NCBI GenBank assembly: GCA_963719085.1 | Contig: CAVRAL010000001.1 | Coordinates: 320,001 to 384,000 of the forward strand | Direction: 5' to 3' | Source: a candidate division FCPU426 bacterium | GTDB taxonomy: Bacteria; Oederibacteriota; Muellerivitia; Muellerivitales; Muellerivitaceae | DNA: 64,000 nucleotides | Shown: piece after piece, positions 1-64,000 of the stretch | Position numbering within the stretch: the stretch's first letter is position 1 | How the letters are laid out: the number at the start of each line of letters is the position of its first letter | Made by a program: the position numbers and the translations under genes | Notes under the pieces: model-generated | Told to the model about the DNA's origin: nothing | The model's database searches: none | The model's input: only the letters and a program-made list of their open reading frames with translations

Positions 1-93
1 ATTTTAAAGCGGGGCCCGCCGTCACACTTGAAAAGGCTTTGGGAGGCGGTTAAGATACGGCTCCCGTTTTACCAATTAAATCAAGAGGAATTC

Positions 94-381
94 ATGGCCA
101 ACAATTCGGAAAAAGTAAATGTCACCATCCACGAAAAAGATTTTGAGGTGGAGTTGTTCGAGAAGCAAGGCAAGGTTTTCGCCAAGGCCCACATCAATAA
201 TTTCGGTGAGGTCAGTGTTCCGGATTTCGGCGGCGGAAAAGACCGGGCGATCCAAAATATCCAAGCCAGGATCGGGAACATCCTGATCGCTTTGGAATCG
301 GATGAGGCGCGGGAAACCCGCCGCAAACAACGGGAAGAAGAGCTGCAGGCCAAGCGCCAGCAGGCCAATAACAATAACTAA
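94..381 (+). CDS. small hypothetical protein with charged C-terminal coiled coil
   Basis: ORF with ATG at 94 after GAGG; followed by an intrinsic terminator. Confidence 0.7.
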   Translation: MANNSEKVNVTIHEKDFEVELFEKQGKVFAKAHINNFGEVSVPDFGGGKDRAIQNIQARIGNILIALESDEARETRRKQREEELQAKRQQANNNN

Positions 382-442
382 AGTCGATGGATGACAGTGT
401 CCCCGCTTCGCGGCGGGGCACCGAGGGGATCCCCCCCTCTTG

Positions 443-474
443 AAGCCTCGGAACCCCATCCGAGGCTTTTTTTT
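443..474 (+). terminator. intrinsic terminator
   Basis: AAGCCTCGG-loop-CCGAGGCTT followed by a T-run. Confidence 0.8.
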
Positions 475-503
475 GCCCAAAAATAGCCGGGACCGAAGAC
501 ATC

Positions 504-576
504 TTTGCATTGATGAAGGCTGATGAAGACGGATGGAAAATACCCATCAATCTTTATCATTGTTTATCAATGCAAA
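504..576. repeat. intergenic palindrome, family B variant (empty)
   Basis: TTTGCATTGATGAAGGCTGATGAAGACGGATGG ... CCATCAATCTTTATCATTGTTTATCAATGCAAA imperfect inverted arms. Confidence 0.7.
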
Positions 577-593
577 ACTATTGTTTTGGGGAG

Positions 594-1049
594 TTATTCA
601 ATCCAGAAGCTGATGACTTCCAGGTTTTTATTGGATTGCCGCAGGCGGTTGGAAAGAACCTTAATGATGATGTCCATCAGCTTCAAAGCCGTGTGGGGCT
701 TCTCCGCGCGCAATTGCTTGTAGCCTTCCAACGTGATCACGAGGACATCGGAGTCCGCCGTGGCCTTGACCGCGGCCGAGCGCGGAAGTCCGTCCAAAAG
801 GGCCATTTCCCCGAAAAATTCGCCGGGATTCAGGACCGCGATGGTGTTTTCTTGGTTTTTGACCTTCTTTAAAATTTTAACGGCGCCGGATTTCAGGATG
901 TACATGCTGTCGCCCTTGGAATCCTCGTCGAAAATCAGGTCTTCTTTTTTATAGACCTTTTCTTGCCCGATCGAACCGAGCGCTTCCAGGTCCGCCGCGT
1001 CAAAGCTTTTAAAAGGGGCGTATTTCGAAAGATAGCTGACGTCCGGCAT
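594..1049 (-). CDS. cyclic nucleotide-binding (cNMP) domain protein, no HTH
   Basis: GDSMYILKSGAVKI and GEFFGEMALLDGLPRSAAV motifs. Confidence 0.9.
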   Translation of the reverse strand: MPDVSYLSKYAPFKSFDAADLEALGSIGQEKVYKKEDLIFDEDSKGDSMYILKSGAVKILKKVKNQENTIAVLNPGEFFGEMALLDGLPRSAAVKATADSDVLVITLEGYKQLRAEKPHTALKLMDIIIKVLSNRLRQSNKNLEVISFWIE

Positions 1050-1123
1050 GGGAATTCTCCTTGGGGTTTGAGTCGGCGTTCATTTTGAAAGATTTCATTT
1101 TAAGAAGCAACAGTAAAAAAGCC

Positions 1124-2971
1124 TCAACCGTGGGTGGGCGAAGAGGGCATGGGCGGCGCCTCGGTTTCCTCAATCAGTTCATCCGTAGGCAGGTGGGTCA
1201 TGGGAGCGATCACTTCCATGGCTTCCAACACCTGGGCTTCCTGCTCGATGTTATCCACATTGACATTGGCGATGGCGTTCAAAACCGACTGGCCTTCCGA
1301 GGGCAGGTCGTCAAACACATAGCCGTCCAAAGCCGAAACCGGCAGAGGAAGATCGGGGTTGTAAAGGGGGATATCCCCCAGCGGGCCTTCGGGCAAGATC
1401 ATGGGCCGGGCGACAACGGGCGCCGGGGGTTCGTAGGCGGGCGCTTCGACGGGTTCATGAACCGGGGCGGCTTCTTCCGCCACAGGCTCAACTTCAACCG
1501 GTGCCGCTTCGACAACGGGTTCAGGCGCGGGTGGAACCGGCGCGGGCGGCGGAGTGGCGGCTTTGGGTATCGGGGGGACGGGCGCCGCTGAAATGACGGG
1601 CGCGGCAGGAGCTTTAGGAATCGGCGGCATAGTCCCCATAGGGGGGGCGGAGGCGGCCACCGGGGGCGCCGCGGGGGCTGGTGCCACGGGGATTGGGGGA
1701 GCGACGGGAGCCGCCGGCGCGGGCGCGCCAGGATTTTTAGCGGCCCTGGCCTTGGCCAAAACCTGTTTCAAATGTTCCTTCGGATCCAATAATTTCACGC
1801 CGCCTGGATCACCCGGAGACGCCGGCGAAGCGGGGGCGGACGAGGCGGATTCCGTTGGCGCGGCCGCTGAAGCGGAAGCTTCGGCCGGCGCGGCGGCGGG
1901 CGCTGGTTCGGCCGCCGAACCGGCGGGCGCGTCCTGGCGCTTGATGTCGAGCAGTTCGTCGACTTGGGCCAGGTCAATGTTCTTCAGTTTGGCGAGCCGG
2001 GTCTTGGCCTCGTCCACCATGGCGCCGGTGTCATGGATGCGGATGAATTTTTCATACTCGGCCACGGCCTTTTCCGTGATGCCCTTGTTCTCGTAAACCT
2101 GCCCCAAAATGAAATGGGCGTTGGCGTAGCTGGGCTCCAGCTTGATGGCCACGCGGTACTCGTTGATGGCTTGCTTATAAAGGCGCAGCTTGTCGTAAAT
2201 CAGTCCCAGGGTATTGTGGGCCTTGGCGCTTTGGGGATTGAGCGTGACCACGGACACGAATGATTCCACCGCCTTTTGGAAATCGCCTTTGCGCTCATAG
2301 GCGAAACCCATGGCCATGAAGGAAGACTCAAAACGGGGATCCAGGCGGCAGGCTTCCTGGAACGACTTGACGGCCTTGTCCAAAAATTGCTGTTTGGCGT
2401 AAAGCACGCCCATGTCGTAGGCGATCTTGGCTTTGTTTTTTCCGCTCTTGGCCGCTTCCTCTAATTTTTTAAGGGCGGTTTCCATATTGCCCGCGGTGTC
2501 TTTGTCGATGCCCAGGCGGTGGTAGGATTCGGTGTAGGAGGGATCCAATTCCATCGCCACTTGGAATTCTTTCATGGCCTTGGCGTATTGACCCAATTCG
2601 TAATAGACGTTGCCCAAGTTGTTGAAGTAAGTGGCGATTTTGGGATTGCGGTAGATCGCGTCCTCGAACACTTTGATGGCGTCGTTGTAGCGCTCGGTGC
2701 GGGCGTAGGCCAGGCCTAAATTGTTCCAGGCTTCGGGGGCGGCGTTTTCGACCGTGGTGGCTTTTTTGAAGGCCATGATGGCCTCGTCGTTTTGGCCCAG
2801 GTCGGAATAAATGAAACCCGTGGCCGTATAGGCTTCCATATAGTTGGGATCAATATCGAGGGCTTTTTGGATTTCCTTCAGGGCCTTGGCGCTATCGCCT
2901 TGTTCCGCCAGTTTCTGGGCGGACTCAACGAGTTCTTTCTTTTTGTCGTCTTTGCTTCCGAATAGGGCCAT
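1124..2971 (-). CDS. tetratricopeptide repeat protein with Pro/Ala-rich disordered C-terminus
   Basis: about 9 TPR motifs (AWNNLGLAY, YFNNLGNVY, AHNTLGLIY) then low-complexity PAPA region. Confidence 0.9.
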   Translation of the reverse strand: MALFGSKDDKKKELVESAQKLAEQGDSAKALKEIQKALDIDPNYMEAYTATGFIYSDLGQNDEAIMAFKKATTVENAAPEAWNNLGLAYARTERYNDAIKVFEDAIYRNPKIATYFNNLGNVYYELGQYAKAMKEFQVAMELDPSYTESYHRLGIDKDTAGNMETALKKLEEAAKSGKNKAKIAYDMGVLYAKQQFLDKAVKSFQEACRLDPRFESSFMAMGFAYERKGDFQKAVESFVSVVTLNPQSAKAHNTLGLIYDKLRLYKQAINEYRVAIKLEPSYANAHFILGQVYENKGITEKAVAEYEKFIRIHDTGAMVDEAKTRLAKLKNIDLAQVDELLDIKRQDAPAGSAAEPAPAAAPAEASASAAAPTESASSAPASPASPGDPGGVKLLDPKEHLKQVLAKARAAKNPGAPAPAAPVAPPIPVAPAPAAPPVAASAPPMGTMPPIPKAPAAPVISAAPVPPIPKAATPPPAPVPPAPEPVVEAAPVEVEPVAEEAAPVHEPVEAPAYEPPAPVVARPMILPEGPLGDIPLYNPDLPLPVSALDGYVFDDLPSEGQSVLNAIANVNVDNIEQEAQVLEAMEVIAPMTHLPTDELIEETEAPPMPSSPTHG

Positions 2972-3072
2972 GAGTGTTACCGTTTAACTTAGTTGAAATG
3001 TCAGCAGGACGCACATTGTAGCCCCGAGGCTTTTTAAAGGTCAATGCGGGAAAAAGGCCAAATCAGCGGGGA

Positions 3073-4482
3073 TTAGAGACGGGGGAAACCCGGCGGCATG
3101 CCGCCGAGTCCGGGAGGCGCTCCACCCGGGAATCCGCCCGGCGGCATACCCATTCCGCCTCCCATTTGTTGCATTTTTTGGAGCAGTCCGGGTTTTTTCA
3201 TAACTTTGCGCATCATGTCATATTGTTTCAAAAGGCTGTTCACCTCATCGGCGCGGGTCCCGCTGCCCTGGGCGATGCGTCGGCGGCGCGAGCCGTCCAG
3301 CACTTGGGGGAATTGGCGTTCCTTAGGCGTCATGGAAAGCAGGATGGCTTCCATGCGTTTGAGCTTCTTTTCATCAGGCGCCCCGGCGGTCATTTGTTTT
3401 TTAGCCGCCGCGCCGCCTGGCATCATGGAGATCAGGTCGGTCATGGAACCCATTTTTTGGATTTGGCGCAGTTGATCAAGCAGGTGGTCCAAATTAAAGT
3501 CGGAAGCCTTGGAAAGCTTTTGTCTCTCGAAAGCCGTGTCCTTGGCGATGGCCTCGGCTTTCTCAATGAGGGTCAACATGTCGCCCATGCCCAAAATACG
3601 CGAGGCCATACGGTCGGGATAAAAGGGATCCAAGCCGTCCATCTTTTCGCTCACGCCCACGAATTGGATCGGTACGCCGGTGACGGAGGTGATGGAAAAA
3701 ATCGCCCCGCCCCGGGAATCACCGTCCGCCTTGGTGAGCACCAATCCGGTCAAGGGCAATTTGGCGTGGAAGGCCTGCGCCACTTGGACGGCGTTTTGTC
3801 CCGTCATGGCGTCCACCACCAAAAGGATGTTCGAGGGTTTTAGTTTTTGCTGGATTTGGGCGATCTCATTCATCATCGCCTCGTCGATTTGCAAACGTCC
3901 CGCCGTATCCAAGATGAGCAGGTTGCAGTTGTTCGCCAGGGCGGTCTTGACCGCGCGGACGCAAACGTCCAAAGCGGTTTCACCGTTCTCGGGCTTGAAG
4001 AAGGGGACGTCAACTTCCTTCGCCAAGGTTTCCAATTGGTCCATGGCGGCGGGGCGCACTAAGTCGGCGGCCACCAGCCCGGGTTTGCGTCCGTCTTTTT
4101 TGAGGAACGCGGCCAGCTTGGCGGCGGTGGTGGTTTTTCCGGTTCCCTGTAAGCCCGCTAAAAGAATCAAGGTCGGCGGAGCCGGGGCGAAACGCAATTT
4201 AACGGCGTTGCGGTCTTTGGGGGTGAGCAGGGAAGTGAGTTCCTCGTTCACGATCTTGATCAAGACTTGGCCGGGGGTCAGGCTTAGGGCCACGTCCCGT
4301 CCCAGGGCCTTGGCTTTGACCCGGTCGAGGAAAAGCTTGGCGGTATCCAAGTGAACGTCGGCTTCCAACAGCGCGGCCCGAACCTGTCCCAGGGCCTGCT
4401 CAATATTCTCATCGGTCAGTTTTCCCTGGCCGCGGAGGTTTTTGAAAACCTTTTGGATGTTTTCCGTCAGTTGGTCGAACAT
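3073..4482 (-). CDS. ffh: signal recognition particle protein Ffh
   Basis: ALLEADV, GLQGTGKTTT, DTAGRLQ, TKADGDSRGG, Met-rich M domain. Confidence 0.97.
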   Translation of the reverse strand: MFDQLTENIQKVFKNLRGQGKLTDENIEQALGQVRAALLEADVHLDTAKLFLDRVKAKALGRDVALSLTPGQVLIKIVNEELTSLLTPKDRNAVKLRFAPAPPTLILLAGLQGTGKTTTAAKLAAFLKKDGRKPGLVAADLVRPAAMDQLETLAKEVDVPFFKPENGETALDVCVRAVKTALANNCNLLILDTAGRLQIDEAMMNEIAQIQQKLKPSNILLVVDAMTGQNAVQVAQAFHAKLPLTGLVLTKADGDSRGGAIFSITSVTGVPIQFVGVSEKMDGLDPFYPDRMASRILGMGDMLTLIEKAEAIAKDTAFERQKLSKASDFNLDHLLDQLRQIQKMGSMTDLISMMPGGAAAKKQMTAGAPDEKKLKRMEAILLSMTPKERQFPQVLDGSRRRRIAQGSGTRADEVNSLLKQYDMMRKVMKKPGLLQKMQQMGGGMGMPPGGFPGGAPPGLGGMPPGFPRL

Positions 4483-4673
4483 GATTTCCTCAAATTGGGT
4501 GAATCACCAGGAGGCTTGCCCGGGGGAAGTCGAAAGGCTTGTCCGGCGTAGCCCTTTGGGCGAAGACGGAAGCAATTGTATGGATATTCCGGCTGATTAC
4601 CAGTCCCCCGAAGGGCCCCCGGGCCGTTCAAATAGCTATAAAACCCCTGTCTTTCTTCATACACTAGCGCCTT

Positions 4674-5570
4674 ATGAAATTGTCCCTCAGGGTTCTTTGC
4701 CTATTAGTACTGACGACGGTCACGGGCTTTTGCCAGGCTACGCCGACAGTCCCAACCACGGATCATTTCTTCACGGCCAGCGATGGCGTCACGCTTCATT
4801 ATCTGGAAGCGGGACAGGGGCCGACGCTGGTCTTTATCCCGGGTTGGACTATGCCGGCCGATATTTGGGCCGCGCAGACCGCCTTTTTTTCCACCCGCTA
4901 TCAGGTGGTGGTGCTGGACCCCCGCTGCCAGGGAAAATCCCAGATCATCACCCAAGGGCTTACCGTTTTGAGAAGGGCGCGGGATATTCAAGAGCTTTTA
5001 ACCCAACTGAAGGCCTCCAAACCGGTTTTGATCGGCTGGTCCATGGGAGGGAGCGAAGCGCTGGCTTATTTGGGCCAGTATGGCTGCGCCGGGCTCACGG
5101 GAGTTGTTTTGGTCGACGCGCCCCCGGGGTCGGACCCGACGAAGGTCCAGCAATTGAAAAGGCGGGAGCTGATTCAACGGCTTCAAGACGACCGCGGCAA
5201 AGAAACGAATTCTTTCGTGCGCTGGATGTTTCATAAGCCCCAATCGGAGAACTATTTAACGGGCCTCATGATGGAAGCCTTAAAAACCCCCACGCCCGAG
5301 GCGGTGGCCTTGCTCCAAGACCTTTATACGGTTTCAAATTGGCGTCCGGATTATTCCAAGATCGACCTTCCGGTGCTGGGTTTCGCTTCTGAAAGTTATG
5401 CCGCCGAGGAACAGTGGCTTCAAACCAAAATAAAAGGGATGAAAGTGGAGATGGAGCCCGGTGCCGGCCACGCGCTTTTCGTGGATGAAGCCGGTCATTT
5501 CAACAAGCAAACCCAAAAATTCCTGAATCATATCGGCTATCCGGGAAACCCGAAGGGCTCCAAGTCATGA
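4674..5570 (+). CDS. secreted alpha/beta hydrolase (non-heme haloperoxidase/esterase-like)
   Basis: signal peptide, GWSMGG nucleophile elbow, AGHALF catalytic His. Confidence 0.85.
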   Translation: MKLSLRVLCLLVLTTVTGFCQATPTVPTTDHFFTASDGVTLHYLEAGQGPTLVFIPGWTMPADIWAAQTAFFSTRYQVVVLDPRCQGKSQIITQGLTVLRRARDIQELLTQLKASKPVLIGWSMGGSEALAYLGQYGCAGLTGVVLVDAPPGSDPTKVQQLKRRELIQRLQDDRGKETNSFVRWMFHKPQSENYLTGLMMEALKTPTPEAVALLQDLYTVSNWRPDYSKIDLPVLGFASESYAAEEQWLQTKIKGMKVEMEPGAGHALFVDEAGHFNKQTQKFLNHIGYPGNPKGSKS

Positions 5571-8008
5571 ACTTATTCAAATCCCCGCTTTGGCCTTTGT
5601 TCCTGGTTTCAGCAGCCTCGGTCGGGTTCGAGGTCGAGCTGACGCGCTATTTCGCCATCGCCAGTTGGTCCGAGTATGGCTATTGGGTCATCTCCATCGT
5701 GATGGTGGGTTTCGCGGCGGGTGGGGTTTTGTTGAGCCTGTTGAAAGATTTTTTTGAGGAGTGGGCTCCGCGATTTTTATTTTGGATTCCGATTTTACTC
5801 ATGGCGGCGGGGGCCCTGGGTTTTTACGCGGCCACGCTGGTTCCGTTCAACCCCTTGGGATTCCAAAATCCGGATTTATGGTTCGATCAGTTGGTGAATG
5901 TCTGGAAATACTACGCGGTGCTTTTTCCGTTTTTCTTTTTGACTGGAATCTACATCGGCCTTTCGTTCCTTCGTTTTGCCGACCGTATCCCCTCGGTTTA
6001 CGCGGCGGACCTGATGGGCGCGGGGGCGGGTTCGCTCCTTCTGATGGGTCTGCTTTACCTGATTCACCCTTTCCATCTTTTAACGGCTTTGATTCCATTG
6101 CTATTTTTTGCTTCGTTACTGGGCCTCAAGAATCTTCCGGCTCGAAAAGCTCTTTGGGCTTTGGTGATCGTGGTTGTTTTTCTATTCAGCGAAGCGGCCT
6201 CGGTCTTTCTGAATCAGGCCGATTACTGCGAATACAAAGCCGTTTATCCGCCCCTGCATGTGGCGGGGAACAAGATCGTGGGCCAAATTCTGTCGCCCCG
6301 GGGCCAGTATCTGGCGCTGGATAATTTTACCGAGCGCGTGGATGTGGACCTTTCCAACAACTACAGTCTGCTCAAGGTGAATGGACCGCCACTGGCCTTT
6401 GGCATTTATCTGGATGGCAACCGGATTACCGAACTTCCAAAGTCACTTCCCGTGGACCTGTCTTATTCCAAGGCTTCGCTGGATGTGCTTCCTTATTATT
6501 TGCGGCAGGGGTCGCGCTGTTTATTGGTGGGAACCCGGGGCGGCTTCAAGATTCGCGAGGTTTTGACCCATGAGGCCCGTCAGGTCGACGCTTTGGAACC
6601 GGACCCGAACCTATATGCCTTTGTGACGCGGGAACACCTGGAACTGGAAGAGGGGCCAAAATCGCATGTTCAGCTTTTCGCTGAAACGCCCTCGGGATTC
6701 CTTCGAAACCACGCGGGGCCTTACGACATCATCGACCTCTCGGCCGAGTTTTTAAACCAAGGGGACGCCAACAAATTCGCGTTCACCCAGGAGACCCTGC
6801 GCCAATATTTTAACGCGCTGTCGCCCGGGGGAATCATCTCTATCCCGTCCTCTATTCGGGAATTCACCGTTTATGCCCTGAAGGAAGAAGAAAGCGCGCT
6901 TGTGCTTCTTCATTCAGAGGGTGTGGCTGATCCCGAAAAGCATTTGATCCTGTACCGCTCGGCCTGGAGCACCCAGCTTTTGATCTTTAAAAGCGAGGTT
7001 CGGCCGGCGGACCTGGTGATGCTTAAAAAATTCTGCTCCCGCCGTTCCTTTGACACGTCTTATTTCCCCGGGATTGAGCCGAAAAAGCTGGAAATCTGGA
7101 ATGACCTTCCACCCATCAGTTTTGATCAGAACGCGGCTTATGACCGCTCGGACAAGGCGGCGGATTCTTTAATGGATGACAGCTTGAAGCTTTTGTCCAA
7201 GGACCATGACGCCTTCGTGAAGGGTTATTTCTTCAACTTAACGCCGTCCACACAAGATCGGCCCTTCTTTTATTCCATCCTGCGGCTCTCGAACCTCGGG
7301 CAGATTCTTTCCAACATTACGCTGATTCCCCGGGAAGAAATCGGTTATCTCATTAATCTCGCTGTGTTGGCCCAGTCGATTCTATTGGCCTTGGTAGTTT
7401 TGATTTTGCCTTTGATTTTTAAAAGACAAACCCATTTTCACGGCATGACCAGCGTGGCCTTTTACTTCGCCGGATTGGGTTTGGGTTTTTTATTCATTGA
7501 GATATTTTTAATTGAAAAGGCTTCTTACTTTTTAGGCGACCGGGCGATGGCCTTTACCCTGGTGCTTTGCGGAATGCTTTTCTTTTCCGGGCTCGGCAGT
7601 TGGGCGGCGGGCCGCCTGTTTTGGATTGAAAGGGGACTGGCCTTGGCCCTGGGCGGCGTGGGGATTTGGCTCATCCTCTGTTTCTTCGGACTCAACGGCT
7701 TTTTAAGCGCTTTTCTTTCCAGCCCTGTGCTTTTAAAATGCGCTCTTTTACTGGTGGTCTTGGCGCCGGTTTCTTTCGCGCTCGGCATGCCATTCTCGCT
7801 GGGCTTAAGCCGATTAAAATCGGAAGGCGGAATGGTGCCTTGGGCCTGGGCTTTGAACGGGGCCTTTTCGGTGGTGGCCACGCCCTTAGCGAATCTTTTG
7901 GCCAACAGCACGGGCTATAGCCTTTTACTTTGGCTCAGCTTTGGCCTTTATTTGATCGTGTATTTGTTTTTCTCAAAACTAGGAACTTCCCGGGGAGCGA
8001 TGAAATGA
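5567..8008 (+). CDS. polytopic membrane protein with central spermidine-synthase-like SAM-binding domain
   Basis: many TM helices both sides; YAADLMGAGAG, STQDRPFF, WAWALNGAFSV motifs. Confidence 0.8.
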   Translation: MNLFKSPLWPLFLVSAASVGFEVELTRYFAIASWSEYGYWVISIVMVGFAAGGVLLSLLKDFFEEWAPRFLFWIPILLMAAGALGFYAATLVPFNPLGFQNPDLWFDQLVNVWKYYAVLFPFFFLTGIYIGLSFLRFADRIPSVYAADLMGAGAGSLLLMGLLYLIHPFHLLTALIPLLFFASLLGLKNLPARKALWALVIVVVFLFSEAASVFLNQADYCEYKAVYPPLHVAGNKIVGQILSPRGQYLALDNFTERVDVDLSNNYSLLKVNGPPLAFGIYLDGNRITELPKSLPVDLSYSKASLDVLPYYLRQGSRCLLVGTRGGFKIREVLTHEARQVDALEPDPNLYAFVTREHLELEEGPKSHVQLFAETPSGFLRNHAGPYDIIDLSAEFLNQGDANKFAFTQETLRQYFNALSPGGIISIPSSIREFTVYALKEEESALVLLHSEGVADPEKHLILYRSAWSTQLLIFKSEVRPADLVMLKKFCSRRSFDTSYFPGIEPKKLEIWNDLPPISFDQNAAYDRSDKAADSLMDDSLKLLSKDHDAFVKGYFFNLTPSTQDRPFFYSILRLSNLGQILSNITLIPREEIGYLINLAVLAQSILLALVVLILPLIFKRQTHFHGMTSVAFYFAGLGLGFLFIEIFLIEKASYFLGDRAMAFTLVLCGMLFFSGLGSWAAGRLFWIERGLALALGGVGIWLILCFFGLNGFLSAFLSSPVLLKCALLLVVLAPVSFALGMPFSLGLSRLKSEGGMVPWAWALNGAFSVVATPLANLLANSTGYSLLLWLSFGLYLIVYLFFSKLGTSRGAMK

Positions 8009-9084
8009 TGGAGTTATTAAACCAAGGCAACGGCCAACACAATTTTCACCGCCAAGACGCCAAGCTCGCCAAGAAAATCAAGAAACAATCGAGTTTTGAA
8101 AAACATTCATTTTTTAGCCTTACTTGGCGCACTTGGCGGCCACTCTTCCATAAAACAGTTAATGAGGGTGGCGCTGTCCCGCTTGTTTGGCCCAAGAGTG
8201 GGCCAGCGGGACGTCTTGGCGGTGAAAGGGTATTCAGTGTTTTGGCTTTGTTTGTTTGTCTTATGACAGTACCTTTGGCGGCCGTGGCGCAAACGCCCGT
8301 GCCGACCCCTTCGGCCAATACCTGGGACTATGCCGCTTTCCAAGCCGCCTTTAAGGCCAGCGGCCGCACGACGACCTTAACCCAGGAAAAGTTTGACGCG
8401 GTTCAGGTTCAAAAGAAGAAAGCCTATGACTATTTGAAGACCTATCTGGATGGCAAGTTCGGTAAGGCCAATCCCGCGGTCTTGGCCGGTTTCCAAGCTC
8501 TGCCGCGCGAGTATTACCACTACAACTACCAGAAGGGCAAAGATTTCTGCTCTTTGGCCTATGACATTCCCGGCAAGCCCTGGGCCATCGGTTATGGCTC
8601 CGCCTTGAGCGATTACCCCGGCCAGGCCTATATGATTCAGTTGGCCAGGCCGAAGCCCACGGATGTGGCTTTAGAAATTGGGACGGGAAGCGGTTACAAC
8701 ATTTCACTGCTCTCAAAAACAGTGAAGGAAGCCTACTCAATTGAGATCATCCAGCCTTTGGGTGAGGCGGTCTCCAACATTTTCGCGCCGCTTCATTTGA
8801 CCAACATCCATACCCGGGTCGGGGACGGCTTTTTCGGTTGGCCGGAGGTGAAGGGCGGGTTCAATTTGATCGTGGTTACCTGCGCCGCCCAATATGTGCC
8901 GCCCCAGCTTTTAGAACAGCTCAAGCCCAACGGCCGCATGATCATCCCCATCGGCCAGCCCTTCCGCGGCCATCAGGTGCTTTATGTCTATATGAAGGAC
9001 GCCGACGGCAAGGTTCATTCGAAGAAGGATATGGGCGTGTTCTTTATCCCGATGACGGGGCAGATGCAGAAGGGGAAGACGTAG
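8005..9084 (+). CDS. pcm: protein-L-isoaspartate O-methyltransferase-like protein with signal-peptide-like segment; start uncertain
   Basis: LEIGTGSGYN, GDGFFGWPE, QLKPNGRMIIPIG; ATG at 8005 overlaps upstream TGA; frame stays open across a palindromic element. Confidence 0.8.
   Translation: MMELLNQGNGQHNFHRQDAKLAKKIKKQSSFEKHSFFSLTWRTWRPLFHKTVNEGGAVPLVWPKSGPAGRLGGERVFSVLALFVCLMTVPLAAVAQTPVPTPSANTWDYAAFQAAFKASGRTTTLTQEKFDAVQVQKKKAYDYLKTYLDGKFGKANPAVLAGFQALPREYYHYNYQKGKDFCSLAYDIPGKPWAIGYGSALSDYPGQAYMIQLARPKPTDVALEIGTGSGYNISLLSKTVKEAYSIEIIQPLGEAVSNIFAPLHLTNIHTRVGDGFFGWPEVKGGFNLIVVTCAAQYVPPQLLEQLKPNGRMIIPIGQPFRGHQVLYVYMKDADGKVHSKKDMGVFFIPMTGQMQKGKT
8044..8227. repeat. palindrome family A, right arm interrupted by two-hairpin insert
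   Basis: TTTCACCGCCAAGACGCCAAGCTCGCCAAG ... CTTGGCGCACTTGGC[insert]GTCTTGGCGGTGAAA. Confidence 0.9.
8138..8212 (-). mobile_element. two-hairpin CGGGACA mini-element, copy 1 (subtype I)
   Basis: reverse complement closely matches 45896..45969 and sits at the same position in the host arm. Confidence 0.85.
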
Positions 9085-9166
9085 AGGTTAACAGAATTTT
9101 GAACAAGTATTAATCAAAACGGCTTTAGCTCATCGTTTAAACCGCAAAGTTACTCTCAAAAGCCAT

Positions 9167-9451
9167 TCAATAACCATTGAAGGGCGGTTCAAAACCCTTA
9201 TTTCCTAATGTTTTGAGAAATGCTGTCCCAGCTTCGGCAAAATTACCACCAAGCCACCCAATGAAAAAAAGAGAAATGAAAATCGATAAACGGGCGTTAT
9301 TGAATGATTTAGCCCTAATTTCTTGATTTATTTCTTTTTTCATTTTAACACGAATCTCCTTGATTAGAATTTTGGATTCTACAAAAACTAAAATAAAATG
9401 GTAAACATCCTCACAATAACCATTATGAGGATGTTTACCCGTACAGCTCAT
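9167..9451 (-). other. AT-rich orphan ORF or fragment bracketed by a 9-bp direct repeat
   Basis: composition visibly AT-rich relative to neighbours; AGCTCATCG at 9127-9135 and 9445-9453. Confidence 0.4.
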
Positions 9452-9544
9452 CGGTGATTTCTGAAATACCGTTGAAACAAGCTATGAAAAAACGGTAAAT
9501 CACAAACCTAGCTTTTGCCCCGCCTGCTTCCTAAGATAACCGCC

Positions 9545-11377
9545 ATGCCCAATCCCCACGATCCACCTGACGGCCTGCCCAAAACCTGGAAAGAGCGATT
9601 CAACTCCCTCAAAAACCTGGGGCCTTTGCTCAAGATGGTTTGGGAAACCAGCCCTTGGCTGACCGTCTCGACCCTTCTTTTAAGACTCATCGCCGCCTTT
9701 ATCCCGATCTCGACCCTTTGGATTTCCAAGCTCATCATCAATATGGTCGTTCAGGTCATCCGCCATGAGACCATCAACCAGACCCGGTTTTGGGAATTGG
9801 TGGCCTTGGATATCGTATTGGCGGTCGGGTCCGATGTGCTTTCTCGGCTCACCACGCTGGTGGATAGCCTGCTCGGGGACCGCTTTTCCAATTCCATCGA
9901 CCTAAAGCTGATGAAGCATGCGGTCTCGCTTGACCTGTCATCCTTTGAAGACCCGGCCTTTTACGACAAGATGGAACGGGCGCGGCGGCAGGGAGCCATT
10001 CGCATGGGGCTGCTGGCGTCTTTGGCGGGCATGGCCAAGCAGTTGCTCACCCTGATTACCCTGATGTCGGCGGTCATTTTGTTCTCGCCTTGGCTGCTAC
10101 TTCTTCTGGCCGCGGCCACGCTTCCGGTCTTTTTAGGCGAAACCCAGTTTGCGCTTCTGAATTACTCCATCCTTTACCAGCAAACGCCCGCCCGGCGTGA
10201 ACTGGATTACCTGCGGTTCATCGGCGCCAGTAACCACAGCGCCAAAGAAGTGAAGATATTCGGCCTGGGAAACTACCTGATGGACCGGCTGAAGGGTCTT
10301 TTCCAACGCTTCTATAACGAGAACAAAGGGCTGGCGGTTAAAAGGGCGGTGCGGGGATCGTTACTCAACCTCATCTCAACCGCCGCCTATTACACGGCTT
10401 ACGTGCTGATCCTGATCCGGGCTTTGGCCGGGCTTTTGTCGGTGGGGGATTTGACCTTGCTGACGAGCGCCTTCTCGAGGTCCCGGGACATCATGGAAAG
10501 CCTGGTTCAACAATTGGTTGATGTTTCCGAGCAAGCTCTATATGTGAAAGACCTTTTTGACTACTTCGATACCAAGCCTTCCATCATCTCCAAGCCTAAC
10601 GCTTTGCCCGTTCCCAAACCCATTCGGACTGGCTTTGAATTCCAGAACGTCCATTTCACCTATCCGGGCGCCAAGGAAGAAGTCTTCAAGGGTGTTAGCT
10701 TCAAGCTCAAGCCGGGGGAGCGCATCGCGCTGGTGGGCGAGAATGGCGCCGGTAAAACCACGCTGGTGAAGCTATTGGCCCGTCTTTATGACCCAACCGA
10801 AGGCCGCATATTGCTGGATGGCGTGGATCTTCGGGATTACAGCGCCGAAGAATTAAGGCGGGAGATCGGTGTTTTGTTCCAGGATTACGTGCGCTACGAC
10901 ATGACCGCCGGGGAAAATATCGGGTTTGGGCGTATTGAGGAACTGGGGAATCAACCGAAGATCGAGCAAGCGGCGGTCAAAAGCCTGGCCGCGCCGGTCA
11001 TTGAGAAGCTTCAAAACCGCTATCAGCAAATGTTGGGCTGGCGTTTTGACGGCGGCGCGGAGCTTTCGACCGGCCAATGGCAAAAAATCGCGCTGGGGCG
11101 GGCTTATATGCGTGACGCTCAGATCCTGATCCTGGATGAACCCACGGCGAGCCTGGACGCGAGGGCGGAGTTTGAGGTGTATCAGCGGTTTTTGGACCTC
11201 ACGGGCGGCAAAACAGCGGTTCTCATCTCGCACCGCTTCTCAACGGTACGCATGGCCGACCGGATCTTGTTTTTGGAGCAGGGAAAGCTGATTGAGGAGG
11301 GCACCCATCAGGAACTGGTAGCCCTTCGCGGCAAGTACGCCGAGCTTTTCGAGCTTCAGGCCAAGGGCTACCGCTAA
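9545..11377 (+). CDS. ABC transporter, fused permease/ATP-binding protein
   Basis: TM domain, GENGAGKT Walker A, LSTGQWQ signature, ILDEPT Walker B. Confidence 0.95.
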   Translation: MPNPHDPPDGLPKTWKERFNSLKNLGPLLKMVWETSPWLTVSTLLLRLIAAFIPISTLWISKLIINMVVQVIRHETINQTRFWELVALDIVLAVGSDVLSRLTTLVDSLLGDRFSNSIDLKLMKHAVSLDLSSFEDPAFYDKMERARRQGAIRMGLLASLAGMAKQLLTLITLMSAVILFSPWLLLLLAAATLPVFLGETQFALLNYSILYQQTPARRELDYLRFIGASNHSAKEVKIFGLGNYLMDRLKGLFQRFYNENKGLAVKRAVRGSLLNLISTAAYYTAYVLILIRALAGLLSVGDLTLLTSAFSRSRDIMESLVQQLVDVSEQALYVKDLFDYFDTKPSIISKPNALPVPKPIRTGFEFQNVHFTYPGAKEEVFKGVSFKLKPGERIALVGENGAGKTTLVKLLARLYDPTEGRILLDGVDLRDYSAEELRREIGVLFQDYVRYDMTAGENIGFGRIEELGNQPKIEQAAVKSLAAPVIEKLQNRYQQMLGWRFDGGAELSTGQWQKIALGRAYMRDAQILILDEPTASLDARAEFEVYQRFLDLTGGKTAVLISHRFSTVRMADRILFLEQGKLIEEGTHQELVALRGKYAELFELQAKGYR

Positions 11378-11382
11378 CCTTT

Positions 11383-11411
11383 TTGACTTTTGGTATTCCT
11401 GACCGGATAAT
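11383..11411 (+). promoter_or_regulatory. putative sigma-70 promoter
   Basis: TTGACT-17bp-GATAAT upstream of the NHL gene. Confidence 0.5.
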
Positions 11412-11448
11412 GGCGTTTTCCAGGTCTTTTATAGGGGTCATTTTCGAT

Positions 11449-12417
11449 ATGAGAAAACTTCTTCTTTTAACCGCTTGGCTTACCGCTGGGTTACTCACTT
11501 GGGCATGCCAAAAAAACTACAGCCTCACCCCGGTTTCCCCGGGTGGTTCCTCGGGCACCTGCTTGGGAACCCATCTATTCATCAGCCTATGGGGCCAGAC
11601 GGGTTCGGCGAATGGGCAGTTTTCCTTTCCCGCCGAGCTCGTGATCAACGGATCCGGAAACCTGTTGGTGGCGGACTTCAACAACTCCCGAATCCAGGAA
11701 TTTTCCCCCGCGGGAACCTATTTAACCCAATGGGGCGGCGCGGGAAGCGGCAATGGCCAGTTCAACGGGTCGCCGGCGGTGGCCGTGGACAACAGCGGCA
11801 ATGTCTATGTGGCGGATTATGGGAATGACCGGATTGAGAAGTTTAACAGCGGCGGAACCTACCTCACCCAATGGGGCACCGCGGGCACGGGAAACGGCCA
11901 ACTCCTAAGCCCGGATGGGCTCGCCACGGATTCCAGTGGAAACGTTTATGTCGCCGAATCGGGCAACAGCCGGGTCCAAGAATTCACTTCCGCCGGGGCC
12001 TATGTCAATCAAATGGGAAGCTACGGGACCGGCAACGGCCAATTGGAGAACCCGGCGTTCCTGGTGTTGGATTCGGGCGGAAATATCTACGTGACGGATT
12101 ACAACAATAACCGGGTGGAAGTATTTACGAACGCGGGGGCTTACAAAACGCAGTGGGGGACGCTTGGGGCGAACAACGGCCAGTTTTCAGGGCCCGGCGG
12201 TATCGCGTTTGACCATTGCGGGAACCTTTATGTGTCCGATACCGGTAACGCCCGGGTGCAGGAATTTACTTCCCAGGGGGTTTACGTGAGCCAATGGGGG
12301 ACTTCGGGAACGGGCAACGGGCAATTCACCTATCCGGCCGGGATCGCCGCGGATTCCAGCAACAATCTTTACATCTCGGACGGCCACAACAACACCATTC
12401 AAAAATTCGGGTCCTAA
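11449..12417 (+). CDS. NHL-repeat beta-propeller lipoprotein
   Basis: signal peptide with WAC lipobox-like site; six repeats of G.GNGQF..P.G.A.D..GN.YV.D..N.R.Q.F. Confidence 0.9.
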   Translation: MRKLLLLTAWLTAGLLTWACQKNYSLTPVSPGGSSGTCLGTHLFISLWGQTGSANGQFSFPAELVINGSGNLLVADFNNSRIQEFSPAGTYLTQWGGAGSGNGQFNGSPAVAVDNSGNVYVADYGNDRIEKFNSGGTYLTQWGTAGTGNGQLLSPDGLATDSSGNVYVAESGNSRVQEFTSAGAYVNQMGSYGTGNGQLENPAFLVLDSGGNIYVTDYNNNRVEVFTNAGAYKTQWGTLGANNGQFSGPGGIAFDHCGNLYVSDTGNARVQEFTSQGVYVSQWGTSGTGNGQFTYPAGIAADSSNNLYISDGHNNTIQKFGS

Positions 12418-13010
12418 ACCCCGGCCAGGGCCAACAGGCTTGGCGCCGATTTGGACGGCGAATTCCGGTCTTAGTTCCCCCGTGTTTTTAACCCCAGGCA
12501 CCTAAGTTGTTATTTATCAGACGCACCCAAGGCGCGCGAAAAAGCGGTTACTTCATCTTGGTCGAAGGCTTGACCTAAGGGAGCGAAAGCTTCTTGTTCG
12601 CGCGCGGTCTTGAAAAAAACACGTCGATTTCGCCGTTTTTGCATTTAAACCACTTTTTTTTAAATGATTTTTAGGGGTCACGACCCGGAAGACCTTCCTC
12701 GATTTTGCTAAAACACGTCTAAAATGAAAATTTTCTGGTCCGGATCAAAGCTGAAATTTTCGGTTCCGAGTGGTCGGAAAGTCGGTTGGCGGCGGTTTTG
12801 AACCGGCTCAGCGGCTTGGAATGAAGGCCCGCAGGGGCGTAAGCTGGCTTGGGGGCGGGGTTTCGCCGGTGATCCGGGAGGCGGCTTTTGAAAGACCAAT
12901 CATTTAAAGGCTTTCCCATAATTGGAACACCGAATCGGGATAGGTTGAAAAGGTCCGGAAGAATTACTTTAACCCTTCAAGCGGGTGGATTTTAAAGGCA
13001 AAGGCGGCGA

Positions 13011-13760
13011 ATGAATCCGATCGGCTCTTTAGCTTGGGCTTACCAGAACGGCGGGCGTCTAACGCTCCGGGAGCGGTTCCTTTTTATGGGTTCGGCGCTC
13101 CAAGCTGCCGTTGCCCGGCGTTGGCGCAAGCGGCTGGTCCTTTCCCCGGCGGATGACGCCCGATTGGACTTGGAAAGGCTCTCGTTTCCGGACAGCCGGC
13201 TGGTGACCGAGGTTTTCGCCCTTTGCGAAGAGGCCTATGAGCCTTGGCTTTTGAACCATTGCCTGCGTTCGTACCTGTGGGGCGGCTTGGTCAGCCAGTT
13301 GGAAGGGGTGAAGTTTGACCGGGAAGCGCAATTGGTCATCGCCCTGCTTCATGATCTGGCCTTGACCCGCGCCTACCCGGCCGAAAACCCGAAAGATTGT
13401 TTCGCGGTCCGGGGCGCGCGATTGGCGCGAAAAACCCTCGCCGATCTGGGGCATCCCGATTTAGCCTTGAGCGCCGCCGAAAGCATCGCCCTGCATTTGA
13501 ATGTTTCGGTTTCCCGCCAGGAACCTTCCGCCAGTTACCTGCTGCATCAGGGGGCGGTCATCGATGTGGTGGGCTGGGGAAGCCGCAAGGTCCGCCCCCG
13601 CAAGGACTTGGTGTTGGAAAAGCATCCCCGGTTGGGCTTCAAGAACCGCTTTACGGATGTGATCACGGAAGAAGCCCGGGGCCAAGCCCATACCCGCCTG
13701 GCTTGGTTGATCCGGTTTGGCTTTAAGGGCATGATCCAAAAAGCCCCTTACCTGGAATAA
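13011..13760 (+). CDS. HD-domain metal-dependent hydrolase (cyanamide hydratase-like)
   Basis: NHCLRSY, LLHDLAL, IALHLN motifs. Confidence 0.8.
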   Translation: MNPIGSLAWAYQNGGRLTLRERFLFMGSALQAAVARRWRKRLVLSPADDARLDLERLSFPDSRLVTEVFALCEEAYEPWLLNHCLRSYLWGGLVSQLEGVKFDREAQLVIALLHDLALTRAYPAENPKDCFAVRGARLARKTLADLGHPDLALSAAESIALHLNVSVSRQEPSASYLLHQGAVIDVVGWGSRKVRPRKDLVLEKHPRLGFKNRFTDVITEEARGQAHTRLAWLIRFGFKGMIQKAPYLE

Positions 13761-13793
13761 AAACAGGCCGGCGGGGAATCCCGCCGGCCTGTT
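13761..13793. terminator. GC-rich hairpin between convergent genes
   Basis: AACAGGCCGGCGGG-loop-CCCGCCGGCCTGTT. Confidence 0.7.
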
Positions 13794-13883
13794 AGAAGCG
13801 AAGATGAGTCTCCAAAAACCTCGACCCGGTTGTTCCAGCTGTCGCGGACATAACATCGCCCGAATCAAAAGCGATAGCGGACC

Positions 13884-14291
13884 CTACAAACTATAATTCA
13901 GCTCAATCGAGCAGGTTTTGGGGGTCGCCTGGGATTTGGCGTCGCCCCGGATGCTTTTCAACTCGCCGGTTCCCGAACCGGTGATGATCGTGGATACGGA
14001 ATGGGCCTTTCCGGCCTCGTAGGCCCCTTGATCCTCCATCACGAAACTGCCCGTCCTGCCGTCGAGCTTGCCCTCGAACCGGATCAACCCCATGTATTTG
14101 GCAACAGCTTTATGAGGGTCTTTGTCGTCAAAGTCCGAATAGTACATCAGCCATTCCACGGACGCTTTTCCCTCCATAGGACCGGTAAATACGAACTCCA
14201 CTGAGGCTTTGGTCATTTTTTGATTTCCGGAAATGGACAAATAAGGTTTTTCATCCCATTTGGCGGGGGTGTAATTGGCGATGGCTCGCAT
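13884..14291 (-). CDS. DUF3224 family protein
   Basis: FEGKLDGRTGSFV, GSGTGELKSIRG motifs. Confidence 0.8.
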   Translation of the reverse strand: MRAIANYTPAKWDEKPYLSISGNQKMTKASVEFVFTGPMEGKASVEWLMYYSDFDDKDPHKAVAKYMGLIRFEGKLDGRTGSFVMEDQGAYEAGKAHSVSTIITGSGTGELKSIRGDAKSQATPKTCSIELNYSL

Positions 14292-14310
14292 AAGGCCTCC
14301 GGATTATTTT

Positions 14311-15267
14311 TTAAACCGTCTCGGCGCTGGCCTGGCTCAACTTCTCAATCGTGGCCGGGTCCAAATCCATCTGCACCCCTTCGGCCAGGTCCTTCACCTG
14401 GTCCAGGTTGGTGGCGCTGGCGATGGGGGCCGTGATGCCGGGCCGGGCCACGAGCCAGGCCAAGGCGATTTGGGCGGGGGTGGCGCTTAAGTTTTTGGCC
14501 GCCTCATCCAGGGCCTTCAAGATTCTAAATCCCCGCTCGTTCAGGTATTTTTTGATCCCTTGCCCCCGCTGGCTCTTGCCCAGGTCCGCTTCCGACCGGT
14601 ATTTGCCCGTCAAAAATCCCGAGGCCAGCGAGAAATAGGGAATGACCCCCAGGTTTCTATCCCAGCACAAGGGTTCCAGGTTCTTTTCGTAGTCGGCCCT
14701 TTCATAGAGGTTGTAGTGCGGCTGCAGGGTTTGATAGACCGGATAGTTTTTCTTCGCGCTGACCTTCAGGGCGTCCCCCAGCCGGTCGGCTTTGTAGTTC
14801 GAGGCGCCGATGATCCGCACCTTTCCTTGTTTGACGAGTTCGGAATAGGCTTCCAGGGTCTCGTCCAAACGGGTGTCCAGGTCATCTTGATGGGACTGGT
14901 AAAGGTCGATCCTGTCGGTTTGCAGGCGCTTGAGGGAGTCTTCCACGGCTTTGAGGATATAAGTCCTCGAGAGGCCTTTTTTACCGTCCCCCATGTCCAT
15001 GCCGACCTTGGTGGCCAGGATGACCTTGTCCCTTTTGCCGCTTTGCTTGAGCCAATTGCCGATGATGGTTTCGGACTCGCCCCCCTGGTGGCCCGGAATC
15101 CATCGGGAATAGACATCGGCCGTGTCGATCAGGTTGAATCCGGCGTCCACGAAGGAGTCCAAGATTTTGAAAGAAGTGGGTTCGTCGATGGTCCAGCCGA
15201 AAACATTGCCGCCAAAGGCCCAGGGCGCCACCTCAATCCCTGAATTTCCCAGTTTGCGCATTTCCAT
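14311..15267 (-). CDS. aldo/keto reductase
   Basis: IDTADVY, ATKVG, SLKRLQTDRIDLYQSH, GKVRIIGASN. Confidence 0.95.
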   Translation of the reverse strand: MEMRKLGNSGIEVAPWAFGGNVFGWTIDEPTSFKILDSFVDAGFNLIDTADVYSRWIPGHQGGESETIIGNWLKQSGKRDKVILATKVGMDMGDGKKGLSRTYILKAVEDSLKRLQTDRIDLYQSHQDDLDTRLDETLEAYSELVKQGKVRIIGASNYKADRLGDALKVSAKKNYPVYQTLQPHYNLYERADYEKNLEPLCWDRNLGVIPYFSLASGFLTGKYRSEADLGKSQRGQGIKKYLNERGFRILKALDEAAKNLSATPAQIALAWLVARPGITAPIASATNLDQVKDLAEGVQMDLDPATIEKLSQASAETV

Positions 15268-15393
15268 GGAAGGTCTCCTTCAACTTGTTCTTCCGTGAAT
15301 TTTGAGCCTTGAGCCGGCCCAATCGCAAGAGCGGGCGGAAAAAAATCCGCCGGTCTTTGAGGATTAAGACCTTCTAACAAAGTTAAAAGGCAA

Positions 15394-15567
15394 TTGAGCA
15401 ATGATGCCCCGGGACCCCATTGAAGGAGTCAAGGAGGCCCGGGACAATACCGCTCTCTCTTGACTCCTTTATGGAAGAGCGGCGCGGACGCAGATAAACG
15501 CCGATTTATGATAAACATGGGATTAGGCAGCTTTTTATCGGCGTTCATCCGCATTTATCATTGTTAA
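15394..15567. repeat. palindrome family B, left arm interrupted
   Basis: GCAATGAT[insert]GGACGCAGATAAACGCCGAT ... ATCGGCGTTCATCCGCATTTATCATTGT. Confidence 0.85.
15406..15485 (+). mobile_element. two-hairpin CGGGACA mini-element, copy 2 (subtype II)
   Basis: GCCCCGGG...CCCGGGACAAT-CCGCTCT...AGAGCGGCGC. Confidence 0.85.
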
Positions 15568-15587
15568 ATTGGTTTTTGTTAGAGGCT

Positions 15588-16334
15588 CTAAGGCTGCGCG
15601 GCGAGGGGAGCGGTCGCCAAGCTGAGCAGGGACAGGGTCAGCACCAGGAAAACATATTGGAAAAGGCCCACATTGTCGGCCTCGTCCGGGACTTGCCGGC
15701 GAAAGGCCTGGAAGAGGGCAAAGCCCAACAGCGCTAAAAGCAGATATTCCCGGGTCAAGGTCAGCGCCAAGCCGATGCCGGCGACGGCAAGCCAGCGTTG
15801 GGGCCGGTTGAGCGAATGAAAGCCCCGTCCGCCGTCCAACTGCCAAAAGGGAATGAGGTTGAACAGATTGATCCAGGCCCCGGTATGGGCGATGGCGGAC
15901 CAGATGCCGTATTGGGTAAAAAGATAAGCCGCCCAGGCGGCGACAGCGGCCCCTAATCCCCAAAAGGGACCGGCGAGCCCGACTCGGGCGTCTTGGATGG
16001 GATTGGAAAAGGATTGCTGGACCCGGATGAAGGCGCCGACGAAAGGAATAAAAAGGGGGGCGGTGGCCTCGATGCCGTAGCTTCGCAGTTTGGCCACGTG
16101 GCCCATCTCATGGATATAAATGGAAAGCACGAAACCCAAGGCGAAAGGCCAGCCCCATTGGTGCCAATAAACGCCGAAAAACAAAAGCATGGATAAAAGT
16201 GTTTTGATTTTAAGAAGGCCCAGCAACAAAAACTTAAATTTGGCGAAGAGCAGGGCCAAGACCGCCAGGATGCTCCATCGGCCTGAGGTGTTTTTCGGTT
16301 TTTGGGAGGGAGTCAGGTCAAATTCGTCGCTCAT
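15588..16334 (-). CDS. site-2 protease (peptidase M50) family protein
   Basis: HEMGH zinc motif, LAGP, FNLIPFWQLDGGR. Confidence 0.9.
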   Translation of the reverse strand: MSDEFDLTPSQKPKNTSGRWSILAVLALLFAKFKFLLLGLLKIKTLLSMLLFFGVYWHQWGWPFALGFVLSIYIHEMGHVAKLRSYGIEATAPLFIPFVGAFIRVQQSFSNPIQDARVGLAGPFWGLGAAVAAWAAYLFTQYGIWSAIAHTGAWINLFNLIPFWQLDGGRGFHSLNRPQRWLAVAGIGLALTLTREYLLLALLGFALFQAFRRQVPDEADNVGLFQYVFLVLTLSLLSLATAPLAAQP

Positions 16335-16354
16335 GCGATTCCTTTTGAAATCAG

Positions 16355-17230
16355 TTAGGGTTTTGGCGGGAAGGGAACCAGTTCCCGGCCGCAGTCCCCG
16401 CACCGGCCTTCGGCGATGACATATTCTATATCACATCTTTGGCAATAGCTCAGGTGGGCGGGCGCGGAAGGCGCGGGCGGCTTCAAAAGATCGGCCGTGT
16501 CCATGCTTAAGTCTTTCAACCACTGGGCCAGCGCTTTTGCCTCGCCGATGGCCGTCGATTCGAGCCATAGGGATTCTTCCGGCCCGCGCGCGGCGGGATA
16601 GCGCAAACGAAGCATCCAGCCGCGGGCCAATCCCCCAAAGGCGGCCTCGTCCAAAAATAATTTCGCCGCGACCAGGGGATGAAAAGCTTTGAGCAGATCA
16701 TCCCCCAAAAGGTCGGCCGACCGGGAAGACTGCCAAGGCGATACCAGGCAGAGGATCGTTCTTTTGATTCGGATCTTTTTTTCGCCGGGGTAGAGCGCGC
16801 GGTGCGCCCGCCCAAAGGCGGCCGTGACGGCCAAGTGAAGCGCCAGAAAAACGCAAAGCAGGACCGCCCAAGCCAAAGGAAAACCCCGCCGGATAAAATA
16901 AAGGGTCAAGGCGGCGAGAACGACGAGCAGCAGGCCCCGGGTGAGCCAGTTTAAAATCCGGGTCTCTTGGTTAAAGGCGTCCCATCGGTTTTGGGCGTCC
17001 TGAACCGAAAGGCTGGCGGGCCCGGGGCTGGGCGCCCCCGGAACGGGGGCGGGGAAGCGGCCGGTGAAGCCCAGGGGCCAGGGATTGCGGAACCTTAACG
17101 CCGGACCTTGGATGAAAGAAAAACGCCGGAACCAAGATAGAAAGAGAATCTCCCCGGGCTTGGCCCATAAACCGCATTCGGCCAGGTAAAGTCCCAAGCC
17201 GAAAAGCAGGAACAGGTCAAGCCGGCTCAA
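16355..17230 (-). CDS. hypothetical membrane protein with C-terminal CxxC...CxxC zinc ribbon
   Basis: TM helices; YCQRC...RCGDC; operonic position. Confidence 0.7.
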   Translation of the reverse strand: MSRLDLFLLFGLGLYLAECGLWAKPGEILFLSWFRRFSFIQGPALRFRNPWPLGFTGRFPAPVPGAPSPGPASLSVQDAQNRWDAFNQETRILNWLTRGLLLVVLAALTLYFIRRGFPLAWAVLLCVFLALHLAVTAAFGRAHRALYPGEKKIRIKRTILCLVSPWQSSRSADLLGDDLLKAFHPLVAAKLFLDEAAFGGLARGWMLRLRYPAARGPEESLWLESTAIGEAKALAQWLKDLSMDTADLLKPPAPSAPAHLSYCQRCDIEYVIAEGRCGDCGRELVPFPPKP

Positions 17231-17251
17231 GGCAGGCTCCCGGTGGGATGA

Positions 17252-18130
17252 TTATTTCACCACGGAGCTTGGCGGATCCCCGTCGTCCTTTTTTCCGCCG
17301 CCGAAGAGCTTTTTGAAAAAGCCGCCGATGACCACGAAAATCACCGCGATGATTTTAAAACCCTTGGCCACCAGAAGCGCAATCAGGCCCCACAGTTTGC
17401 CGAGCAAACCGGTTTTCGCGGCCAAGGCGCCGGCCCCGCCCACCACCAGGGCGGCCAGGCCGATGTCCGCCACCTTATCGCCCGTGGTCCATTCGGCGTA
17501 TTTGTTTCCCTGGGTAAAGGTGAAATCGTTCAAGGTCTTTTCGAAGCCGGGAAGCACGGCCTCAAGGCTTCCATTGGGGTTGAGCACGACATTCATCACG
17601 CCCCGCCGCCCCAGAACGCGGGTGTTGTAGTTCACGAACTCATTACGGTCGTCCTTGATCTGGACGGCCCACTCCAACTTTTGGGTTTGGCTGTTGTACT
17701 TGGGTTTTTCGACCCATTGGACCAACTGCCATTGGGTCCATCCGTTTTCCTTGCGCTTATCGTTGGCTTTTTCATTGTTGGACTGCATGGTGCTCCACAT
17801 CTGGTCCGCGTCCAGCTTTTCGTCGGCCGCGTCCTTGATATAGCCGATGTCGTCGAAGCTGAAGAGCACCAGGTAGCCATGGCCTTTGTCCGGATTGTCC
17901 AAAACACCCAGCTCCGCGTCGGAATAAAGGTTGTGGGTCTTTTCCATGAATTCCTTCATATCATCCTTGCCGAAAAACACGCAGCCCGCGGGAATTTGGA
18001 TCTGGGCGATGTCGCCCAACTGTCCCACCGCGGGGCCCTTGATGGGATGAAGTTCGGCGCGGAGCGGAAGCGGCGCGAGGGCTAAAAACCAAAGGCAAGA
18101 TAAAACCGCGGATAAAAATTTAAAGCGCAT
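17252..18130 (-). CDS. DUF2167 domain membrane-anchored protein
   Basis: GYIKD, KLEWA, VNYNTRVLGRRGV, GDKVADIGLAALVVGG. Confidence 0.85.
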   Translation of the reverse strand: MRFKFLSAVLSCLWFLALAPLPLRAELHPIKGPAVGQLGDIAQIQIPAGCVFFGKDDMKEFMEKTHNLYSDAELGVLDNPDKGHGYLVLFSFDDIGYIKDAADEKLDADQMWSTMQSNNEKANDKRKENGWTQWQLVQWVEKPKYNSQTQKLEWAVQIKDDRNEFVNYNTRVLGRRGVMNVVLNPNGSLEAVLPGFEKTLNDFTFTQGNKYAEWTTGDKVADIGLAALVVGGAGALAAKTGLLGKLWGLIALLVAKGFKIIAVIFVVIGGFFKKLFGGGKKDDGDPPSSVVK

Positions 18131-18209
18131 AGGTCCTCCGAAAATTAAGGTGCGAACGGGGGCTAGTATAAATGGAAAAAGACGTTTGGAAAACCGCGGC
18201 TTGCAGGGA

Positions 18210-20768
18210 TTACCGCAGGATCAGCAGTTTGCCGACCGCGTGGCCCTGGCGGGTGGTGACGAGGATGTAATAGACCCCATTGGCCAACGGCGCGCCTTTC
18301 GCGTCGGTGACCGGCAGGGGCAGGGTCACTAAGCCCGCGGGAATGTTGGGGTAGGATGCCTGGTTTATTTTTCGAAAGGCCGTGGTGAAGGTTTTCAGTT
18401 CCACCTCGGCGGCGGCGGTCTGCATTAAAAATTGGATGCTCACCGGGCCTGAACTGGTGGGTGGGTTAGGGAAAATCACCGGCGGGCCGATGGGCGGCCC
18501 GGCGATCAAGGTAGGGGTAATCGTTGGCGACAAGGTTTGCGTGGGGGTTTGGGTCGGCGTCGCGGTTGGGGTCGGGGTCGGCAGAGGCGTGTGGGTGCGC
18601 GTGGGAGTCGGCGTTGGGGTGATGGTCATGGTCTCCGTAAAGGTTGCCGTAGGGGTAATGGAGGGCGTTAAGGTCACTGTGCTGGTTTCCGTCGGCGTCT
18701 GAGTTTGAGTCGGGGTTTGTGTCACGGTCGGGGTTGGAGTGAGAGTGGGCGTGGCCGTGAGTGTGGCCGTCAAGGTAACGGTGGGCGTCAGCGTGATCGT
18801 CGGCGTAGGGGTAATCGTGGGAGTCAGGGTCACGGTGGCGGTAGGGGTAACGGAGGCGGTCCAGGTGGGGGTTCCGGTGATGGTCGGGGTCGAGGTAATG
18901 GTCGGCGATGAAGTCCAAGTCTTCGTCAAGGTCACGGTCGCCGTGGGAGTAACCGTGGCGGTCAGGGTGGGGGTCGGTGTTTGCGAGGGGGTGGAAGTTG
19001 GGGTCGGGGTTTTGGTCACGGTCGCCGTCGGGGTCACGGTCGGCGTGCGGGTGGGTGTCGGCGTGTATTGGGTCAGGGTGATCTCATATAAGGTGGCCGA
19101 ACGGAAGGGCAGGGTGTCGGAAAAGGTATTGGCGGTAAAGGTGGGCGCTGCCGCGGGCGTGTAGAGGTTATAGGTGGTGGAATCGAACCGAAAGACCCGC
19201 ATGGAGACAATTTGCTGTCCCGCGGTGAGGTTGCTCAGCGTGACGCTGGCTTGGTTGTTGTTGGTGTAATCCTTGTTTAAAAGAATCACGTTGAGGCGCC
19301 CGGGGTGGCTGGTGTCGGTGGCCGCGTAAGCGGAAGTCAGGGACACCGAGCTGGTATTGGCCAAGACCGCCGTGGTCCCGAATTTGGCGTTGGCGCCGTC
19401 ATAGTTCAAATACATCTTGTAGGCGGCTTTCACGTAAGTGTCACTGGTGCCGTCATCCCACCGGCAAGCATAGACCCCGTATTTCCCCAAAATGCCCAGC
19501 GCGTCGGCCTCCGCCACGCCGCCGGAGACGTCCTCGCCCGAACCGTATTGATATTCGGAAAAAGAAAGCTTGGTGCCCGGATAATACTGGCTGACCGCCG
19601 CTTGAAGCCGGGGAATCAGGGTGATGGGTTTGTTGCCGATCGAGGAAGTGATCCAACTGGTCTCAGTGTAGGTCGGGTCCCAAAGCGACCTCGGAGCTTC
19701 CATGCGGGCAATAGCGACACCCTGGGTAATATTATCGTTCGTAATGCGCACTTGGCTCACGCCGTTGCTTCCGGTAGCTTCCGGATACCAATGCAGGTCC
19801 AGGTAATGCAATAGGCGCCGACCCGCCGTGGTGGAGGCTGTCTTCATGCCGGCCAAGTAGTAGTTGAGATATTGGACGCTGTTTCCGTTGGTATAGGGCG
19901 TTAGCAGGCTGTCATCGGACGCGCCTTGGTTGTTCACGTACTCGGCCCAGCCATAGCAAACCGGGCCTAAGACCTGGGCGTTGGGATCCATGGAGGTGAT
20001 GACGGTGGAAAGGCTCACGCCTTTTCCTAAAACTTCCGCGCAGGTGGGCTGGGCGGGATGGATATAAGGATGGGTGCTGTTCCAAAGCGCCGGCTCGTTA
20101 TCCAAATCATAAAACTTAGCCCCGCCGGTTCCGGCCATCCCCACGGTGTTAAAAAGATAGTTGAGGGATTCATCCATATAAACATTGTTGTCGGTGGTCA
20201 CGGGCGCGGTGGTAAAAGCGGAGCCTTTCACATTGACGACTTGTTTCCAATAGACGCCGGCGGTGTCGGCGGCGCCGGTGATGGACACGCTGCAATCGCA
20301 ATTGCCGTTGGCGGACACATAACCGGCCATGGGCAGGGTGATGAGGGAGTCCGCGTTTCGGGCGTTGTTGTTTTCGATGAATTGGGTCATCACGGTGGCG
20401 GGCAGTTGGTTGGCGTTTTGGGGCGGCGCGGGGTTCATGACGGACAGCAGGTACCAATCCTCTTCGTTGATGTAATCAGTCCCGGCGTTGGAAGAATTGT
20501 TTTCCCAGTTATAGCCCGTCATGCGGTTCCCGCCTTGGCGGTAGTAGGGAATTTGGGTGACTCCGATATCCTGGTTGGTCCCGTAGCTATGGATGTCAAT
20601 GGCGCTGTTATTTTGGGTCGGATCAATGGTGAAATTAACCGTAACGGCCCAGGCGGAACCCGCCCCAGCCAAAAACGTTATGAGTGAAACGGTTAAAAAT
20701 TTTCTGGAGAAAATAGGAAAAATGAAACGCCGCCTTGGCTTTAGTGAAAGATTTGAAAAGTTTACCAC
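18210..20768 (-). CDS. secreted GH44 endoglucanase/xyloglucanase with Pro/Thr linker and T9SS-CTD-like C-terminal domain; start uncertain
   Basis: [34 protein letters not shown]; long (TP)n linker; FPNP...LANGVYY...KLLILR tail. Confidence 0.9.
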
Positions 20769-20814
20769 GGGAAAAGGGCTTCGGGCTCCCTGAAAATGTG
20801 TCTGTTTTTACCGC

Positions 20815-22923
20815 TTACAGCGGTTGATGGGTCGGTAGCGCTTTGAAAGGCGATCGGTCCTGGGTCAGGGCCGCTTGGTAGAAATCGTAAAGTTGTTTGT
20901 ACTCATCGCCCGGCAAAATCGTCCGTTTTTTCAGGCCCATATAACGCTCATAACTTAAGGTCCCGAATTGGATCTTCGAGTCGGCGATGAACTCCGCCAC
21001 GTTGTTGGAAATGGCCCCATCCTTGGGCAGGTCGCCGACTTTGTAACCCGGCGGCAACTTCACCACGACCCGGGTGACCGAGTTAAAGCTTTGGGGAACC
21101 ACGATAGGGGTTTTCCGGGTTTCACGCAAAGTCGCGAGGAAATCTTCCACGTCCTCAAAAATGACCGGGTAAAAGTTAAAGCCGCCCTTGGGCTGGAACT
21201 CGGCGTAGCCGGGAATGGTGAAGGAATATTTCACGTGCAGGGGCTGGGTGGTATCGCGGTAATCGCCGTAGGAATAATCCGTGAGGACGGCGCCCGGAAA
21301 ACGCTTGTTCAAACCCCTCAGGACCAAGTCCTTGCGTTTGTCATCCGTGGTGGCCCTAAAAAATTGGCGCAAGGCCAGGTCCGCCGACCCGAAGGCCTGC
21401 AAGTCCACGGTGCAGTTCAAGTCGCCGTTCGGGGAAAAGGTCATCAGGATGTCCCGTTCTTTGCGGTGGTCCTTGGCGCTGAAAGAAGGCGTGGATTGCC
21501 ATTGAAGCGGCGGCAAAACCGCCAGCGCGGAAAGCCCCAGCGCCTGCAGGGGCAAGGTGCCGGGGGCGGCCAGGGGCTCGGTGGGGTCCAGCCAGATAAA
21601 GTCCTTGCCCTGGGGAACGCCGATTAAGACCCCGTCCAACTGGGAAAGGGCCGGAAGGTCGCCGATCAACTCACCGCTGCCGGCTTGGCGGTAAAGAAAA
21701 AGCTGGGGATTAAGTTTAATGGCCTGGAGCGCGGCCATTAAAAGAAGCGCCATGTCGTGGGACGAGCCCTTGCCGCTGGCGATGATTTCCGCGAAGGGGC
21801 GGTCGGGATTCAAATAAACCGGAAGTCCCGTATCAACCCAGTCGACTTTTTCGTGGACGGTGTTTTTGAGTTTGGTGATCCGGTCGATCAGCGCGTCCGC
21901 CGTATTATCGCCGGCCTCGGCGACCAGCGCGTTGATGGCGGTCGGGTCCTGGGCCAGGGCGTTCTTGACCCTTTGGCGGTAGGGCAGGACAGCTTCTTCC
22001 CAGCTTTTATAAGTGGTGAAGGCGGTCAAGGGAGCCAAGTCTTGGATGGGCGGTTGGAAACTTTCGGAGGGGACCGGCGTGATGGAGGGGTTCATCGCCA
22101 AGTGGATGACGCGGTCTTTGGACCCGGTTTCGGAGATGGCCAGGTTCGCGGGCTGGCGCAGGCGGATGGCGTAAAGGGGCATTTGGGTGGATAGGCTCAG
22201 GGTCAATTCCCGGTTGAGGGAAGCGACATAATCATTCCACCGGAAAGCGAAACTGGGCTCGGCGGCCACCGGATGCTGTTTGGTGGGAGTTTTTAAAAGA
22301 TCGCTGGTGTGGTTGGTCAGGGTATAGGTCACGTCCAGGGCTTCGCCGGCTTGAAGGTCCGGCAGGCTATAAGACGCGATTTTGGAAAGCGCGGGCGGAA
22401 GGTTGGGTTGGGGCGGCTGGGACGTGATGGAAACGCCGGCCATGGATTCTTTCGTGAACCCACCGTCCGTTTCCAATTTGTATTTTTGGATTTGATTGAC
22501 GCTCAGGTCTTGGGATTCCAGGTTCAGGGTGGCCAGCGGGGGCAGGGGACGGTCGGGTTTGACCCGGGCGGCCCACATTTGATGGACGGTGACTTTCATA
22601 CTGCGGTCCAGGTTCCATTCCACCTGGGCCTCGTCCAACAGGTTCAACTGATTGGGAGCGTCGGGCTGGGCGAATTGGCTGGCGGCTTGGGAAAGGGATT
22701 GGGAGACCACGGGATCGTCCTGGGGGGTGATCTGGACCGGATTGGTGGCGCAACCGCTCAAGAAAAAAAGGAAAAACCCAAATCCACCGCAAAGACGCCA
22801 AGACGCCAAGGCAGGCAAGTCGCCGCCGAAATCTCGATTTTGATTTTTAAAAATTAGTTTGATATTCCGGAAAGAGGGGGGTTGCGACTTCCTTGGCGGT
22901 TTGGCGTCTTTGCGGTGAAACAT
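20815..22923 (-). CDS. DUF3857/transglutaminase-like/DUF3858 lipoprotein
   Basis: LSGC lipobox, LQAGEALDVTY, GKGSSHDMALLL, WLDPT, VVVKLPPGY. Confidence 0.75.
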   Translation of the reverse strand: MFHRKDAKPPRKSQPPSFRNIKLIFKNQNRDFGGDLPALASWRLCGGFGFFLFFLSGCATNPVQITPQDDPVVSQSLSQAASQFAQPDAPNQLNLLDEAQVEWNLDRSMKVTVHQMWAARVKPDRPLPPLATLNLESQDLSVNQIQKYKLETDGGFTKESMAGVSITSQPPQPNLPPALSKIASYSLPDLQAGEALDVTYTLTNHTSDLLKTPTKQHPVAAEPSFAFRWNDYVASLNRELTLSLSTQMPLYAIRLRQPANLAISETGSKDRVIHLAMNPSITPVPSESFQPPIQDLAPLTAFTTYKSWEEAVLPYRQRVKNALAQDPTAINALVAEAGDNTADALIDRITKLKNTVHEKVDWVDTGLPVYLNPDRPFAEIIASGKGSSHDMALLLMAALQAIKLNPQLFLYRQAGSGELIGDLPALSQLDGVLIGVPQGKDFIWLDPTEPLAAPGTLPLQALGLSALAVLPPLQWQSTPSFSAKDHRKERDILMTFSPNGDLNCTVDLQAFGSADLALRQFFRATTDDKRKDLVLRGLNKRFPGAVLTDYSYGDYRDTTQPLHVKYSFTIPGYAEFQPKGGFNFYPVIFEDVEDFLATLRETRKTPIVVPQSFNSVTRVVVKLPPGYKVGDLPKDGAISNNVAEFIADSKIQFGTLSYERYMGLKKRTILPGDEYKQLYDFYQAALTQDRSPFKALPTHQPL
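22785..22917. repeat. palindrome family A, in frame in the 5' end of the lipoprotein gene
   Basis: CACCGCAAAGACGCCAAGACGCCAAGG ... CCTTGGCGGTTTGGCGTCTTTGCGGTG. Confidence 0.9.
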
Positions 22924-22925
22924 GT

Positions 22926-23588
22926 TTAATTTTTGCCGGCGTTCTTCAGGGCCCGCACGGCTTCTTTCATGTCCGGCGCTTTGAAGATGGCGGTCGCGGC
23001 CACCAGCAGGTTGGCGCCCGCTTCCACCACCGCGGGGGCGGTTTGGGGGTTCATGCCGCCGTCCACGGCGATGATGGGGGAAAGCCCCTCGGCGGAGCAC
23101 CATTTGGAAAATCCGGCGATGTTGGGAACCACATGGGGGATGAAGGATTGGCCTGAGAAGCCGGGCCAGACCGACATGAAAAGGACGTAATCCAAATCCT
23201 TGGCGAAGGGTTTGAGGACCTCGTGGGAAGTGTCGGGGTTTAAGACCATGCCGGGTTTACAGTTCAACTTTTTGATTTGGGTGATTATCGCGCCCGGGTC
23301 CAAAACCGCCTCGGCGTGGAAAAGGATATAGGTGGAACCGGCCCTGGCGAAGTCGGGGACGTATTTTTCCACGTTCTCAATCATCAAGTGGGTATCGAAG
23401 GGGACATTCACTTTGCCCTTGAGCCCGGCGATGACGGGCGCGCCAAAGCTGATATTGGGCACGAAATGCCCGTCCATCACGTCCATGTGCAGCATGTCCA
23501 CGCCGGCCGCGATGGCTTCCTCGGAATTTTTTAAAAGATGGGCGAAATCGGCCGAGAGGATGGAGGCGGAAACTTGTAGGGGCTTCAT
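22926..23588 (-). CDS. rpe: ribulose-phosphate 3-epimerase
   Basis: SILSADF, HMDVMDGHFVPN, DTHLMI, VDGG. Confidence 0.97.
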   Translation of the reverse strand: MKPLQVSASILSADFAHLLKNSEEAIAAGVDMLHMDVMDGHFVPNISFGAPVIAGLKGKVNVPFDTHLMIENVEKYVPDFARAGSTYILFHAEAVLDPGAIITQIKKLNCKPGMVLNPDTSHEVLKPFAKDLDYVLFMSVWPGFSGQSFIPHVVPNIAGFSKWCSAEGLSPIIAVDGGMNPQTAPAVVEAGANLLVAATAIFKAPDMKEAVRALKNAGKN

Positions 23589-23805
23589 GGGATTCCTTTA
23601 AAGCGGCAAAAGGTTGTTTTAAAAGCCGTTTTGGGGGCCGCCGGGGTCCTTGAAAACTTTGGACGGCCCCCCGGTTGATGCCGTTATACTATCAAAATCA
23701 GCTTCAATATCCTAGGCGCCGGGTTTTTGGGTTTGGTTGTGGTTTTTGCCCCGACCGCCGCGACTCTTATGTCACTGAACTTTTGAACTTATAAAGAAGC
23801 GCCCT

Positions 23806-26800
23806 ATGAAACCTAAAAAATCCGCCGCTTCCGTTCCCGCGCCTCCCTCCTTGGAGGCCTTTCTCCAGCCATTCCTCGAGAACAGCCCCATCATTTTTTG
23901 GTTCATGAACCCGGAAGGCATCGTCGAGTTTTCCTTTGGCCGGGGTTTGGAATCGCTGGGGGTGACGCCCCAGGAGCGGGTGGGAAAATCCGTTTTCGAT
24001 ATTTATCGGGACCATCCGAAGGTTTTGGAGTGCCTGCGCCGCGCGATCCAAGGGGAATCCTTCTCGGAGGTTGTTCCGGTCGGGGATATTTTTTTCGAGA
24101 CGAAATTCATCCCGCGGTTGGACGGCCAAGGCCGGTTGACCGGTTCCATCGGGATCGCCACCGATGTCACGAGCCGTAAAAAAAACGAGGAGTTGATGGA
24201 CCGAAGGGAACAGCATTACCGGTCCTTGATCGAGAACTCCCATGACGTCATTTATATCCTCGACGACAAGGGACACCGCACCTACGAAAGCCCCTCGGTG
24301 GAGAAGGTGCTGGGCTACAAGCCCGGCGAGCGCGCCGGCAGAAGCGTGTATGACTATATCCATTCCGAAGACCACTCGAACGTGCGCGAGATCTTCGACA
24401 AGCTGGCCCACGTGCCGGGCGTCACTTACCGGGTGGAACTGCGCGCCCGGCACAAGGCCGGCGGATGGCGGAATGTGGAGGTGGCCATCACCAATTTGTT
24501 GGAAGACCCGGCGGTGCGGGGCTGGGTCGTTAATTTTTGGGACATCACGGAGCTCAAACGCGCCGGCGAGATCGTGGAAAAGCAGGAGCAGTATTACCGC
24601 GCCTTGACCGAAAATACCCACGAACTGGTCGTGCTTTTGGACCGGGAAGCGGTCATCCGATTCGCCACGCCGTCGATCCAGAAAATTCTGGGCCACCCCC
24701 TCTCGGACCGGATCGGAAAAAACTTTTTGGAATGGGTCCATCCGGAGGATATTTACCGCACCAAGGAAGTTTTCACCCAAACCTATCTCTCGACGGGGCG
24801 GACCATGACGGTGGATTTCCGCGCCAGGCACCGGGACGGCTCCTGGCGTTTTTTGGAAGCGGCGGTCACCAACCTTTTCAACCACCCGGCGGTGGAAGGA
24901 ATGATTTTAAACGCGCGGGATGTCACCGAACGCAAAAAAACCGACGAGGCTTTGCGGGACCGGGAACGCTACTTCAGGGCCCTGACCGAAAACGCCTATG
25001 ACGTGGTTTATGTCATCGACCGGGACGGACGGCGGTTTTACGAAAGTCCTTCCACCGAGCGGGTGCTGGGATTTCGGCCCGGCGACCGGGATCCCGAAAG
25101 CACCTTTTCCTATCTTCATCCGGAGGACCAGGCGGCGGGGAAGGCGGCTTTCCAAAAATCCCTTCAAAATCCCGGGGTGCCGGTGGCGGCGGAACTGCGC
25201 ACCCGGCATAAGGACGGCCGGTGGATCCATATGGAAGTGGTGGCCACCAACCTGCTTGACGTGGCCGCGGTCCGGGGCGTGGTGGTCAATTGCCGTGAGA
25301 TCACCGAGCGCAAAAAAGCCGAGGAGGACCTGCGCCATTCGGAGGAGCGGTTCCGCAACCTGATTGAGAGCTCCCACGACGTGGTGAATCTTTTTGACGG
25401 GACCGGAAAAATTCAATATGTCAGCCCGTCGGTGAAAAGGGTTTTGGGTTATGAGACCGCCGAATTGATCGGCCAAACCAGCTGGGAATGGATCCATCCG
25501 GAGGACCTGGCCAAAGCGAGTCCGGTTTTTGAGCAGGTCATGCGGGCCCCGGGGCAGTCCCGGTCCATTGAAATCCGCTTGAGGCATAAGGATGGAACCC
25601 ACAAAAATATCGACCTCACCATGACCAACCTTTTGGACAATCCCGCGGTGCGGGGTATTGTGGCCAATTACCGCGACGTGACCGAGCGGGTCCGCACCGA
25701 GGAAAAATTCAGGAACTTGATCGAGAACTCCCGGGATGTGATCGCCGTGGTGGACATGCAAGGGCGCTCCTTTTATGTCAGCCCCTCGATCCGCAAGGTG
25801 ATGGGTTACGAGCCGGAGGATTGGATGGACCGCAATTTCCTGGAGCTCATCCATCCGGACGAGCGGGAAGCCGCCCGGCAGGGATTTGAACAGCTCATGA
25901 CCAGCCCCGGCGGCTCCATTTCGGCCCAAGTCCGGGCCCTGCATAAAAACGGCTCCTGGCGGCTGGTGGACGTGACCTGCACCAACCTTTTGCAGGACCC
26001 GACGGTGCAGGGGATTATTTTCAATTACCGGGACATCACTGAAAAGTATATGGCGGAAGAAGCGGTGAAGGTTTCCGAAGAAAGATTCCGGAACCTGATC
26101 GAGAATTCCAATGACGTGATCTCGCTCGTCAACGCCCAGGGGACGAACCTCTATATCAGCCCCTCCATCCGGAAGGTCATGGGCTATGATCCGGACGAAA
26201 GGATGGGCCGGAACTTTTTTGAGATCATCCACCCGGAGGACTTGGGATGGATTAAGAATGAATATGAGGATTTTTTGAGGCAGAAGAACAGCGTGCGCAC
26301 GATCCAGGCGCGGGCCCGGCACCGGGACGGGACCTGGCGCACCGTGGAAGTGACGGCCACCAATCTGCTCGACCACCCCTCCGTGGCCGGCGTTATTTTC
26401 AATTACCGGGACGTCACCGAGCGCCGCAAGGCCGAAGCGGCCTTGAAAAAGTCCGAGGAGAATTTTAGGTCGCTCATTGAGAAATCGCCCGACGCCATGA
26501 TCGTCCATACCGAGGAGAAGATTTATTACGTCAATGAGGCCTTATTGAAGCTTTTGGGTTATGACCTGCCCGACGATCTGGTGGGCAAGTCGCCCTTGAG
26601 CATGCTCCATCCGGACGACCATGAGAGGGTTTTGATACGGATCCGAAGGCTCAAACCCTTTGAGGGATTCAACCCGCCCCAAGAAAAAAGGTTTTTGCGC
26701 AAGGACGGGGGTTATATCGAGGTGGAAACGGTGAGCTTCTCCATTCTTTTTGAGGGGTCGCCCATGGTGGTGGCCATCGCCCGCGACTTGACCGACCGCA

Positions 26801-27513
26801 AGACCACCGAACAGGCCCTTCTGAAGTACGAGCGCTTGGGCGCCATCGGGGAAATGGCCGCCGGCATGGCCCATGAGATCCGCAATCCCTTATCCGGCGT
26901 CCAATTGTCGGCGGAATACCTGCTGAAAAAATTCGGTCAAACCCCCGAGGCGGCGGACCAGATTAAAAATATATTGGAACAGGCCGGGCGTTTGCGCCAG
27001 CTGGTGGACGATACTTTGGATTATTCCAAGGATAAGTCGGTGAAGGAATTTCAATTGATGGACGTGATGACCTTGTTCCGCACTTCCTTGCGGCTGGCCC
27101 AGGTGCAGTACGGGCCCAATCACAGCCGTTTTAAGGTCCAATGGAAATTGGATTGGAACCTTTATTTTTTGAGGGTGAACCCTTACCGTGTCCAGCAGGT
27201 GCTGGTGAACCTCATCCTCAACGCCTTCCAGGCCATGGGGTCGGAGGGCGTCTTGACCTTGGGATGCGAAAAAGTGGGGGCGATGTTCCGGCTCTCGGTG
27301 GCGGATGACGGGCCGGGAATGCAGGACAAGGAGCTGGCCCGGATGTTCGAGCCTTTTTTCACGACGAAGAGCAGCGGGTCGGGCCTGGGGTTGTCGGTCA
27401 GCCAAAAGATCGCCGAATCCCACGGGGGAAAAATAAGCGTGGAACGCCTCCAACCCCGGGGAACGGTTTTTATCCTGGAACTACCCGCCGCCGCGGGAAA
27501 TGAGAATTCATGA
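23806..27513 (+). CDS. cytoplasmic sensor histidine kinase with 8 tandem PAS/PAC domains
   Basis: eight [F/Y]R.L.EN..D-type PAS starts; AHEIRNPL H-box; N, D(DDGPG), F(PFFTTK) and G boxes. Confidence 0.95.
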   Translation: MKPKKSAASVPAPPSLEAFLQPFLENSPIIFWFMNPEGIVEFSFGRGLESLGVTPQERVGKSVFDIYRDHPKVLECLRRAIQGESFSEVVPVGDIFFETKFIPRLDGQGRLTGSIGIATDVTSRKKNEELMDRREQHYRSLIENSHDVIYILDDKGHRTYESPSVEKVLGYKPGERAGRSVYDYIHSEDHSNVREIFDKLAHVPGVTYRVELRARHKAGGWRNVEVAITNLLEDPAVRGWVVNFWDITELKRAGEIVEKQEQYYRALTENTHELVVLLDREAVIRFATPSIQKILGHPLSDRIGKNFLEWVHPEDIYRTKEVFTQTYLSTGRTMTVDFRARHRDGSWRFLEAAVTNLFNHPAVEGMILNARDVTERKKTDEALRDRERYFRALTENAYDVVYVIDRDGRRFYESPSTERVLGFRPGDRDPESTFSYLHPEDQAAGKAAFQKSLQNPGVPVAAELRTRHKDGRWIHMEVVATNLLDVAAVRGVVVNCREITERKKAEEDLRHSEERFRNLIESSHDVVNLFDGTGKIQYVSPSVKRVLGYETAELIGQTSWEWIHPEDLAKASPVFEQVMRAPGQSRSIEIRLRHKDGTHKNIDLTMTNLLDNPAVRGIVANYRDVTERVRTEEKFRNLIENSRDVIAVVDMQGRSFYVSPSIRKVMGYEPEDWMDRNFLELIHPDEREAARQGFEQLMTSPGGSISAQVRALHKNGSWRLVDVTCTNLLQDPTVQGIIFNYRDITEKYMAEEAVKVSEERFRNLIENSNDVISLVNAQGTNLYISPSIRKVMGYDPDERMGRNFFEIIHPEDLGWIKNEYEDFLRQKNSVRTIQARARHRDGTWRTVEVTATNLLDHPSVAGVIFNYRDVTERRKAEAALKKSEENFRSLIEKSPDAMIVHTEEKIYYVNEALLKLLGYDLPDDLVGKSPLSMLHPDDHERVLIRIRRLKPFEGFNPPQEKRFLRKDGGYIEVETVSFSILFEGSPMVVAIARDLTDRKTTEQALLKYERLGAIGEMAAGMAHEIRNPLSGVQLSAEYLLKKFGQTPEAADQIKNILEQAGRLRQLVDDTLDYSKDKSVKEFQLMDVMTLFRTSLRLAQVQYGPNHSRFKVQWKLDWNLYFLRVNPYRVQQVLVNLILNAFQAMGSEGVLTLGCEKVGAMFRLSVADDGPGMQDKELARMFEPFFTTKSSGSGLGLSVSQKIAESHGGKISVERLQPRGTVFILELPAAAGNENS

Positions 27514-28862
27514 AAATTCTTGTCATCGACGACGAAAAGTCCATGCATGTGGCCTTGATTCCTTTTTTAAAGGAATTAGGCCATGAGGCCGAATCGGCCT
27601 TCACGGGCACCGAGGGGCGGCAGAAGGCGGCGGCCTTCAAGCCCGATTTGATCCTTTTGGACCTGTACCTGCCGGATGTCACGGGTTTGGAACTTTTAAG
27701 CGGGTTTCAAATGGAGTCGCCCGCGACCGGGGTCATCATTATGACGGCGGCCGCCGCCGTGAAGACCGCGGTGGAAGCCATGAAAAAGGGCGCGGAGGAT
27801 TATCTTCAAAAGCCGCTGAGCCTGGACGACATGGAGCTGGTGCTGGCCCGCTTTTTCAAGACCCAAAATTTGCGCCAGGACGTGGCGGCGCTCAAAGGCA
27901 GGCTGCGGGATGAGCTGGCGAGGGAATTCCTGATTCTTCCCGATCCGGCCATGCAGCCGCTTTACGCCCAAATTGAGCGGGTGGCCGAACAGGACAAGGT
28001 CACGGCTTTGGTCCTGGGTGAGACGGGGACGGGGAAGGAGCATGTGGCCAAGCTCATCCACACCCTGTCGGCGCGGTCGGCCAAGCCTTTCGTGGAACTT
28101 CACTGCGGGGCCCTGCCCGAGACCTTGATGGAATCCGAGCTTTTCGGCTATGAGGCGGGGGCCTTCACGGACGCCCGAAAACAAAAGCAGGGGCTTTTCG
28201 AGGCGGCCCAGGGAGGGAGCCTTTTTTTGGATGAGGTGGGCGAGATGCCTTTGGCCACCCAAACCAAATTATTGAAGGTCCTGGAAGACCGGAAACTGCG
28301 GCGCTTGGGCGGCATTAAGGAAATTGTTTTGGACGTGCGGGTGATCGCGGCCACCCACCGGGACCTGGAAGTGGAAGTGAAAGAAGGCCGTTTCCGGGCC
28401 GACCTTTATTACCGGCTCAACGTGATTCCTTTGAAACTTCCGCCCTTGCGCCAAAGGCCCGAGGATATCGCGGCCTTGGCGGTGTTTTTTTGGGAAGAAG
28501 CGGCCCGGGATTTCGGGCGCAAAATGGAGCCGCTTCCGGAGCCCGTCATGGAAAAATTAATGGCTTACCCCTGGCCGGGCAACGTGCGGGAACTTAAAAA
28601 CGCGGTCAACCGCATGGTGATCGGATCCCAGGGCGGCCGGGTGGGCTGGGGCGACCTGCCGGATGAGATCGCGGCCTTTGAGCCTTCGCTCCCGGAAAAC
28701 GCGGGCGAGGAATCGTTGGTTTTGGAAAAGGGCTCCAGCGAAAAAGATATGGTGGAAAAAGCCCTTCAACAGTCCCGGTGGAATAAATCCAAGGCCGCGG
28801 AGCTTTTGGGGGTCACCCGCAAGACGCTCTTCAACAAGATGAAAAAATACGACATCCACTAA
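27510..28862 (+). CDS. NtrC-family sigma-54-dependent response regulator
   Basis: receiver domain, GETGTGKE, ESELFG.EAGAFTDA, WPGNVREL, Fis-type HTH. Confidence 0.95.
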   Translation: MKILVIDDEKSMHVALIPFLKELGHEAESAFTGTEGRQKAAAFKPDLILLDLYLPDVTGLELLSGFQMESPATGVIIMTAAAAVKTAVEAMKKGAEDYLQKPLSLDDMELVLARFFKTQNLRQDVAALKGRLRDELAREFLILPDPAMQPLYAQIERVAEQDKVTALVLGETGTGKEHVAKLIHTLSARSAKPFVELHCGALPETLMESELFGYEAGAFTDARKQKQGLFEAAQGGSLFLDEVGEMPLATQTKLLKVLEDRKLRRLGGIKEIVLDVRVIAATHRDLEVEVKEGRFRADLYYRLNVIPLKLPPLRQRPEDIAALAVFFWEEAARDFGRKMEPLPEPVMEKLMAYPWPGNVRELKNAVNRMVIGSQGGRVGWGDLPDEIAAFEPSLPENAGEESLVLEKGSSEKDMVEKALQQSRWNKSKAAELLGVTRKTLFNKMKKYDIH

Positions 28863-28889
28863 GAACTTCTAACAAAAACCTAATTCACC

Positions 28890-28964
28890 GCCCCGCCCGG
28901 CCTAGTTAGGCCGAACCAGGCGGGACATACCACCCTCAATATCATTTTATATATGGATGGTGGT
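28890..28964 (+). mobile_element. two-hairpin CGGGACA mini-element, copy 3 (subtype I)
   Basis: GCCCCGCC-GGCCTA/TAGGCC-GGCGGGACAT-ACCACC...GGTGGT. Confidence 0.8.
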
Positions 28965-28974
28965 GCCAAGACGC

Positions 28975-29048
28975 TCCCGGCGGCCGTAGTTCAGGCCAAT
29001 CGGCCGGGACATATCGCCTTCTTAATTATTTTTGTCAGGAGGGCGATG
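28975..29048 (+). mobile_element. two-hairpin CGGGACA mini-element, copy 4 (subtype I)
   Basis: TCCCGGC-GGCC...GGCC-GCCGGGACAT-ATCGCC...GGCGAT; boundaries +/-2 nt. Confidence 0.8.
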
Positions 29049-29072
29049 CAAGCTCGCCAAGAAAAAAGGCCG

Positions 29073-29150
29073 CATCCGTGTTCATCTGCGCGCGCGCCGC
29101 TCCACCCTCTATGAGCAAAGGGAGAGCGGCGTTGTCCCGGGCATCTGTGG
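29073..29150. repeat. family B right arm, interrupted
   Basis: CATCCGTGTTCATCTGCGCGC[insert]ATCTGTGG. Confidence 0.7.
29094..29142 (-). mobile_element. two-hairpin mini-element, copy 5 (subtype II, first hairpin deleted)
   Basis: minus strand GCCCGGGACAACGCCGCTC...GAGCGGCGC inserted after CAGAT. Confidence 0.7.
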
Positions 29151-29211
29151 CAAAACCTGTTTTGGCGTTGTTTTTTTCCTCTTTAAAGACTTACCCAATT
29201 TGCGCTTTCGG

Positions 29212-29230
29212 ATTACCCCTTTTGGGTAAT
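29212..29230. promoter_or_regulatory. putative enhancer (UAS) for the NtrC-like activator
   Basis: ATTACCC-N5-GGGTAAT palindrome about 70 bp upstream of the sigma-54 site; extra TTACCC half-sites at 29191 and 29261. Confidence 0.55.
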
Positions 29231-29297
29231 TTTGAGAAGTGGTTTCCCCTCCCAGGCTTTTTACCCTTTTATTTTATCGTTTTTCCTTGGTTTTTTT

Positions 29298-29312
29298 TGG
29301 CACAAGGATTGC
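29298..29312 (+). promoter_or_regulatory. sigma-54 (-24/-12) promoter
   Basis: TGGCAC-AAGGA-TTGC exact consensus spacing, directly downstream of an NtrC-family gene. Confidence 0.85.
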
Positions 29313-29370
29313 CTTTTATTTGTCCATGGCGATCGCGAATCCAACCATTCCAACTTCCAGGAGAAAACCG

Positions 29371-29856
29371 ATGTCCTCCGATCCGTTTCAATCCTTTTCT
29401 TCCATCACCGGACGGGACCTTTTCGGAATTTTTCAAAAGGTCCTGTCGGAGACGGCGGATTTAGCCTGTGAATCCATCGGGGAACCGGTGGAGGGGCCTT
29501 CGGTCATGTCGCTGGAAAGAAGCGTTAAGTTGGAGGGGCCGATCCGCGCGCTGGTGGTCCTGCGGGCCCACCGCAAATTGGGCGGCATGCTTTTGGAAAA
29601 ATCCAGCAACGGCAACGGACACTCGGACTCCCGGGAAGCGTCTTTTGATTACCTGGTCCGGCTTTATTGCGAGCGCTTGGTCCAGGCTTATGGGTCCTTG
29701 CGGGACTTCGCGCCCCTGACCACCCGGATCAGCGGTCCCCAGCTTTGGGCGGCCCGCGAGCCCTTGGCGGGCTGCGCCTTGTTGGTGGAGATGTATCCGG
29801 TGGAGATAAGATTTTGGATGGAGGGTGAATTAATCGGCAAGGGGGAAAATTTTTGA
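29371..29856 (+). CDS. CheX-like protein (degenerate)
   Basis: RBS AGGAG; size and beta-beta-helix pattern (SVKLEGPIRALVVL) resemble CheX but ExxN motif absent. Confidence 0.5.
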   Translation: MSSDPFQSFSSITGRDLFGIFQKVLSETADLACESIGEPVEGPSVMSLERSVKLEGPIRALVVLRAHRKLGGMLLEKSSNGNGHSDSREASFDYLVRLYCERLVQAYGSLRDFAPLTTRISGPQLWAAREPLAGCALLVEMYPVEIRFWMEGELIGKGENF

Positions 29857-30191
29857 GCGAGGAATTGGAGTCTCTTAAAAAGGATTTAAACCGGGAATTG
29901 GCGGGGCTTGCGGGCCGCCTGACACTGGCCGGCGCCAGGGAGACCCGGGAAGTTTTGAACTGCGGGTTGGAATTGGAAAGCTGGTTGTCCCGGGCCCAGG
30001 CCCTGGGCGGCGCCTGGCAATCGGAGACGGTTTCCCGGGTGATCGCGGTCAACGCGGGAATCAGCGCCGGGCACTCGCTGGTCAACGCCACGGACCGGTT
30101 GATGCGCCTGATCATCCGGGCTTCCGAGCATTTGAATCAATTCGCCGAGAATGGGGAAGCGCTTTTGAGCGAGTGCGCGGCCAACTCCTGA
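29853..30191 (+). CDS. small helical hypothetical protein
   Basis: TTG start overlapping the upstream stop; operonic. Confidence 0.6.
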   Translation: MSEELESLKKDLNRELAGLAGRLTLAGARETREVLNCGLELESWLSRAQALGGAWQSETVSRVIAVNAGISAGHSLVNATDRLMRLIIRASEHLNQFAENGEALLSECAANS

Positions 30192-30198
30192 GGAAAAA

Positions 30199-30975
30199 AT
30201 GATGGAACCCAAAACCCTGAAGGCGCTCATCGTGGATGTCCGGCCTCAAACCCGGCGCCAGACCGCGGATAAACTGCGGGAGCTGGGTTTTGACGTGGTG
30301 GAAACCGAATCGGCGGGATCCCTCCCCGGGATTTTAGCCAGCCACCGGCCGGATTTGGTGATCACGGCTTGGGACATTCCCGGGTTGAAGGGTTTGAAAC
30401 TTTTGGACCAATTGGGGCCCCGGGAGCGGGATGTTTATCTCTTTACGGAAGAGCCGCTGGAAGATTACCGGGATTTATTGCATCGCACCAGTGTGAAAGC
30501 CTGGTTTCACATGACTGAGAGGGTGGAACTTATGGAGAACGTCAAAGAAATGATGGGAAGCCAACAAGACAGCCGGAGGGGCGCGGGCCCTTTCGGGAGA
30601 AAAATAGTTTTACTGATTGAGCCCTTCGTCGACTTGCGCGATTTTTTAAAATTGACGCTGCTTCGGGCTTTGCCCCAAGCTTTCGTGCGCGAAGCCGTGG
30701 AGGGAAGCCAGGTGCTTTCGGAGCTCACCCACAACCCCATCGACCTTATTTTTCTGGACCTGGACACGCCGACCCTGGATGGGCGGGCTTTTTTAAAGAT
30801 GGTGCACGGCGATCCGCGCCTTTCGCGAAAACCCATCGTGGTCCTGGCCGGCCGGATCACCCCGGAGCTTTTAAAGGAGTTCCAGCAAGACCGGGCGATT
30901 TGGTTTATCGAGAAGCCGGCGCAAGCCGAGGAAATCAGCGAAGTCATCGGGCGTTTTTTGAGAAGGGATTATTAG
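30199..30975 (+). CDS. tandem receiver-domain response regulator
   Basis: two CheY-like domains (PDLVITAWDIPG, atypical; IDLIFLDLDTP ... IEKP). Confidence 0.8.
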   Translation: MMEPKTLKALIVDVRPQTRRQTADKLRELGFDVVETESAGSLPGILASHRPDLVITAWDIPGLKGLKLLDQLGPRERDVYLFTEEPLEDYRDLLHRTSVKAWFHMTERVELMENVKEMMGSQQDSRRGAGPFGRKIVLLIEPFVDLRDFLKLTLLRALPQAFVREAVEGSQVLSELTHNPIDLIFLDLDTPTLDGRAFLKMVHGDPRLSRKPIVVLAGRITPELLKEFQQDRAIWFIEKPAQAEEISEVIGRFLRRDY

Positions 30976-30994
30976 ACTTTCAAAAGGCATTTTT

Positions 30995-31148
30995 ACAATG
31001 ATGTCCCGGGTCCCCCTATTGAAGTCAAAGCCGCCCGGGACAATGTCGCTCACCCCTAAACTGTTTTATGCAGAAGCGGCGCGGACGCTGATCAACGCTG
31101 ATAAAAAAACAAGACATTTGGTTCAAACCAATCCGCGTTCATCAATGC
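30995..31148. repeat. palindrome family B, left arm interrupted
   Basis: ACAATGAT[insert]GGACGCTGATCAACGCTGAT ... ATCCGCGTTCATCAATGC. Confidence 0.8.
31003..31082 (+). mobile_element. two-hairpin CGGGACA mini-element, copy 6 (subtype II)
   Basis: GTCCCGGG...CCCGGGACAATGTCGCT...AGCGGCGC. Confidence 0.85.
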
Positions 31149-31175
31149 GGATAGATTTACAGGAATCGCTTAGCC

Positions 31176-32168
31176 TTAATCGACCGGGAGTTCTTTCACG
31201 AATTCCTGGTTCAAGTAAATCTCCGCCGCCGCTTTTCCGCTGACCGTCACTCCCACTTCCACGTGATCTTTCGGCGACTCCATTTTGTTATAAACCGTGC
31301 GGGTTCCCGTGCTGTCAAATACGTCGATTTGCAGGCGGCGGGGATTTCCCTCGGGCATATCGTATTGAAGCGTCACGTAGCGCGCCTTCTGGTCCGCGGC
31401 GTCGCTGCTTTTGGCGCTGACGGTAAAAGTCACCTGGTCCTTTTCCTGGAGCTTGGTCCCCGCGGGGGGCGTTTGAACCAAGACGGTCTCCGAATCCAAG
31501 TCGTCATGCACCTCGCTCTTAATCTTTTGGATGGTGATGCCGGCCGGGCGCAAAAGTTTAAAGGCGTTTTCCAGGGATTTGTTCTTCAGGTCGGGCATGA
31601 CGAAAAAGGCCTGGTTGGGCCCGGCGGACACCAAAAGATTCACGGCGGTGAAAGCTTCCACGTTCGTTCCGGTTTCCGGGGTTTGGGCCAAGACCATGTC
31701 CTTGGCGTCGACCGCGGAATAAAGCAGGGATTCCTTCCCGATGCGCAGGCGGTTGGAGGCGAGTAAAATTTGGGCGTCTTGATACGACAGGCCCAGCACG
31801 GAGGGGATGGCCACTTTCGGGTTGCCCTTGCTTAAAACCGCCTGCACGACCTGGCCGCGGCGCATGTAGGTGTTGGGGGGCGGGGATTGCATCATGAAAA
31901 GTCCCGCGGGCACATGCTCGTCATATTGGGATTTGGTCACGGTCAGTTTGAGGGCTTTGGCCGACAAGGCCCGCCGGGCCTGGTCCGGATCCATGCCGAT
32001 GATTTTGGGGACGATCATGGGCTGGTGAAGCTCGGTCAGGTGCATGGTGAGGGCCCCGCAAAAAAAGGCCATCAGGCAAAAACTGCCCAGCAGGGTGAAG
32101 GCCCGTTTGAAAAGCTTTTTTTCCTTGGGCGTCATCGTGGCGGTTATTTTTTCAAGCCAGGGGAACAT
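31176..32168 (-). CDS. PASTA domain-containing membrane protein (3 PASTA)
   Basis: N-terminal TM; VPKIIG, IPSVLG, MPDLKN repeats with Q.P..GT. Confidence 0.9.
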   Translation of the reverse strand: MFPWLEKITATMTPKEKKLFKRAFTLLGSFCLMAFFCGALTMHLTELHQPMIVPKIIGMDPDQARRALSAKALKLTVTKSQYDEHVPAGLFMMQSPPPNTYMRRGQVVQAVLSKGNPKVAIPSVLGLSYQDAQILLASNRLRIGKESLLYSAVDAKDMVLAQTPETGTNVEAFTAVNLLVSAGPNQAFFVMPDLKNKSLENAFKLLRPAGITIQKIKSEVHDDLDSETVLVQTPPAGTKLQEKDQVTFTVSAKSSDAADQKARYVTLQYDMPEGNPRRLQIDVFDSTGTRTVYNKMESPKDHVEVGVTVSGKAAAEIYLNQEFVKELPVD

Positions 32169-33268
32169 TAAAGCCCTTTCGCTAAGTTTTCGGCCCCGGC
32201 CGGGGCGGTTTGCTCAAAGCCCAGCTGGCCGCAGGCGGCCGCGATATCCACGCCTTTTCTTTCCCGCAGGAAAACCTGCATGCCCCGGTTTTTTAGGTCG
32301 GCGCGGAAGAGGTTGACCCGGTCCTCGCTGGGCGCGTCAAAAGGAAGGGTGGGAACCGGGTTATACCGGATCAAGTTGATCTTACAAAGCAGGTCCTTAC
32401 AAAAGGCCTCGAGCTTTGCGGCGTCCTCGGGCCGGTCGTTCACGTCCTTTAAAAGGATGTATTCCAGGGTGATCGGCAAGCGGCGCTTGTAGGTGAAGTC
32501 CCGCATCAGCTTGCGCAATTGGTCCAGCGGGTTGGAGCGGTTGACCGGCATCAGGCGGCTCCTGATTTCAGGGTCGGCGGAGTGCAGGGACACCGCCAGC
32601 GAAACGGGCCAGTCATCTTTAATGAAGCGTTTGAGGTTTTCCAAAAGCCCGGAGGTGGAGACCGTGATGCGGCGGCGGCCCAAGTTGAGGCCCTGGGGAT
32701 CATTGAGGATGCGCATGGCCTTTTCGGTGGGTTCATAGTTATCCATGGGTTCGCCCATGCCCATGACCACCACGTTGTTGAAATGGGTGCCCGAGTCTTT
32801 TTCCATTCCCAAAATCTGGCCTAAAATCTCGGCGGTGGTCAGGTTGCGGACGAATTTGGGGACTCCGGTGGCGCAAAAGGTGCATTTCATCCGGCAGCCG
32901 GCCTGGGTGGACAGGCAAGCCGTGTGGCGGGTGGCCCGGCCGTCATCGTCCCGAGACATGGGGATGAGCACGCTTTCCACGAGCGCGGTTTGTCCCTTGG
33001 CGTCCGGCGTAAGTTCCCAGAGGTATTTCGCCGTGCCGTCTTGGGAAACCTGTTTGGTGTGAAGCTTCAAGGGCGTGAGGGAAGCGCCGGCGGCGAGTTT
33101 TTCCCGCACCGCGGCGGACAAGTCGGTCATCTCCTCAAAATGCTGGGCCCTTTTTTGATAAATCCATTGGAAGACCTGTTTGGAGGTGTAACGGGGAACA
33201 TCCCAGCCTTCAAAAAAAGCCGCGAGTTCGGGCTGCGTGAAATTGTGAAGATGGACCAATTCGGGCAA
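32168..33268 (-). CDS. rlmN: 23S rRNA (adenine2503-C2)/tRNA methyltransferase RlmN
   Basis: CRMKCTFCATG radical SAM motif, MGMGEP, DIAAACGQL. Confidence 0.95.
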   Translation of the reverse strand: MPELVHLHNFTQPELAAFFEGWDVPRYTSKQVFQWIYQKRAQHFEEMTDLSAAVREKLAAGASLTPLKLHTKQVSQDGTAKYLWELTPDAKGQTALVESVLIPMSRDDDGRATRHTACLSTQAGCRMKCTFCATGVPKFVRNLTTAEILGQILGMEKDSGTHFNNVVVMGMGEPMDNYEPTEKAMRILNDPQGLNLGRRRITVSTSGLLENLKRFIKDDWPVSLAVSLHSADPEIRSRLMPVNRSNPLDQLRKLMRDFTYKRRLPITLEYILLKDVNDRPEDAAKLEAFCKDLLCKINLIRYNPVPTLPFDAPSEDRVNLFRADLKNRGMQVFLRERKGVDIAAACGQLGFEQTAPAGAENLAKGL

Positions 33269-33446
33269 GCGGATGTCCTCCTTTTAAAGTGAGCGTAATT
33301 TTAAGACGAGAATCCGTAAATAGAAAGCGCCGCCTCGGGTCTTTTAAACCCGGCCAAACAAAACTTGCCAAACCCGGAGGCAGGTTGTTAAATACCAGGG
33401 ATTTTGGCCCTGGTGGCCCCACCCTTACCCCATCAAAGGAAACCTC

Positions 33447-34322
33447 ATGCCGAACCTATTGAAGCTTGGATTGCCCAAAGGAAGCCTTCAGGAATCCACT
33501 TTCCATCTTTTTTCCAAAGCCGGTTATAAAATCTCCTCCACTTCCCGGTCCTATTTCCCCAATATCGACGATGCCGAGATCAAGGCCATGCTGATCCGCG
33601 CCCAGGAAATGAGCCGTTACGTCGAGGACGGCACCTTGGATGTGGGCATGACGGGCCGGGACTGGGTCCAAGAAAACGGATCCGACGTGGTCGAGATCGC
33701 GGAGCTTATTTACGCCAAGCAGGGCCTTCGGCCCGTGCGTTGGGTTTTGGCCGCGCCGGCGGGCTCCGCCATCAAGTCGGTCAAGGATTTACAAGGCAAA
33801 AAGATCGCCACCGAACTGGTGAATGTCTCGAAGGCCTACCTGAAAAAGAACGGGGTCGCGGCCAATGTGGAATTTTCCTGGGGAGCCACCGAGGCCAAGC
33901 CGCCGGAGCTGGCGGACGCCATCATCGAGGTCACCGAAACCGGATCCTCTTTGCGGGCCAACAACCTGGTGATTTTGGAAACCATCATGGAATCCAACAC
34001 GGTTGTGATCGTGAATAAGTCGGCTTGGGAAGACCCTTGGAAGAAAAAGAAAATCCAGGATATGGTCCTGATGCTCAAGGGCGCTTTGGCGGCGGAAGAG
34101 AAGGTGGGGCTTAAAATGAACGTGCCGCGCAAGAGCCTGGAGGCGGTTTTGAAGGTTTTGCCCGCGCTGAATTCGCCCACCATCATGGAGTTGAACGATA
34201 AAGACTGGGTGGACGTGGATACGATCGTCGACGAGAAAATCGTCCGTCAAATCGCCCCGAAGCTAAAAGATGCTGGCGCCGAGGGGATTGTGGAGTATCC
34301 TTTAAATAAAGTGATTCCCTGA
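33447..34322 (+). CDS. hisG: ATP phosphoribosyltransferase (long form)
   Basis: [24 protein letters not shown]-terminal regulatory domain. Confidence 0.95.
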
Positions 34323-34338
34323 CCAAAGCGAAAGACCT

Positions 34339-34839
34339 ATGCCGAGTCCTTCCGATCTAAATAAAGAAGCCGTCGAACTTTACCGGGCCCAAGATTTCAG
34401 CGGCGCCGAGGAACTTTATCGGGAAGCGCTGAAACAGGACGCTTCCTATTTTCCCTCCCAGTTAAACCTTGGCATCCTTCTTTTTAAATCCGGCCGTTAT
34501 GACGAGGCGATTAAAGAGTGCACCAAAGCCGTTTCCTTAAAATCCGACAACCCTTCCGCCCATTTCCATTTGGGCAACGCCTATTACGCCAAGATGTGGT
34601 GGGAAGAGGCGTTGGTGGAGTATGAGCGGGTTTTCACCTTGGATCCCCAGCATATTGACGTTCATTTCGCGCTGGGCGGCATTTATCTCAACCGCGGCCA
34701 TAAAGAAAAAGCCGTGGAATGCTGGCAAAAATATTTGGCCATCGCTCCCACGGACTCCCCCAAGGCCAAGCTGGCCGAGGAATACGTGAAGGGCGCCGTC
34801 GCCAACCAGGTCCACATCGGAAAGTACATCGCCGAATAA
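34339..34839 (+). CDS. TPR protein
   Basis: four TPR motifs. Confidence 0.85.
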   Translation: MPSPSDLNKEAVELYRAQDFSGAEELYREALKQDASYFPSQLNLGILLFKSGRYDEAIKECTKAVSLKSDNPSAHFHLGNAYYAKMWWEEALVEYERVFTLDPQHIDVHFALGGIYLNRGHKEKAVECWQKYLAIAPTDSPKAKLAEEYVKGAVANQVHIGKYIAE

Positions 34840-34860
34840 GCTGGTCTCCACCAAAACCAA

Positions 34861-35024
34861 CTGCTCACGCAAAGACGCTAAGACGCCAAGGAAACATTGA
34901 GAATTAAATGATTTTTTGAGAGTCTATTCTTGTTGTTGGCGGCTTAGCCGTTTTGAAAACCGTCTCTTTCATTCTGCTTAAAAGATTTGCCTTCCTTTGC
35001 GTCTTAGCGTCTTTGTGTGAGCGG
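34861..35024. repeat. palindrome family A variant (empty)
   Basis: GCTCACGCAAAGACGCTAAGACGCCAAGG ... CCTTTGCGTCTTAGCGTCTTTGTGTGAGC. Confidence 0.9.
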
Positions 35025-35123
35025 TTTGTGTTGGTTAAGTTTTTCGAGTAGCCGGGTTGCTTTTCCCCTTCGGTTTTCTTAAGTTCACAAGGATTTAACA
35101 CTCTTCATTCCCTCAGGAGCCTT

Positions 35124-35828
35124 ATGCGGTTCGCGGTGATCTTGCCGGTTTATAACGAGGAAGCGACCCTCGAAAAAGTCCTCAAACAAGTCTTCGAATA
35201 TAAAGAAGCCGACGTGGTGGTAGTGGACGACGGTTCGGTGGACCGCACCCCCAAAATCCTCAAAAGTCTTCCGGTCAAGGCGGTGATCCGCCATCCCCAA
35301 AATCTTGGCTACGGCCAGACCCTGATCGACGGTTTCCGATTCGCGATCGAAAATAATTACCAACATTGCGTCACCATGGACGCGGATGACCAGCATGAGC
35401 CGGGGTTTATCAGCTGCTTTCTGGAGAAGCTGGACAAATTCGACATCGTTTCGGGCAGCCGCTATTTGGACCCCTTGCTGGCGGGGGACCATCCTCCGGC
35501 GGACCGTTTGGAGGTGAACCGCCTGGTCACCCAGAAGGTGCGGGAGCTGACCGGCTATCCCTTGACGGATAGTTTTTGCGGTTTTAAGGGCTACCGGGTG
35601 GAAGGTTTGAAAAAGATGAAGCTCACCGAGACCAATTATGGGTTTCCCCTGCAGGTTTGGATGCAGGCCGCCCGGCTGGGGTTGAAAGTCACCGAGTGTG
35701 CCGTGCCCCTCATTTACCTGGATCCCAAGCGGAATTTTAATAATCAATTCACGGGCCAAGACGAGCGTTTAAAGCACTATTTCGCTGTATTGGAACGTGA
35801 AAAAAAGTTATGGGACCAAAACGCTTAA
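35124..35828 (+). CDS. family 2 glycosyltransferase (DPM-synthase-like)
   Basis: ILPVYNEE, VVDDGSVD, MDADDQH, DSFCGFKGYR. Confidence 0.9.
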   Translation: MRFAVILPVYNEEATLEKVLKQVFEYKEADVVVVDDGSVDRTPKILKSLPVKAVIRHPQNLGYGQTLIDGFRFAIENNYQHCVTMDADDQHEPGFISCFLEKLDKFDIVSGSRYLDPLLAGDHPPADRLEVNRLVTQKVRELTGYPLTDSFCGFKGYRVEGLKKMKLTETNYGFPLQVWMQAARLGLKVTECAVPLIYLDPKRNFNNQFTGQDERLKHYFAVLEREKKLWDQNA

Positions 35829-35926
35829 CCCTTCCCGGCATTTTCAGAGTTTTTTAATCGGCCGATTCCGTTATCATCTGAAGGTTGCCTTGAAACGTTT
35901 TTTCGTTCCCATTTCAGGAGGTGGTC

Positions 35927-37513
35927 ATGGCCGATTCCGCGAACCCCGTTCCTCTGCGCCACGGCGAGTTTTATTTTGAGCCGGCCTTGGGACAGTGGAA
36001 GGACCAGATCCTCCGGAATCGCGAGCGGCTTTCCAAGGAAACCTTTTGGGGCCAGAGCCCCTTGAAGGTCCGCGCCGCGATGAAGATTCCCGCCGACCGT
36101 CCCGTTGTCATGACCGGCCATCAGCCGGTTTTTTTCCATCCCGGCCTTTGGGCGAAAAGCCTGGCGGCCAGCGTGATGGCCCAAGCGGTGGGCGGGGTGG
36201 CTTGCCAAAAATTAACCGATACGGCCATGCCCTTGGAGACCCTGCATTACCTTCCTGAGGTGGAAGAGGGCGGCCAATCCCGCCGCCGGCCCCTTGAGTT
36301 TTTCACCTCCAAAGAAGGCCAAGAGCTGGTGAAAACAATGCCTTACGCTTTTTTAGGCGTTCCGGAAAAGGCGGCCCTTCAAAAAATATTGGAGGAAGGC
36401 AAGCTCAACGCCCCCGCGGACGTCCGGGAAAACCTGAAATTTTACGAGGACCGGCTGATGGCGGGGCTTCGGGAATGTAAAACTTGGGACGAGTATCATA
36501 TTTACACCCTGCGGATTCTGGATGAGCTTTCCGGAACCCAGCGGCTTTATTTCCAGGGAAGCAAATTTTGGAGTATGGAGCCCTTCCAGGAATTCGTCGC
36601 CTATTGGCTGATGAACCTGCCGGCCATGACGGACGCCTATAACCACTCGCTGATCGAATACCGGGCCCAGCACCAGATCAAACATGAACTGACGCCCTTG
36701 CCCAACTTGAAGTTCGAGGATTGGTGGTTCGAGCTTCCTTTCTGGGGCCTGAACAAATATCACCAGCGCCATTCGCTTTGGGCCAAGACCGACGGGGACC
36801 GCATGATCCTTCGCATGAAGGGAAGCGACGGCAATTATTCCATCTCTACCAAGGATTTTGTACGCGAACTCAAGGCCCTGCCCATCCAGTTTTGGCCCAA
36901 GGCCCTGACCCAAACGCTTTTTTGCCGGCTTTATCTTTGCGATTATTTCATCCATGGGGTGGGCGGCGGGATTTACGAGCAGGTGAACAACCTCTTATGG
37001 GAAAAGGTCTTCAAGTCGAAGGCGGCCGAGTTGGGCGTGGTGACCGCCACCTGGCGGGTCGATCCGGCCCAGAGCGCCAAGATCGACGAGATTGTCCGGC
37101 ACGAGGAACGAATCCTTTTTTGGGAAAGGGCGCTGGCCAAAAATCCCGAGTATCTATTCACCCGGGCGGAAGCTTGGGAAAAGGAACTGCCCGAGTTCAT
37201 CCGGAAAGAATTTGCCCTGGCTTTCGAGAATCCGGTTTTGAAAAACCTGGCGGTGGAAAAAACCCAGTGCGTGGAAAACCTCAAGGATCCCAATAAAAAA
37301 GCCGCCGCGTCCAAACGCATCGGGGAGATCAACAAGCTCTTAAGCGACAATACCACCGCGGTTTTGAAGGCTTTGGAAAAGGGCCTGATGGATATTGAGA
37401 AACTTAAAAAAGTCCAGGAAACGATTTCGTTCCGGGAATATCCTTTCTTCGTCCACTCGCCGAAGATTTTCCCCGAGATGAAAAGGATGATTGAGGAAGG
37501 CATGAAGCTTTAA
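35927..37513 (+). CDS. hypothetical protein, possible BshC-like (Rossmann/HUP) ligase
   Basis: VMTGHQP..FHPGLWAK and FIHGVGGGIY motifs, coiled coil, REYPF tail; RBS AGGAGG. Confidence 0.55.
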   Translation: MADSANPVPLRHGEFYFEPALGQWKDQILRNRERLSKETFWGQSPLKVRAAMKIPADRPVVMTGHQPVFFHPGLWAKSLAASVMAQAVGGVACQKLTDTAMPLETLHYLPEVEEGGQSRRRPLEFFTSKEGQELVKTMPYAFLGVPEKAALQKILEEGKLNAPADVRENLKFYEDRLMAGLRECKTWDEYHIYTLRILDELSGTQRLYFQGSKFWSMEPFQEFVAYWLMNLPAMTDAYNHSLIEYRAQHQIKHELTPLPNLKFEDWWFELPFWGLNKYHQRHSLWAKTDGDRMILRMKGSDGNYSISTKDFVRELKALPIQFWPKALTQTLFCRLYLCDYFIHGVGGGIYEQVNNLLWEKVFKSKAAELGVVTATWRVDPAQSAKIDEIVRHEERILFWERALAKNPEYLFTRAEAWEKELPEFIRKEFALAFENPVLKNLAVEKTQCVENLKDPNKKAAASKRIGEINKLLSDNTTAVLKALEKGLMDIEKLKKVQETISFREYPFFVHSPKIFPEMKRMIEEGMKL

Positions 37514-37541
37514 TCGATATGCTAAAGAAAAACTGAATTTT

Positions 37542-37626
37542 ACAATGATGAACGCAGATGAAAACAGATTTTCAAAAAATTAAGGCTTATCTATTTTCAT
37601 CAGCGTCCATCTGCGTTCATCATTGT
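37542..37626. repeat. palindrome family B (empty reference copy)
   Basis: ACAATGATGAACGCAGATG ... CATCTGCGTTCATCATTGT perfect 19-bp arms. Confidence 0.9.
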
Positions 37627-37679
37627 TCCAATAGTTGTTATTCTTGTTGCGGATTCTGATTTTTGTTAAAGGATTTTTT

Positions 37680-38129
37680 ATGGAACAACCAACCTTGCAA
37701 ATTGAGATCCTGCCGGGCAATGAGGATTTGGGATTGCCCGCTTACGCCACCGAAGGCGCCGCCGGGCTTGACCTGAAGGCCGCTTTGAAAGAACCCCTGG
37801 TTTTGAAGGCGGGGGAGCGTACCATGGTCGCGACCGGTTTGAAGATGGCGATTCCCGTAGGGTTCGAGGGCTGTGTGCGGCCCCGCAGCGGTTTGGCCGC
37901 CAAGCACGGCGTGACGCTGACCAACTCGCCCGGCACGGTGGACGCTGATTACCGGGGCGAGGTGAAGGTGTTGCTCGTCAACTTAGGCAAGGAAGACGTG
38001 ACCTTAAACCGGGGCGATCGGATCGCCCAAATGCTCATTACGCCGGTGGCCCACGCCAAGGTGGTCCAGGTGGCATCGCTCGATGAAACACTCCGGGGCG
38101 CCGGGGGATTTGGACACACGGGACGCTGA
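37680..38129 (+). CDS. dut: dUTP diphosphatase
   Basis: AAGLDL, RPRSGLA, PGTVDADYRGE, RIAQ, RGAGGFGHTG. Confidence 0.97.
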   Translation: MEQPTLQIEILPGNEDLGLPAYATEGAAGLDLKAALKEPLVLKAGERTMVATGLKMAIPVGFEGCVRPRSGLAAKHGVTLTNSPGTVDADYRGEVKVLLVNLGKEDVTLNRGDRIAQMLITPVAHAKVVQVASLDETLRGAGGFGHTGR

Positions 38130-38140
38130 AAACCCAAAAC

Positions 38141-38237
38141 AAGTTTTGAATTTTGAGTTTTAAGTTTTGGCGTGTTTTTGTGCCATGGGCTCAAAAACGT
38201 CTTTAACTTAAAACCTAAAACTTAGAACTTAAAACTT
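38141..38237. repeat. palindrome of tandem heptamers (RAGTTTT)n / (AAACTTA)n
   Basis: four heptamers, an inner hairpin, then about five complementary heptamers. Confidence 0.85.
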
Positions 38238-38249
38238 TTGTGAGGTCTT

Positions 38250-39302
38250 ATGCCTTTTCCATTGGTTCGGCCGGTCGGCTTTAATTTCGGCGGCTGGATT
38301 TCCCAATCCACATTGGAAGACTCCCATGTGGAAACCTTTCTGTCCGAAAAAGATTTCAAAACCGTGGCCCAATGGGGTTTCAACTCCGTGCGCCTTCCGG
38401 TGGATGGTCCGTGGCTTTTTGAGAACGGCGGTCAGGGGCCGCTATCCAAGAAAAAACTGGAAGTCTTGAAAACCATCCTCCGCTGGTCGGCGGAGGCCGG
38501 GCTTTTAACCGTGTTGGACCTGCACCAGGTGCCCTGGCATTCTTTCGCGAAACCTGAGATCGAGAATTTGTGGAAAAGCGAAAAGGACCTGGATTCTTTC
38601 CGCGGTCTTTGGGCCGAATTGACCCACGCTTTGAAGGGGTTTGAAGGCCCGCTTTGGTTTGACTTGCTCAACGAGCCGACCGCCCAATCACCCTTGGATT
38701 GGCGAAAACCCGCCAAGCTCTCTTATGAGACGGTCCATCGGGAAGACCCGAACCGGATCATCGTTTTAGAATCCACCCGTTGGGGTTCGGTCCAAACGAT
38801 TGAGGATTTGGCCCAGGCCGTGCAGGGACCCCAATTGGTCCATAGTTTTCATTTTTATGAGCCCATGTGCGTGACCCATCAAAGGGCGCCTTGGTGGAAG
38901 GAAGGCCATCCTTATAAGGAGACCGTTCTTTATCCGGGACCCATTCCCAAAGCGAAAGACTACTTGGCGGGAGAACTTCCGGCGGATACCCGCAAAAGGC
39001 TGGAGTTTGAGGGTTCGCTCGAATGGAATAAGGACGCCCTGCGGGAGTTGTTGAAGCCGGTGGAAAAATTAGTGAAACAGGGTTTCACCCTTTATTGCGG
39101 GGAATTTGGGGTTTTCGAACAGGCGCCCCGGTCTTCCCGGCTGAATTGGATGGCGGACGTGGTTGAGATTTTTGGCCAATTGGGGGTAGGTTGGGCCTAT
39201 TGGAACTATAAGTGGCTTGATTTTGGCATCTGGCCCAAGCAAAGTGGGCGGACGGGCCCGCTGGATCAAGAAATGTTGTCGATTCTTCAAAAGGGGATTT
39301 AA
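38250..39302 (+). CDS. glycoside hydrolase family 5 (cytoplasmic)
   Basis: GFNSVRLP, LLNEP acid/base, HFYEP, CGEFG nucleophile, WAYW; no signal peptide. Confidence 0.92.
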   Translation: MPFPLVRPVGFNFGGWISQSTLEDSHVETFLSEKDFKTVAQWGFNSVRLPVDGPWLFENGGQGPLSKKKLEVLKTILRWSAEAGLLTVLDLHQVPWHSFAKPEIENLWKSEKDLDSFRGLWAELTHALKGFEGPLWFDLLNEPTAQSPLDWRKPAKLSYETVHREDPNRIIVLESTRWGSVQTIEDLAQAVQGPQLVHSFHFYEPMCVTHQRAPWWKEGHPYKETVLYPGPIPKAKDYLAGELPADTRKRLEFEGSLEWNKDALRELLKPVEKLVKQGFTLYCGEFGVFEQAPRSSRLNWMADVVEIFGQLGVGWAYWNYKWLDFGIWPKQSGRTGPLDQEMLSILQKGI

Positions 39303-39305
39303 CGA

Positions 39306-41615
39306 ATGAAAAAGAAGCGGTTGGCGGAGGGCGTTTGGCTGGCCTTGGGGCTGGCGGGGCTCCTGGCGGGTTGCGGCGGCAATCGCTCGATGGTCCAAAA
39401 CCAACCCGCGCCCGCCCCATCGCCCATTGTGGCCGCCCCCGCGGCGGCGGCTCCGGTGCCGGCGTCCGCGAACGCCGAGGTGAACCAGCCGGTGGCGGAC
39501 CCAGACTACCAGCAAGCGGTGACCGACGCCAATGGCGCCACGGTGAGCTGGCGCAATATGGCCGACTATTACACCGTGGCCCAATATCAGTATAACCACT
39601 CGGATTGGGCGGACTCGCTGAAGACCTATCAAAGGATTTTGACCGAACTCAGCGCTTCCCCCAAATTAGACCGGGCCCAGTACATGGTGGGGCAGGTTTA
39701 TTTCCAGATGAAGAATAACCTGTCGTCGCTTTCGGCTTTCCAGAACGTCCTTCAAAATTATCCGAGTTCGTCTTACGCGGATCCGAGCCGCCAAATGATG
39801 GAATACATGATCCAATATTCCTTGAGCCTGGATGAGCTGAAAAGGTTCGAGGCCAATTATCCGGGGTCGCCTTTAAAGTGCCCCACCTTGTTCCAATTGG
39901 GAAGCCGGGAAGCCCAAGCCGGCGACACCACGGACGCGGTGCAAACCCTGAACAGCTACCTTCAACAATGCCCCCAGGACGCTTCCGCTTCCTCCGCGCA
40001 GCTGCTGCTTCAGTCCATGCGGGACCAGCAAAAGGGCAAGACCTGGCGGCTGGGAGTCTTGGCGCCTTTAAGCGGACGGTTTAAGGGATTCGGCCAATCT
40101 TTCGTCAATGGAATCACATTGGCTTTTGAGCAAGCGGGCCAAAGCGGCGTCCCCCATAAAATGACCCTGGCCGTGGTGCAGGACACGGGCGGCGACTCGC
40201 TCAAGGCCGTCAAATTATTCCAGCAAATGACCCAGGATGGATCGGTGGACGCCATCCTGGGCCCCGTGGTGAAGTCGGAAATCGACGCCGTGGCGCCCTT
40301 GGCCAACCAGCAAAAGATTTTACTTTTAGCCTCGACCTATCCGGTGGACGGACTCTCGGGAATCGGACCCTATATTTTCAGCAACAGCATGACCAACGAG
40401 ATGCAGGGCCGGGCGATGGGCCACTACGCGGTGGAACATTTGGGGCTCAAGCGCTTCGGGCTGCTTTATCCCGACGATGGCTACGGCCAGACGCTGTCGC
40501 AGGCGTTCAGCCAAACCGTGGAAGCCTTAGGCGCCACCGTGACGGCCCAGGATACCTATGAACCCAATTCCACCGATTTCCAAAAACAAATCGCGGATTT
40601 GGGCGGACAAAACCCGGAAGCCGCCAAAGAAAACGACCGCGATAACCAGCGGAAGCTGGATGAGCTTCATTACAATTTAGGCAAAGAAATCCAAAAATTC
40701 CTTTTCAAGGCCCAGCAAGCCGATCCCACCAGTTCCACGGTGGCCTTTGTGGCGCCGGCGGAAGCCCTGGCCAATACCCAAAGCCCTTCCATTCAAAAGG
40801 ACGTCAACGCGGTTTTGCTCAATGACATCCAAGGTGCCAAGGGTTTCACCTTGCGCAGCGACGATTTGGTTCAGCAGGCTTTGACCCGGCTTCCGGTGGA
40901 ATATCGGGGAACCACGCTTCCTGTCAGCGCGGACCAATGGGACGATGTGGCGGAAGACCTGCAGGCGTCCGTCATCGTCACGGGCCGGATTTTCGGAATG
41001 AATCCGCCGACCGACACCACCGATCCGACCTGGGACTATTCGCTGGAATTGGAAGCGTTTCAAACCGACCCGAAGAGCGGGCAGTTGACCAAGTTGGCCG
41101 GCGATAAATTGTCCTTCAGTGTTTTTAAACCCATCGGCCTGGTGCCGAATAGCTTGAAGTTTGACGCTTTATATATGCCCGCCCATTCGGTGGAGATTCC
41201 TTTGATCGCGTCCCAATTGCATTATTACAACTTGAGCCCAACGCTCTTGGGGGGGCATCTTTGGCTGAACGACAACTTGTTGCAGGATGATCCCAAGGAT
41301 GTGGAAGGATCGTACTTTGTCACGGGCTTTTTCCCCGACAGCCAGCAGGGCACGACCAAGGATTTTGTGACCGCTTATTTGCAGCGTTTCGCCGCCAAGC
41401 CCGATCTCGTGGCGGCGGAAGCTTATGACGCGGCCAAGCTCTTGATCAAGGCCGGAGACACGGCCGTCAGCTCGGACGACCTGCGCAACCAATTGATGGC
41501 GATCAAGGATTTTGACGGCGTGGGCGGGCAAACTTCCTTCAACGGACACGCGGAAGCCGATAAACAAGTGCCGGTCATCCAGATCAAGGACGGGAAGTAC
41601 CAGCAGGTTCAATAA
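39306..41615 (+). CDS. LpoA-like lipoprotein (TPR N-terminus plus periplasmic-binding-protein type I fold)
   Basis: LAGC lipobox, BamD-like TPRs, LGVLAPLSG, AILGP, AAEAYDA. Confidence 0.75.
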   Translation: MKKKRLAEGVWLALGLAGLLAGCGGNRSMVQNQPAPAPSPIVAAPAAAAPVPASANAEVNQPVADPDYQQAVTDANGATVSWRNMADYYTVAQYQYNHSDWADSLKTYQRILTELSASPKLDRAQYMVGQVYFQMKNNLSSLSAFQNVLQNYPSSSYADPSRQMMEYMIQYSLSLDELKRFEANYPGSPLKCPTLFQLGSREAQAGDTTDAVQTLNSYLQQCPQDASASSAQLLLQSMRDQQKGKTWRLGVLAPLSGRFKGFGQSFVNGITLAFEQAGQSGVPHKMTLAVVQDTGGDSLKAVKLFQQMTQDGSVDAILGPVVKSEIDAVAPLANQQKILLLASTYPVDGLSGIGPYIFSNSMTNEMQGRAMGHYAVEHLGLKRFGLLYPDDGYGQTLSQAFSQTVEALGATVTAQDTYEPNSTDFQKQIADLGGQNPEAAKENDRDNQRKLDELHYNLGKEIQKFLFKAQQADPTSSTVAFVAPAEALANTQSPSIQKDVNAVLLNDIQGAKGFTLRSDDLVQQALTRLPVEYRGTTLPVSADQWDDVAEDLQASVIVTGRIFGMNPPTDTTDPTWDYSLELEAFQTDPKSGQLTKLAGDKLSFSVFKPIGLVPNSLKFDALYMPAHSVEIPLIASQLHYYNLSPTLLGGHLWLNDNLLQDDPKDVEGSYFVTGFFPDSQQGTTKDFVTAYLQRFAAKPDLVAAEAYDAAKLLIKAGDTAVSSDDLRNQLMAIKDFDGVGGQTSFNGHAEADKQVPVIQIKDGKYQQVQ

Positions 41616-41635
41616 AGATAATTATCGAAAACCTA

Positions 41636-41736
41636 TTTCACCACCAAGGCACCAAGACGCCAAGGACGGCTAAACTGAGGGTATTTAACCCAAATTATTT
41701 TTGCTTTCTTGGTGTCTTGGTGCCTTGGTGGTAAAA
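41636..41736. repeat. palindrome family A variant (empty)
   Basis: ACCACCAAGGCACCAAGACGCCAAG ... CTTGGTGTCTTGGTGCCTTGGTGGT. Confidence 0.9.
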
Positions 41737-41774
41737 CATTCTGTGACTTTACCCATAATAAAAAGGTTTGAACC

Positions 41775-43103
41775 GTGAGCGACAACACTAAATTCGGCCC
41801 GCCCAAGGGGATGCGGGATTGGCTGCCGAAAGAAACCCTCCTGCGCCAAAAACTGATCCGCCTCATCGAAACTCATTACCAACTTTACGGCTTTGAACCT
41901 ATTGATACCCCGGTGATGGAAAATATCGAGGTGTTGCAAGGCAAGGGCGGCGGCGAGAACGAGAAGCTGATGTTTAAAGTTCTCAAGCGCGGTGAGGAGC
42001 TTGAAAAGGCCAAGGCATCGGGTGATTTAGCTGACATGGGCCTGCGTTTCGACATGACGGTTCCTTTGGCCCGCTATTACGCCAATCACGCCAATGACCT
42101 TCCTAAGCCTTTCCGTTGTTCCCACATCGGCCCCGTCTGGCGGGCGGACCGGCCCCAGCGCGGGCGCTTCCGTGAATTTTACCAATGCGACATCGACATC
42201 GTGGGCGGGGCTTCCGATTCCTACGAAGTGGAATTACTTTTGGCCACGGACCGGGTTTTGAAAGCCTTGGGCGTGGGGAAATTTAAAATTCGAATCAGCG
42301 ACAAACAATTGCTCACCATGGTGCTTCGCCGCATTGGGACTCCGGTGGAAAAATTGGCGGGCGTGGCGGTGGCCATCGACAAGATGGACAAGCTTTCGTT
42401 CGACGACGTGAAAAAAGAAATCGCCGGTTTGGGCTTGGAGAGCGAAAATCTTGAAAAGATCGCGCTTTTCCTCAATAGCGCCAAGAGCGGCTTCCTTGAT
42501 TTGACTTTATTTAAAGAAGTGAAAATCACCGAACTCGGCAAAAAGATCCAGTCCATCTGCGACCGGGTCAAGGCTGTCAATCCCGAAGCCAATGTGGTTT
42601 TTGATCCTTTGCTCGTCAGGGGATTTGACTATTACACCGGGCCGGTTTTTGAGATCAACGTGGAAGACAAGGACTTTACCTTTTCGATCGGCGGCGGCGG
42701 CCGTTATGACGGACTCATTGAAAAATTGGGCGGCCCCAAAGATACCCCGGCGGTTGGCTTGTCCCTCGGTTTTGAGCGCATCCTGACCATTCTTTTAGAA
42801 AAAAACACCACGGGTCCCCAGGCGCTTCAATCCCGGGTTCTAATCGTGAACAACGGCCAAACTGAAAAGGACATCCTGGACCTGGCGGAGAAACTTCGCT
42901 CCGGGGGCCTTTCGGTGGAAACGGTTTTAGAAAGTAAAAAAATGGGCCAGCAGTTGGAAGCGGCCCAGAAGAACGGCGTGGAGTTCGCCGTGACTGATTT
43001 CAAACCCGGCGGCGAAACCTTCAAAGTGCGCCGCCTGTCCACCCGGCAGGACGCCGAAATGGGCCTGGAAGAGTTGAAAAAACAAGTTAGAAGTTTGAAG
43101 TGA
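41775..43103 (+). CDS. hisS: histidine--tRNA ligase
   Basis: PKGMRD, LRFDMTVP, GRFREFYQCD, RGFDYYTG, GGGRYD. Confidence 0.97.
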   Translation: MSDNTKFGPPKGMRDWLPKETLLRQKLIRLIETHYQLYGFEPIDTPVMENIEVLQGKGGGENEKLMFKVLKRGEELEKAKASGDLADMGLRFDMTVPLARYYANHANDLPKPFRCSHIGPVWRADRPQRGRFREFYQCDIDIVGGASDSYEVELLLATDRVLKALGVGKFKIRISDKQLLTMVLRRIGTPVEKLAGVAVAIDKMDKLSFDDVKKEIAGLGLESENLEKIALFLNSAKSGFLDLTLFKEVKITELGKKIQSICDRVKAVNPEANVVFDPLLVRGFDYYTGPVFEINVEDKDFTFSIGGGGRYDGLIEKLGGPKDTPAVGLSLGFERILTILLEKNTTGPQALQSRVLIVNNGQTEKDILDLAEKLRSGGLSVETVLESKKMGQQLEAAQKNGVEFAVTDFKPGGETFKVRRLSTRQDAEMGLEELKKQVRSLK

Positions 43104-43280
43104 GCCGGGTCTTATTTTCCCGTCGCTGGCTCCGGAGCCCCGGCACACCCAGGGCGCGGTCTTCGACTCCTGGCCGAAGATCTGGGGGGGGTTAGAAGTG
43201 TTTTGAAAATGAAGGTTTGTGTTATTATACGGCTCCTCAAAACCGGCCCTTTCGGGGCCTTTTTTATTTGTCTCGCCTTC

Positions 43281-43309
43281 CTTGGCGCCTTGGCGTCTTG
43301 GCGGTGAAA
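43281..43309. repeat. solo right arm of family A
   Basis: CTTGGCGCCTTGGCGTCTTGGCGGTGAAA with no left arm upstream. Confidence 0.75.
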
Positions 43310-43330
43310 TTTAGGTAATAGGAGTTTTTC

Positions 43331-45121
43331 GTGGCGGAAATGCTCGGCGGCTGGAAAAGATCACACAAGTGCGGGGACCTGCGGGCCTCCGATGTGGGCA
43401 AGACCGTGACCCTGATGGGCTGGGTGCATCACCGCCGCGACCATGGCGGCCTGGTATTCGTCGACCTGCGCGACCGTTACGGCGTGACCCAGATCGTGTT
43501 TGATCCCCAATTGGCCGACAAGGTCCATAAGCAATCGCATCTCATTCGCAACGAATGGGTTTTGGCCGTGAAAGGTGAAGTGACCAAGCGGCCTGAAGGC
43601 ACCGTGAATCCGAAACTCGCCACCGGTGAGATCGAGATCCGCTGCAGTGAAGTGAAGGCCTTGAATCCATCCCAAACCCCGGTGTTCCCGATTGAGGACG
43701 ATGTGGATGTGGCTGAGGAAGTGCGTTTGGAATACCGCTACCTGGACCTGCGCCGGGAATCGATGAAAAACAAATTGGTCCTGCGGCATAAAACCGCCCA
43801 GGCGATCCGTTCCTATATGAACGCCAACGACTTTTTGGAAATTGAGACGCCCATCCTGATCAAAAACACCCCGGAAGGCGCCCGGGAGTATGTGGTGCCG
43901 AGCCGTATCTATCCCGGAAAGTTTTTCGTCTTGCCGCAGAGTCCTCAGTTGTTCAAGCAAATTTCCATGATCTCGGGGTTGGACCGCTATTACCAAATCG
44001 CCCGTTGTTTCCGAGACGAGGATCCCCGCGCTGACCGCCAACCCGAGTTCACCCAAGTCGATATCGAGATGTCCTTCATCGACGAGGACGATATCTACGC
44101 CATCGGCGAGGGCGTCATGAAGACTGTCTTCAAAGAAATCCTGGACGTCGATTTGGTCACGCCTTTTCCCCACATTCCTTTCAACGAAGCCATGGAAAAA
44201 TACGGCTCGGACAAGCCGGACCTGCGTTTTGACCTGCCCATGGTCAATGTGACGACGATCGCCAACCAAGCCGACTTTAAAGTTTTCAAGGATGTGATCG
44301 GCCGGGGCGGCGTGGTGAAGGCGCTCAACGCCAAGGGCTGCGCGGATTTTTCCCGCAAGGACCTGGAAGACCTGACCGGCTTCGTGGGCAAATACGGCGC
44401 CAAGGGGATGGCTTGGTTCAAGGTGAAGGATGGCAAGCTTGATTCCAACATCACCAAATATTTCAATGAGACAGTCCAAAAGGAATTGCTGACGGCTTTG
44501 AAGGGCGAGGAAGGGGACTTGTTCCTCTTTGGCGCGGACAATTTGGACGTGGTCAACGAATCCCTCGGCGCGCTCCGGGTGGAGATCGCCCGCCGCAAGG
44601 GCTTGATCGAAAAAGGACCCAAGTGGGCCTTTTGCTGGGTGGTGGATATTCCCATGTTCGGCACCGACGAAAAGGGAAGGCGCTTCGCGATGAACCATCC
44701 TTTTACCTCGCCCAAGGAAGCCGACGTGGCTTTGCTGGATACCGATCCGATGAAGGCCCTCTCCAAGGGTTATGACTTGGTTTTGAACGGCTTTGAGCTG
44801 GGCGGCGGCAGTATTCGTATTCATGACGTGGAACTGCAGTCCAAAATTTTCAAACTGCTTGAGATCAGCCCCGAGAAGGCCCAAGAGCGTTTCGGCTTCC
44901 TGTTGAAAGCCCTCAGCTATGGCGCCCCGCCGCACGGCGGAATGGCTTTCGGTTTGGACCGGGTGGTGATGCTTTTGACCGGCGCGGCCAACATCCGGGA
45001 AGTCATCGCTTTCCCCAAAACCGCCAAGGCCATCGATTTGATGACGGGCTCGCCTTCCGAAATTGACCCGGACCTGATCAAGGATCTCAAGATCAAGATC
45101 GAGCTTGAGGATTTGACTTAA
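43331..45121 (+). CDS. aspS: aspartate--tRNA ligase (probably non-discriminating)
   Basis: RRDHGGLVFVDLRD, LPQSPQLFKQ, RQPEFTQ, GAPPHGG. Confidence 0.97.
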   Translation: MAEMLGGWKRSHKCGDLRASDVGKTVTLMGWVHHRRDHGGLVFVDLRDRYGVTQIVFDPQLADKVHKQSHLIRNEWVLAVKGEVTKRPEGTVNPKLATGEIEIRCSEVKALNPSQTPVFPIEDDVDVAEEVRLEYRYLDLRRESMKNKLVLRHKTAQAIRSYMNANDFLEIETPILIKNTPEGAREYVVPSRIYPGKFFVLPQSPQLFKQISMISGLDRYYQIARCFRDEDPRADRQPEFTQVDIEMSFIDEDDIYAIGEGVMKTVFKEILDVDLVTPFPHIPFNEAMEKYGSDKPDLRFDLPMVNVTTIANQADFKVFKDVIGRGGVVKALNAKGCADFSRKDLEDLTGFVGKYGAKGMAWFKVKDGKLDSNITKYFNETVQKELLTALKGEEGDLFLFGADNLDVVNESLGALRVEIARRKGLIEKGPKWAFCWVVDIPMFGTDEKGRRFAMNHPFTSPKEADVALLDTDPMKALSKGYDLVLNGFELGGGSIRIHDVELQSKIFKLLEISPEKAQERFGFLLKALSYGAPPHGGMAFGLDRVVMLLTGAANIREVIAFPKTAKAIDLMTGSPSEIDPDLIKDLKIKIELEDLT

Positions 45122-45200
45122 GCGAAGAGCCGTTTAAACGGTTCGTTGATCAGCGCCGCTTAAAATCCCTTCAAAATAAGGGCCTTTTCCGGGGTTCGGC

Positions 45201-45229
45201 TTGACGAATGAAAGTCCTGATTCGATAAT
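45201..45229 (+). promoter_or_regulatory. putative sigma-70 promoter
   Basis: TTGACG-17bp-GATAAT. Confidence 0.55.
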
Positions 45230-45288
45230 AAAACCAGGCAAACAAGCGGACTATTTTAAGAAGGCTTGAACTTCTAGGAGAGACCCAA

Positions 45289-45777
45289 ATGCTCAAATCG
45301 AAAGCTTTTTTCATGATCGCTTTAATCGCCACCCTCTGGACCATGGGTTGCGCCGGTAATAAGCGCATTGAGGGAACTGACGCTCCTGCCGCGCCGGAAA
45401 GCGTTGATACCGCCGCCGCGCCCGCGCCTCCTGAAGCCCCGCCTCCTCCGGAGGCCCCCGCGCCGCCCGCTCCGACCCCGGTTGCCACCGCTGAGGGCGG
45501 CGCCGGTACCCGCTATATCGTGGTCAAGGGCGATACCCTTTGGGATATCTCCTATAAGTCCTTGGCTTATCACGACAGCTTTCAATGGCCCTTGATTTTC
45601 AAGGCCAACCGGGACCAGATTAAGGACCCGGACTTGATCTATCCCAAACAGGAATTTATGATCCGCCATGATTATTCGGATGTGGATGTGACGAAAGCGA
45701 AGAACGACGCTTCCGCGACGCCTAAATACGTGCCGCATACCCAGCCGCGGGAAACCCTGCCGGTTGATTACTTTTAA
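45289..45777 (+). CDS. LysM domain lipoprotein
   Basis: MGC lipobox, Pro/Ala linker, YIVVKGDTLWDI...IKDPDLIYP. Confidence 0.92.
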   Translation: MLKSKAFFMIALIATLWTMGCAGNKRIEGTDAPAAPESVDTAAAPAPPEAPPPPEAPAPPAPTPVATAEGGAGTRYIVVKGDTLWDISYKSLAYHDSFQWPLIFKANRDQIKDPDLIYPKQEFMIRHDYSDVDVTKAKNDASATPKYVPHTQPRETLPVDYF

Positions 45778-45818
45778 GTTCGGGAAGCGAAGTCCGGAAA
45801 AGCAGGATTTTAAAACCG

Positions 45819-45860
45819 AAAACTCCCTTTTTCCCGGTTGGGAAGAGGGAGTTTTTTTTT
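45819..45860 (+). terminator. intrinsic terminator
   Basis: AAAACTCCCTTTTTCCC/GGGAAGAGGGAGTTTT hairpin plus T-run. Confidence 0.8.
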
Positions 45861-45880
45861 AATGTTTTTAATTGAAACAA

Positions 45881-46062
45881 TTTTACCGCCAAGGCGCCCC
45901 GCTGGCCCATTGGGGGCCAAACGAGCGGGACAGTGCCGCCCCCATTAATTTTTTTATGGAGGGGCGGCCGCCAAGTTCGCCAAGAACAGCGAAAGACGAA
46001 GGCTTTTAAAACATATTTGGATTTAGCCTTTCTTGGCGAACTTGGCGCCTTGGCGGTGAAAA
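45881..46062. repeat. palindrome family A, left arm interrupted
   Basis: removing the insert gives ACCGCCAAGGCGCCAAGTTCGCCAAGAA, the exact reverse complement of the right arm. Confidence 0.92.
45896..45969 (+). mobile_element. two-hairpin CGGGACA mini-element, copy 7 (subtype I)
   Basis: GCCCCGCT-GGCCC...GGGCC-AGCGGGACAGT-GCCGCCCC...GGGGCGGCC. Confidence 0.88.
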
Positions 46063-46101
46063 AGTTTTTTTTGAGATTTAAATCTATCAGGAGTTTTTGA
46101 A

Positions 46102-47091
46102 TTGACCCAAGCCGTCAGCCACCGCATCACTTTGGATGACCATCAGGAATGCGTCCGATTATTCGGGGAAAAAGACCATACCCTGAAATTGATCCGTGAT
46201 TCTTTCGCCGTGACCCTCATCGCCCGCGGGAACGAACTGTTGTTGTCCGGGGAACCGCTGGAAGTTTCCCACGCGTCCCAGGTGATTGAGCGCTTGCGGC
46301 TTCATTTAAAGAAAAACACCGAAGGCTACCTTTCGGGGGCGAAAGTCAGCCAGACCATCGCCGAAGCCAAGGGCCAAACGCTGGAAGAACCGGAGCCGGC
46401 GGCGGCGCGGGAAACCATCCTCATCTCGTCTCGTAAAAAGCCCATCGCGGCGCGCACGGACAACCAGCAAAAATACGTGGACGCCATCCGAAGCCACGAC
46501 ATCGTCTTTGGCGTGGGGCCGGCGGGAACGGGAAAAACTTATTTGGCGATGGCCATGGCGGTCTCCGCCCTGCGGGACGGGCTGGTGGAGCGCTTGATCC
46601 TGACCCGCCCGGCGGTGGAGGCGGGGGAAAAGCTCGGATTTTTGCCGGGGGACCTGCAGGATAAGGTGGATCCCTATTTGCGTCCGCTTTATGACGCGCT
46701 TTATGACATGGTGGATTACGAAAAGTTACAGCGCCTGTTCCAACAGCGCGTGGTGGAAGTGGCGCCGCTGGCCTATATGCGGGGACGGACCCTGTCGAAC
46801 GCTTTTATTATTTTGGACGAGGCCCAGAACACCAGCCCCGAGCAAATGAAGATGTTTTTAACCCGCACCGGCGCCGGATCCAAAGTGGTGGTGACCGGCG
46901 ACGTGACCCAGGTGGACCTGCCCAGCGGCAAGGCCTCGGGCCTGGTCCACGCGCAGGAAGTCTTGAAGGGGCTGCCGGGCATCGGCGTGATTCATTTCCA
47001 ACCGCAGGACGTGGTGCGGCACAAATTGGTCCAGACCATTGTGCGGGCTTACGACAGCCATGAAGCCGCCAAAGCCGAAAAACCGGTTTGA
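46102..47091 (+). CDS. phoH: PhoH family ATPase (YbeZ-like)
   Basis: GPAGTGKT, RPAVEAGEKLGFLPGD, YMRGRT, DEAQN. Confidence 0.95.
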   Translation: MTQAVSHRITLDDHQECVRLFGEKDHTLKLIRDSFAVTLIARGNELLLSGEPLEVSHASQVIERLRLHLKKNTEGYLSGAKVSQTIAEAKGQTLEEPEPAAARETILISSRKKPIAARTDNQQKYVDAIRSHDIVFGVGPAGTGKTYLAMAMAVSALRDGLVERLILTRPAVEAGEKLGFLPGDLQDKVDPYLRPLYDALYDMVDYEKLQRLFQQRVVEVAPLAYMRGRTLSNAFIILDEAQNTSPEQMKMFLTRTGAGSKVVVTGDVTQVDLPSGKASGLVHAQEVLKGLPGIGVIHFQPQDVVRHKLVQTIVRAYDSHEAAKAEKPV

Positions 47092-47093
47092 CG

Positions 47094-47546
47094 ATGAAAC
47101 TATTGATCCGTGACGGACATGCCCGCAATCCGATTTCCCCAGTCTTGGCCCGCCGTTGGGCGGCGAAGGTCGTCCGCGCCGTCAAGGGCGCTTCCTTCGA
47201 GCGCCAATGCGAGCTTTCGGTGGTCTTTACCGGGGACGCCGAGGTGCGGAAGATGAACCGGCTTTACCGGAAAAAAGATAAGACCACCGATGTGCTGGCT
47301 TTTCCCTTGCGGGAAGGAAAATTATTGCGCGCCGGGCTTCCGGGTTCGGGGGCTTTGGGGGATGTGATGATCAGCGTGCCTCAAACCCTGCGCCAGGCGA
47401 AAGCCGCGGGCAAGAAGCCCCGGGAAGAAATGGCGCTGCTGCTGACCCACGGAATTTTGCATCTTTTGGGATATGACCACGTGACCCTTCGGCAGGAAAA
47501 GCGCATGTTTGGCTTGCAGAACCGTCTTTTAAAGAAATTGGTCTAA
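47094..47546 (+). CDS. ybeY: rRNA maturation endoribonuclease YbeY
   Basis: TDVLAFP, HGILHLLGYDH. Confidence 0.95.
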   Translation: MKLLIRDGHARNPISPVLARRWAAKVVRAVKGASFERQCELSVVFTGDAEVRKMNRLYRKKDKTTDVLAFPLREGKLLRAGLPGSGALGDVMISVPQTLRQAKAAGKKPREEMALLLTHGILHLLGYDHVTLRQEKRMFGLQNRLLKKLV

Positions 47547-47555
47547 AGGGAAAAA

Positions 47556-48941
47556 TTGGATTACTACCTCGCCACCCATTTAATCGTCCTGGCCGCCATG
47601 CTTTTGGTCTCCATGTTTTTTTCGGCGGTCGAGACAAGCCTTTTGTCCGCCCCCCGGAGCCTGATCCAGGCGCAATCCGAAAAGTCGGGGCTTTTGGGGA
47701 TCGCTTTCCGGGAATGGGCCGAGCATCCCAACCGCATCCTGACCACGGTCTTAATCGGAAACAACTCGATCAACGTTTTAGCCACCATCCTGGCGGCCTA
47801 TACGGCCGTTCACTTGGCGGACCTGAACCAGTGGAGCCAGGTGGTCACGGGAACCGTGACCTCCGTTTTCGTCACCTTCATCGTGATCGTTTTCGGGGAA
47901 ATGATCCCCAAGATCACCGCCCGCAGTTTGGCGGCGCGCGTGGTGGTGTGGCTCATTATTCCCATCTACTTGATTGACCGGGCGATCCGCCCCATCACGG
48001 TCGGCATGGCCCGTATTCTTATTTTCTTCGTTCCGAGCCTGGCCAACACCACGGTCTCCCAAGTGACGGAAGAGGACATCAAGCACTTGATCGAGGTGGG
48101 GCGCCAGGACGGAACCATCCGCGAGGATGAGCAGGACATGATCCACTCGGTCTTCAAATTCAGCGATACCACGGTGAACCAGCTGATGATCCCGCGCACC
48201 GAGATGTTTTGCGTGGACCTGAAAATCGAGCTTAACGCGCTTTTGGACATGGCCATCCAGACCGGTTATTCCCGGGTGCCGGTTTATAAAGGCAACGTGG
48301 ACAATATCATCGGCATCATCCACACCCGGGACCTGCTTTCCATTTGGCGCAACCAGGGGCTGATTGTGATCCAGGATCTTTTGCGAAAACCCTATTTCGT
48401 GCCGGAGACCATGCGGGTGGACCGGCTTTTGCGGGAATTTCGCCGGGGCAAAATCCATATGGCCATCGTGGTGGATGAATACGGTGGCACCTCGGGCCTG
48501 GTGACCCTGGAGGATTTGGTCGAGGAAATCATCGGCGAGATAAGAAATGAGCACGAGCCCGAGGATAAGTCCATGGAGCGGCAGGAAGATGGATCCTATG
48601 TCATTGAGGCGGGCACGTCCTTGGACGAGATTAATGAAAGCCTGGGCACGCATCTCACCCCCCAGGGTGAAGTCACGACCTTAGGCGGTTATTTGACCGA
48701 GCAAAACGGCAAGGTTCCGAAAAAGGGCCGGGTCTTGGACGAATACGAAATCACCTCCACTGTTTTGGAATCCGATGAGAAGAAAGTCATCAAGGTGAAG
48801 CTGGTGAAGAAGGACGTTCCTTATCCGCCCCAGGAAGCGGAACAAAAACCGGCGGCGCCCAAACCGCGTAAAAGGCGGGTTAAACAGCCGGCCCCGGCGC
48901 AAGAACAAGTGGCCGAGTCGGAAGCGCCGAAGGAAAAATAA
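47556..48941 (+). CDS. hemolysin/CNNM family protein (DUF21-CBS-CBS-CorC)
   Basis: FFSAVET, GEMIPK, YSRVPVY, VDEYGGTSGLVTLED. Confidence 0.92.
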   Translation: MDYYLATHLIVLAAMLLVSMFFSAVETSLLSAPRSLIQAQSEKSGLLGIAFREWAEHPNRILTTVLIGNNSINVLATILAAYTAVHLADLNQWSQVVTGTVTSVFVTFIVIVFGEMIPKITARSLAARVVVWLIIPIYLIDRAIRPITVGMARILIFFVPSLANTTVSQVTEEDIKHLIEVGRQDGTIREDEQDMIHSVFKFSDTTVNQLMIPRTEMFCVDLKIELNALLDMAIQTGYSRVPVYKGNVDNIIGIIHTRDLLSIWRNQGLIVIQDLLRKPYFVPETMRVDRLLREFRRGKIHMAIVVDEYGGTSGLVTLEDLVEEIIGEIRNEHEPEDKSMERQEDGSYVIEAGTSLDEINESLGTHLTPQGEVTTLGGYLTEQNGKVPKKGRVLDEYEITSTVLESDEKKVIKVKLVKKDVPYPPQEAEQKPAAPKPRKRRVKQPAPAQEQVAESEAPKEK

Positions 48942-48950
48942 AAAGTTTGA

Positions 48951-49087
48951 ACCACAGAGTACACAGAGTTACACGGAGTAAGGCGGCAGGCTGCATCAAT
49001 TGAAGTTTGAACAAGTTTTTAACCAAGTGATTTATCTGTCATAAAAGGACTTTGTTTTACTCTGTGTAACTCTGCGTACTCTGCGGT
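48951..49087. repeat. palindrome family C
   Basis: ACCACAGAGTACACAGAGTTACACGGAGTAA ... TTACTCTGTGTAACTCTGCGTACTCTGCGGT. Confidence 0.9.
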
Positions 49088-49105
49088 AAATGATCCGAGG
49101 TTTTT

Positions 49106-49204
49106 TTGAACTACTTAGACTGTCACAATCCCTCGCTAACGCGTGGGGCCCGTTTCACGGATAAATGTTTTGCAGTTATCTGCTGTTTTGGAAGGGTTTC
49201 GTGA
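49106..49204 (+). other. 32-codon leader ORF duplicating the PHP gene start; stop overlaps the PHP GTG
   Basis: MNYLDCHN... versus MNLLDCHNH; GAGG RBS; GTGA overlap. Confidence 0.6.
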
Positions 49205-49965
49205 ATTTATTAGACTGTCATAATCATACCGCCGAATGGTCGGATGGGCGCCAATCCATTGAGCAGGTTTTGGAAAAGTCCAAAATCGAGAAGGTGCGGG
49301 TGGGGCTTTCGGACCACGCGGGGCTGGGGGAATATCTCAATTCCAACGACCGCTTGCTGGCTTACGCTGATTTTCTTTCCCAATATCCGGTGGCCCGGGG
49401 ATTGGAAATGGATTTGGGTCGAAGCTTTTTAGTCCAGCCTGAAACCAGGGCCCGGTTTGATTATATGATCGGAAGCGTCCATGGCATGGAAGTGGCGGGG
49501 GTGAGGCTCGGTTTCAGTCCCTTGATTCAATTCATCAAAGGGGAAAAGCCGGACTACAATCCGCTGGAGCAAATCAAGGACCTGGATCTTTTTTTTAAAA
49601 CCCACCTTCAAATTTTGACCCGGGAATACCAAACCCAAAAGTATGACATCCTGGGCCATTGCACCATGTTGCCGCCCCTGGCGCTCGGCAAGCCCGAGGA
49701 TGTTTTCCCCGAATGGTGGGAAGACCAGTTGATCGCGCTTCTTTTAAAACAAGGCGTGGCCATGGAAATTTCCAACCGTTGGAAAACGCCTTACGACCGG
49801 TTGATGCAAAAAGGCGTGGCGGCGGGTTTAAAATTTTCCGTGGGCTCGGACGGCCATGATCCGGCCAAAACCTGCGTGCTGGACTATCCCAAACAAATGA
49901 TGAGCCGTTTCAAACTTCCTGAGGCCCGGGTTTTTGACATTGCCCGTCCCCTCGAGGCGGCTTAA
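49201..49965 (+). CDS. PHP-domain phosphoesterase (histidinol phosphatase-like)
   Basis: DCHNHT, SDH, GLEMD, GSVH, GH, GSDGH. Confidence 0.88.
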   Translation: MNLLDCHNHTAEWSDGRQSIEQVLEKSKIEKVRVGLSDHAGLGEYLNSNDRLLAYADFLSQYPVARGLEMDLGRSFLVQPETRARFDYMIGSVHGMEVAGVRLGFSPLIQFIKGEKPDYNPLEQIKDLDLFFKTHLQILTREYQTQKYDILGHCTMLPPLALGKPEDVFPEWWEDQLIALLLKQGVAMEISNRWKTPYDRLMQKGVAAGLKFSVGSDGHDPAKTCVLDYPKQMMSRFKLPEARVFDIARPLEAA

Positions 49966-50919
49966 ATGAGCGAAATGGACATTGTCCCCCAAGCGGATTT
50001 GACCCCGCCCGAGGACTTTATTTGCGGCGCGGTGGCGATTTTAGGAAAGCCCAATGTGGGCAAGTCGACCTTTATGAATACCGCCATGGGCCACAAGCTG
50101 GCCATCGTGTCGCCCCGGCCCCAAACCACCCGGGGCTCCATGGCGGGCATTTACCAGGAAGAGGGATGTCAGATCGTTTTTTATGACACGCCGGGAATCC
50201 ATCAGCCGAAGAACAAACTTTCCAAATTTATGCTTCATGAAGTTGAGGAAGTTTTGGACGGAGCCGACGCGGCGTTATTTTTAATCGATGTGCGCCTAGG
50301 GATTACGGATGAGGAACGGCTGGTGGCCGAGTGGCTTAAAAGTTTTAAAAAGACCGCCTGGGTGGTTTTGAACAAGGTGGATCAGGTGGCCTTGACCCGG
50401 GTGGGGGCGGTGGCCGACAAGGTCCGCAAGGAACTGGGGGATTGGCCCATCCGGTCAATGGCCGCCCTGACGGGGAAGGGCGTGAAGGACATCATTACGG
50501 AGCTTAAGCGGGTGCTGCCCCGGCAGGCGGCGCTTTTCCCGCCGGAAGAATTGACCAACAAGAACATGCGGGAAATCGCTTCCGAATTGATCCGGGAACA
50601 GTGCTTTTTGCAGTTAAAAGACGAAATTCCTTACGGCGTGGCCGTCGTGGTGGAAAAATATGAAGAGCGGCAACCGCCCGAGCCGATCCTGATCCAAGCG
50701 ACGATTTACGCCGAAAAAGACAGCCAAAAGGGTATTTTAATCGGAGCCGGGGGCAAACAGCTCAAGGCCATTGGGACGGCGGCGCGAAAAGAGATTGAGG
50801 CCCTGACTGACCAAAAAGTTTTCCTGGAATTATGGGTGAAAGTCCTTAAGAATTGGCGCAAGGACGAGTCAGTTTTGAAGCGGCTCGGCTATCAGGCGCC
50901 GAAGAAACCAAAGAGTTAA
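49966..50919 (+). CDS. era: GTPase Era
   Basis: GKPNVGKS, PQTTR, DTPG, NKVD, KH domain. Confidence 0.97.
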   Translation: MSEMDIVPQADLTPPEDFICGAVAILGKPNVGKSTFMNTAMGHKLAIVSPRPQTTRGSMAGIYQEEGCQIVFYDTPGIHQPKNKLSKFMLHEVEEVLDGADAALFLIDVRLGITDEERLVAEWLKSFKKTAWVVLNKVDQVALTRVGAVADKVRKELGDWPIRSMAALTGKGVKDIITELKRVLPRQAALFPPEELTNKNMREIASELIREQCFLQLKDEIPYGVAVVVEKYEERQPPEPILIQATIYAEKDSQKGILIGAGGKQLKAIGTAARKEIEALTDQKVFLELWVKVLKNWRKDESVLKRLGYQAPKKPKS

Positions 50920-50934
50920 TCCAACGGAGGCCTC

Positions 50935-51987
50935 ATGAATCGTGTCCATCCCAAAACCAAGCTGGTTTGCACCATCGGCCCCGCTTGCCGCTCCGACGCC
51001 ATGCTGGAAAAACTTCTGGTGGCCGGCATGAACGTGGCCCGGATCAATTTCGCCCACGGCACCATTGAGAAGAACGGCGAGGACATCCACCGCGTCCGCA
51101 AGGCTTCCCTCAAAACCAAGCGCCCCTGCCAAATTTTGGCCGACCTGCCGGGCCCCAAGATCCGCGTAGGCCAATTGCGGCACGAGCCCGTGAACCTGGT
51201 GCATGGCAAGACCGTTTGGCTCACCACCCGAAAAATTTCCGGCAACGTGGCCCATATCCCCATCGAGTATCCCCAGCTTACCCAAAGCGTGAAGAAGGGG
51301 AGCGTGATCTACCTCAATGACGGCTTCATGCAACTGCTGGTCCTTTCGGTCAAGGGGACCGAGGTGGAATGTAAGGTGCTGGTGGGCGGGGAATTGTTCA
51401 CCCACAAGGGATTGAACCTTCCCTCGGCGAAGCTTTTCGTGGACCCTGTGACACCCCATGACCTGGAGATTTTGGAGTACGGCATGAAGGAGGGGGTGGA
51501 CTTCTTCGGGGTTTCCTTTGTCCAACGGGCAGCCGATCTGCTGAAAGTTCGCGCCTTCGCCAGCAAGCGGGGGAAAATCGTCAAGATCATCGCCAAAATT
51601 GAGCGTTCGGAAGCCATCCGCAACATCGATTCCATCCTCAAGGTCACCGACGGAATCATGGTGGCCCGGGGCGACTTGGGCGTGGAAGTTCCCATTGAGA
51701 CCATGCCCATCCTCCAAAAGCGGCTCATCGCCAAGGCCAACTGGGCCGGGGTGCCGGTCATCACGGCCACCCAGATGCTGGAATCCATGACCCACAACAT
51801 CCGCCCTACCCGGGCGGAAGTCACCGACGTGGCCAACGCCATTTTGGACGGAACCGACGGCGTCATGCTCTCGGGCGAGACCGCCATCGGCGAGGACCCG
51901 GTCAATACGGTGGAAATGATGGGCAAGATCGCCGTTTCGGTGGAAAAAGCTTTCCTGAAGGAAAAATCAGCGGTGCATTGGTTTTAA
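50935..51987 (+). CDS. pyk: pyruvate kinase (short, lacks the C-terminal domain)
   Basis: [47 protein letters not shown]. Confidence 0.92.
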
Positions 51988-52004
51988 AGTCTTCCGGCAA
52001 AAAA

Positions 52005-52178
52005 ATTAGCAATGATATCCCGGGATTCCATATTGTGGTTAAAGATACCCGGGACAATGTCGCTCTCCCCTAACTTCTAAATGAGGAAGCGACGCGAACG
52101 CAGATGGAAGCCGATAGAAGATTTGTGAACCATTTGAATTTGTTTAATCCGCGTGTATCTGCGTTCATCATTGCTAAT
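52005..52178. repeat. palindrome family B, left arm interrupted
   Basis: ATTAGCAATGAT[insert]GAACGCAGAT ... ATCTGCGTTCATCATTGCTAAT. Confidence 0.92.
52017..52095 (+). mobile_element. two-hairpin CGGGACA mini-element, copy 8 (subtype II)
   Basis: ATCCCGGG...CCCGGGACAATGTCGCT...AGCGACGC. Confidence 0.88.
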
Positions 52179-53328
52179 AGGTCTTTTGATTTTTCTTTTC
52201 CAATAACTTCCGGTAAAAATCCATGTTCAATTGGCTGAGGGTTTCCAGGCTGAAGCGAAGCGCGCTTTTGCGGTTGGATTTCCCGAGCCGCGTCAAATCC
52301 TTCGGCGCGCGCGCGAGGGCCAGCAAGGCTTTGGCCCAATCCGCCGGATTGTCCGACTCCATTAAAATTCCGCCGCGGGAGTGGATCACCTCGGTATTGA
52401 GGATGTCGCCGACCCCGCCCCCGGCGCGGGCGATGACCGGCCTTTCGCAGGCCATGGCTTCCACGATGGCTAATCCGAAAGACTCCGCCGGAGCGCCATG
52501 GACCGCGATGTCCAAGGCGGATAAAAAGCCCGGAATGTCGGACACGTAGCCTTCGTAATCAAACAAACCGTCCAAACCCAATTCTTTTTTGAGGCGAAAA
52601 AGCCCTTCGGCGTAATTTTTCTCATCCGGCGCGGTTTGGCCGGCGACCTTGAACCGAAGCTTAGGATTTTTTTTCACCATCAAGGCCGCGGTTTTTAAAA
52701 GAAGTTCCTGGCCCTTGCCGGGCGTAAGCCGGGCCACCATGCCCACAATAGTATTTTTTTCCATCCTCCAAGCCGCGCGGATTTTCTCGCGTTGGGCCGC
52801 GTGAAATTGGAAGCGCTTCGTGTCCACCGGCGCGTAGCCCACGGCCACCCGTTCCGGGTCCACCGGGCAGGTCTCAATCACATTCTCCCGGATCATGGTC
52901 GAGCATCCTAAAACCCGGTCCACGCGGTCATAGAGGAAGCGGTGCAGGGGGTCTTTTTTTTGGACCCGGGACTCCACATGCTTGGAAAGCAGCAGGGGGC
53001 CTTTCCACTTAAACGCGCGCAAGATGGGCACCAAAAACCAAAGGTCCCGGGAATGATGGACGTGGATGACATCGGGCTTGAATTTCAAAAGGGCGCGGGC
53101 GGTATCCCAAAACCCGCTGGGATTCAGGTAGGACCGAAAACGATAAGGGAAAAGCGGGAAACCCTGGCGGACGGTTTCCTGCCCTAAGGAAGTATCCGGG
53201 TTGGTCCAAAGGACGGCTTGGTGGCCCAAGCGGCGGTATTGTTCGGCGAAAAGCAGGGGCACTTTTTCCCGGCCGCCCCAGCCCTTGGAGGCGATGACTT
53301 GGGCGATCTTTAAAGAGTTCTTTTTCAC
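52174..53328 (-). CDS. family 4 glycosyltransferase
   Basis: GGRE, PDVIHVH, ARLTPGKG, ESFGLAIVEAMAC. Confidence 0.92.
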   Translation of the reverse strand: MKKNSLKIAQVIASKGWGGREKVPLLFAEQYRRLGHQAVLWTNPDTSLGQETVRQGFPLFPYRFRSYLNPSGFWDTARALLKFKPDVIHVHHSRDLWFLVPILRAFKWKGPLLLSKHVESRVQKKDPLHRFLYDRVDRVLGCSTMIRENVIETCPVDPERVAVGYAPVDTKRFQFHAAQREKIRAAWRMEKNTIVGMVARLTPGKGQELLLKTAALMVKKNPKLRFKVAGQTAPDEKNYAEGLFRLKKELGLDGLFDYEGYVSDIPGFLSALDIAVHGAPAESFGLAIVEAMACERPVIARAGGGVGDILNTEVIHSRGGILMESDNPADWAKALLALARAPKDLTRLGKSNRKSALRFSLETLSQLNMDFYRKLLEKKNQKTY

Positions 53329-53482
53329 GGGAGTTCATTCCGGTTGCTGAATGTGGGACAACCGCTTGATTTTAGCAGGAGGACGGCGCGGCCGCTTGGA
53401 ATTCGAGTCCCCGGCGACCTTCGAGGACAAAACTTTTGGATTTATATACCGGAGTTCCTTTTTCCTGATTTTGCCGTGTTTT

Positions 53483-53636
53483 GTCGTTGCGAGGGACGAA
53501 CTTTGTGGCGAAGCGACCCCAGTTCATGGATTGTGTTCACTTTGCGGCGGACGGCCATCTCCAAAGGCATATTAAATACCCACTAACTGAGGTTGCTTCG
53601 TCGCTAACACCCATGAAAGACGCTCCCCGCAATGCC
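53483..53636. repeat. degenerate REP-like palindrome (GTCATTGCGAG...CGAAGCAA type), family D
   Basis: GTCGTTGCGAGG...GCGAAGCGACC / GGTTGCTTCGTC...CCCGCAATGCC. Confidence 0.65.
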
Positions 53637-53746
53637 GTCGAACCCCAGCTCTGCTTTCGCCTCGGGTTAAAACTTTTCAGGAAAAAAGGCCTGTTCATTC
53701 AGCCTCCGCCGGGTAAAATCGGGGCACCTTCTGGAGAAGGAAGCTC

Positions 53747-54601
53747 ATGAATCTTGATTTATCCGTTCGATTCAAAAAAGAATTCTTATTGGGCGACCTG
53801 CTCTACCATTCGAGCCAGGCCATGATGGAACTATTGTCCCTGCCCACCGGCCCGGACTTGAGGGTGGAAATCGACGAGGACGACAAAAAGATCCAGTTGG
53901 ACGGCGAGTTTTTGTGCGGGACCCAGTGTCCGATCCTTTTTATCGGCTTCAAAAACCAAACCCCCAAAATCAAGATGATCATTTATGAGATCGATCCCAA
54001 CCAGGATTTTCTTCCCGAGGAAGAAAAGGGCTTGCGGGCGGGCATCCTGGCCGGCGACGGGGAAGACCAATGGGGCGATCCGCTCCAAATCGCCCTGGCG
54101 GCCAGCGTGGCCATCGCCTTGGCCCGGATTGAGGGATGTAAAATCCGCGACTACAAATCCAGCCTCGGCGCCGGTGATTTTCAAACCGCCGGGGAACTCA
54201 TCCACTCGCTCCGGGTTTTCTCGGAATTTAAGGACATCCAAAAAGCCGCCCAGGTTCTTTTTGAAAAAACGCCGCTGGCCTTGATGATGGGCCCAAGGTT
54301 GAAGTCGATCCAATTGGAAGAAGAGATGGACAAGCTCATGATCGAGATGTTGGGGCTGGTGAAGATCCAAAAACGCATCGATATCGCGGTCTTCACCCGG
54401 TTTTACCGGCTGTTGGATGAGATGATTGAGGCCACGGATAATGACCCCGGCCCCCGCCGAAATTTGATTGGTTTCCTTTGCCTGATCTACGAGTATCTGC
54501 TCGAGGAACTGCGTTACGCCAAGGATCCGGAAGAGTTTCAGGCCGAGATCCAGCGGCTGAAAGAAAAAATTTCCAAGCTTGGTTTTCAAATGCCGGCTTG
54601 A
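53747..54601 (+). CDS. hypothetical protein
   Basis: 284-aa ORF with host-like codon pattern; no motif recognised. Confidence 0.7.
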   Translation: MNLDLSVRFKKEFLLGDLLYHSSQAMMELLSLPTGPDLRVEIDEDDKKIQLDGEFLCGTQCPILFIGFKNQTPKIKMIIYEIDPNQDFLPEEEKGLRAGILAGDGEDQWGDPLQIALAASVAIALARIEGCKIRDYKSSLGAGDFQTAGELIHSLRVFSEFKDIQKAAQVLFEKTPLALMMGPRLKSIQLEEEMDKLMIEMLGLVKIQKRIDIAVFTRFYRLLDEMIEATDNDPGPRRNLIGFLCLIYEYLLEELRYAKDPEEFQAEIQRLKEKISKLGFQMPA

Positions 54602-54607
54602 GGGCGG

Positions 54608-54997
54608 ATGCGAGTGAAATTAAGCGATTTGTTCACGAAAAATATCTACGTGACTTCCCCCCGCGACCCGGAAGCCTTTTTCCACCCCCGCCGTTACGCG
54701 AAATCCAAGGAAGAGGTGGGAAAGGCCGTCTATGAGGTGGTGGCCCGATTGAAGGGTTGGACGGTCCAGGAATACCGGGAAAACCAGGGCCGGGTCCACG
54801 TTTTACGCCAGGGCTTTTTACCCCTGTGGATGGAAGACGTTAATATCTATATCGTCCAGGGTTTGGACGGGACCACCAAGCTGGAAGCCACCTCCCAATC
54901 CAGGGCGGGCCGGGGCGACTGGGGACAGAACCGAAGAAACCTCAAAAAATTTCTCGCTCAAATGGATTCTTGGATGGCGGCTTCCACGCAAGTTTAA
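54608..54997 (+). CDS. DUF1499-like protein
   Basis: SQSRAGRGDWGQNRRN motif. Confidence 0.7.
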   Translation: MRVKLSDLFTKNIYVTSPRDPEAFFHPRRYAKSKEEVGKAVYEVVARLKGWTVQEYRENQGRVHVLRQGFLPLWMEDVNIYIVQGLDGTTKLEATSQSRAGRGDWGQNRRNLKKFLAQMDSWMAASTQV

Positions 54998-55013
54998 GCG
55001 CGCCGGGTCGGTC

Positions 55014-55041
55014 TTGACAGAAGTCTTAAGACACGTATAAT
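55014..55041 (+). promoter_or_regulatory. sigma-70 promoter of the pyr operon
   Basis: TTGACA-16bp-TATAAT. Confidence 0.85.
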
Positions 55042-55049
55042 TCAATCAG

Positions 55050-55080
55050 CCTTTAAACGGGTCCTGTGAGACCCCTAAGG
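55050..55080 (+). promoter_or_regulatory. PyrR-binding loop
   Basis: CCTTTAA-CGGGTCCTGTGAGACCC-TAAGG resembles the UUUAA / ARUCCNGNGAGGYU consensus; lies upstream of pyrR. Confidence 0.85.
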
Positions 55081-55118
55081 AATAAAAGCATGGCGCTCGC
55101 TTGCCCGCGCACAATTGA

Positions 55119-55869
<751 letters not shown>

Positions 55870-55873
<4 letters not shown>

Positions 55874-56802
55874 ATTGGCGCTCCAAAGACCTGCTCACGC
55901 TTGAGGAACTCACTGCCGCCGAGATCCAAATGATTTTGGATACGGCTTCCTCGCTGAAAGAAGTCTCGACCCGTTCGGTAAAAAAAGTGCCGGCCTTGCG
56001 GGGCCGCACCGTGGTGCTTTTCTTCCAAGAGCCTTCCACCCGCACCCGGGTTTCCTTTGAACTGGCCGCCAAGCGCATGAGCGCCGACATCCTGAACGTC
56101 CAAACCGCTTCCTCGTCGCTAGTCAAGGGCGAGACCTTGATTGACACGGTCAAAACGCTGGAAGCCATGACCATCGACGCGATCGTGGTGCGGCATTCCT
56201 GCTCGGGCGTGCCCCAGATGCTGTCGAATGTCTTGAAAGCCTCCGTCATCAACGCGGGAGACGGTTCCCATGAGCACCCGACCCAAGGCTTGCTTGACCT
56301 TTTCACCATCCGCGAGCACAAAGGCAAAATCGAGGGCCTCACCGTCACCATCGTGGGCGACGTGGCCCACAGCCGGGTGGCCCGGTCCAATATCCACGGC
56401 CTTACCAAGCTCGGGGCCAGGGTCCGGGTTTGCGCGCCGCCCACGCTCATTCCGATGGGAATTGAAAAAATGGGAGTCGAAGTTTTTCACGACCTGGACA
56501 AGGCCCTGGACGGGACCGACGTGGTTTATGTGCTGAGGCTGCAGCTCGAGCGGCAAAAGAAAAATCTGTTTCCCACCATCCGCGAATATTCCATGCTTTA
56601 CGGCATGACCAACGAGCGGCTGAAACGGGCCAAAAAAGGCGCCATCGTGATGCATCCCGGGCCCATGAACCGCGGGGTGGAAATATCCTCCGGCGTGGCC
56701 GACGGGCCGGCATCGGTGATCGACGAACAGGTCACCAACGGGGTCGCGGTCCGAATGGCGGTTTTGTACCTGCTCCAAGGCGAAAAAAATGAAACCAATT
56801 AA
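55870..56802 (+). CDS. pyrB: aspartate carbamoyltransferase catalytic subunit
   Basis: [24 protein letters not shown]. Confidence 0.97.
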
Positions 56803-56941
56803 CCGCCAAGACGCCAAGTCCGCCAAGAGAGGCGTTACAGATAAATCGATTTGGGACACCGAAAATATTTCTTCTCTAAAATCTTTAATCCGGACTTGGC
56901 GCGCTTGGCGTCTTGGCGGTGAAAATGGAGCGCGTTTATGA
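56789..56941 (+). other. 50-codon mini-ORF spanning the palindrome; stop overlaps the pyrC ATG
   Basis: hand translation [13 protein letters not shown]...WRAWRLGGENGARL*. Confidence 0.6.
56802..56920. repeat. palindrome family A (empty reference copy)
   Basis: ACCGCCAAGACGCCAAGTCCGCCAAG ... CTTGGCGCGCTTGGCGTCTTGGCGGT. Confidence 0.92.
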
Positions 56942-58221
56942 AGTCAATCCTCATCCAGGGCGGCCACGTCATCGATCCGGCGAATCAACTCGACGGCGAA
57001 GCGGATGTTTTCCTCAAGGATGGCAAGGTTGAGAAGGTCGGCAAAAATCTCAAGGTCAAAGCCGATCAAGTGATCGACGCCAAGGGCAAGATCGTCACGC
57101 CGGGCCTGGTCGACATCCATGTGCACTTGCGGGAGCCCGGGTTTGAGTATAAAGAAACCATCGCCACCGGTACCCACGCCGCTGTCGCGGGCGGGGTCAC
57201 CTCGGTGGCCTGCATGCCCAACACCAACCCGCCCATCGACGACCAGACCATCGTTTACTTCATTAAGGCGAAGGCCGAAAAAGAAGGTTACTGCCACGTG
57301 TTTCCGGTGGGTTGTATCTCCAAGCGCCGGGAAGGCGCCGAGATGGCGGAGATCGGCGAGCTTAAGCGGGCGGGCGCGGTGGCCTTGTCCGACGACGGCG
57401 CGCCGGTGATGAACGCGGAGCTGATGCGCCGGGTGATGGAATACGCCAAGACCCAAGACCTGGTCGTGATCGAGCATTGCGAGGACATGCATCTTTCCAA
57501 TAACGGGGTCATGAACGAAGGCGCGCCCTCAACCGTCCTGGGGCTTCGGGGAATCCCGGCGGCGTCCGAGACGGTCATGGTGGCCCGCAACATCCTGCTG
57601 GCGGAGATGACGGGAGCCAAGTTCCATGTGGCCCATCTTTCCACGGCCGGGTCGGTGGAGTTGGTGCGGCAAGCCAAGAAAAAGGGCCTGGCGGTCACCG
57701 CCGAAACCGCGCCCCATTACTGGAGCCTGTCGGACAAATCGATCAAAAACTACAACGCCAACTTCAAGATGAACCCGCCGCTACGCGGCGAGGAAGACGT
57801 GGCAGCCATCCGCAAAGGAATCAAGGAAGGCGTCATTGACTGCATCGCCACCGACCACGCCCCGCACGCGGGCACGGAAAAACAATGCGAGTTTGACCAA
57901 GCCGCCTTCGGAATCGTGGGGCTGGAAACCCTTTTTGCCCTGACCTACAGCCACTTGGTGGAACCCGGGGTCGTGAGCTTGTCCCGGGCCATTGAAATGC
58001 TGACGGTGGGACCTTCCAAAATCGTAAGCATCCCCAAAGGCACCTTGTCGGAGGGCGCGGACGCGGATGTGGCGATCTTCGATATCAAAAATGAGAAAAA
58101 AGTAGACTCCACCAAATTCAAAAGCAAAGGCAAGAACAGTCCGTTTAATGGCTGGGCTCTTAAAGGTTGGGCGGAAGTCACGATTGTGAGTGGAATAGTG
58201 AAGTACGAACGAGAAGATTAA
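56938..58221 (+). CDS. pyrC: dihydroorotase (type I)
   Basis: DIHVHLREPG, MPNTNP, KMNPPLR, ATDHAPH. Confidence 0.97.
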   Translation: MKSILIQGGHVIDPANQLDGEADVFLKDGKVEKVGKNLKVKADQVIDAKGKIVTPGLVDIHVHLREPGFEYKETIATGTHAAVAGGVTSVACMPNTNPPIDDQTIVYFIKAKAEKEGYCHVFPVGCISKRREGAEMAEIGELKRAGAVALSDDGAPVMNAELMRRVMEYAKTQDLVVIEHCEDMHLSNNGVMNEGAPSTVLGLRGIPAASETVMVARNILLAEMTGAKFHVAHLSTAGSVELVRQAKKKGLAVTAETAPHYWSLSDKSIKNYNANFKMNPPLRGEEDVAAIRKGIKEGVIDCIATDHAPHAGTEKQCEFDQAAFGIVGLETLFALTYSHLVEPGVVSLSRAIEMLTVGPSKIVSIPKGTLSEGADADVAIFDIKNEKKVDSTKFKSKGKNSPFNGWALKGWAEVTIVSGIVKYERED

Positions 58222-58235
58222 GCCAACAAAAACGG

Positions 58236-58335
58236 CTCACGCAAAGACGCTAAGATGCCAAGGACGGCAAAGTCTGATTTTGAGAAAAACTTAATGCTTT
58301 TGTAGTTCTTGGCGGACTTGGTGTCTTGGCGGTGA
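58236..58335. repeat. palindrome family A, chimeric arms
   Basis: CTCACGCAAAGACGCTAAGATGCCAAG ... CTTGGCGGACTTGGTGTCTTGGCGGTGA. Confidence 0.85.
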
Positions 58336-58356
58336 AAAAAATCTAAGGGGTTTTGG

Positions 58357-59547
58357 GTGGCTTCTAAAATGAAAAAAGCGGTTTTGGCGCTCGAAGATGG
58401 TACTTGGTTTGAGGGATTGTCTTTTGGCGCGGAAGGAAAGTCCTTCGGCGAAGTCGTCTTCAACACGTCCATGACGGGCTATCAGGAAATTTTGACCGAT
58501 CCTTCTTATAAGGGCCAGATGGTCACCATGACCTATCCCATGATCGGCAATTACGGCGTGAACCACGTGGATATCGAGTCCCGCAAGCCTTTCGTCGAAG
58601 GCTTCATCGTGAAGGAATATTGTAAACATCCTTCCAACTACCGCATGACCTCGAGTCTGGCCGATTACCTGAAAAAGAACAATATCATCGGCATCGAGGG
58701 CATCGACACCCGGGCCTTGACCGCTCATTTGCGGGAATTCGGCTCGAAGAAGGGCGTCCTCTCGACGACTGAACTGGATCCCAAAAAGTTGGTCAAACAA
58801 GCCAAGGACAGTCCGGGGCTGGTTGGCCGGGATTTGGTAAAAGAAGTCACTTGCGACCGGCCCTACCACTGGACGGAACTTCCTTACGATCTCAATGAGT
58901 TAGGAGTTGGGGGTTCAGAGTTGGGAGTTGAAAAGCAATTAAACCTTCAGCAGGAACACAAGAGCAACGGCAAAGCTAGAATCAAAATCGCCGCTCTCGA
59001 TTGCGGGATCAAATACAACATCCTTCGTCAATTAACCGCACAGGGATTTGATGTGACGGTTTTCCCGGCCACCACGCCGGTGGAGGCCTTGATGGACGCC
59101 CATGTGAAAGGCGTTTTTCTTTCTAATGGTCCCGGCGACCCTGAGGGCGTACCTTACGTGGTCGACACGGTCCGCCAGCTGATCCACCGCAACATGCCGA
59201 TTTTCGGCATCTGCTTGGGGCATCAAATTTTGGGGTTGGCCATGGGCGGCAAGACCTACAAGATGAAGTTCGGCCATCGGGGCGGAAATCAGCCGGTACT
59301 GAACCTCTTTACCAAGAAGGTCGAGATCACCAGCCAAAACCACGGCTTTTGCGTGGAAACGGAAAGCCTGAATCCGGATGAAGTGGAGTCCACTCACTTG
59401 AACCTTTCGGACAACACCAGCGAGGGATTGGCCTTGAAGCACAAGCCGGTCTATAGCGTGCAATATCATCCGGAAGCCTCGCCCGGACCGCATGACGCGG
59501 ATTATTTATTCAAAATGTTCAGAGAACTGGTGGAAAAAAATGCCTAA
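58357..59547 (+). CDS. carA: carbamoyl-phosphate synthase small subunit
   Basis: [38 protein letters not shown]. Confidence 0.97.
58897..58931 (+). repeat. five tandem heptamers (GAGTTRG-like) inside carA
   Basis: GAGTTAG GAGTTGG GGGTTCA GAGTTGG GAGTTGA, encoding [12 protein letters not shown]. Confidence 0.75.
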
Positions 59548-62500
59548 ACGAACTGACATCAAAAAAATTCTTGTCGTCGGGGCCGGGCCCATCATCATCG
59601 GCCAGGCCTGTGAATTTGACTACTCCGGAACCCAAGGTTGCAAAGCGCTCAAAGAAGAGGGCTTTGAGGTCATCTTGATCAACTCCAACCCGGCTACGAT
59701 CATGACGGACCCGGAATTCGCCCACCGCACCTATGTGGAACCCATCACGCCTGAAGTCGTCCGTAAGATCATTGAAAGGGAACGGCCCGATGCCATGCTT
59801 CCGACCTTGGGAGGGCAGACGGCACTCAATATCGCGGTGGCCCTCGCCGAAAACGGCACCTTGAACGAATTCAAAGTAGAACTCATTGGCGCCAATTTGG
59901 CCGCCATTAAAAAGGCCGAAGACCGCCAACTTTTTAAAGAAGCCATGCTCAAGATCGGGCTCGATCTTCCGAAATCACTGACCGTCCACACGCTTGAAGA
60001 GGGAATTGGCTTCGCCGAAGGCAATGGTTTCCCGGTCATTATCCGTCCCGCCTTCACGCTGGGCGGAACCGGCGGCGGTATCGCTTACAACCGCCAAGAG
60101 TTTGAGGAAATTCTCTCGAAGGGAATCGACCTTTCGCCCATCCACCAATGCTTGGTCGAGGAATCGGCCTTGGGTTGGAAAGAATATGAGATGGAAGTGA
60201 TGCGGGACCTGAAAGACAACGTGGTCATCATCTGCTCCATCGAGAACATGGACCCCATGGGGATTCACACCGGTGACTCGGTCACCGTGGCCCCGGCGCA
60301 AACCCTGACGGACAAAGAATATCAACGCATGCGCGACGCCTCCATCGCCTGCATCCGGGAGATCGGCGTGGATACGGGTGGATCGAACATCCAGTTCGGC
60401 GTGGACCCGAAGACAGGCCGCATGGTGGTGATCGAGATGAATCCCCGGGTCTCCCGGTCTTCCGCCTTGGCCTCCAAAGCGACCGGATTTCCCATCGCTA
60501 AGATCGCGGCCAAACTGGCCGTGGGTTACACGTTGGATGAAATCTTTAACGACATCACCCGATATACCAAGGCGGCTTTCGAGCCTTCCATCGATTATGT
60601 GGTCACCAAAATCCCGCGCTTCACCTTTGAAAAGTTTCCCGATGCCGAGGATATCCTGAATACCTCCATGAAGAGCGTGGGGGAAACCATGGCGATCGGC
60701 CGCACGTTTAAAGAGAGCTACCAAAAGGCGCTTCGGTCCATGGAAACCGGCAGTACGGGTTATGGGGCCGAGGGCCGTGAATTCAAGGACGGCCGCTGGC
60801 AAAAGACCGGTGTCCGCAAACCGGGGAAATTGCCGGTAGACCTTTTGGAAGCTCAACTGCGTAAGCCGACCTCCATCCGCCACTTTTTTATCCGCCAGGC
60901 TTTTTGGCAGGGTTATGACGTGGATAAGATTTACAAATTGTGCGCCATCGACCCTTGGTTCTTGAATGAGCTGAAAGAAATCGTGGACATGGAAAAGGCG
61001 CTGGAAAAATCCACGGCCAAATCGGGAAAACTCACGACTAAACTGCCGGAAGATCTTTTGCGCCAAGCCAAGGCCATGGGGTTCTCCGACGTCCAATTGG
61101 CGTTCCTGTGTAAGGCGAAGGAAACCGCGGTCCGGAGCTATCGGAAACTCAAAGGCGTCAAACCGGTCTATAAGATGGTGGATACCTGCGCCGGCGAATT
61201 TGAGGCTTTCACGCCTTACCTTTATTCCACTTATGAATTAGGTAAATCGTCCTTCGCCGGAAAAGATACCGAAGCCCCTCCGACTAAAGAGCAAAAGATC
61301 ATGATCTTAGGCGGCGGCCCCAACCGCATCGGCCAGGGAATTGAGTTCGACTATTGCTGCGTGCACGGCGCCTTCGCGCTTCGAGCCGACGGATATGAAG
61401 TCATTATGGTCAACAACAACCCGGAAACGGTCTCGACCGACTACGACACGTCCAACCGGCTTTATTTTGAGCCTTTGACTTTTGAGGATGTGATGAACAT
61501 TTTGGATCGGGAAAAACCCAAAGGCGTTATCGTCCAATTCGGCGGCCAGACGCCTCTAAAACTGGCGGTGCCGCTCAAACAAGCGGGAGCCCCCATCATC
61601 GGCACTTCGCCGGAATCCATTGATGTGGCGGAAGACCGCAAGCTTTTCGGGGCTTTGCTCAAGCGCCTCAAGATCCGTCAGCCGGACAACGGCATCGCCA
61701 TGAACGTGAAGCAGGCCAAACCCGTGGCCCGCAAGGTCGGTTATCCCGTTGTGGTGCGTCCTTCTTATGTATTGGGCGGGCGGGCCATGGAAATCGTATA
61801 TGACGAAGAATCCTTGGACGAGTTTGTCCAAAAGGCGGCGGAAGCGGCTCCTGACAAGCCCATCTTGATCGACCACTTTTTGGAAGACGCCTTGGAAGTG
61901 GACGTGGATTGCGTGTCTGACGGCAAAGAAGTATTGGTGGCGGGCATCATGGAACATATCGAGGAAGCGGGCATCCACTCGGGCGACTCCGCCTGCGTGA
62001 TTCCGCCCTATACCTTGCGCGAGGACCAGATCGCGGCGATCAAAAAGCACAGCAAAGAAATGGCCTTGGCTTTGAAGGTGAAGGGGTTGATGAACGTGCA
62101 GTACGCCATCAAGAACGACATGGTTTATGTCTTGGAAGTGAATCCCCGGGCTTCCCGCACCGTGCCATTTGTCTCGAAAGCCACGGGAACTTCCTGGGCC
62201 AAGGTGGCGGCCCGCCTGATGGCGGGGAAGAGCATCGCTCTGCTCAAGATAAAAGAAGTTTCCTATCTCAAACACGTGGCCGTGAAAGAATCCGTGTTTC
62301 CCTTCAACCGCTTCCCGGGCGTGGATACGGTTTTGGGCCCTGAAATGAAATCTACCGGCGAAGTGATGGGCATCGACACCGATTTCGGCATGGCTTTTTC
62401 CAAAAGCCAGATGGGCGCGAACTCGTCTTTGCCCATGAAGGGAACGGTGTTTGTGTCGGTGAAGAATAAGGACAAGCGTTCGGTGATCTTCATCGCCAAG

Positions 62501-62839
62501 CGGCTTTCGGACATGGGTTTAAAACTGGTGGCCACCCAAGGCACGGCGCAGGCTTTGATTTCCAACGGAATGGAAGTGACCGTGGTGCGCAAGGTGCACG
62601 AGGGAAGACCCAATGTGGTCGACCTCATTAAGAACGGTGAAATCCAACTGATCTTTAACACGCCCGCGGGCAAGGGGCCCCGGTCGGATGATTTCCAAAT
62701 CCGCCGCACGGCGGTGGTTTACAACGTGCCCTGCATTACCACGCTCTCGGCTTGCGCCGCCGCCGTCAACGGCATTGAGGCCATGAAAAAGCATGAGATC
62801 CGGGTGAAGTCGCTCCAGGAATACCACAACCTCGCCTAA
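59540..62839 (+). CDS. carB: carbamoyl-phosphate synthase large subunit
   Basis: [18 protein letters not shown], two ATP-grasp halves, MGS domain. Confidence 0.98.
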
Positions 62840-62969
62840 TCCGTATAAAATTAGTGACAATTAATTAACTTGCCGTTTAAGTTTGTCCATATAGAATGCT
62901 TCGACATAGAAGCTATTTAGATCATTATTTTTTTCAAATATAAAACCGGCTGTTTATTTGAGGTTCCGT

Positions 62970-64000
62970 ATGGCTCTAAAACGAGTTCCGTCCATTTTTC
63001 TGTTTTCCTCGTCCTTCATTGCTTTTTTCCTGTCCGTCCACTCTTTGTGGGCCATCACCAACATCCCCTCCCAAGCTTGGAACACCGATATCGCGGGCAA
63101 TACCAGCTACATTGACGGCGCCCCGATCGGGGGATTGGGCGCTGGCACCATTACCCGGAATTTCGCGGGCGATTTCTATTTGGGGCGCTTAAAAATCGCG
63201 GCGGCTCCCTCCACGGTTACCAATCTGCCCTACACGATCGACACCAATTGCGGTTTCTACATGTACCAGAAGCAAATCAATCAGACCGCCGTCACGAGAA
63301 AACTGGACGCCGCTGGTCTTGGCGCCGGCCAGGCAAAGTATTACTCGCTTTTTCCCAAAGCTTGGGTGGATTATTTCGGAACGGACTTTCCTTGTGAGGC
63401 GAAGCTGACCCAGTTTTCCCCGATCATCCCCGGGGATTATCAGAGGACCAGTTATCCCGAAGGGATTTATGAATGGGACGTCACCAACAGCAAGACGGTG
63501 TCCTGCGATGTGGCCGTGATGTTGACGTGGGATAATACTTTCGGAGGCAATACCTCGGCGGTTTCGATTTTAGGAAACAATACGGGGATTGTGTTGAGCC
63601 GTTCGGGCGGAGTGGGCACCCTCGCGAACACCGGTGAATTTACGATCGCCACCCAAAGCTCAGCCGGCGTTAACGTCACTTATCAAACGGGGACCTTGGC
63701 CACACTGCAGTCGACCTTTTCAAGCGCCGGATTACTGAACAAGACTTCAACCTCCACTATCACGGGCGCGATTGCCTTCAAAGTCACCCTGGCCCCCGGT
63801 CAATCGGTCAAAATTCCAATTGTGTTGGCTTGGGACCTTCCCATTTGCCAGCCAGGCACCGCTTCCTGGTACCGGGAATACACCCGTTATTACGGGCGGA
63901 CCGGGCTTAATTCTTTTTCCATCGCCAATGACGCGCTGAACAACTACCAAGCTTGGGAAGCCTCAATTGACAGTTGGCAGAACAGCGTCTTGAGCCAGGC
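62970..64000 (+). CDS. secreted GH116 beta-glucosidase/glucosylceramidase, N-terminal part (runs off the window)
   Basis: not in the ORF track; hand translation gives a signal peptide, GAPIGGLGAGTI, YYSLFPKAW, QFSPIIPGDYQRTSYP. Confidence 0.85.
   Translation, partial: MALKRVPSIFLFSSSFIAFFLSVHSLWAITNIPSQAWNTDIAGNTSYIDGAPIGGLGAGTITRNFAGDFYLGRLKIAAAPSTVTNLPYTIDTNCGFYMYQKQINQTAVTRKLDAAGLGAGQAKYYSLFPKAWVDYFGTDFPCEAKLTQFSPIIPGDYQRTSYPEGIYEWDVTNSKTVSCDVAVMLTWDNTFGGNTSAVSILGNNTGIVLSRSGGVGTLANTGEFTIATQSSAGVNVTYQTGTLATLQSTFSSAGLLNKTSTSTITGAIAFKVTLAPGQSVKIPIVLAWDLPICQPGTASWYREYTRYYGRTGLNSFSIANDALNNYQAWEASIDSWQNSVLSQ

Follow-up and report, generated by a model that had tools for sequence, protein, structure and literature searches.

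A twin-hairpin mini-element of about 78 bp that interrupts diverse repeats at C^A and C^G steps in one bacterial family

The 79 bp at 52017-52095 of the window (the whole 64,000-nt stretch analyzed, G000:C1:320001-384000) are one copy of a gene-less element of ~78 bp, composed of two back-to-back hairpins, which inserts independently of the repeats that it interrupts. Its hairpins covary, its junctions follow a C^R rule that matches its own inner bases, it forms head-to-tail arrays, and its empty sites are enriched in stems. Our leading explanation, which we hold tentatively and at a little under even chances, is HUH-type single-strand transfer guided by the element's inner bases; neither a cognate enzyme nor an autonomous copy was found in this genome or the relatives searched.

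A sequence-only reading of the window had proposed that excising the insert restores a perfect inverted repeat, and it does so exactly: with 52017-52095 removed, 52005-52016 plus 52096-52105 is the reverse complement of 52157-52178 (22/22), and this is the sole 79-nt deletion yielding a perfect 22-bp inverted repeat. Excision joins ATTAGCAATGAT to GAACGCAGAT. The host, as read from the sequence, is a palindrome of the GxxExxY-linked family B, with the outer part of its left arm at 52005-52016 (+), the inner part (GAACGCAGAT and a second 9-nt unit) at 52096-52115 (+), and the right arm at 52143-52178 (+), whose segment 52157-52178 is the perfect partner and contains a stop codon. That stop belongs to a family-4 glycosyltransferase gene (52174-53328, -), convergent with a pyruvate kinase gene (50935-51987, +); the two genes flank the locus and are given for context only. 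The empty sister host at 37542-37626 (strand unassigned) reads AATGAT^GAACGC, just as had been stated, and the filled sister copies, with inserts at 15406-15485 (-) and 31003-31082 (-), are broken at the identical GAT^G step, so that the common insertion point claimed for the three filled copies is borne out; the host copy at 30995 has a shortened right arm. Perfection of the 22-bp repeat is a property of the 52017-bearing host copy: clusters of B-arm motifs (n = 117) comprised 40 adjoining an insert, 40 empty two-armed hosts and 37 single or chance matches, and in the 40 empty two-armed hosts the longest perfect repeat had a median of 9 bp, reaching 22 bp or more once (29).

The further description of the boundaries as clean and duplication-free did not survive comparison with the rest of the family, where each junction carries the target dinucleotide (C|A...C|A) and the boundary is ambiguous by 1-2 nt, sliding by 1 nt (G) in the sister copies and by 2 nt in relatives (TG on the forward strand, CA on the other). 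The 52017 copy looks blunt and duplication-free because both its end bases have diverged; it is one of just 2 of the 34 copies of this genome's own B/C class with an altered terminal base (A52017 rather than G), and these two copies end in T on the minus strand.

Read on the minus strand, the insert consists of hairpin Y (52057-52095, + coordinates), a 1-nt spacer and hairpin X (52017-52055, + coordinates; first base A where the consensus has G). On that strand the element as a family begins with A and finishes with C. The two halves are inverted homologues with a single variable base between them. At their meeting point lies an inner tetranucleotide, A-T-N-G (52055-52058, -), with T and G conserved and N variable, which we regard as the putative guide for the C^A step; across 135 copies this tag was A-T-N-G or A-C-N-G, with N being A in 87, T in 26, C in 16 and G in 6. 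Helix pairing was assessed in a 44-sequence alignment of own copies: 87.9% of cells were paired and 14 of the 16 pairs showed two-sided change, a pairing level reached by none of 500 shuffles, while slid-register controls gave 39-51%. A G.T mismatch at stem position 3 of the first hairpin was kept in 126 of the 135 copies, and the loops are not conserved. In X-Y forms, including the 52017 copy, the ends are unlike and pair within each half rather than mutually; symmetric forms in relatives have TG...CA-like ends inside repeated CA. Single-hairpin forms also occur (L259:325(-), L325:854(-) and L243), still C|A-ended on both sides. A kissing-loop, riboswitch or ribozyme reading was set aside, the loop complementarity (seen by eye) stemming from the halves being inverted homologues.

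A covariance model found 89 matches in this genome, including both-strand doubles, which reduced to 60 full-length and 9 truncated loci. It also matched in 28 of 30 relatives within the same uncultured bacterial family; under stricter filters the figures were 27 of 30, against one weak match in 68 genomes of other families. Element count was correlated with genome size (rho 0.58) and less so with the count of RAYT-family matches (rho 0.30, P = 0.10). Rfam gave nothing at gathering score in the window, its E-value matches on nine loci all falling below gathering; BLAST of the window copy against 40 relatives gave no match, the query being too diverged; and exact 19-mers had no match in viral contigs. 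A loose pattern scan across genome contigs at large returned at least 112 stretches, and the 112 examined scored as chance matches. The literature covered does not describe the element so far, although subscription journals lay largely outside that coverage and repeat catalogues in supplements could include it.

Five further copies in the window occupy other hosts. Family-A hosts carry inserts at 45896-45970 (-; inner C-T-G, with a C^G junction) and 8137-8212 (+; C^G junction), and one family-A arm carries two, at 28890-28966 (-) and, in the next unit of the same arm, 28974-29049 (-). A truncated insert with hairpin X collapsed lies in a family-C arm at 29094-29142 (+). Elsewhere the window contains a long Thr/Pro repeat protein gene (18210-20768 (-)) and, at 24442-26445, five domain repeats at 378-bp spacing in a 1235-aa ORF at 23806.

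That the insert arrived later than its host, as the sequence-only reading had held, is upheld by the range of what the element breaks. Hosts in relatives and metagenome contigs included several GxxExxY-type arm families, repeats of other sequence (which we take to be DUF559-, GIY-YIG- and four-helix-bundle-linked types) and start codons, and the element also interrupts a duplicated 5' piece of tRNA-Pro. One start codon was filled in three relatives and three metagenome loci while its orthologue in this genome (C1:69650) was empty, and at L175 excision of 76 bases restored exactly a reading frame, presumably ORF6N-like. The two copies in successive units of the single arm at 28890-29049 point the same way, as does the emptiness of the host at C5:80639-81035, where B-type arms bracket a PF13366 (GxxExxY) gene. 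Since it breaks into repeat families that are unrelated to one another, as well as into an ORF and a piece of a tRNA, the element moves independently. The earlier interpretation of insert and host is thus partly supported, and the phenomenon itself is real and more general than that reading saw. The other three PF13366 genes of this genome are bracketed by related arm families, and the element constitutes a second layer of parasitism upon GxxExxY-type repeats. One of the four GxxExxY genes (G000:C4:693746-694096) has an internal TGA stop. At L162 (G001:C133), tandem tRNA-Pro 5' fragments precede the intact gene, and one of them has an insert at the border of D-stem and D-loop.

Among 80 model hits 69 were intact-ended, 60 of those at C^A. 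The 135 copies were taken from loci L162 onward with a pattern that set the element's ends and left its flanks free. Read on the minus strand, 123 of them lay at C^A and 3 at T^G, which is C^A seen from the opposite strand, so that 126 of 135 have this junction, with the dinucleotide on either side of the element; 4 were at C^G, 3 at A^A and 2 at T^A. These copies span 94 distinct 10-nt contexts, a few of which are array joints or mis-bounded, and outside the fixed positions -1 and +1 their targets have little in common. Copies with inner C-N-G were sought by a targeted search, in which 50 loci were fetched and 16 copies passed the hairpin test; they were enriched in relatives G012 and G022. 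The junction was C^G in 15 of these 16, in 6 contexts, and 9 shared one host position. Counted by context, the ratio of C^A to C^G was 85:1 for T-N-G and 1:7 for C-N-G (P = 6e-9, with independence reduced by kinship and host copying). This genome's own family-A copies with inner C-T-G likewise lie at C^G. Own subfamilies without the 1-nt spacer need their boundary moved along the microhomology before a C^R junction is seen (by eye), and are not explained by the simple rule.

In the reading that we prefer, the element would move in single-stranded, folded form, and a putative HUH (Y1/RAYT-type) transposase supplied in trans would cut and rejoin it at the C^A or C^G step; the target would likely be chosen through base-pairing by the inner bases, T-N-G or C-N-G. 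We infer a single-strand circle folded as a dumbbell, its C^A joint opposite the bulged N, followed by transfer of the strand to C^R steps that hairpin-prone DNA exposes and, later, by passive amplification as the host repeat is copied. The model for such guidance is TnpA-REP, which in vitro selects C|A via tag positions T2 and G4 and can be retargeted by altering the tag (PMC8266576); the swap between C^A and C^G that tracks the inner bases would, by analogy and from genome comparison, fit this rule.

Two observations bear on a single-strand route. Identical head-to-tail arrays (eight identical 75-bp units at L232, with further arrays or dimers at L185, L353, L535, L603 and this genome's C4:139018), whose joints are the target step, suggest a circular form. 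Of 79 empty sites, 26 fell in inverted repeats, whereas 6% did so among 579 non-coding CA controls (P = 1.7e-10), an enrichment that may be inflated by survival bias in intergenic repeats. In the 60 own copies neither replication (lagging strand, 33:27) nor transcription (21:18) had left a strand bias, and host-mediated copying could be blurring any such bias. Contigs of four DNA runs had no joint skipping an insert, at a depth too low to be informative.

Likeness to REP dimers (REPINs) and their RAYT transposases extends beyond the guide. REP dimers are tail-to-tail with 1-2 bp spacing (PMC3733652, PMC3116915, PMC8266576), and REP transposases require stem mispairs (PMC8266576). Set against these descriptions, the element shares two inverted hairpins as the repeated unit, a conserved stem mismatch, an inner-foot tetranucleotide, a C|A step whose genomic pattern, two exceptions aside, would fit T2.G4, tandem clusters, nesting in repeats, and vertical inheritance in one lineage. 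It differs in that its tag, A-T-N-G rather than GTAG or GGAG, is common to both hairpins; in that its ends are fixed at the hairpin feet, with a natural C^A-to-C^G switch that tracks the inner bases; and in that no repeat-bracketed RAYT gene accompanies it, the sole family-wide, single-copy RAYT-like gene being without HUH and catalytic tyrosine. A second comparison is with IS200/IS605, whose non-autonomous elements are the PATEs. Like these, the element has a hairpin at each end, adds no net target sequence, and would choose its site by DNA guidance (a rule described in PMC8266576), with a probable single-strand circle. Their two hairpins lie on one strand, where those of the element are inverted relative to each other, and its target is 2 nt rather than 4-5, with no full-length IS bearing its ends and no lagging-strand bias. 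The element works like a REP dimer or a PATE but belongs to neither, having no GTAG, no cognate gene and a 2-nt target. The cellular movement of REP-type repeats has yet to be explained (PMC8266576), in part because REP ends are ill-defined. In the present element the ends are exact, the distinct target contexts number 94, tandem arrays consist of identical units, and the target has changed naturally in step with the inner bases, so DNA-guided site choice can be read from genomes and a 78-base assay substrate is at hand.

The search for an enzyme counts against the guided HUH reading. This genome had no PF01797, PF01548, NF047646 or PF00239 match and no active Y1 gene. Its five tyrosine recombinases were not flanked by the element, and none of the relatives' Y1, IS110 or serine recombinase genes was bracketed by the hairpins; the relatives' Y1 genes bear terminal repeats of their own or GTAG-REPs, with inserts nearby on one side at two loci only. 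Local IS200 ends differ from those of the element, IS91 (PF04986) had matches in 0 of 31 genomes with the control likewise 0, and lone end modules occurred only at control level, which indicates that there is no autonomous copy. Besides the missing active Y1 here, the lack of bracketing and the lack of strand bias, that reading has against it two junction exceptions (L539 and L172, described below), cut sites placed directly at the hairpin feet, and a tag of ATAG rather than GTAG. Multi-copy Y1 genes of ~315 aa with GGGGTCAGG terminal repeats were seen at L206-L232 and L452-L481, and IS110 elements insert at those repeats.

One RAYT-like gene does share the element's range. Encoding ~110 aa, it is single-copy, lies at C4:664944-665351 (-) in this genome, and was detected in all but one of 30 relatives, with weak matches in two of the 29; of 68 other genomes, 3 gave a weak match. 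The protein matched NF047646 in 33 of 45 members, and a profile comparison linked it to a local RAYT (probability 88.6). An invariant WQW is retained at the position of the RAYT residues W94 and Q95, which contact the tag (PMC6006769), but RVE stands where HUH would be expected, and there is no Y---NP motif. The protein is by its sequence probably unable to cut; the gene also occurs in G017, which has zero inserts, and the common family range of gene and element proves no link. A fuller proposal, which we put forward as a speculation and rate as rather improbable, is a self-guided minimal transposon: a 78-nt single-strand dumbbell, two inner bases of which would program the target dinucleotide, parasitizing all the hairpin-forming repeats that a single bacterial family has, and driven by enzymes not yet described, among which the HUH-less protein might bind the twin hairpins and another protein might cut. 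In several genomes the HUH-less gene (L474-L476, L482-L487) lies behind or overlaps the end of an ABC substrate-binding-like gene (by eye).

The element could instead be a miniature derivative of the ends of RIT (recombinase-in-trio) elements, which have three tyrosine recombinases, moved by such enzymes acting on folded strands as integron integrases use attC hairpins; this we consider unlikely. A RIT in radC (L601, G012:C14:73500-76900; also L602) has long terminal repeats resembling the insert's first hairpin, and at both its ends the hairpin 5' arm equals the first-hairpin consensus (12/12) with one difference in the 3' arm; RIT ends in G005 are related to these, and RIT homologues occur in 9 of 30 relatives. 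This likeness, however, emerged from a search with the element's own motif at control-level counts, and other RITs have only TTATGCCG in common with the element. At RIT sites TT/AA flanks are retained, and the TTATGCCG boxes enclose a crossover spacer of ~6 bp, an arrangement absent from the element. No RIT was found in this genome, G016 or G044 despite their many copies, and the five own tyrosine recombinases were unflanked. Element and RITs have ATGCCG...CGGCAT boxes in common, one local RIT subfamily having a near-identical hairpin, and differ in the element's lack of TT/AA flanks, 6-bp spacer and genes and in its dinucleotide rather than site-specific target (PMC10214605, PMC5737581).

Conservative recombination through a matched 2-bp core, by a serine recombinase (IS607-like) or an IS110-like enzyme, is a further alternative: the circle joint would be an inverted repeat around CA, and the core of the donor would have to equal that of the target. 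Guidance and core matching mostly predict the same outcome, given that the inner bases are complementary to the ends of the element; most copies do show the dinucleotide at either junction, and targets are CG for the copies that end in CG. The two part in this genome's B/C class, where the first base is G in 30 of 34 while A follows the element in 32 of 34, at several host positions; the target there follows the inner T, not the first base. The core is identical at both junctions in relatives and not in this class, where one junction is C|G and the opposite one C|A in about 30 of 34 copies. Thus the B/C copies favor the guide; L539, with inner C yet a C^A target, follows its first base and favors core matching; and L172, with inner T but G following, fits neither. 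IS110/IS1111 elements insert into REPs and resemble the present element in entering palindromic repeats, as those of these genomes do, and in having a 2-nt core on both junctions, but local IS110 ends are unlike the hairpins and this genome has no IS110 gene. A PF00239 or PF01548 gene is likewise lacking here, serine recombinase genes, all unflanked, are confined to 2 of the 5 high-copy relatives, and a 78-bp double-stranded circle is hard to form. Taken together, core matching appears a little less plausible still than derivation from RIT ends.

An ordinary MITE, moved by a DDE transposase, bounded by terminal inverted repeats and duplicating 2 bp of its target, would match the symmetric forms of relatives, with their TG...CA-like ends in repeated CA and matching terminal inverted repeats; we think it very doubtful, since the X-Y forms (the 52017 copy among them) have unlike ends that pair within halves, the duplicated base should come from the target yet covaries with the inner base rather than being independent of element sequence, and, in this genome's B/C class, the element's first base is not the base that flanks it. 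An RNA-level element (a circular RNA or reverse-transcribed unit) could give arrays by rolling-circle reverse transcription, and a non-mobile host part whose "empty" hosts are deletions would suit the spread of filled hosts as units, but the two together are no likelier than the MITE, the former for want of an Rfam match, sense/antisense bias or loop conservation and the latter being excluded by unrelated hosts, the empty orthologue and the broken ORF.

Passive copying together with the host, the last step supposed in the guided single-strand reading, is visible in this genome. The loci C4:148364 and C4:604777 have host, insert and flanks in common, within a near-identical composite of ~230 bp (outer repeat, family-B host and insert; G000:C4:148230-148520 and C4:604643-604933) that reflects recent copying as one unit. 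Filled hosts have thus partly spread as units, and copy number overstates the number of insertion events. At L336, L356 and L175 a further small element with TTAA-like ends sits in the loop of the insert, a third level of nesting. Host-free tandem copies lie immediately upstream or downstream of genes at G000:C4:139018-139176, C4:902899 and C4:453603; one of them ends at a ribosome-binding site, where it could affect translation.

Follow-up and report, generated by a model that had tools for sequence, protein, structure and literature searches.

Can pyrC still be translated in step with pyrB when a long palindromic repeat lies between them, and does the small open reading frame (ORF) that crosses the repeat have any part in this? 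In prokaryotes, neighbouring genes are most often spaced so that the stop codon of one overlaps the start codon of the next. Coupling by termination and reinitiation is almost abolished by gaps of ~20 nt (PMC10666635). Because such overlaps are so common and coupling collapses over such short gaps, the survival of operons after insertions at their gene junctions poses a real question. To our knowledge, MIRUs are the one textbook answer to how insertions in operons are tolerated.

In the window (the whole 64-kb stretch of DNA that was analysed), Pfam domains define an operon of the order pyrR-pyrB-pyrC-carA-carB, with pyrR at 55191-55745, carA starting at 58357 and carB extending up to 62839. 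It is preceded by a promoter-like site (55014-55041) that agrees with the consensus at 12/12 positions. The distance from pyrB to pyrC is 135 nt, and the junction comprises the following features:

55870..56802, + strand: pyrB (aspartate carbamoyltransferase), identified by Pfam OTCace_N and OTCace, tblastn against relatives and comparison of the tails
56789..56941, + strand: bridging (relay) ORF of 50 codons with an ATG start, in the +1 frame of the pyrB tail, from the ORF list and its translation
56799..56827, + strand: left arm of the pyrB-pyrC palindrome, ~3 tandem units of ~8 nt with the consensus CGCCAAGA, from an inverted-repeat search and TRF (period 8)
56800..56802, + strand: pyrB stop codon TAA, within the left terminus of the element (TTAACC; TTTCACC in other copies)
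56828..56894, + strand: spacer of the element, A+T-rich (36% G+C)
56895..56923, + strand: right arm of the palindrome, terminating in GGCGGTGAA
56927..56930, + strand: GGAG, Shine-Dalgarno-like, 7 nt 5' of the pyrC ATG and outside the main stem, from the sequence and the RNA fold
56938..58221, + strand: pyrC (dihydroorotase), identified by Pfam Amidohydro_1 and DHOase, its start aligning with residue 1 of relatives

The ORF itself was confirmed from the ORF list and its translation as the sequence-only reading had described it: it remains open through the element for 50 codons and stops on the pyrC start codon, its TGA (56939-56941) overlapping the pyrC ATG (56938-56940) as ATGA. Its own ATG, at 56789, lies 11 nt ahead of the pyrB stop, and the C-terminal pyrB codons (E-K-N-E-T-N) together with the TAA extend into the palindrome. 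The two 29-nt arms are 90% complementary and enclose a 67-nt spacer; as RNA, the element folds at -65.2 kcal/mol (z = -4.9), and 0/200 shuffled sequences fold as well. A promoter-like site within the element (56853-56882, 9/12 positions) is at background level, with 2 such sites found against 1.3 expected.

The other two junctions of the operon upstream of carB also carry elements of this kind:

55742..55873, + strand: sister bridging ORF of 43 codons between pyrR and pyrB, its ATG overlapping the pyrR TGA and its TGA overlapping the pyrB ATG at 55870
55755..55854, + strand: pyrR-pyrB palindrome, assigned to the related subfamily B
58234..58337, + strand: hybrid B/A element between pyrC and carA, closed in all three sense frames and hence a counter-example

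The same design had been recognised at the pyrR-pyrB junction, and this held, with ATGA at both ends of the sister ORF. To call the pyrB-pyrC ORF an independent case of it goes too far, since members of the element subfamily have the open frame in common and a near-identical copy of the element, spacer included, lies at the pyrR-pyrB junction of a relative (L001, 6658-6784), the spacer of which is the only homologue of the pyrB-pyrC spacer.

The state of the junction before the insertion can be read from relatives. A PyrC search returned 13 close relatives (L001 to L013; 75-93% identity), all of them uncultured MAGs, and pyrB and pyrC adjoin without an element in 5 of these (L002, L003, L004, L005 and L010). 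In 5/5 the pyrB TGA overlaps the pyrC ATG by 4 nt (ATGA). Thus, as had been supposed, the element interrupts a once-coupled pair: its insertion split the formerly overlapping pyrB and pyrC, and the pyrB stop codon is now supplied by the element, as the TAA in TTAACC. The same xAAG type of element occupies this junction in L008 and L011, whereas palindromes with other units are found there in six relatives, with TTAGGAGT in L001, L006, L009, L012 and L013 and TTAGGAA in L007. The pyrR-pyrB and pyrC-carA junctions are equally mosaic in element content among the relatives; of five element-free pyrR-pyrB junctions, four have an ATGA or GTGA overlap, and in the fifth (L010) 24 nt separate the genes. 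In the PyrC tree, which is otherwise poorly resolved, the window stands beside L001 (98 SH-aLRT). Since these two neighbours carry different elements at all three pyr junctions, element turnover is fast. L008 and L011 have a spacer in common and represent one insertion at pyrB-pyrC.

The sequence-only reading had further taken the start of the bridging ORF, ATG AAA CCA ATT (MKPI), for a copy of the pyrC start, ATG AAG TCA ATC (MKSI), and the two stretches are indeed identical at 9/12 positions (56789-56800 vs 56938-56949). If the insertion had produced a target-site duplication of the pyrC start, ATG 56789 would be the old pyrC start and the ancestral junction would have read ...GAAAAAA ATGAAACCAATC.... 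Besides the match itself, such an origin would suit the imperfect direct repeats that cover the start region at some other junctions (GCCGaATGAA/GCCGtATGAA at pyrR-pyrB and TTTGAACcAC/TTTGAACtAC at 48951), as well as a genuine gene-start duplication at 49106..49204, where a short ORF with a terminal GTGA comes after the duplicated start. The pyrB tails speak against it. The tail reads GAA AAA AAT GAA ACC AAT TAA in the window and GAA AAC AAG GAA GGG GTA AAC CCA TGA in the element-free relatives, where the pyrC ATG comes 20 nt after a conserved GGCGAA; ATG 56789 comes only 7 nt after it, among pyrB tail codons, 9-13 nt upstream of the ancestral pyrC ATG. In L007 the tail is GAA AAA AGT GAA AGC AAT TAG, with a start in the +1 frame (GTG AAA GCA ATT, MKAI) at GTG 1108 that is homologous to ATG 56789, and L007 pyrC begins with MSKSIL. 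Because this start is unlike MKAI, the tail is not a copy of a pyrC start; the MKPI stretch belongs to the conserved pyrB tail, which is common to L007 and L011.

Statistics across the elements agree with this assignment. Of the mismatched control pairings, 2.4% show a 9/12 match between the left flank and the downstream start, as do 2/22 true pairings, within what chance allows, and left-flank copies of the downstream start are not commoner than in controls over the 22 elements (Mann-Whitney p = 0.52). Direct repeats between the flanks of 24 elements score 6.21, compared with 5.85 for mismatched flank pairs (p = 0.079), with scores of at least 7 in 7/24 elements and 18% of controls. The expectation was that pyrC of element-free relatives starts at an upstream ATG overlapping pyrB; their pyrC ATG does overlap the pyrB stop, but it aligns with 56938 and not with the position equivalent to 56789. 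A bridging ORF that begins at the old pyrC start does exist in L008 and L011, where its ATG aligns with the ancestral pyrC ATG (AAC A ATG GTT vs AAC CC ATG A), but not in the window. In the window and L007 the ATG at the ancestral position is missing through a 3-nt gap, and the start used is 9 nt upstream. We consider the duplication largely refuted here and, as an account of this locus, very unlikely.

The element belongs to a family dispersed over the window. In the 64 kb there are 27 matches to the arm motif, against 1.1 expected (0/100 shuffles get there), and 30 to a degenerate form of it, against 2.1 expected. These matches include the following copies:

8044-8227, 22783-22919, 34856-35029, 41634-41738, 45875-46067, 55755-55854, 56799-56923 and 58234-58337: paired copies of the element
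43281-43304: half copy of the element

The elements are 90-190 bp long and have multi-unit arms, in which TRF finds only period-8 arrays of ~3 copies per arm. Copies of subfamily A share the termini TTTCACCRCC...GGYGGTGAAA, terminal inverted repeats of the kind by which MITEs are defined, and those of subfamily B end in GCTCACGC...GCGTGAGC. By our reading of the tables, all 13 tandem-unit palindromes of the window sit between co-directional ORFs. The spacers are mostly unrelated, and since homology is detectable in only three pairs of them, the idea that all copies share one orientation was dropped. No Rfam family was found on the elements at the gathering and E-value thresholds, and none of the 53 window ORFs scanned, 48 of them plus those from pyrR to carB within 64 kb of the genome, contains a transposase domain, Y1 transposase included.

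With pyrR as the first gene of the operon, the hairpin might be thought to be a PyrR-dependent attenuator. Bacillus-type pyr operons have internal attenuators. Here, however, the Rfam PyrR site (RF00515) was found only in the leader, at 55046-55169, where it scores 37.8 bits, under the gathering score of 54; none lies on the elements in the region searched (54900-58500). Moreover, 10 terminator-like sites were found and none of them is at the pyrB-pyrC element, and the same element family occurs between unrelated genes across the window. An attenuator within the operon is thus extremely improbable, and this reading was rejected, with no RF00515 match on the element.

The ORF may serve as a bridge. 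In the scenario that we propose, a palindromic repeat, its arms built of 8-nt units in tandem, would have inserted at the 4-nt pyrB/pyrC overlap, pushing the genes 135 nt apart and placing a hairpin of about -65 kcal/mol between them. As coupling is almost lost at gaps of ~20 nt, a gap of 135 nt needs a bridge if coupling is to persist. Ribosomes would initiate at ATG 56789, either de novo or after ending pyrB 11 nt downstream, would melt the hairpin in the course of translating the bridging ORF, and would terminate on the pyrC ATG, where the same ribosomes, or fresh 30S subunits at the GGAG, would re-initiate. The bridging peptide itself would be functionless, and what would be preserved is the openness of the frame together with its proper ends. 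That a bridging ORF of the MIRU kind is translated, restores the coupling of pyrB and pyrC and benefits pyrC expression is inferred from sequence and advanced tentatively, with confidence that approaches even without reaching it; the relay idea overall has moderate support.

Alternatively, the ORF may be a by-product, with the element being selfish or exerting its effect solely as a hairpin in RNA or DNA, for instance through mRNA stability or RNase processing. The arms would then be free of stops by happenstance, one frame of the spacer would be open either fortuitously or because it was inherited from a master copy that was open, the ATGA would be merely a start codon followed by A, and pyrC would be translated from its own Shine-Dalgarno sequence. 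We regard this as a real possibility, although one that we rate clearly below even. Much at the locus is compatible with it. The A-type arms, read from the sequence, are free of stops in all six frames, so that the spacer alone decides whether a frame stays open, and the pyrB-pyrC frame does remain open in 17% of spacer shuffles. Over the 8 elements of the window, open frames number 6/24 on the gene strand and 5/24 on the antisense strand. The open frame at the pyrB-pyrC locus alone is therefore not beyond chance. The GGAG 7 nt ahead of pyrC, outside the main stem, makes independent initiation of pyrC plausible. Furthermore, the hairpin is strong and shows compensatory changes in 5/24 consensus pairs across six aligned A copies, and other MITE-like elements work through RNase III or RNase E according to a review (PMC10969869). 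The sense RNA does not fold more stably than the antisense RNA (12/21, p = 0.22), a comparison made as a sign of selection on the transcript.

The balance changes at the level of the element subfamily. The specific sense frame of subfamily A, TTT CAC CGC CAA GAC, is free of stops in 6/8 copies, where spacer shuffles predict 1.19 (P = 9e-5, or 4e-4 with L011 left out), whereas its antisense equivalent is open in 0/8; the count becomes 6/9 if a closed, short-armed copy (L001 126-265) is added. Related copies are not independent, as the window and L001 6658-6784 share spacers, and so do L008 and L011. With homologous spacers collapsed, 4/6 sense frames are open (P = 0.011), and the chance of the frame staying open through the divergence of the related copies is 0.22 and 0.30, i.e., mildly unlikely. 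Thus, bridging frames are commoner than chance in this subfamily, as had been implied, and over the family as a whole open sense frames moderately exceed chance. Comparison of the window with L008 adds that the junctions differ in length by 12 nt at pyrB-pyrC and by 9 nt at pyrR-pyrB, from the coordinates, the frame being kept in both.

Two pairs of copies show no coding signature by codon position, with differences distributed 16/15/10 and 6/7/7, and synonymous differences are outnumbered by non-synonymous ones in both (1 vs 22 and 3 vs 11), so that the peptide is not conserved. This lack of a coding signature fits a bridge that does not depend on its sequence and equally fits no function at all. 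It tells, by contrast, against a functional small protein as the product of the ORF. Such a protein would find some encouragement in a single relative of the 50-aa peptide, a protein predicted in one other public record (P0002) with 96% identity, which was the only one in the near-length class of 5.8 billion protein clusters searched. Nevertheless, the longer class of these clusters contains no further homologue, the peptide matches no Pfam family, paralogous and orthologous copies alike differ mostly non-synonymously, and the palindromic arms dictate most of the sequence. We regard a functional small protein as highly improbable.

Other junctions bear on the bridging ORF more directly. [quoted passage not shown] These six are pyrR-pyrB and pyrB-pyrC in the window, pyrR-pyrB in L001, both of these junctions in L008 and pyrB-pyrC in L011; the two unbridged insertions are at pyrC-carA in the window and at pyrR-pyrB in L013. 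Start codons lie at the left boundary of the element in L001, L008, L011 and the window copy at 22783, which a by-product would not call for. At pyrB-pyrC itself, on the other hand, 5 of the 8 element-bearing relatives (L001, L006, L009, L012 and L013) have elements with stops in every sense frame. A bridge is therefore not required at this junction, a point that favours the by-product.

Among the 14 junction elements that are not of the xAAG type, a single one of 42 sense frames is open, and this is the bridging ORF of L007. It has 52 codons and runs from GTG 1108 to a TAA 8 nt inside pyrC. The arm units of the L007 element are TTAGGAA / TTCCTAA, through which TAG and TAA rotate across all three frames; by our frame arithmetic, the frame is open because the sole deviant unit pair, TTCGGAA/CTCCGAA, removes exactly the two in-frame stops, TAG and TAA. 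That a paired variant removes the only in-frame stops speaks against a by-product, and we take L007 as the most telling single case for a putative bridge.

Two further copies in the window, at 8044-8227 and 22783-22919, are open in a frame that continues into the downstream gene. In the case of 22783-22919 this is a lipoprotein gene whose homologues align from the lipobox region only. There is no in-frame start between that element and the signal-peptide core, so that initiation must occur inside or before the element.

The comparison with known systems starts from the MIRUs, a class of non-palindromic direct tandem repeats, 46-101 bp in length. As described by Supply et al. (1997) and relayed in a review (PMC12548453), they insert at start codons and contain an internal ORF coupled to the gene at -4 nt, an ORF that is thought to make the insertion tolerable. 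On that description, the pyrB-pyrC element resembles them in lying between co-directional operon genes, in having an ORF in the direction of the genes and in the 4-nt stop/start overlap. The ORF starts here at an ATG in the pyrB tail, 11 nt before the TAA, rather than at the ancestral pyrC ATG; at pyrR-pyrB, the ATG overlaps the pyrR stop. Structurally, the element consists of one long hairpin whose arms are built from 8-nt units, in an uncultured, non-mycobacterial host, and we place it outside the MIRUs because their defining structural feature is absent, a separation made by description only.

In architecture, the closest parallel is the STRR sequences of cyanobacteria, usually tandem units of 7 bp that form hairpins between operon genes, e.g. 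hupS-hupL, for which roles in transcript stability or translational coupling have been suggested (PMC2670836). Tandem short units and a hairpin are what we see here too, but the STRR units are 7-bp units of filamentous cyanobacteria, compared with 8 nt here (7 in L007), and neither a bridging ORF nor the start/stop geometry belongs to the STRR description given there. In this unrelated, uncultured lineage, an ORF like that of MIRUs thus occurs together with an architecture like that of STRR sequences, and the element is a member of neither family. In the bicistronic design, the stop of a leader ORF overlaps the target start and the helicase activity of the ribosome removes inhibitory structure (PMC12548453); that arrangement is described there as engineered or located at 5' leaders, whereas here a natural ORF on a dispersed repeat lies between two genes.

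REP/BIME palindromes are ~35 bp long and occur with a RAYT transposase in the genome; the elements described here are of 90-190 bp with multi-unit arms, and the 64-kb window contains no Y1 transposase. In PMC10969869, Rickettsia palindromic elements appear as open-frame palindromes that are tolerated inside genes, where they form in-frame fusions with a conserved peptide. The window copies 8044-8227 and 22783-22919, which run in frame into the downstream gene, are similar to those, whereas the pyrB-pyrC ORF is separate, lies in the +1 frame of pyrB and has a peptide that is not conserved. Correia and ERIC elements, co-transcribed intergenic inverted repeats that form RNA hairpins, are like the present elements in being such hairpins between genes; their effects are attributed in the same source to cleavage by RNase III or RNase E and to promoters. 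The review makes no mention of translational coupling for MITE-like elements.

The relatives provide a wider lead. At pyrC-carA in L001 and L009, inverted arms of tandem units flank a gene for a four-helix-bundle protein (PF05635/TIGR02436), and L007 has an ORF-less version that retains ~25 nt of the 3' end of the PF05635 gene. PF05635 is the only cargo seen in the elements of the relatives, and the two versions hint at the relation of an autonomous to a derived element. IVS proteins of this family (PF05635 / TIGR02436) belong to intervening sequences located in 23S rRNA. The inverted arms around the gene in L001 and L009 are reminiscent of these, but the setting here is an mRNA operon, the window copies carry no PF05635 gene and the 64-kb window contains no rRNA match.

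Literature searches, with subscription papers and bioRxiv supplements outside their scope, returned only irrelevant matches for the arm-unit strings, no account of such elements for PF05635, TIGR02436 or IVS protein, and no paper joining MITEs with translational coupling; on these grounds we call the element undescribed. Taken jointly, the observations might indicate an undescribed superfamily of mobile or self-renewing tandem-unit hairpins at operon junctions, the full-length members of which would carry a four-helix-bundle protein of the 23S-rRNA-IVS type (Avd-like). Its members would settle on 4-nt overlaps and exchange arm types in place, and one translation-permissive subfamily would restore coupling across its own insertion. 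We think this joint reading unlikely. In the translation-permissive subfamily, the left end would provide a start codon, the arms would be devoid of stops, and the right end would resemble a Shine-Dalgarno sequence and lie at a constant 13 nt from the start of the host gene.

If the bridge is real, this long hairpin would be a second repeat, structurally unrelated to the MIRUs, that solves the problem in the same way. This would point to bridging ORFs as a general means for selfish repeats to become tolerable in operons, and the elements would be a source of natural parts for building coupling cassettes. A testable lead on the role of a widespread protein family of unknown function comes from the association of the arm architecture with a gene for an IVS-type four-helix bundle. 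The arm units themselves vary both between and within genomes (CCAAGACG, CTAAGACG, TTAGGAGT, TTAGGAA, ACAGAGT and others). The window and L007 have the same derived pyrB tail and ORF start with different arms, which the superfamily reading would describe as an exchange of arms in place.

In the pyr-operon sequence of the relative L007, from an uncultured MAG, a 52-codon bridging ORF (L007:1108-1266) spans an element built of TTAGGAA units; this ORF starts at the homologue of window 56789, where the 50-codon ORF bridging the end of pyrB and the pyrC ATG begins. The sole variant unit pair of the L007 element, TTCGGAA/CTCCGAA, eliminates the only in-frame TAG and TAA. In two window copies of the octamer elements (dispersed palindromes with arms of tandem 8-nt units), the frame is open and continuous with the downstream gene (within 8005-8263 and 22783-22923). 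ATG 8005 shares ATGA with the stop of the upstream gene, and its frame crosses the 183-nt element into an ORF with a PCMT domain; the minus-strand ATG 22923 opens a frame that passes through its element and on into a signal peptide of the lipoprotein type (FFLSGC), which has no other in-frame start past the element.

Four adjacent ORF pairs in the window overlap by exactly 4 nt, and such an overlap is therefore a usual spacing for the source genome:

window 4674-8008, ORF pair, end 5570, start 5567
window 23806-28862, ORF pair, end 27513, start 27510
window 46102-47546, ORF pair, end 47091, start 47088
window 53481-54601, ORF pair, end 53750, start 53747

Intergenic palindromes with other short tandem arm units were found at four places, with co-directional flanking genes in every case:

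window 15418-15474, arm unit AGGAGTCA
window 37538-37630, arm unit GATGAACG-like
window 38149-38222, arm unit TTTTGAGT
window 48951-49087, arm unit ACAGAGT

Downstream of the ACAGAGT-type palindrome, a 32-codon ORF (49106-49204) opens with a duplicate of the start of the following gene (MNYLDCHN versus MNLLDCHNHTAEW), and its TGA sits on the GTG of that gene (GTGA; 49201 onward). The same start duplication, in tandem and ending in ATGA, is present in the relative L001 (L001:289-335).

Two octamer elements each harbour, within one arm, a second, small and G+C-rich kind of palindrome (CCCGCTGGCCC...GGGCCA...AGCGGGAC), and its two copies (window 8125-8215 and 45893-45966) are oppositely oriented. 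Terminator-like hairpins with T runs (43250-43304 and 45814-45860) stand directly 5' of the half element 43281-43304 and the composite element 45875-46067, respectively.

At the pyrC-carA junction of two relatives, TTAGGAGT-type inverted arms enclose a gene of 114-116 aa belonging to the 23S rRNA intervening-sequence protein/four-helix-bundle family (PF05635, TIGR02436):

L001:9226-9703, inverted arms and enclosed gene
L009:1751-2169, inverted arms and enclosed gene

An element with the same type of arms in L007 (2546-2715) has no ORF and retains ~25 nt from the 3' end of the PF05635-family gene.

One further region precedes pyrR:

window 55014-55190, pyr operon leader

It carries a promoter-like site (TTGACA-16-TATAAT, 12/12), a PyrR binding-site match of 37.8 bits, under the Rfam threshold of 54, and, on visual inspection, a G+C stem with a T run after it, right before pyrR. 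The longest ORFs of carA (58357-59547) and carB (59492-62839) overlap by 56 nt; the real carB start probably lies downstream of 59492.
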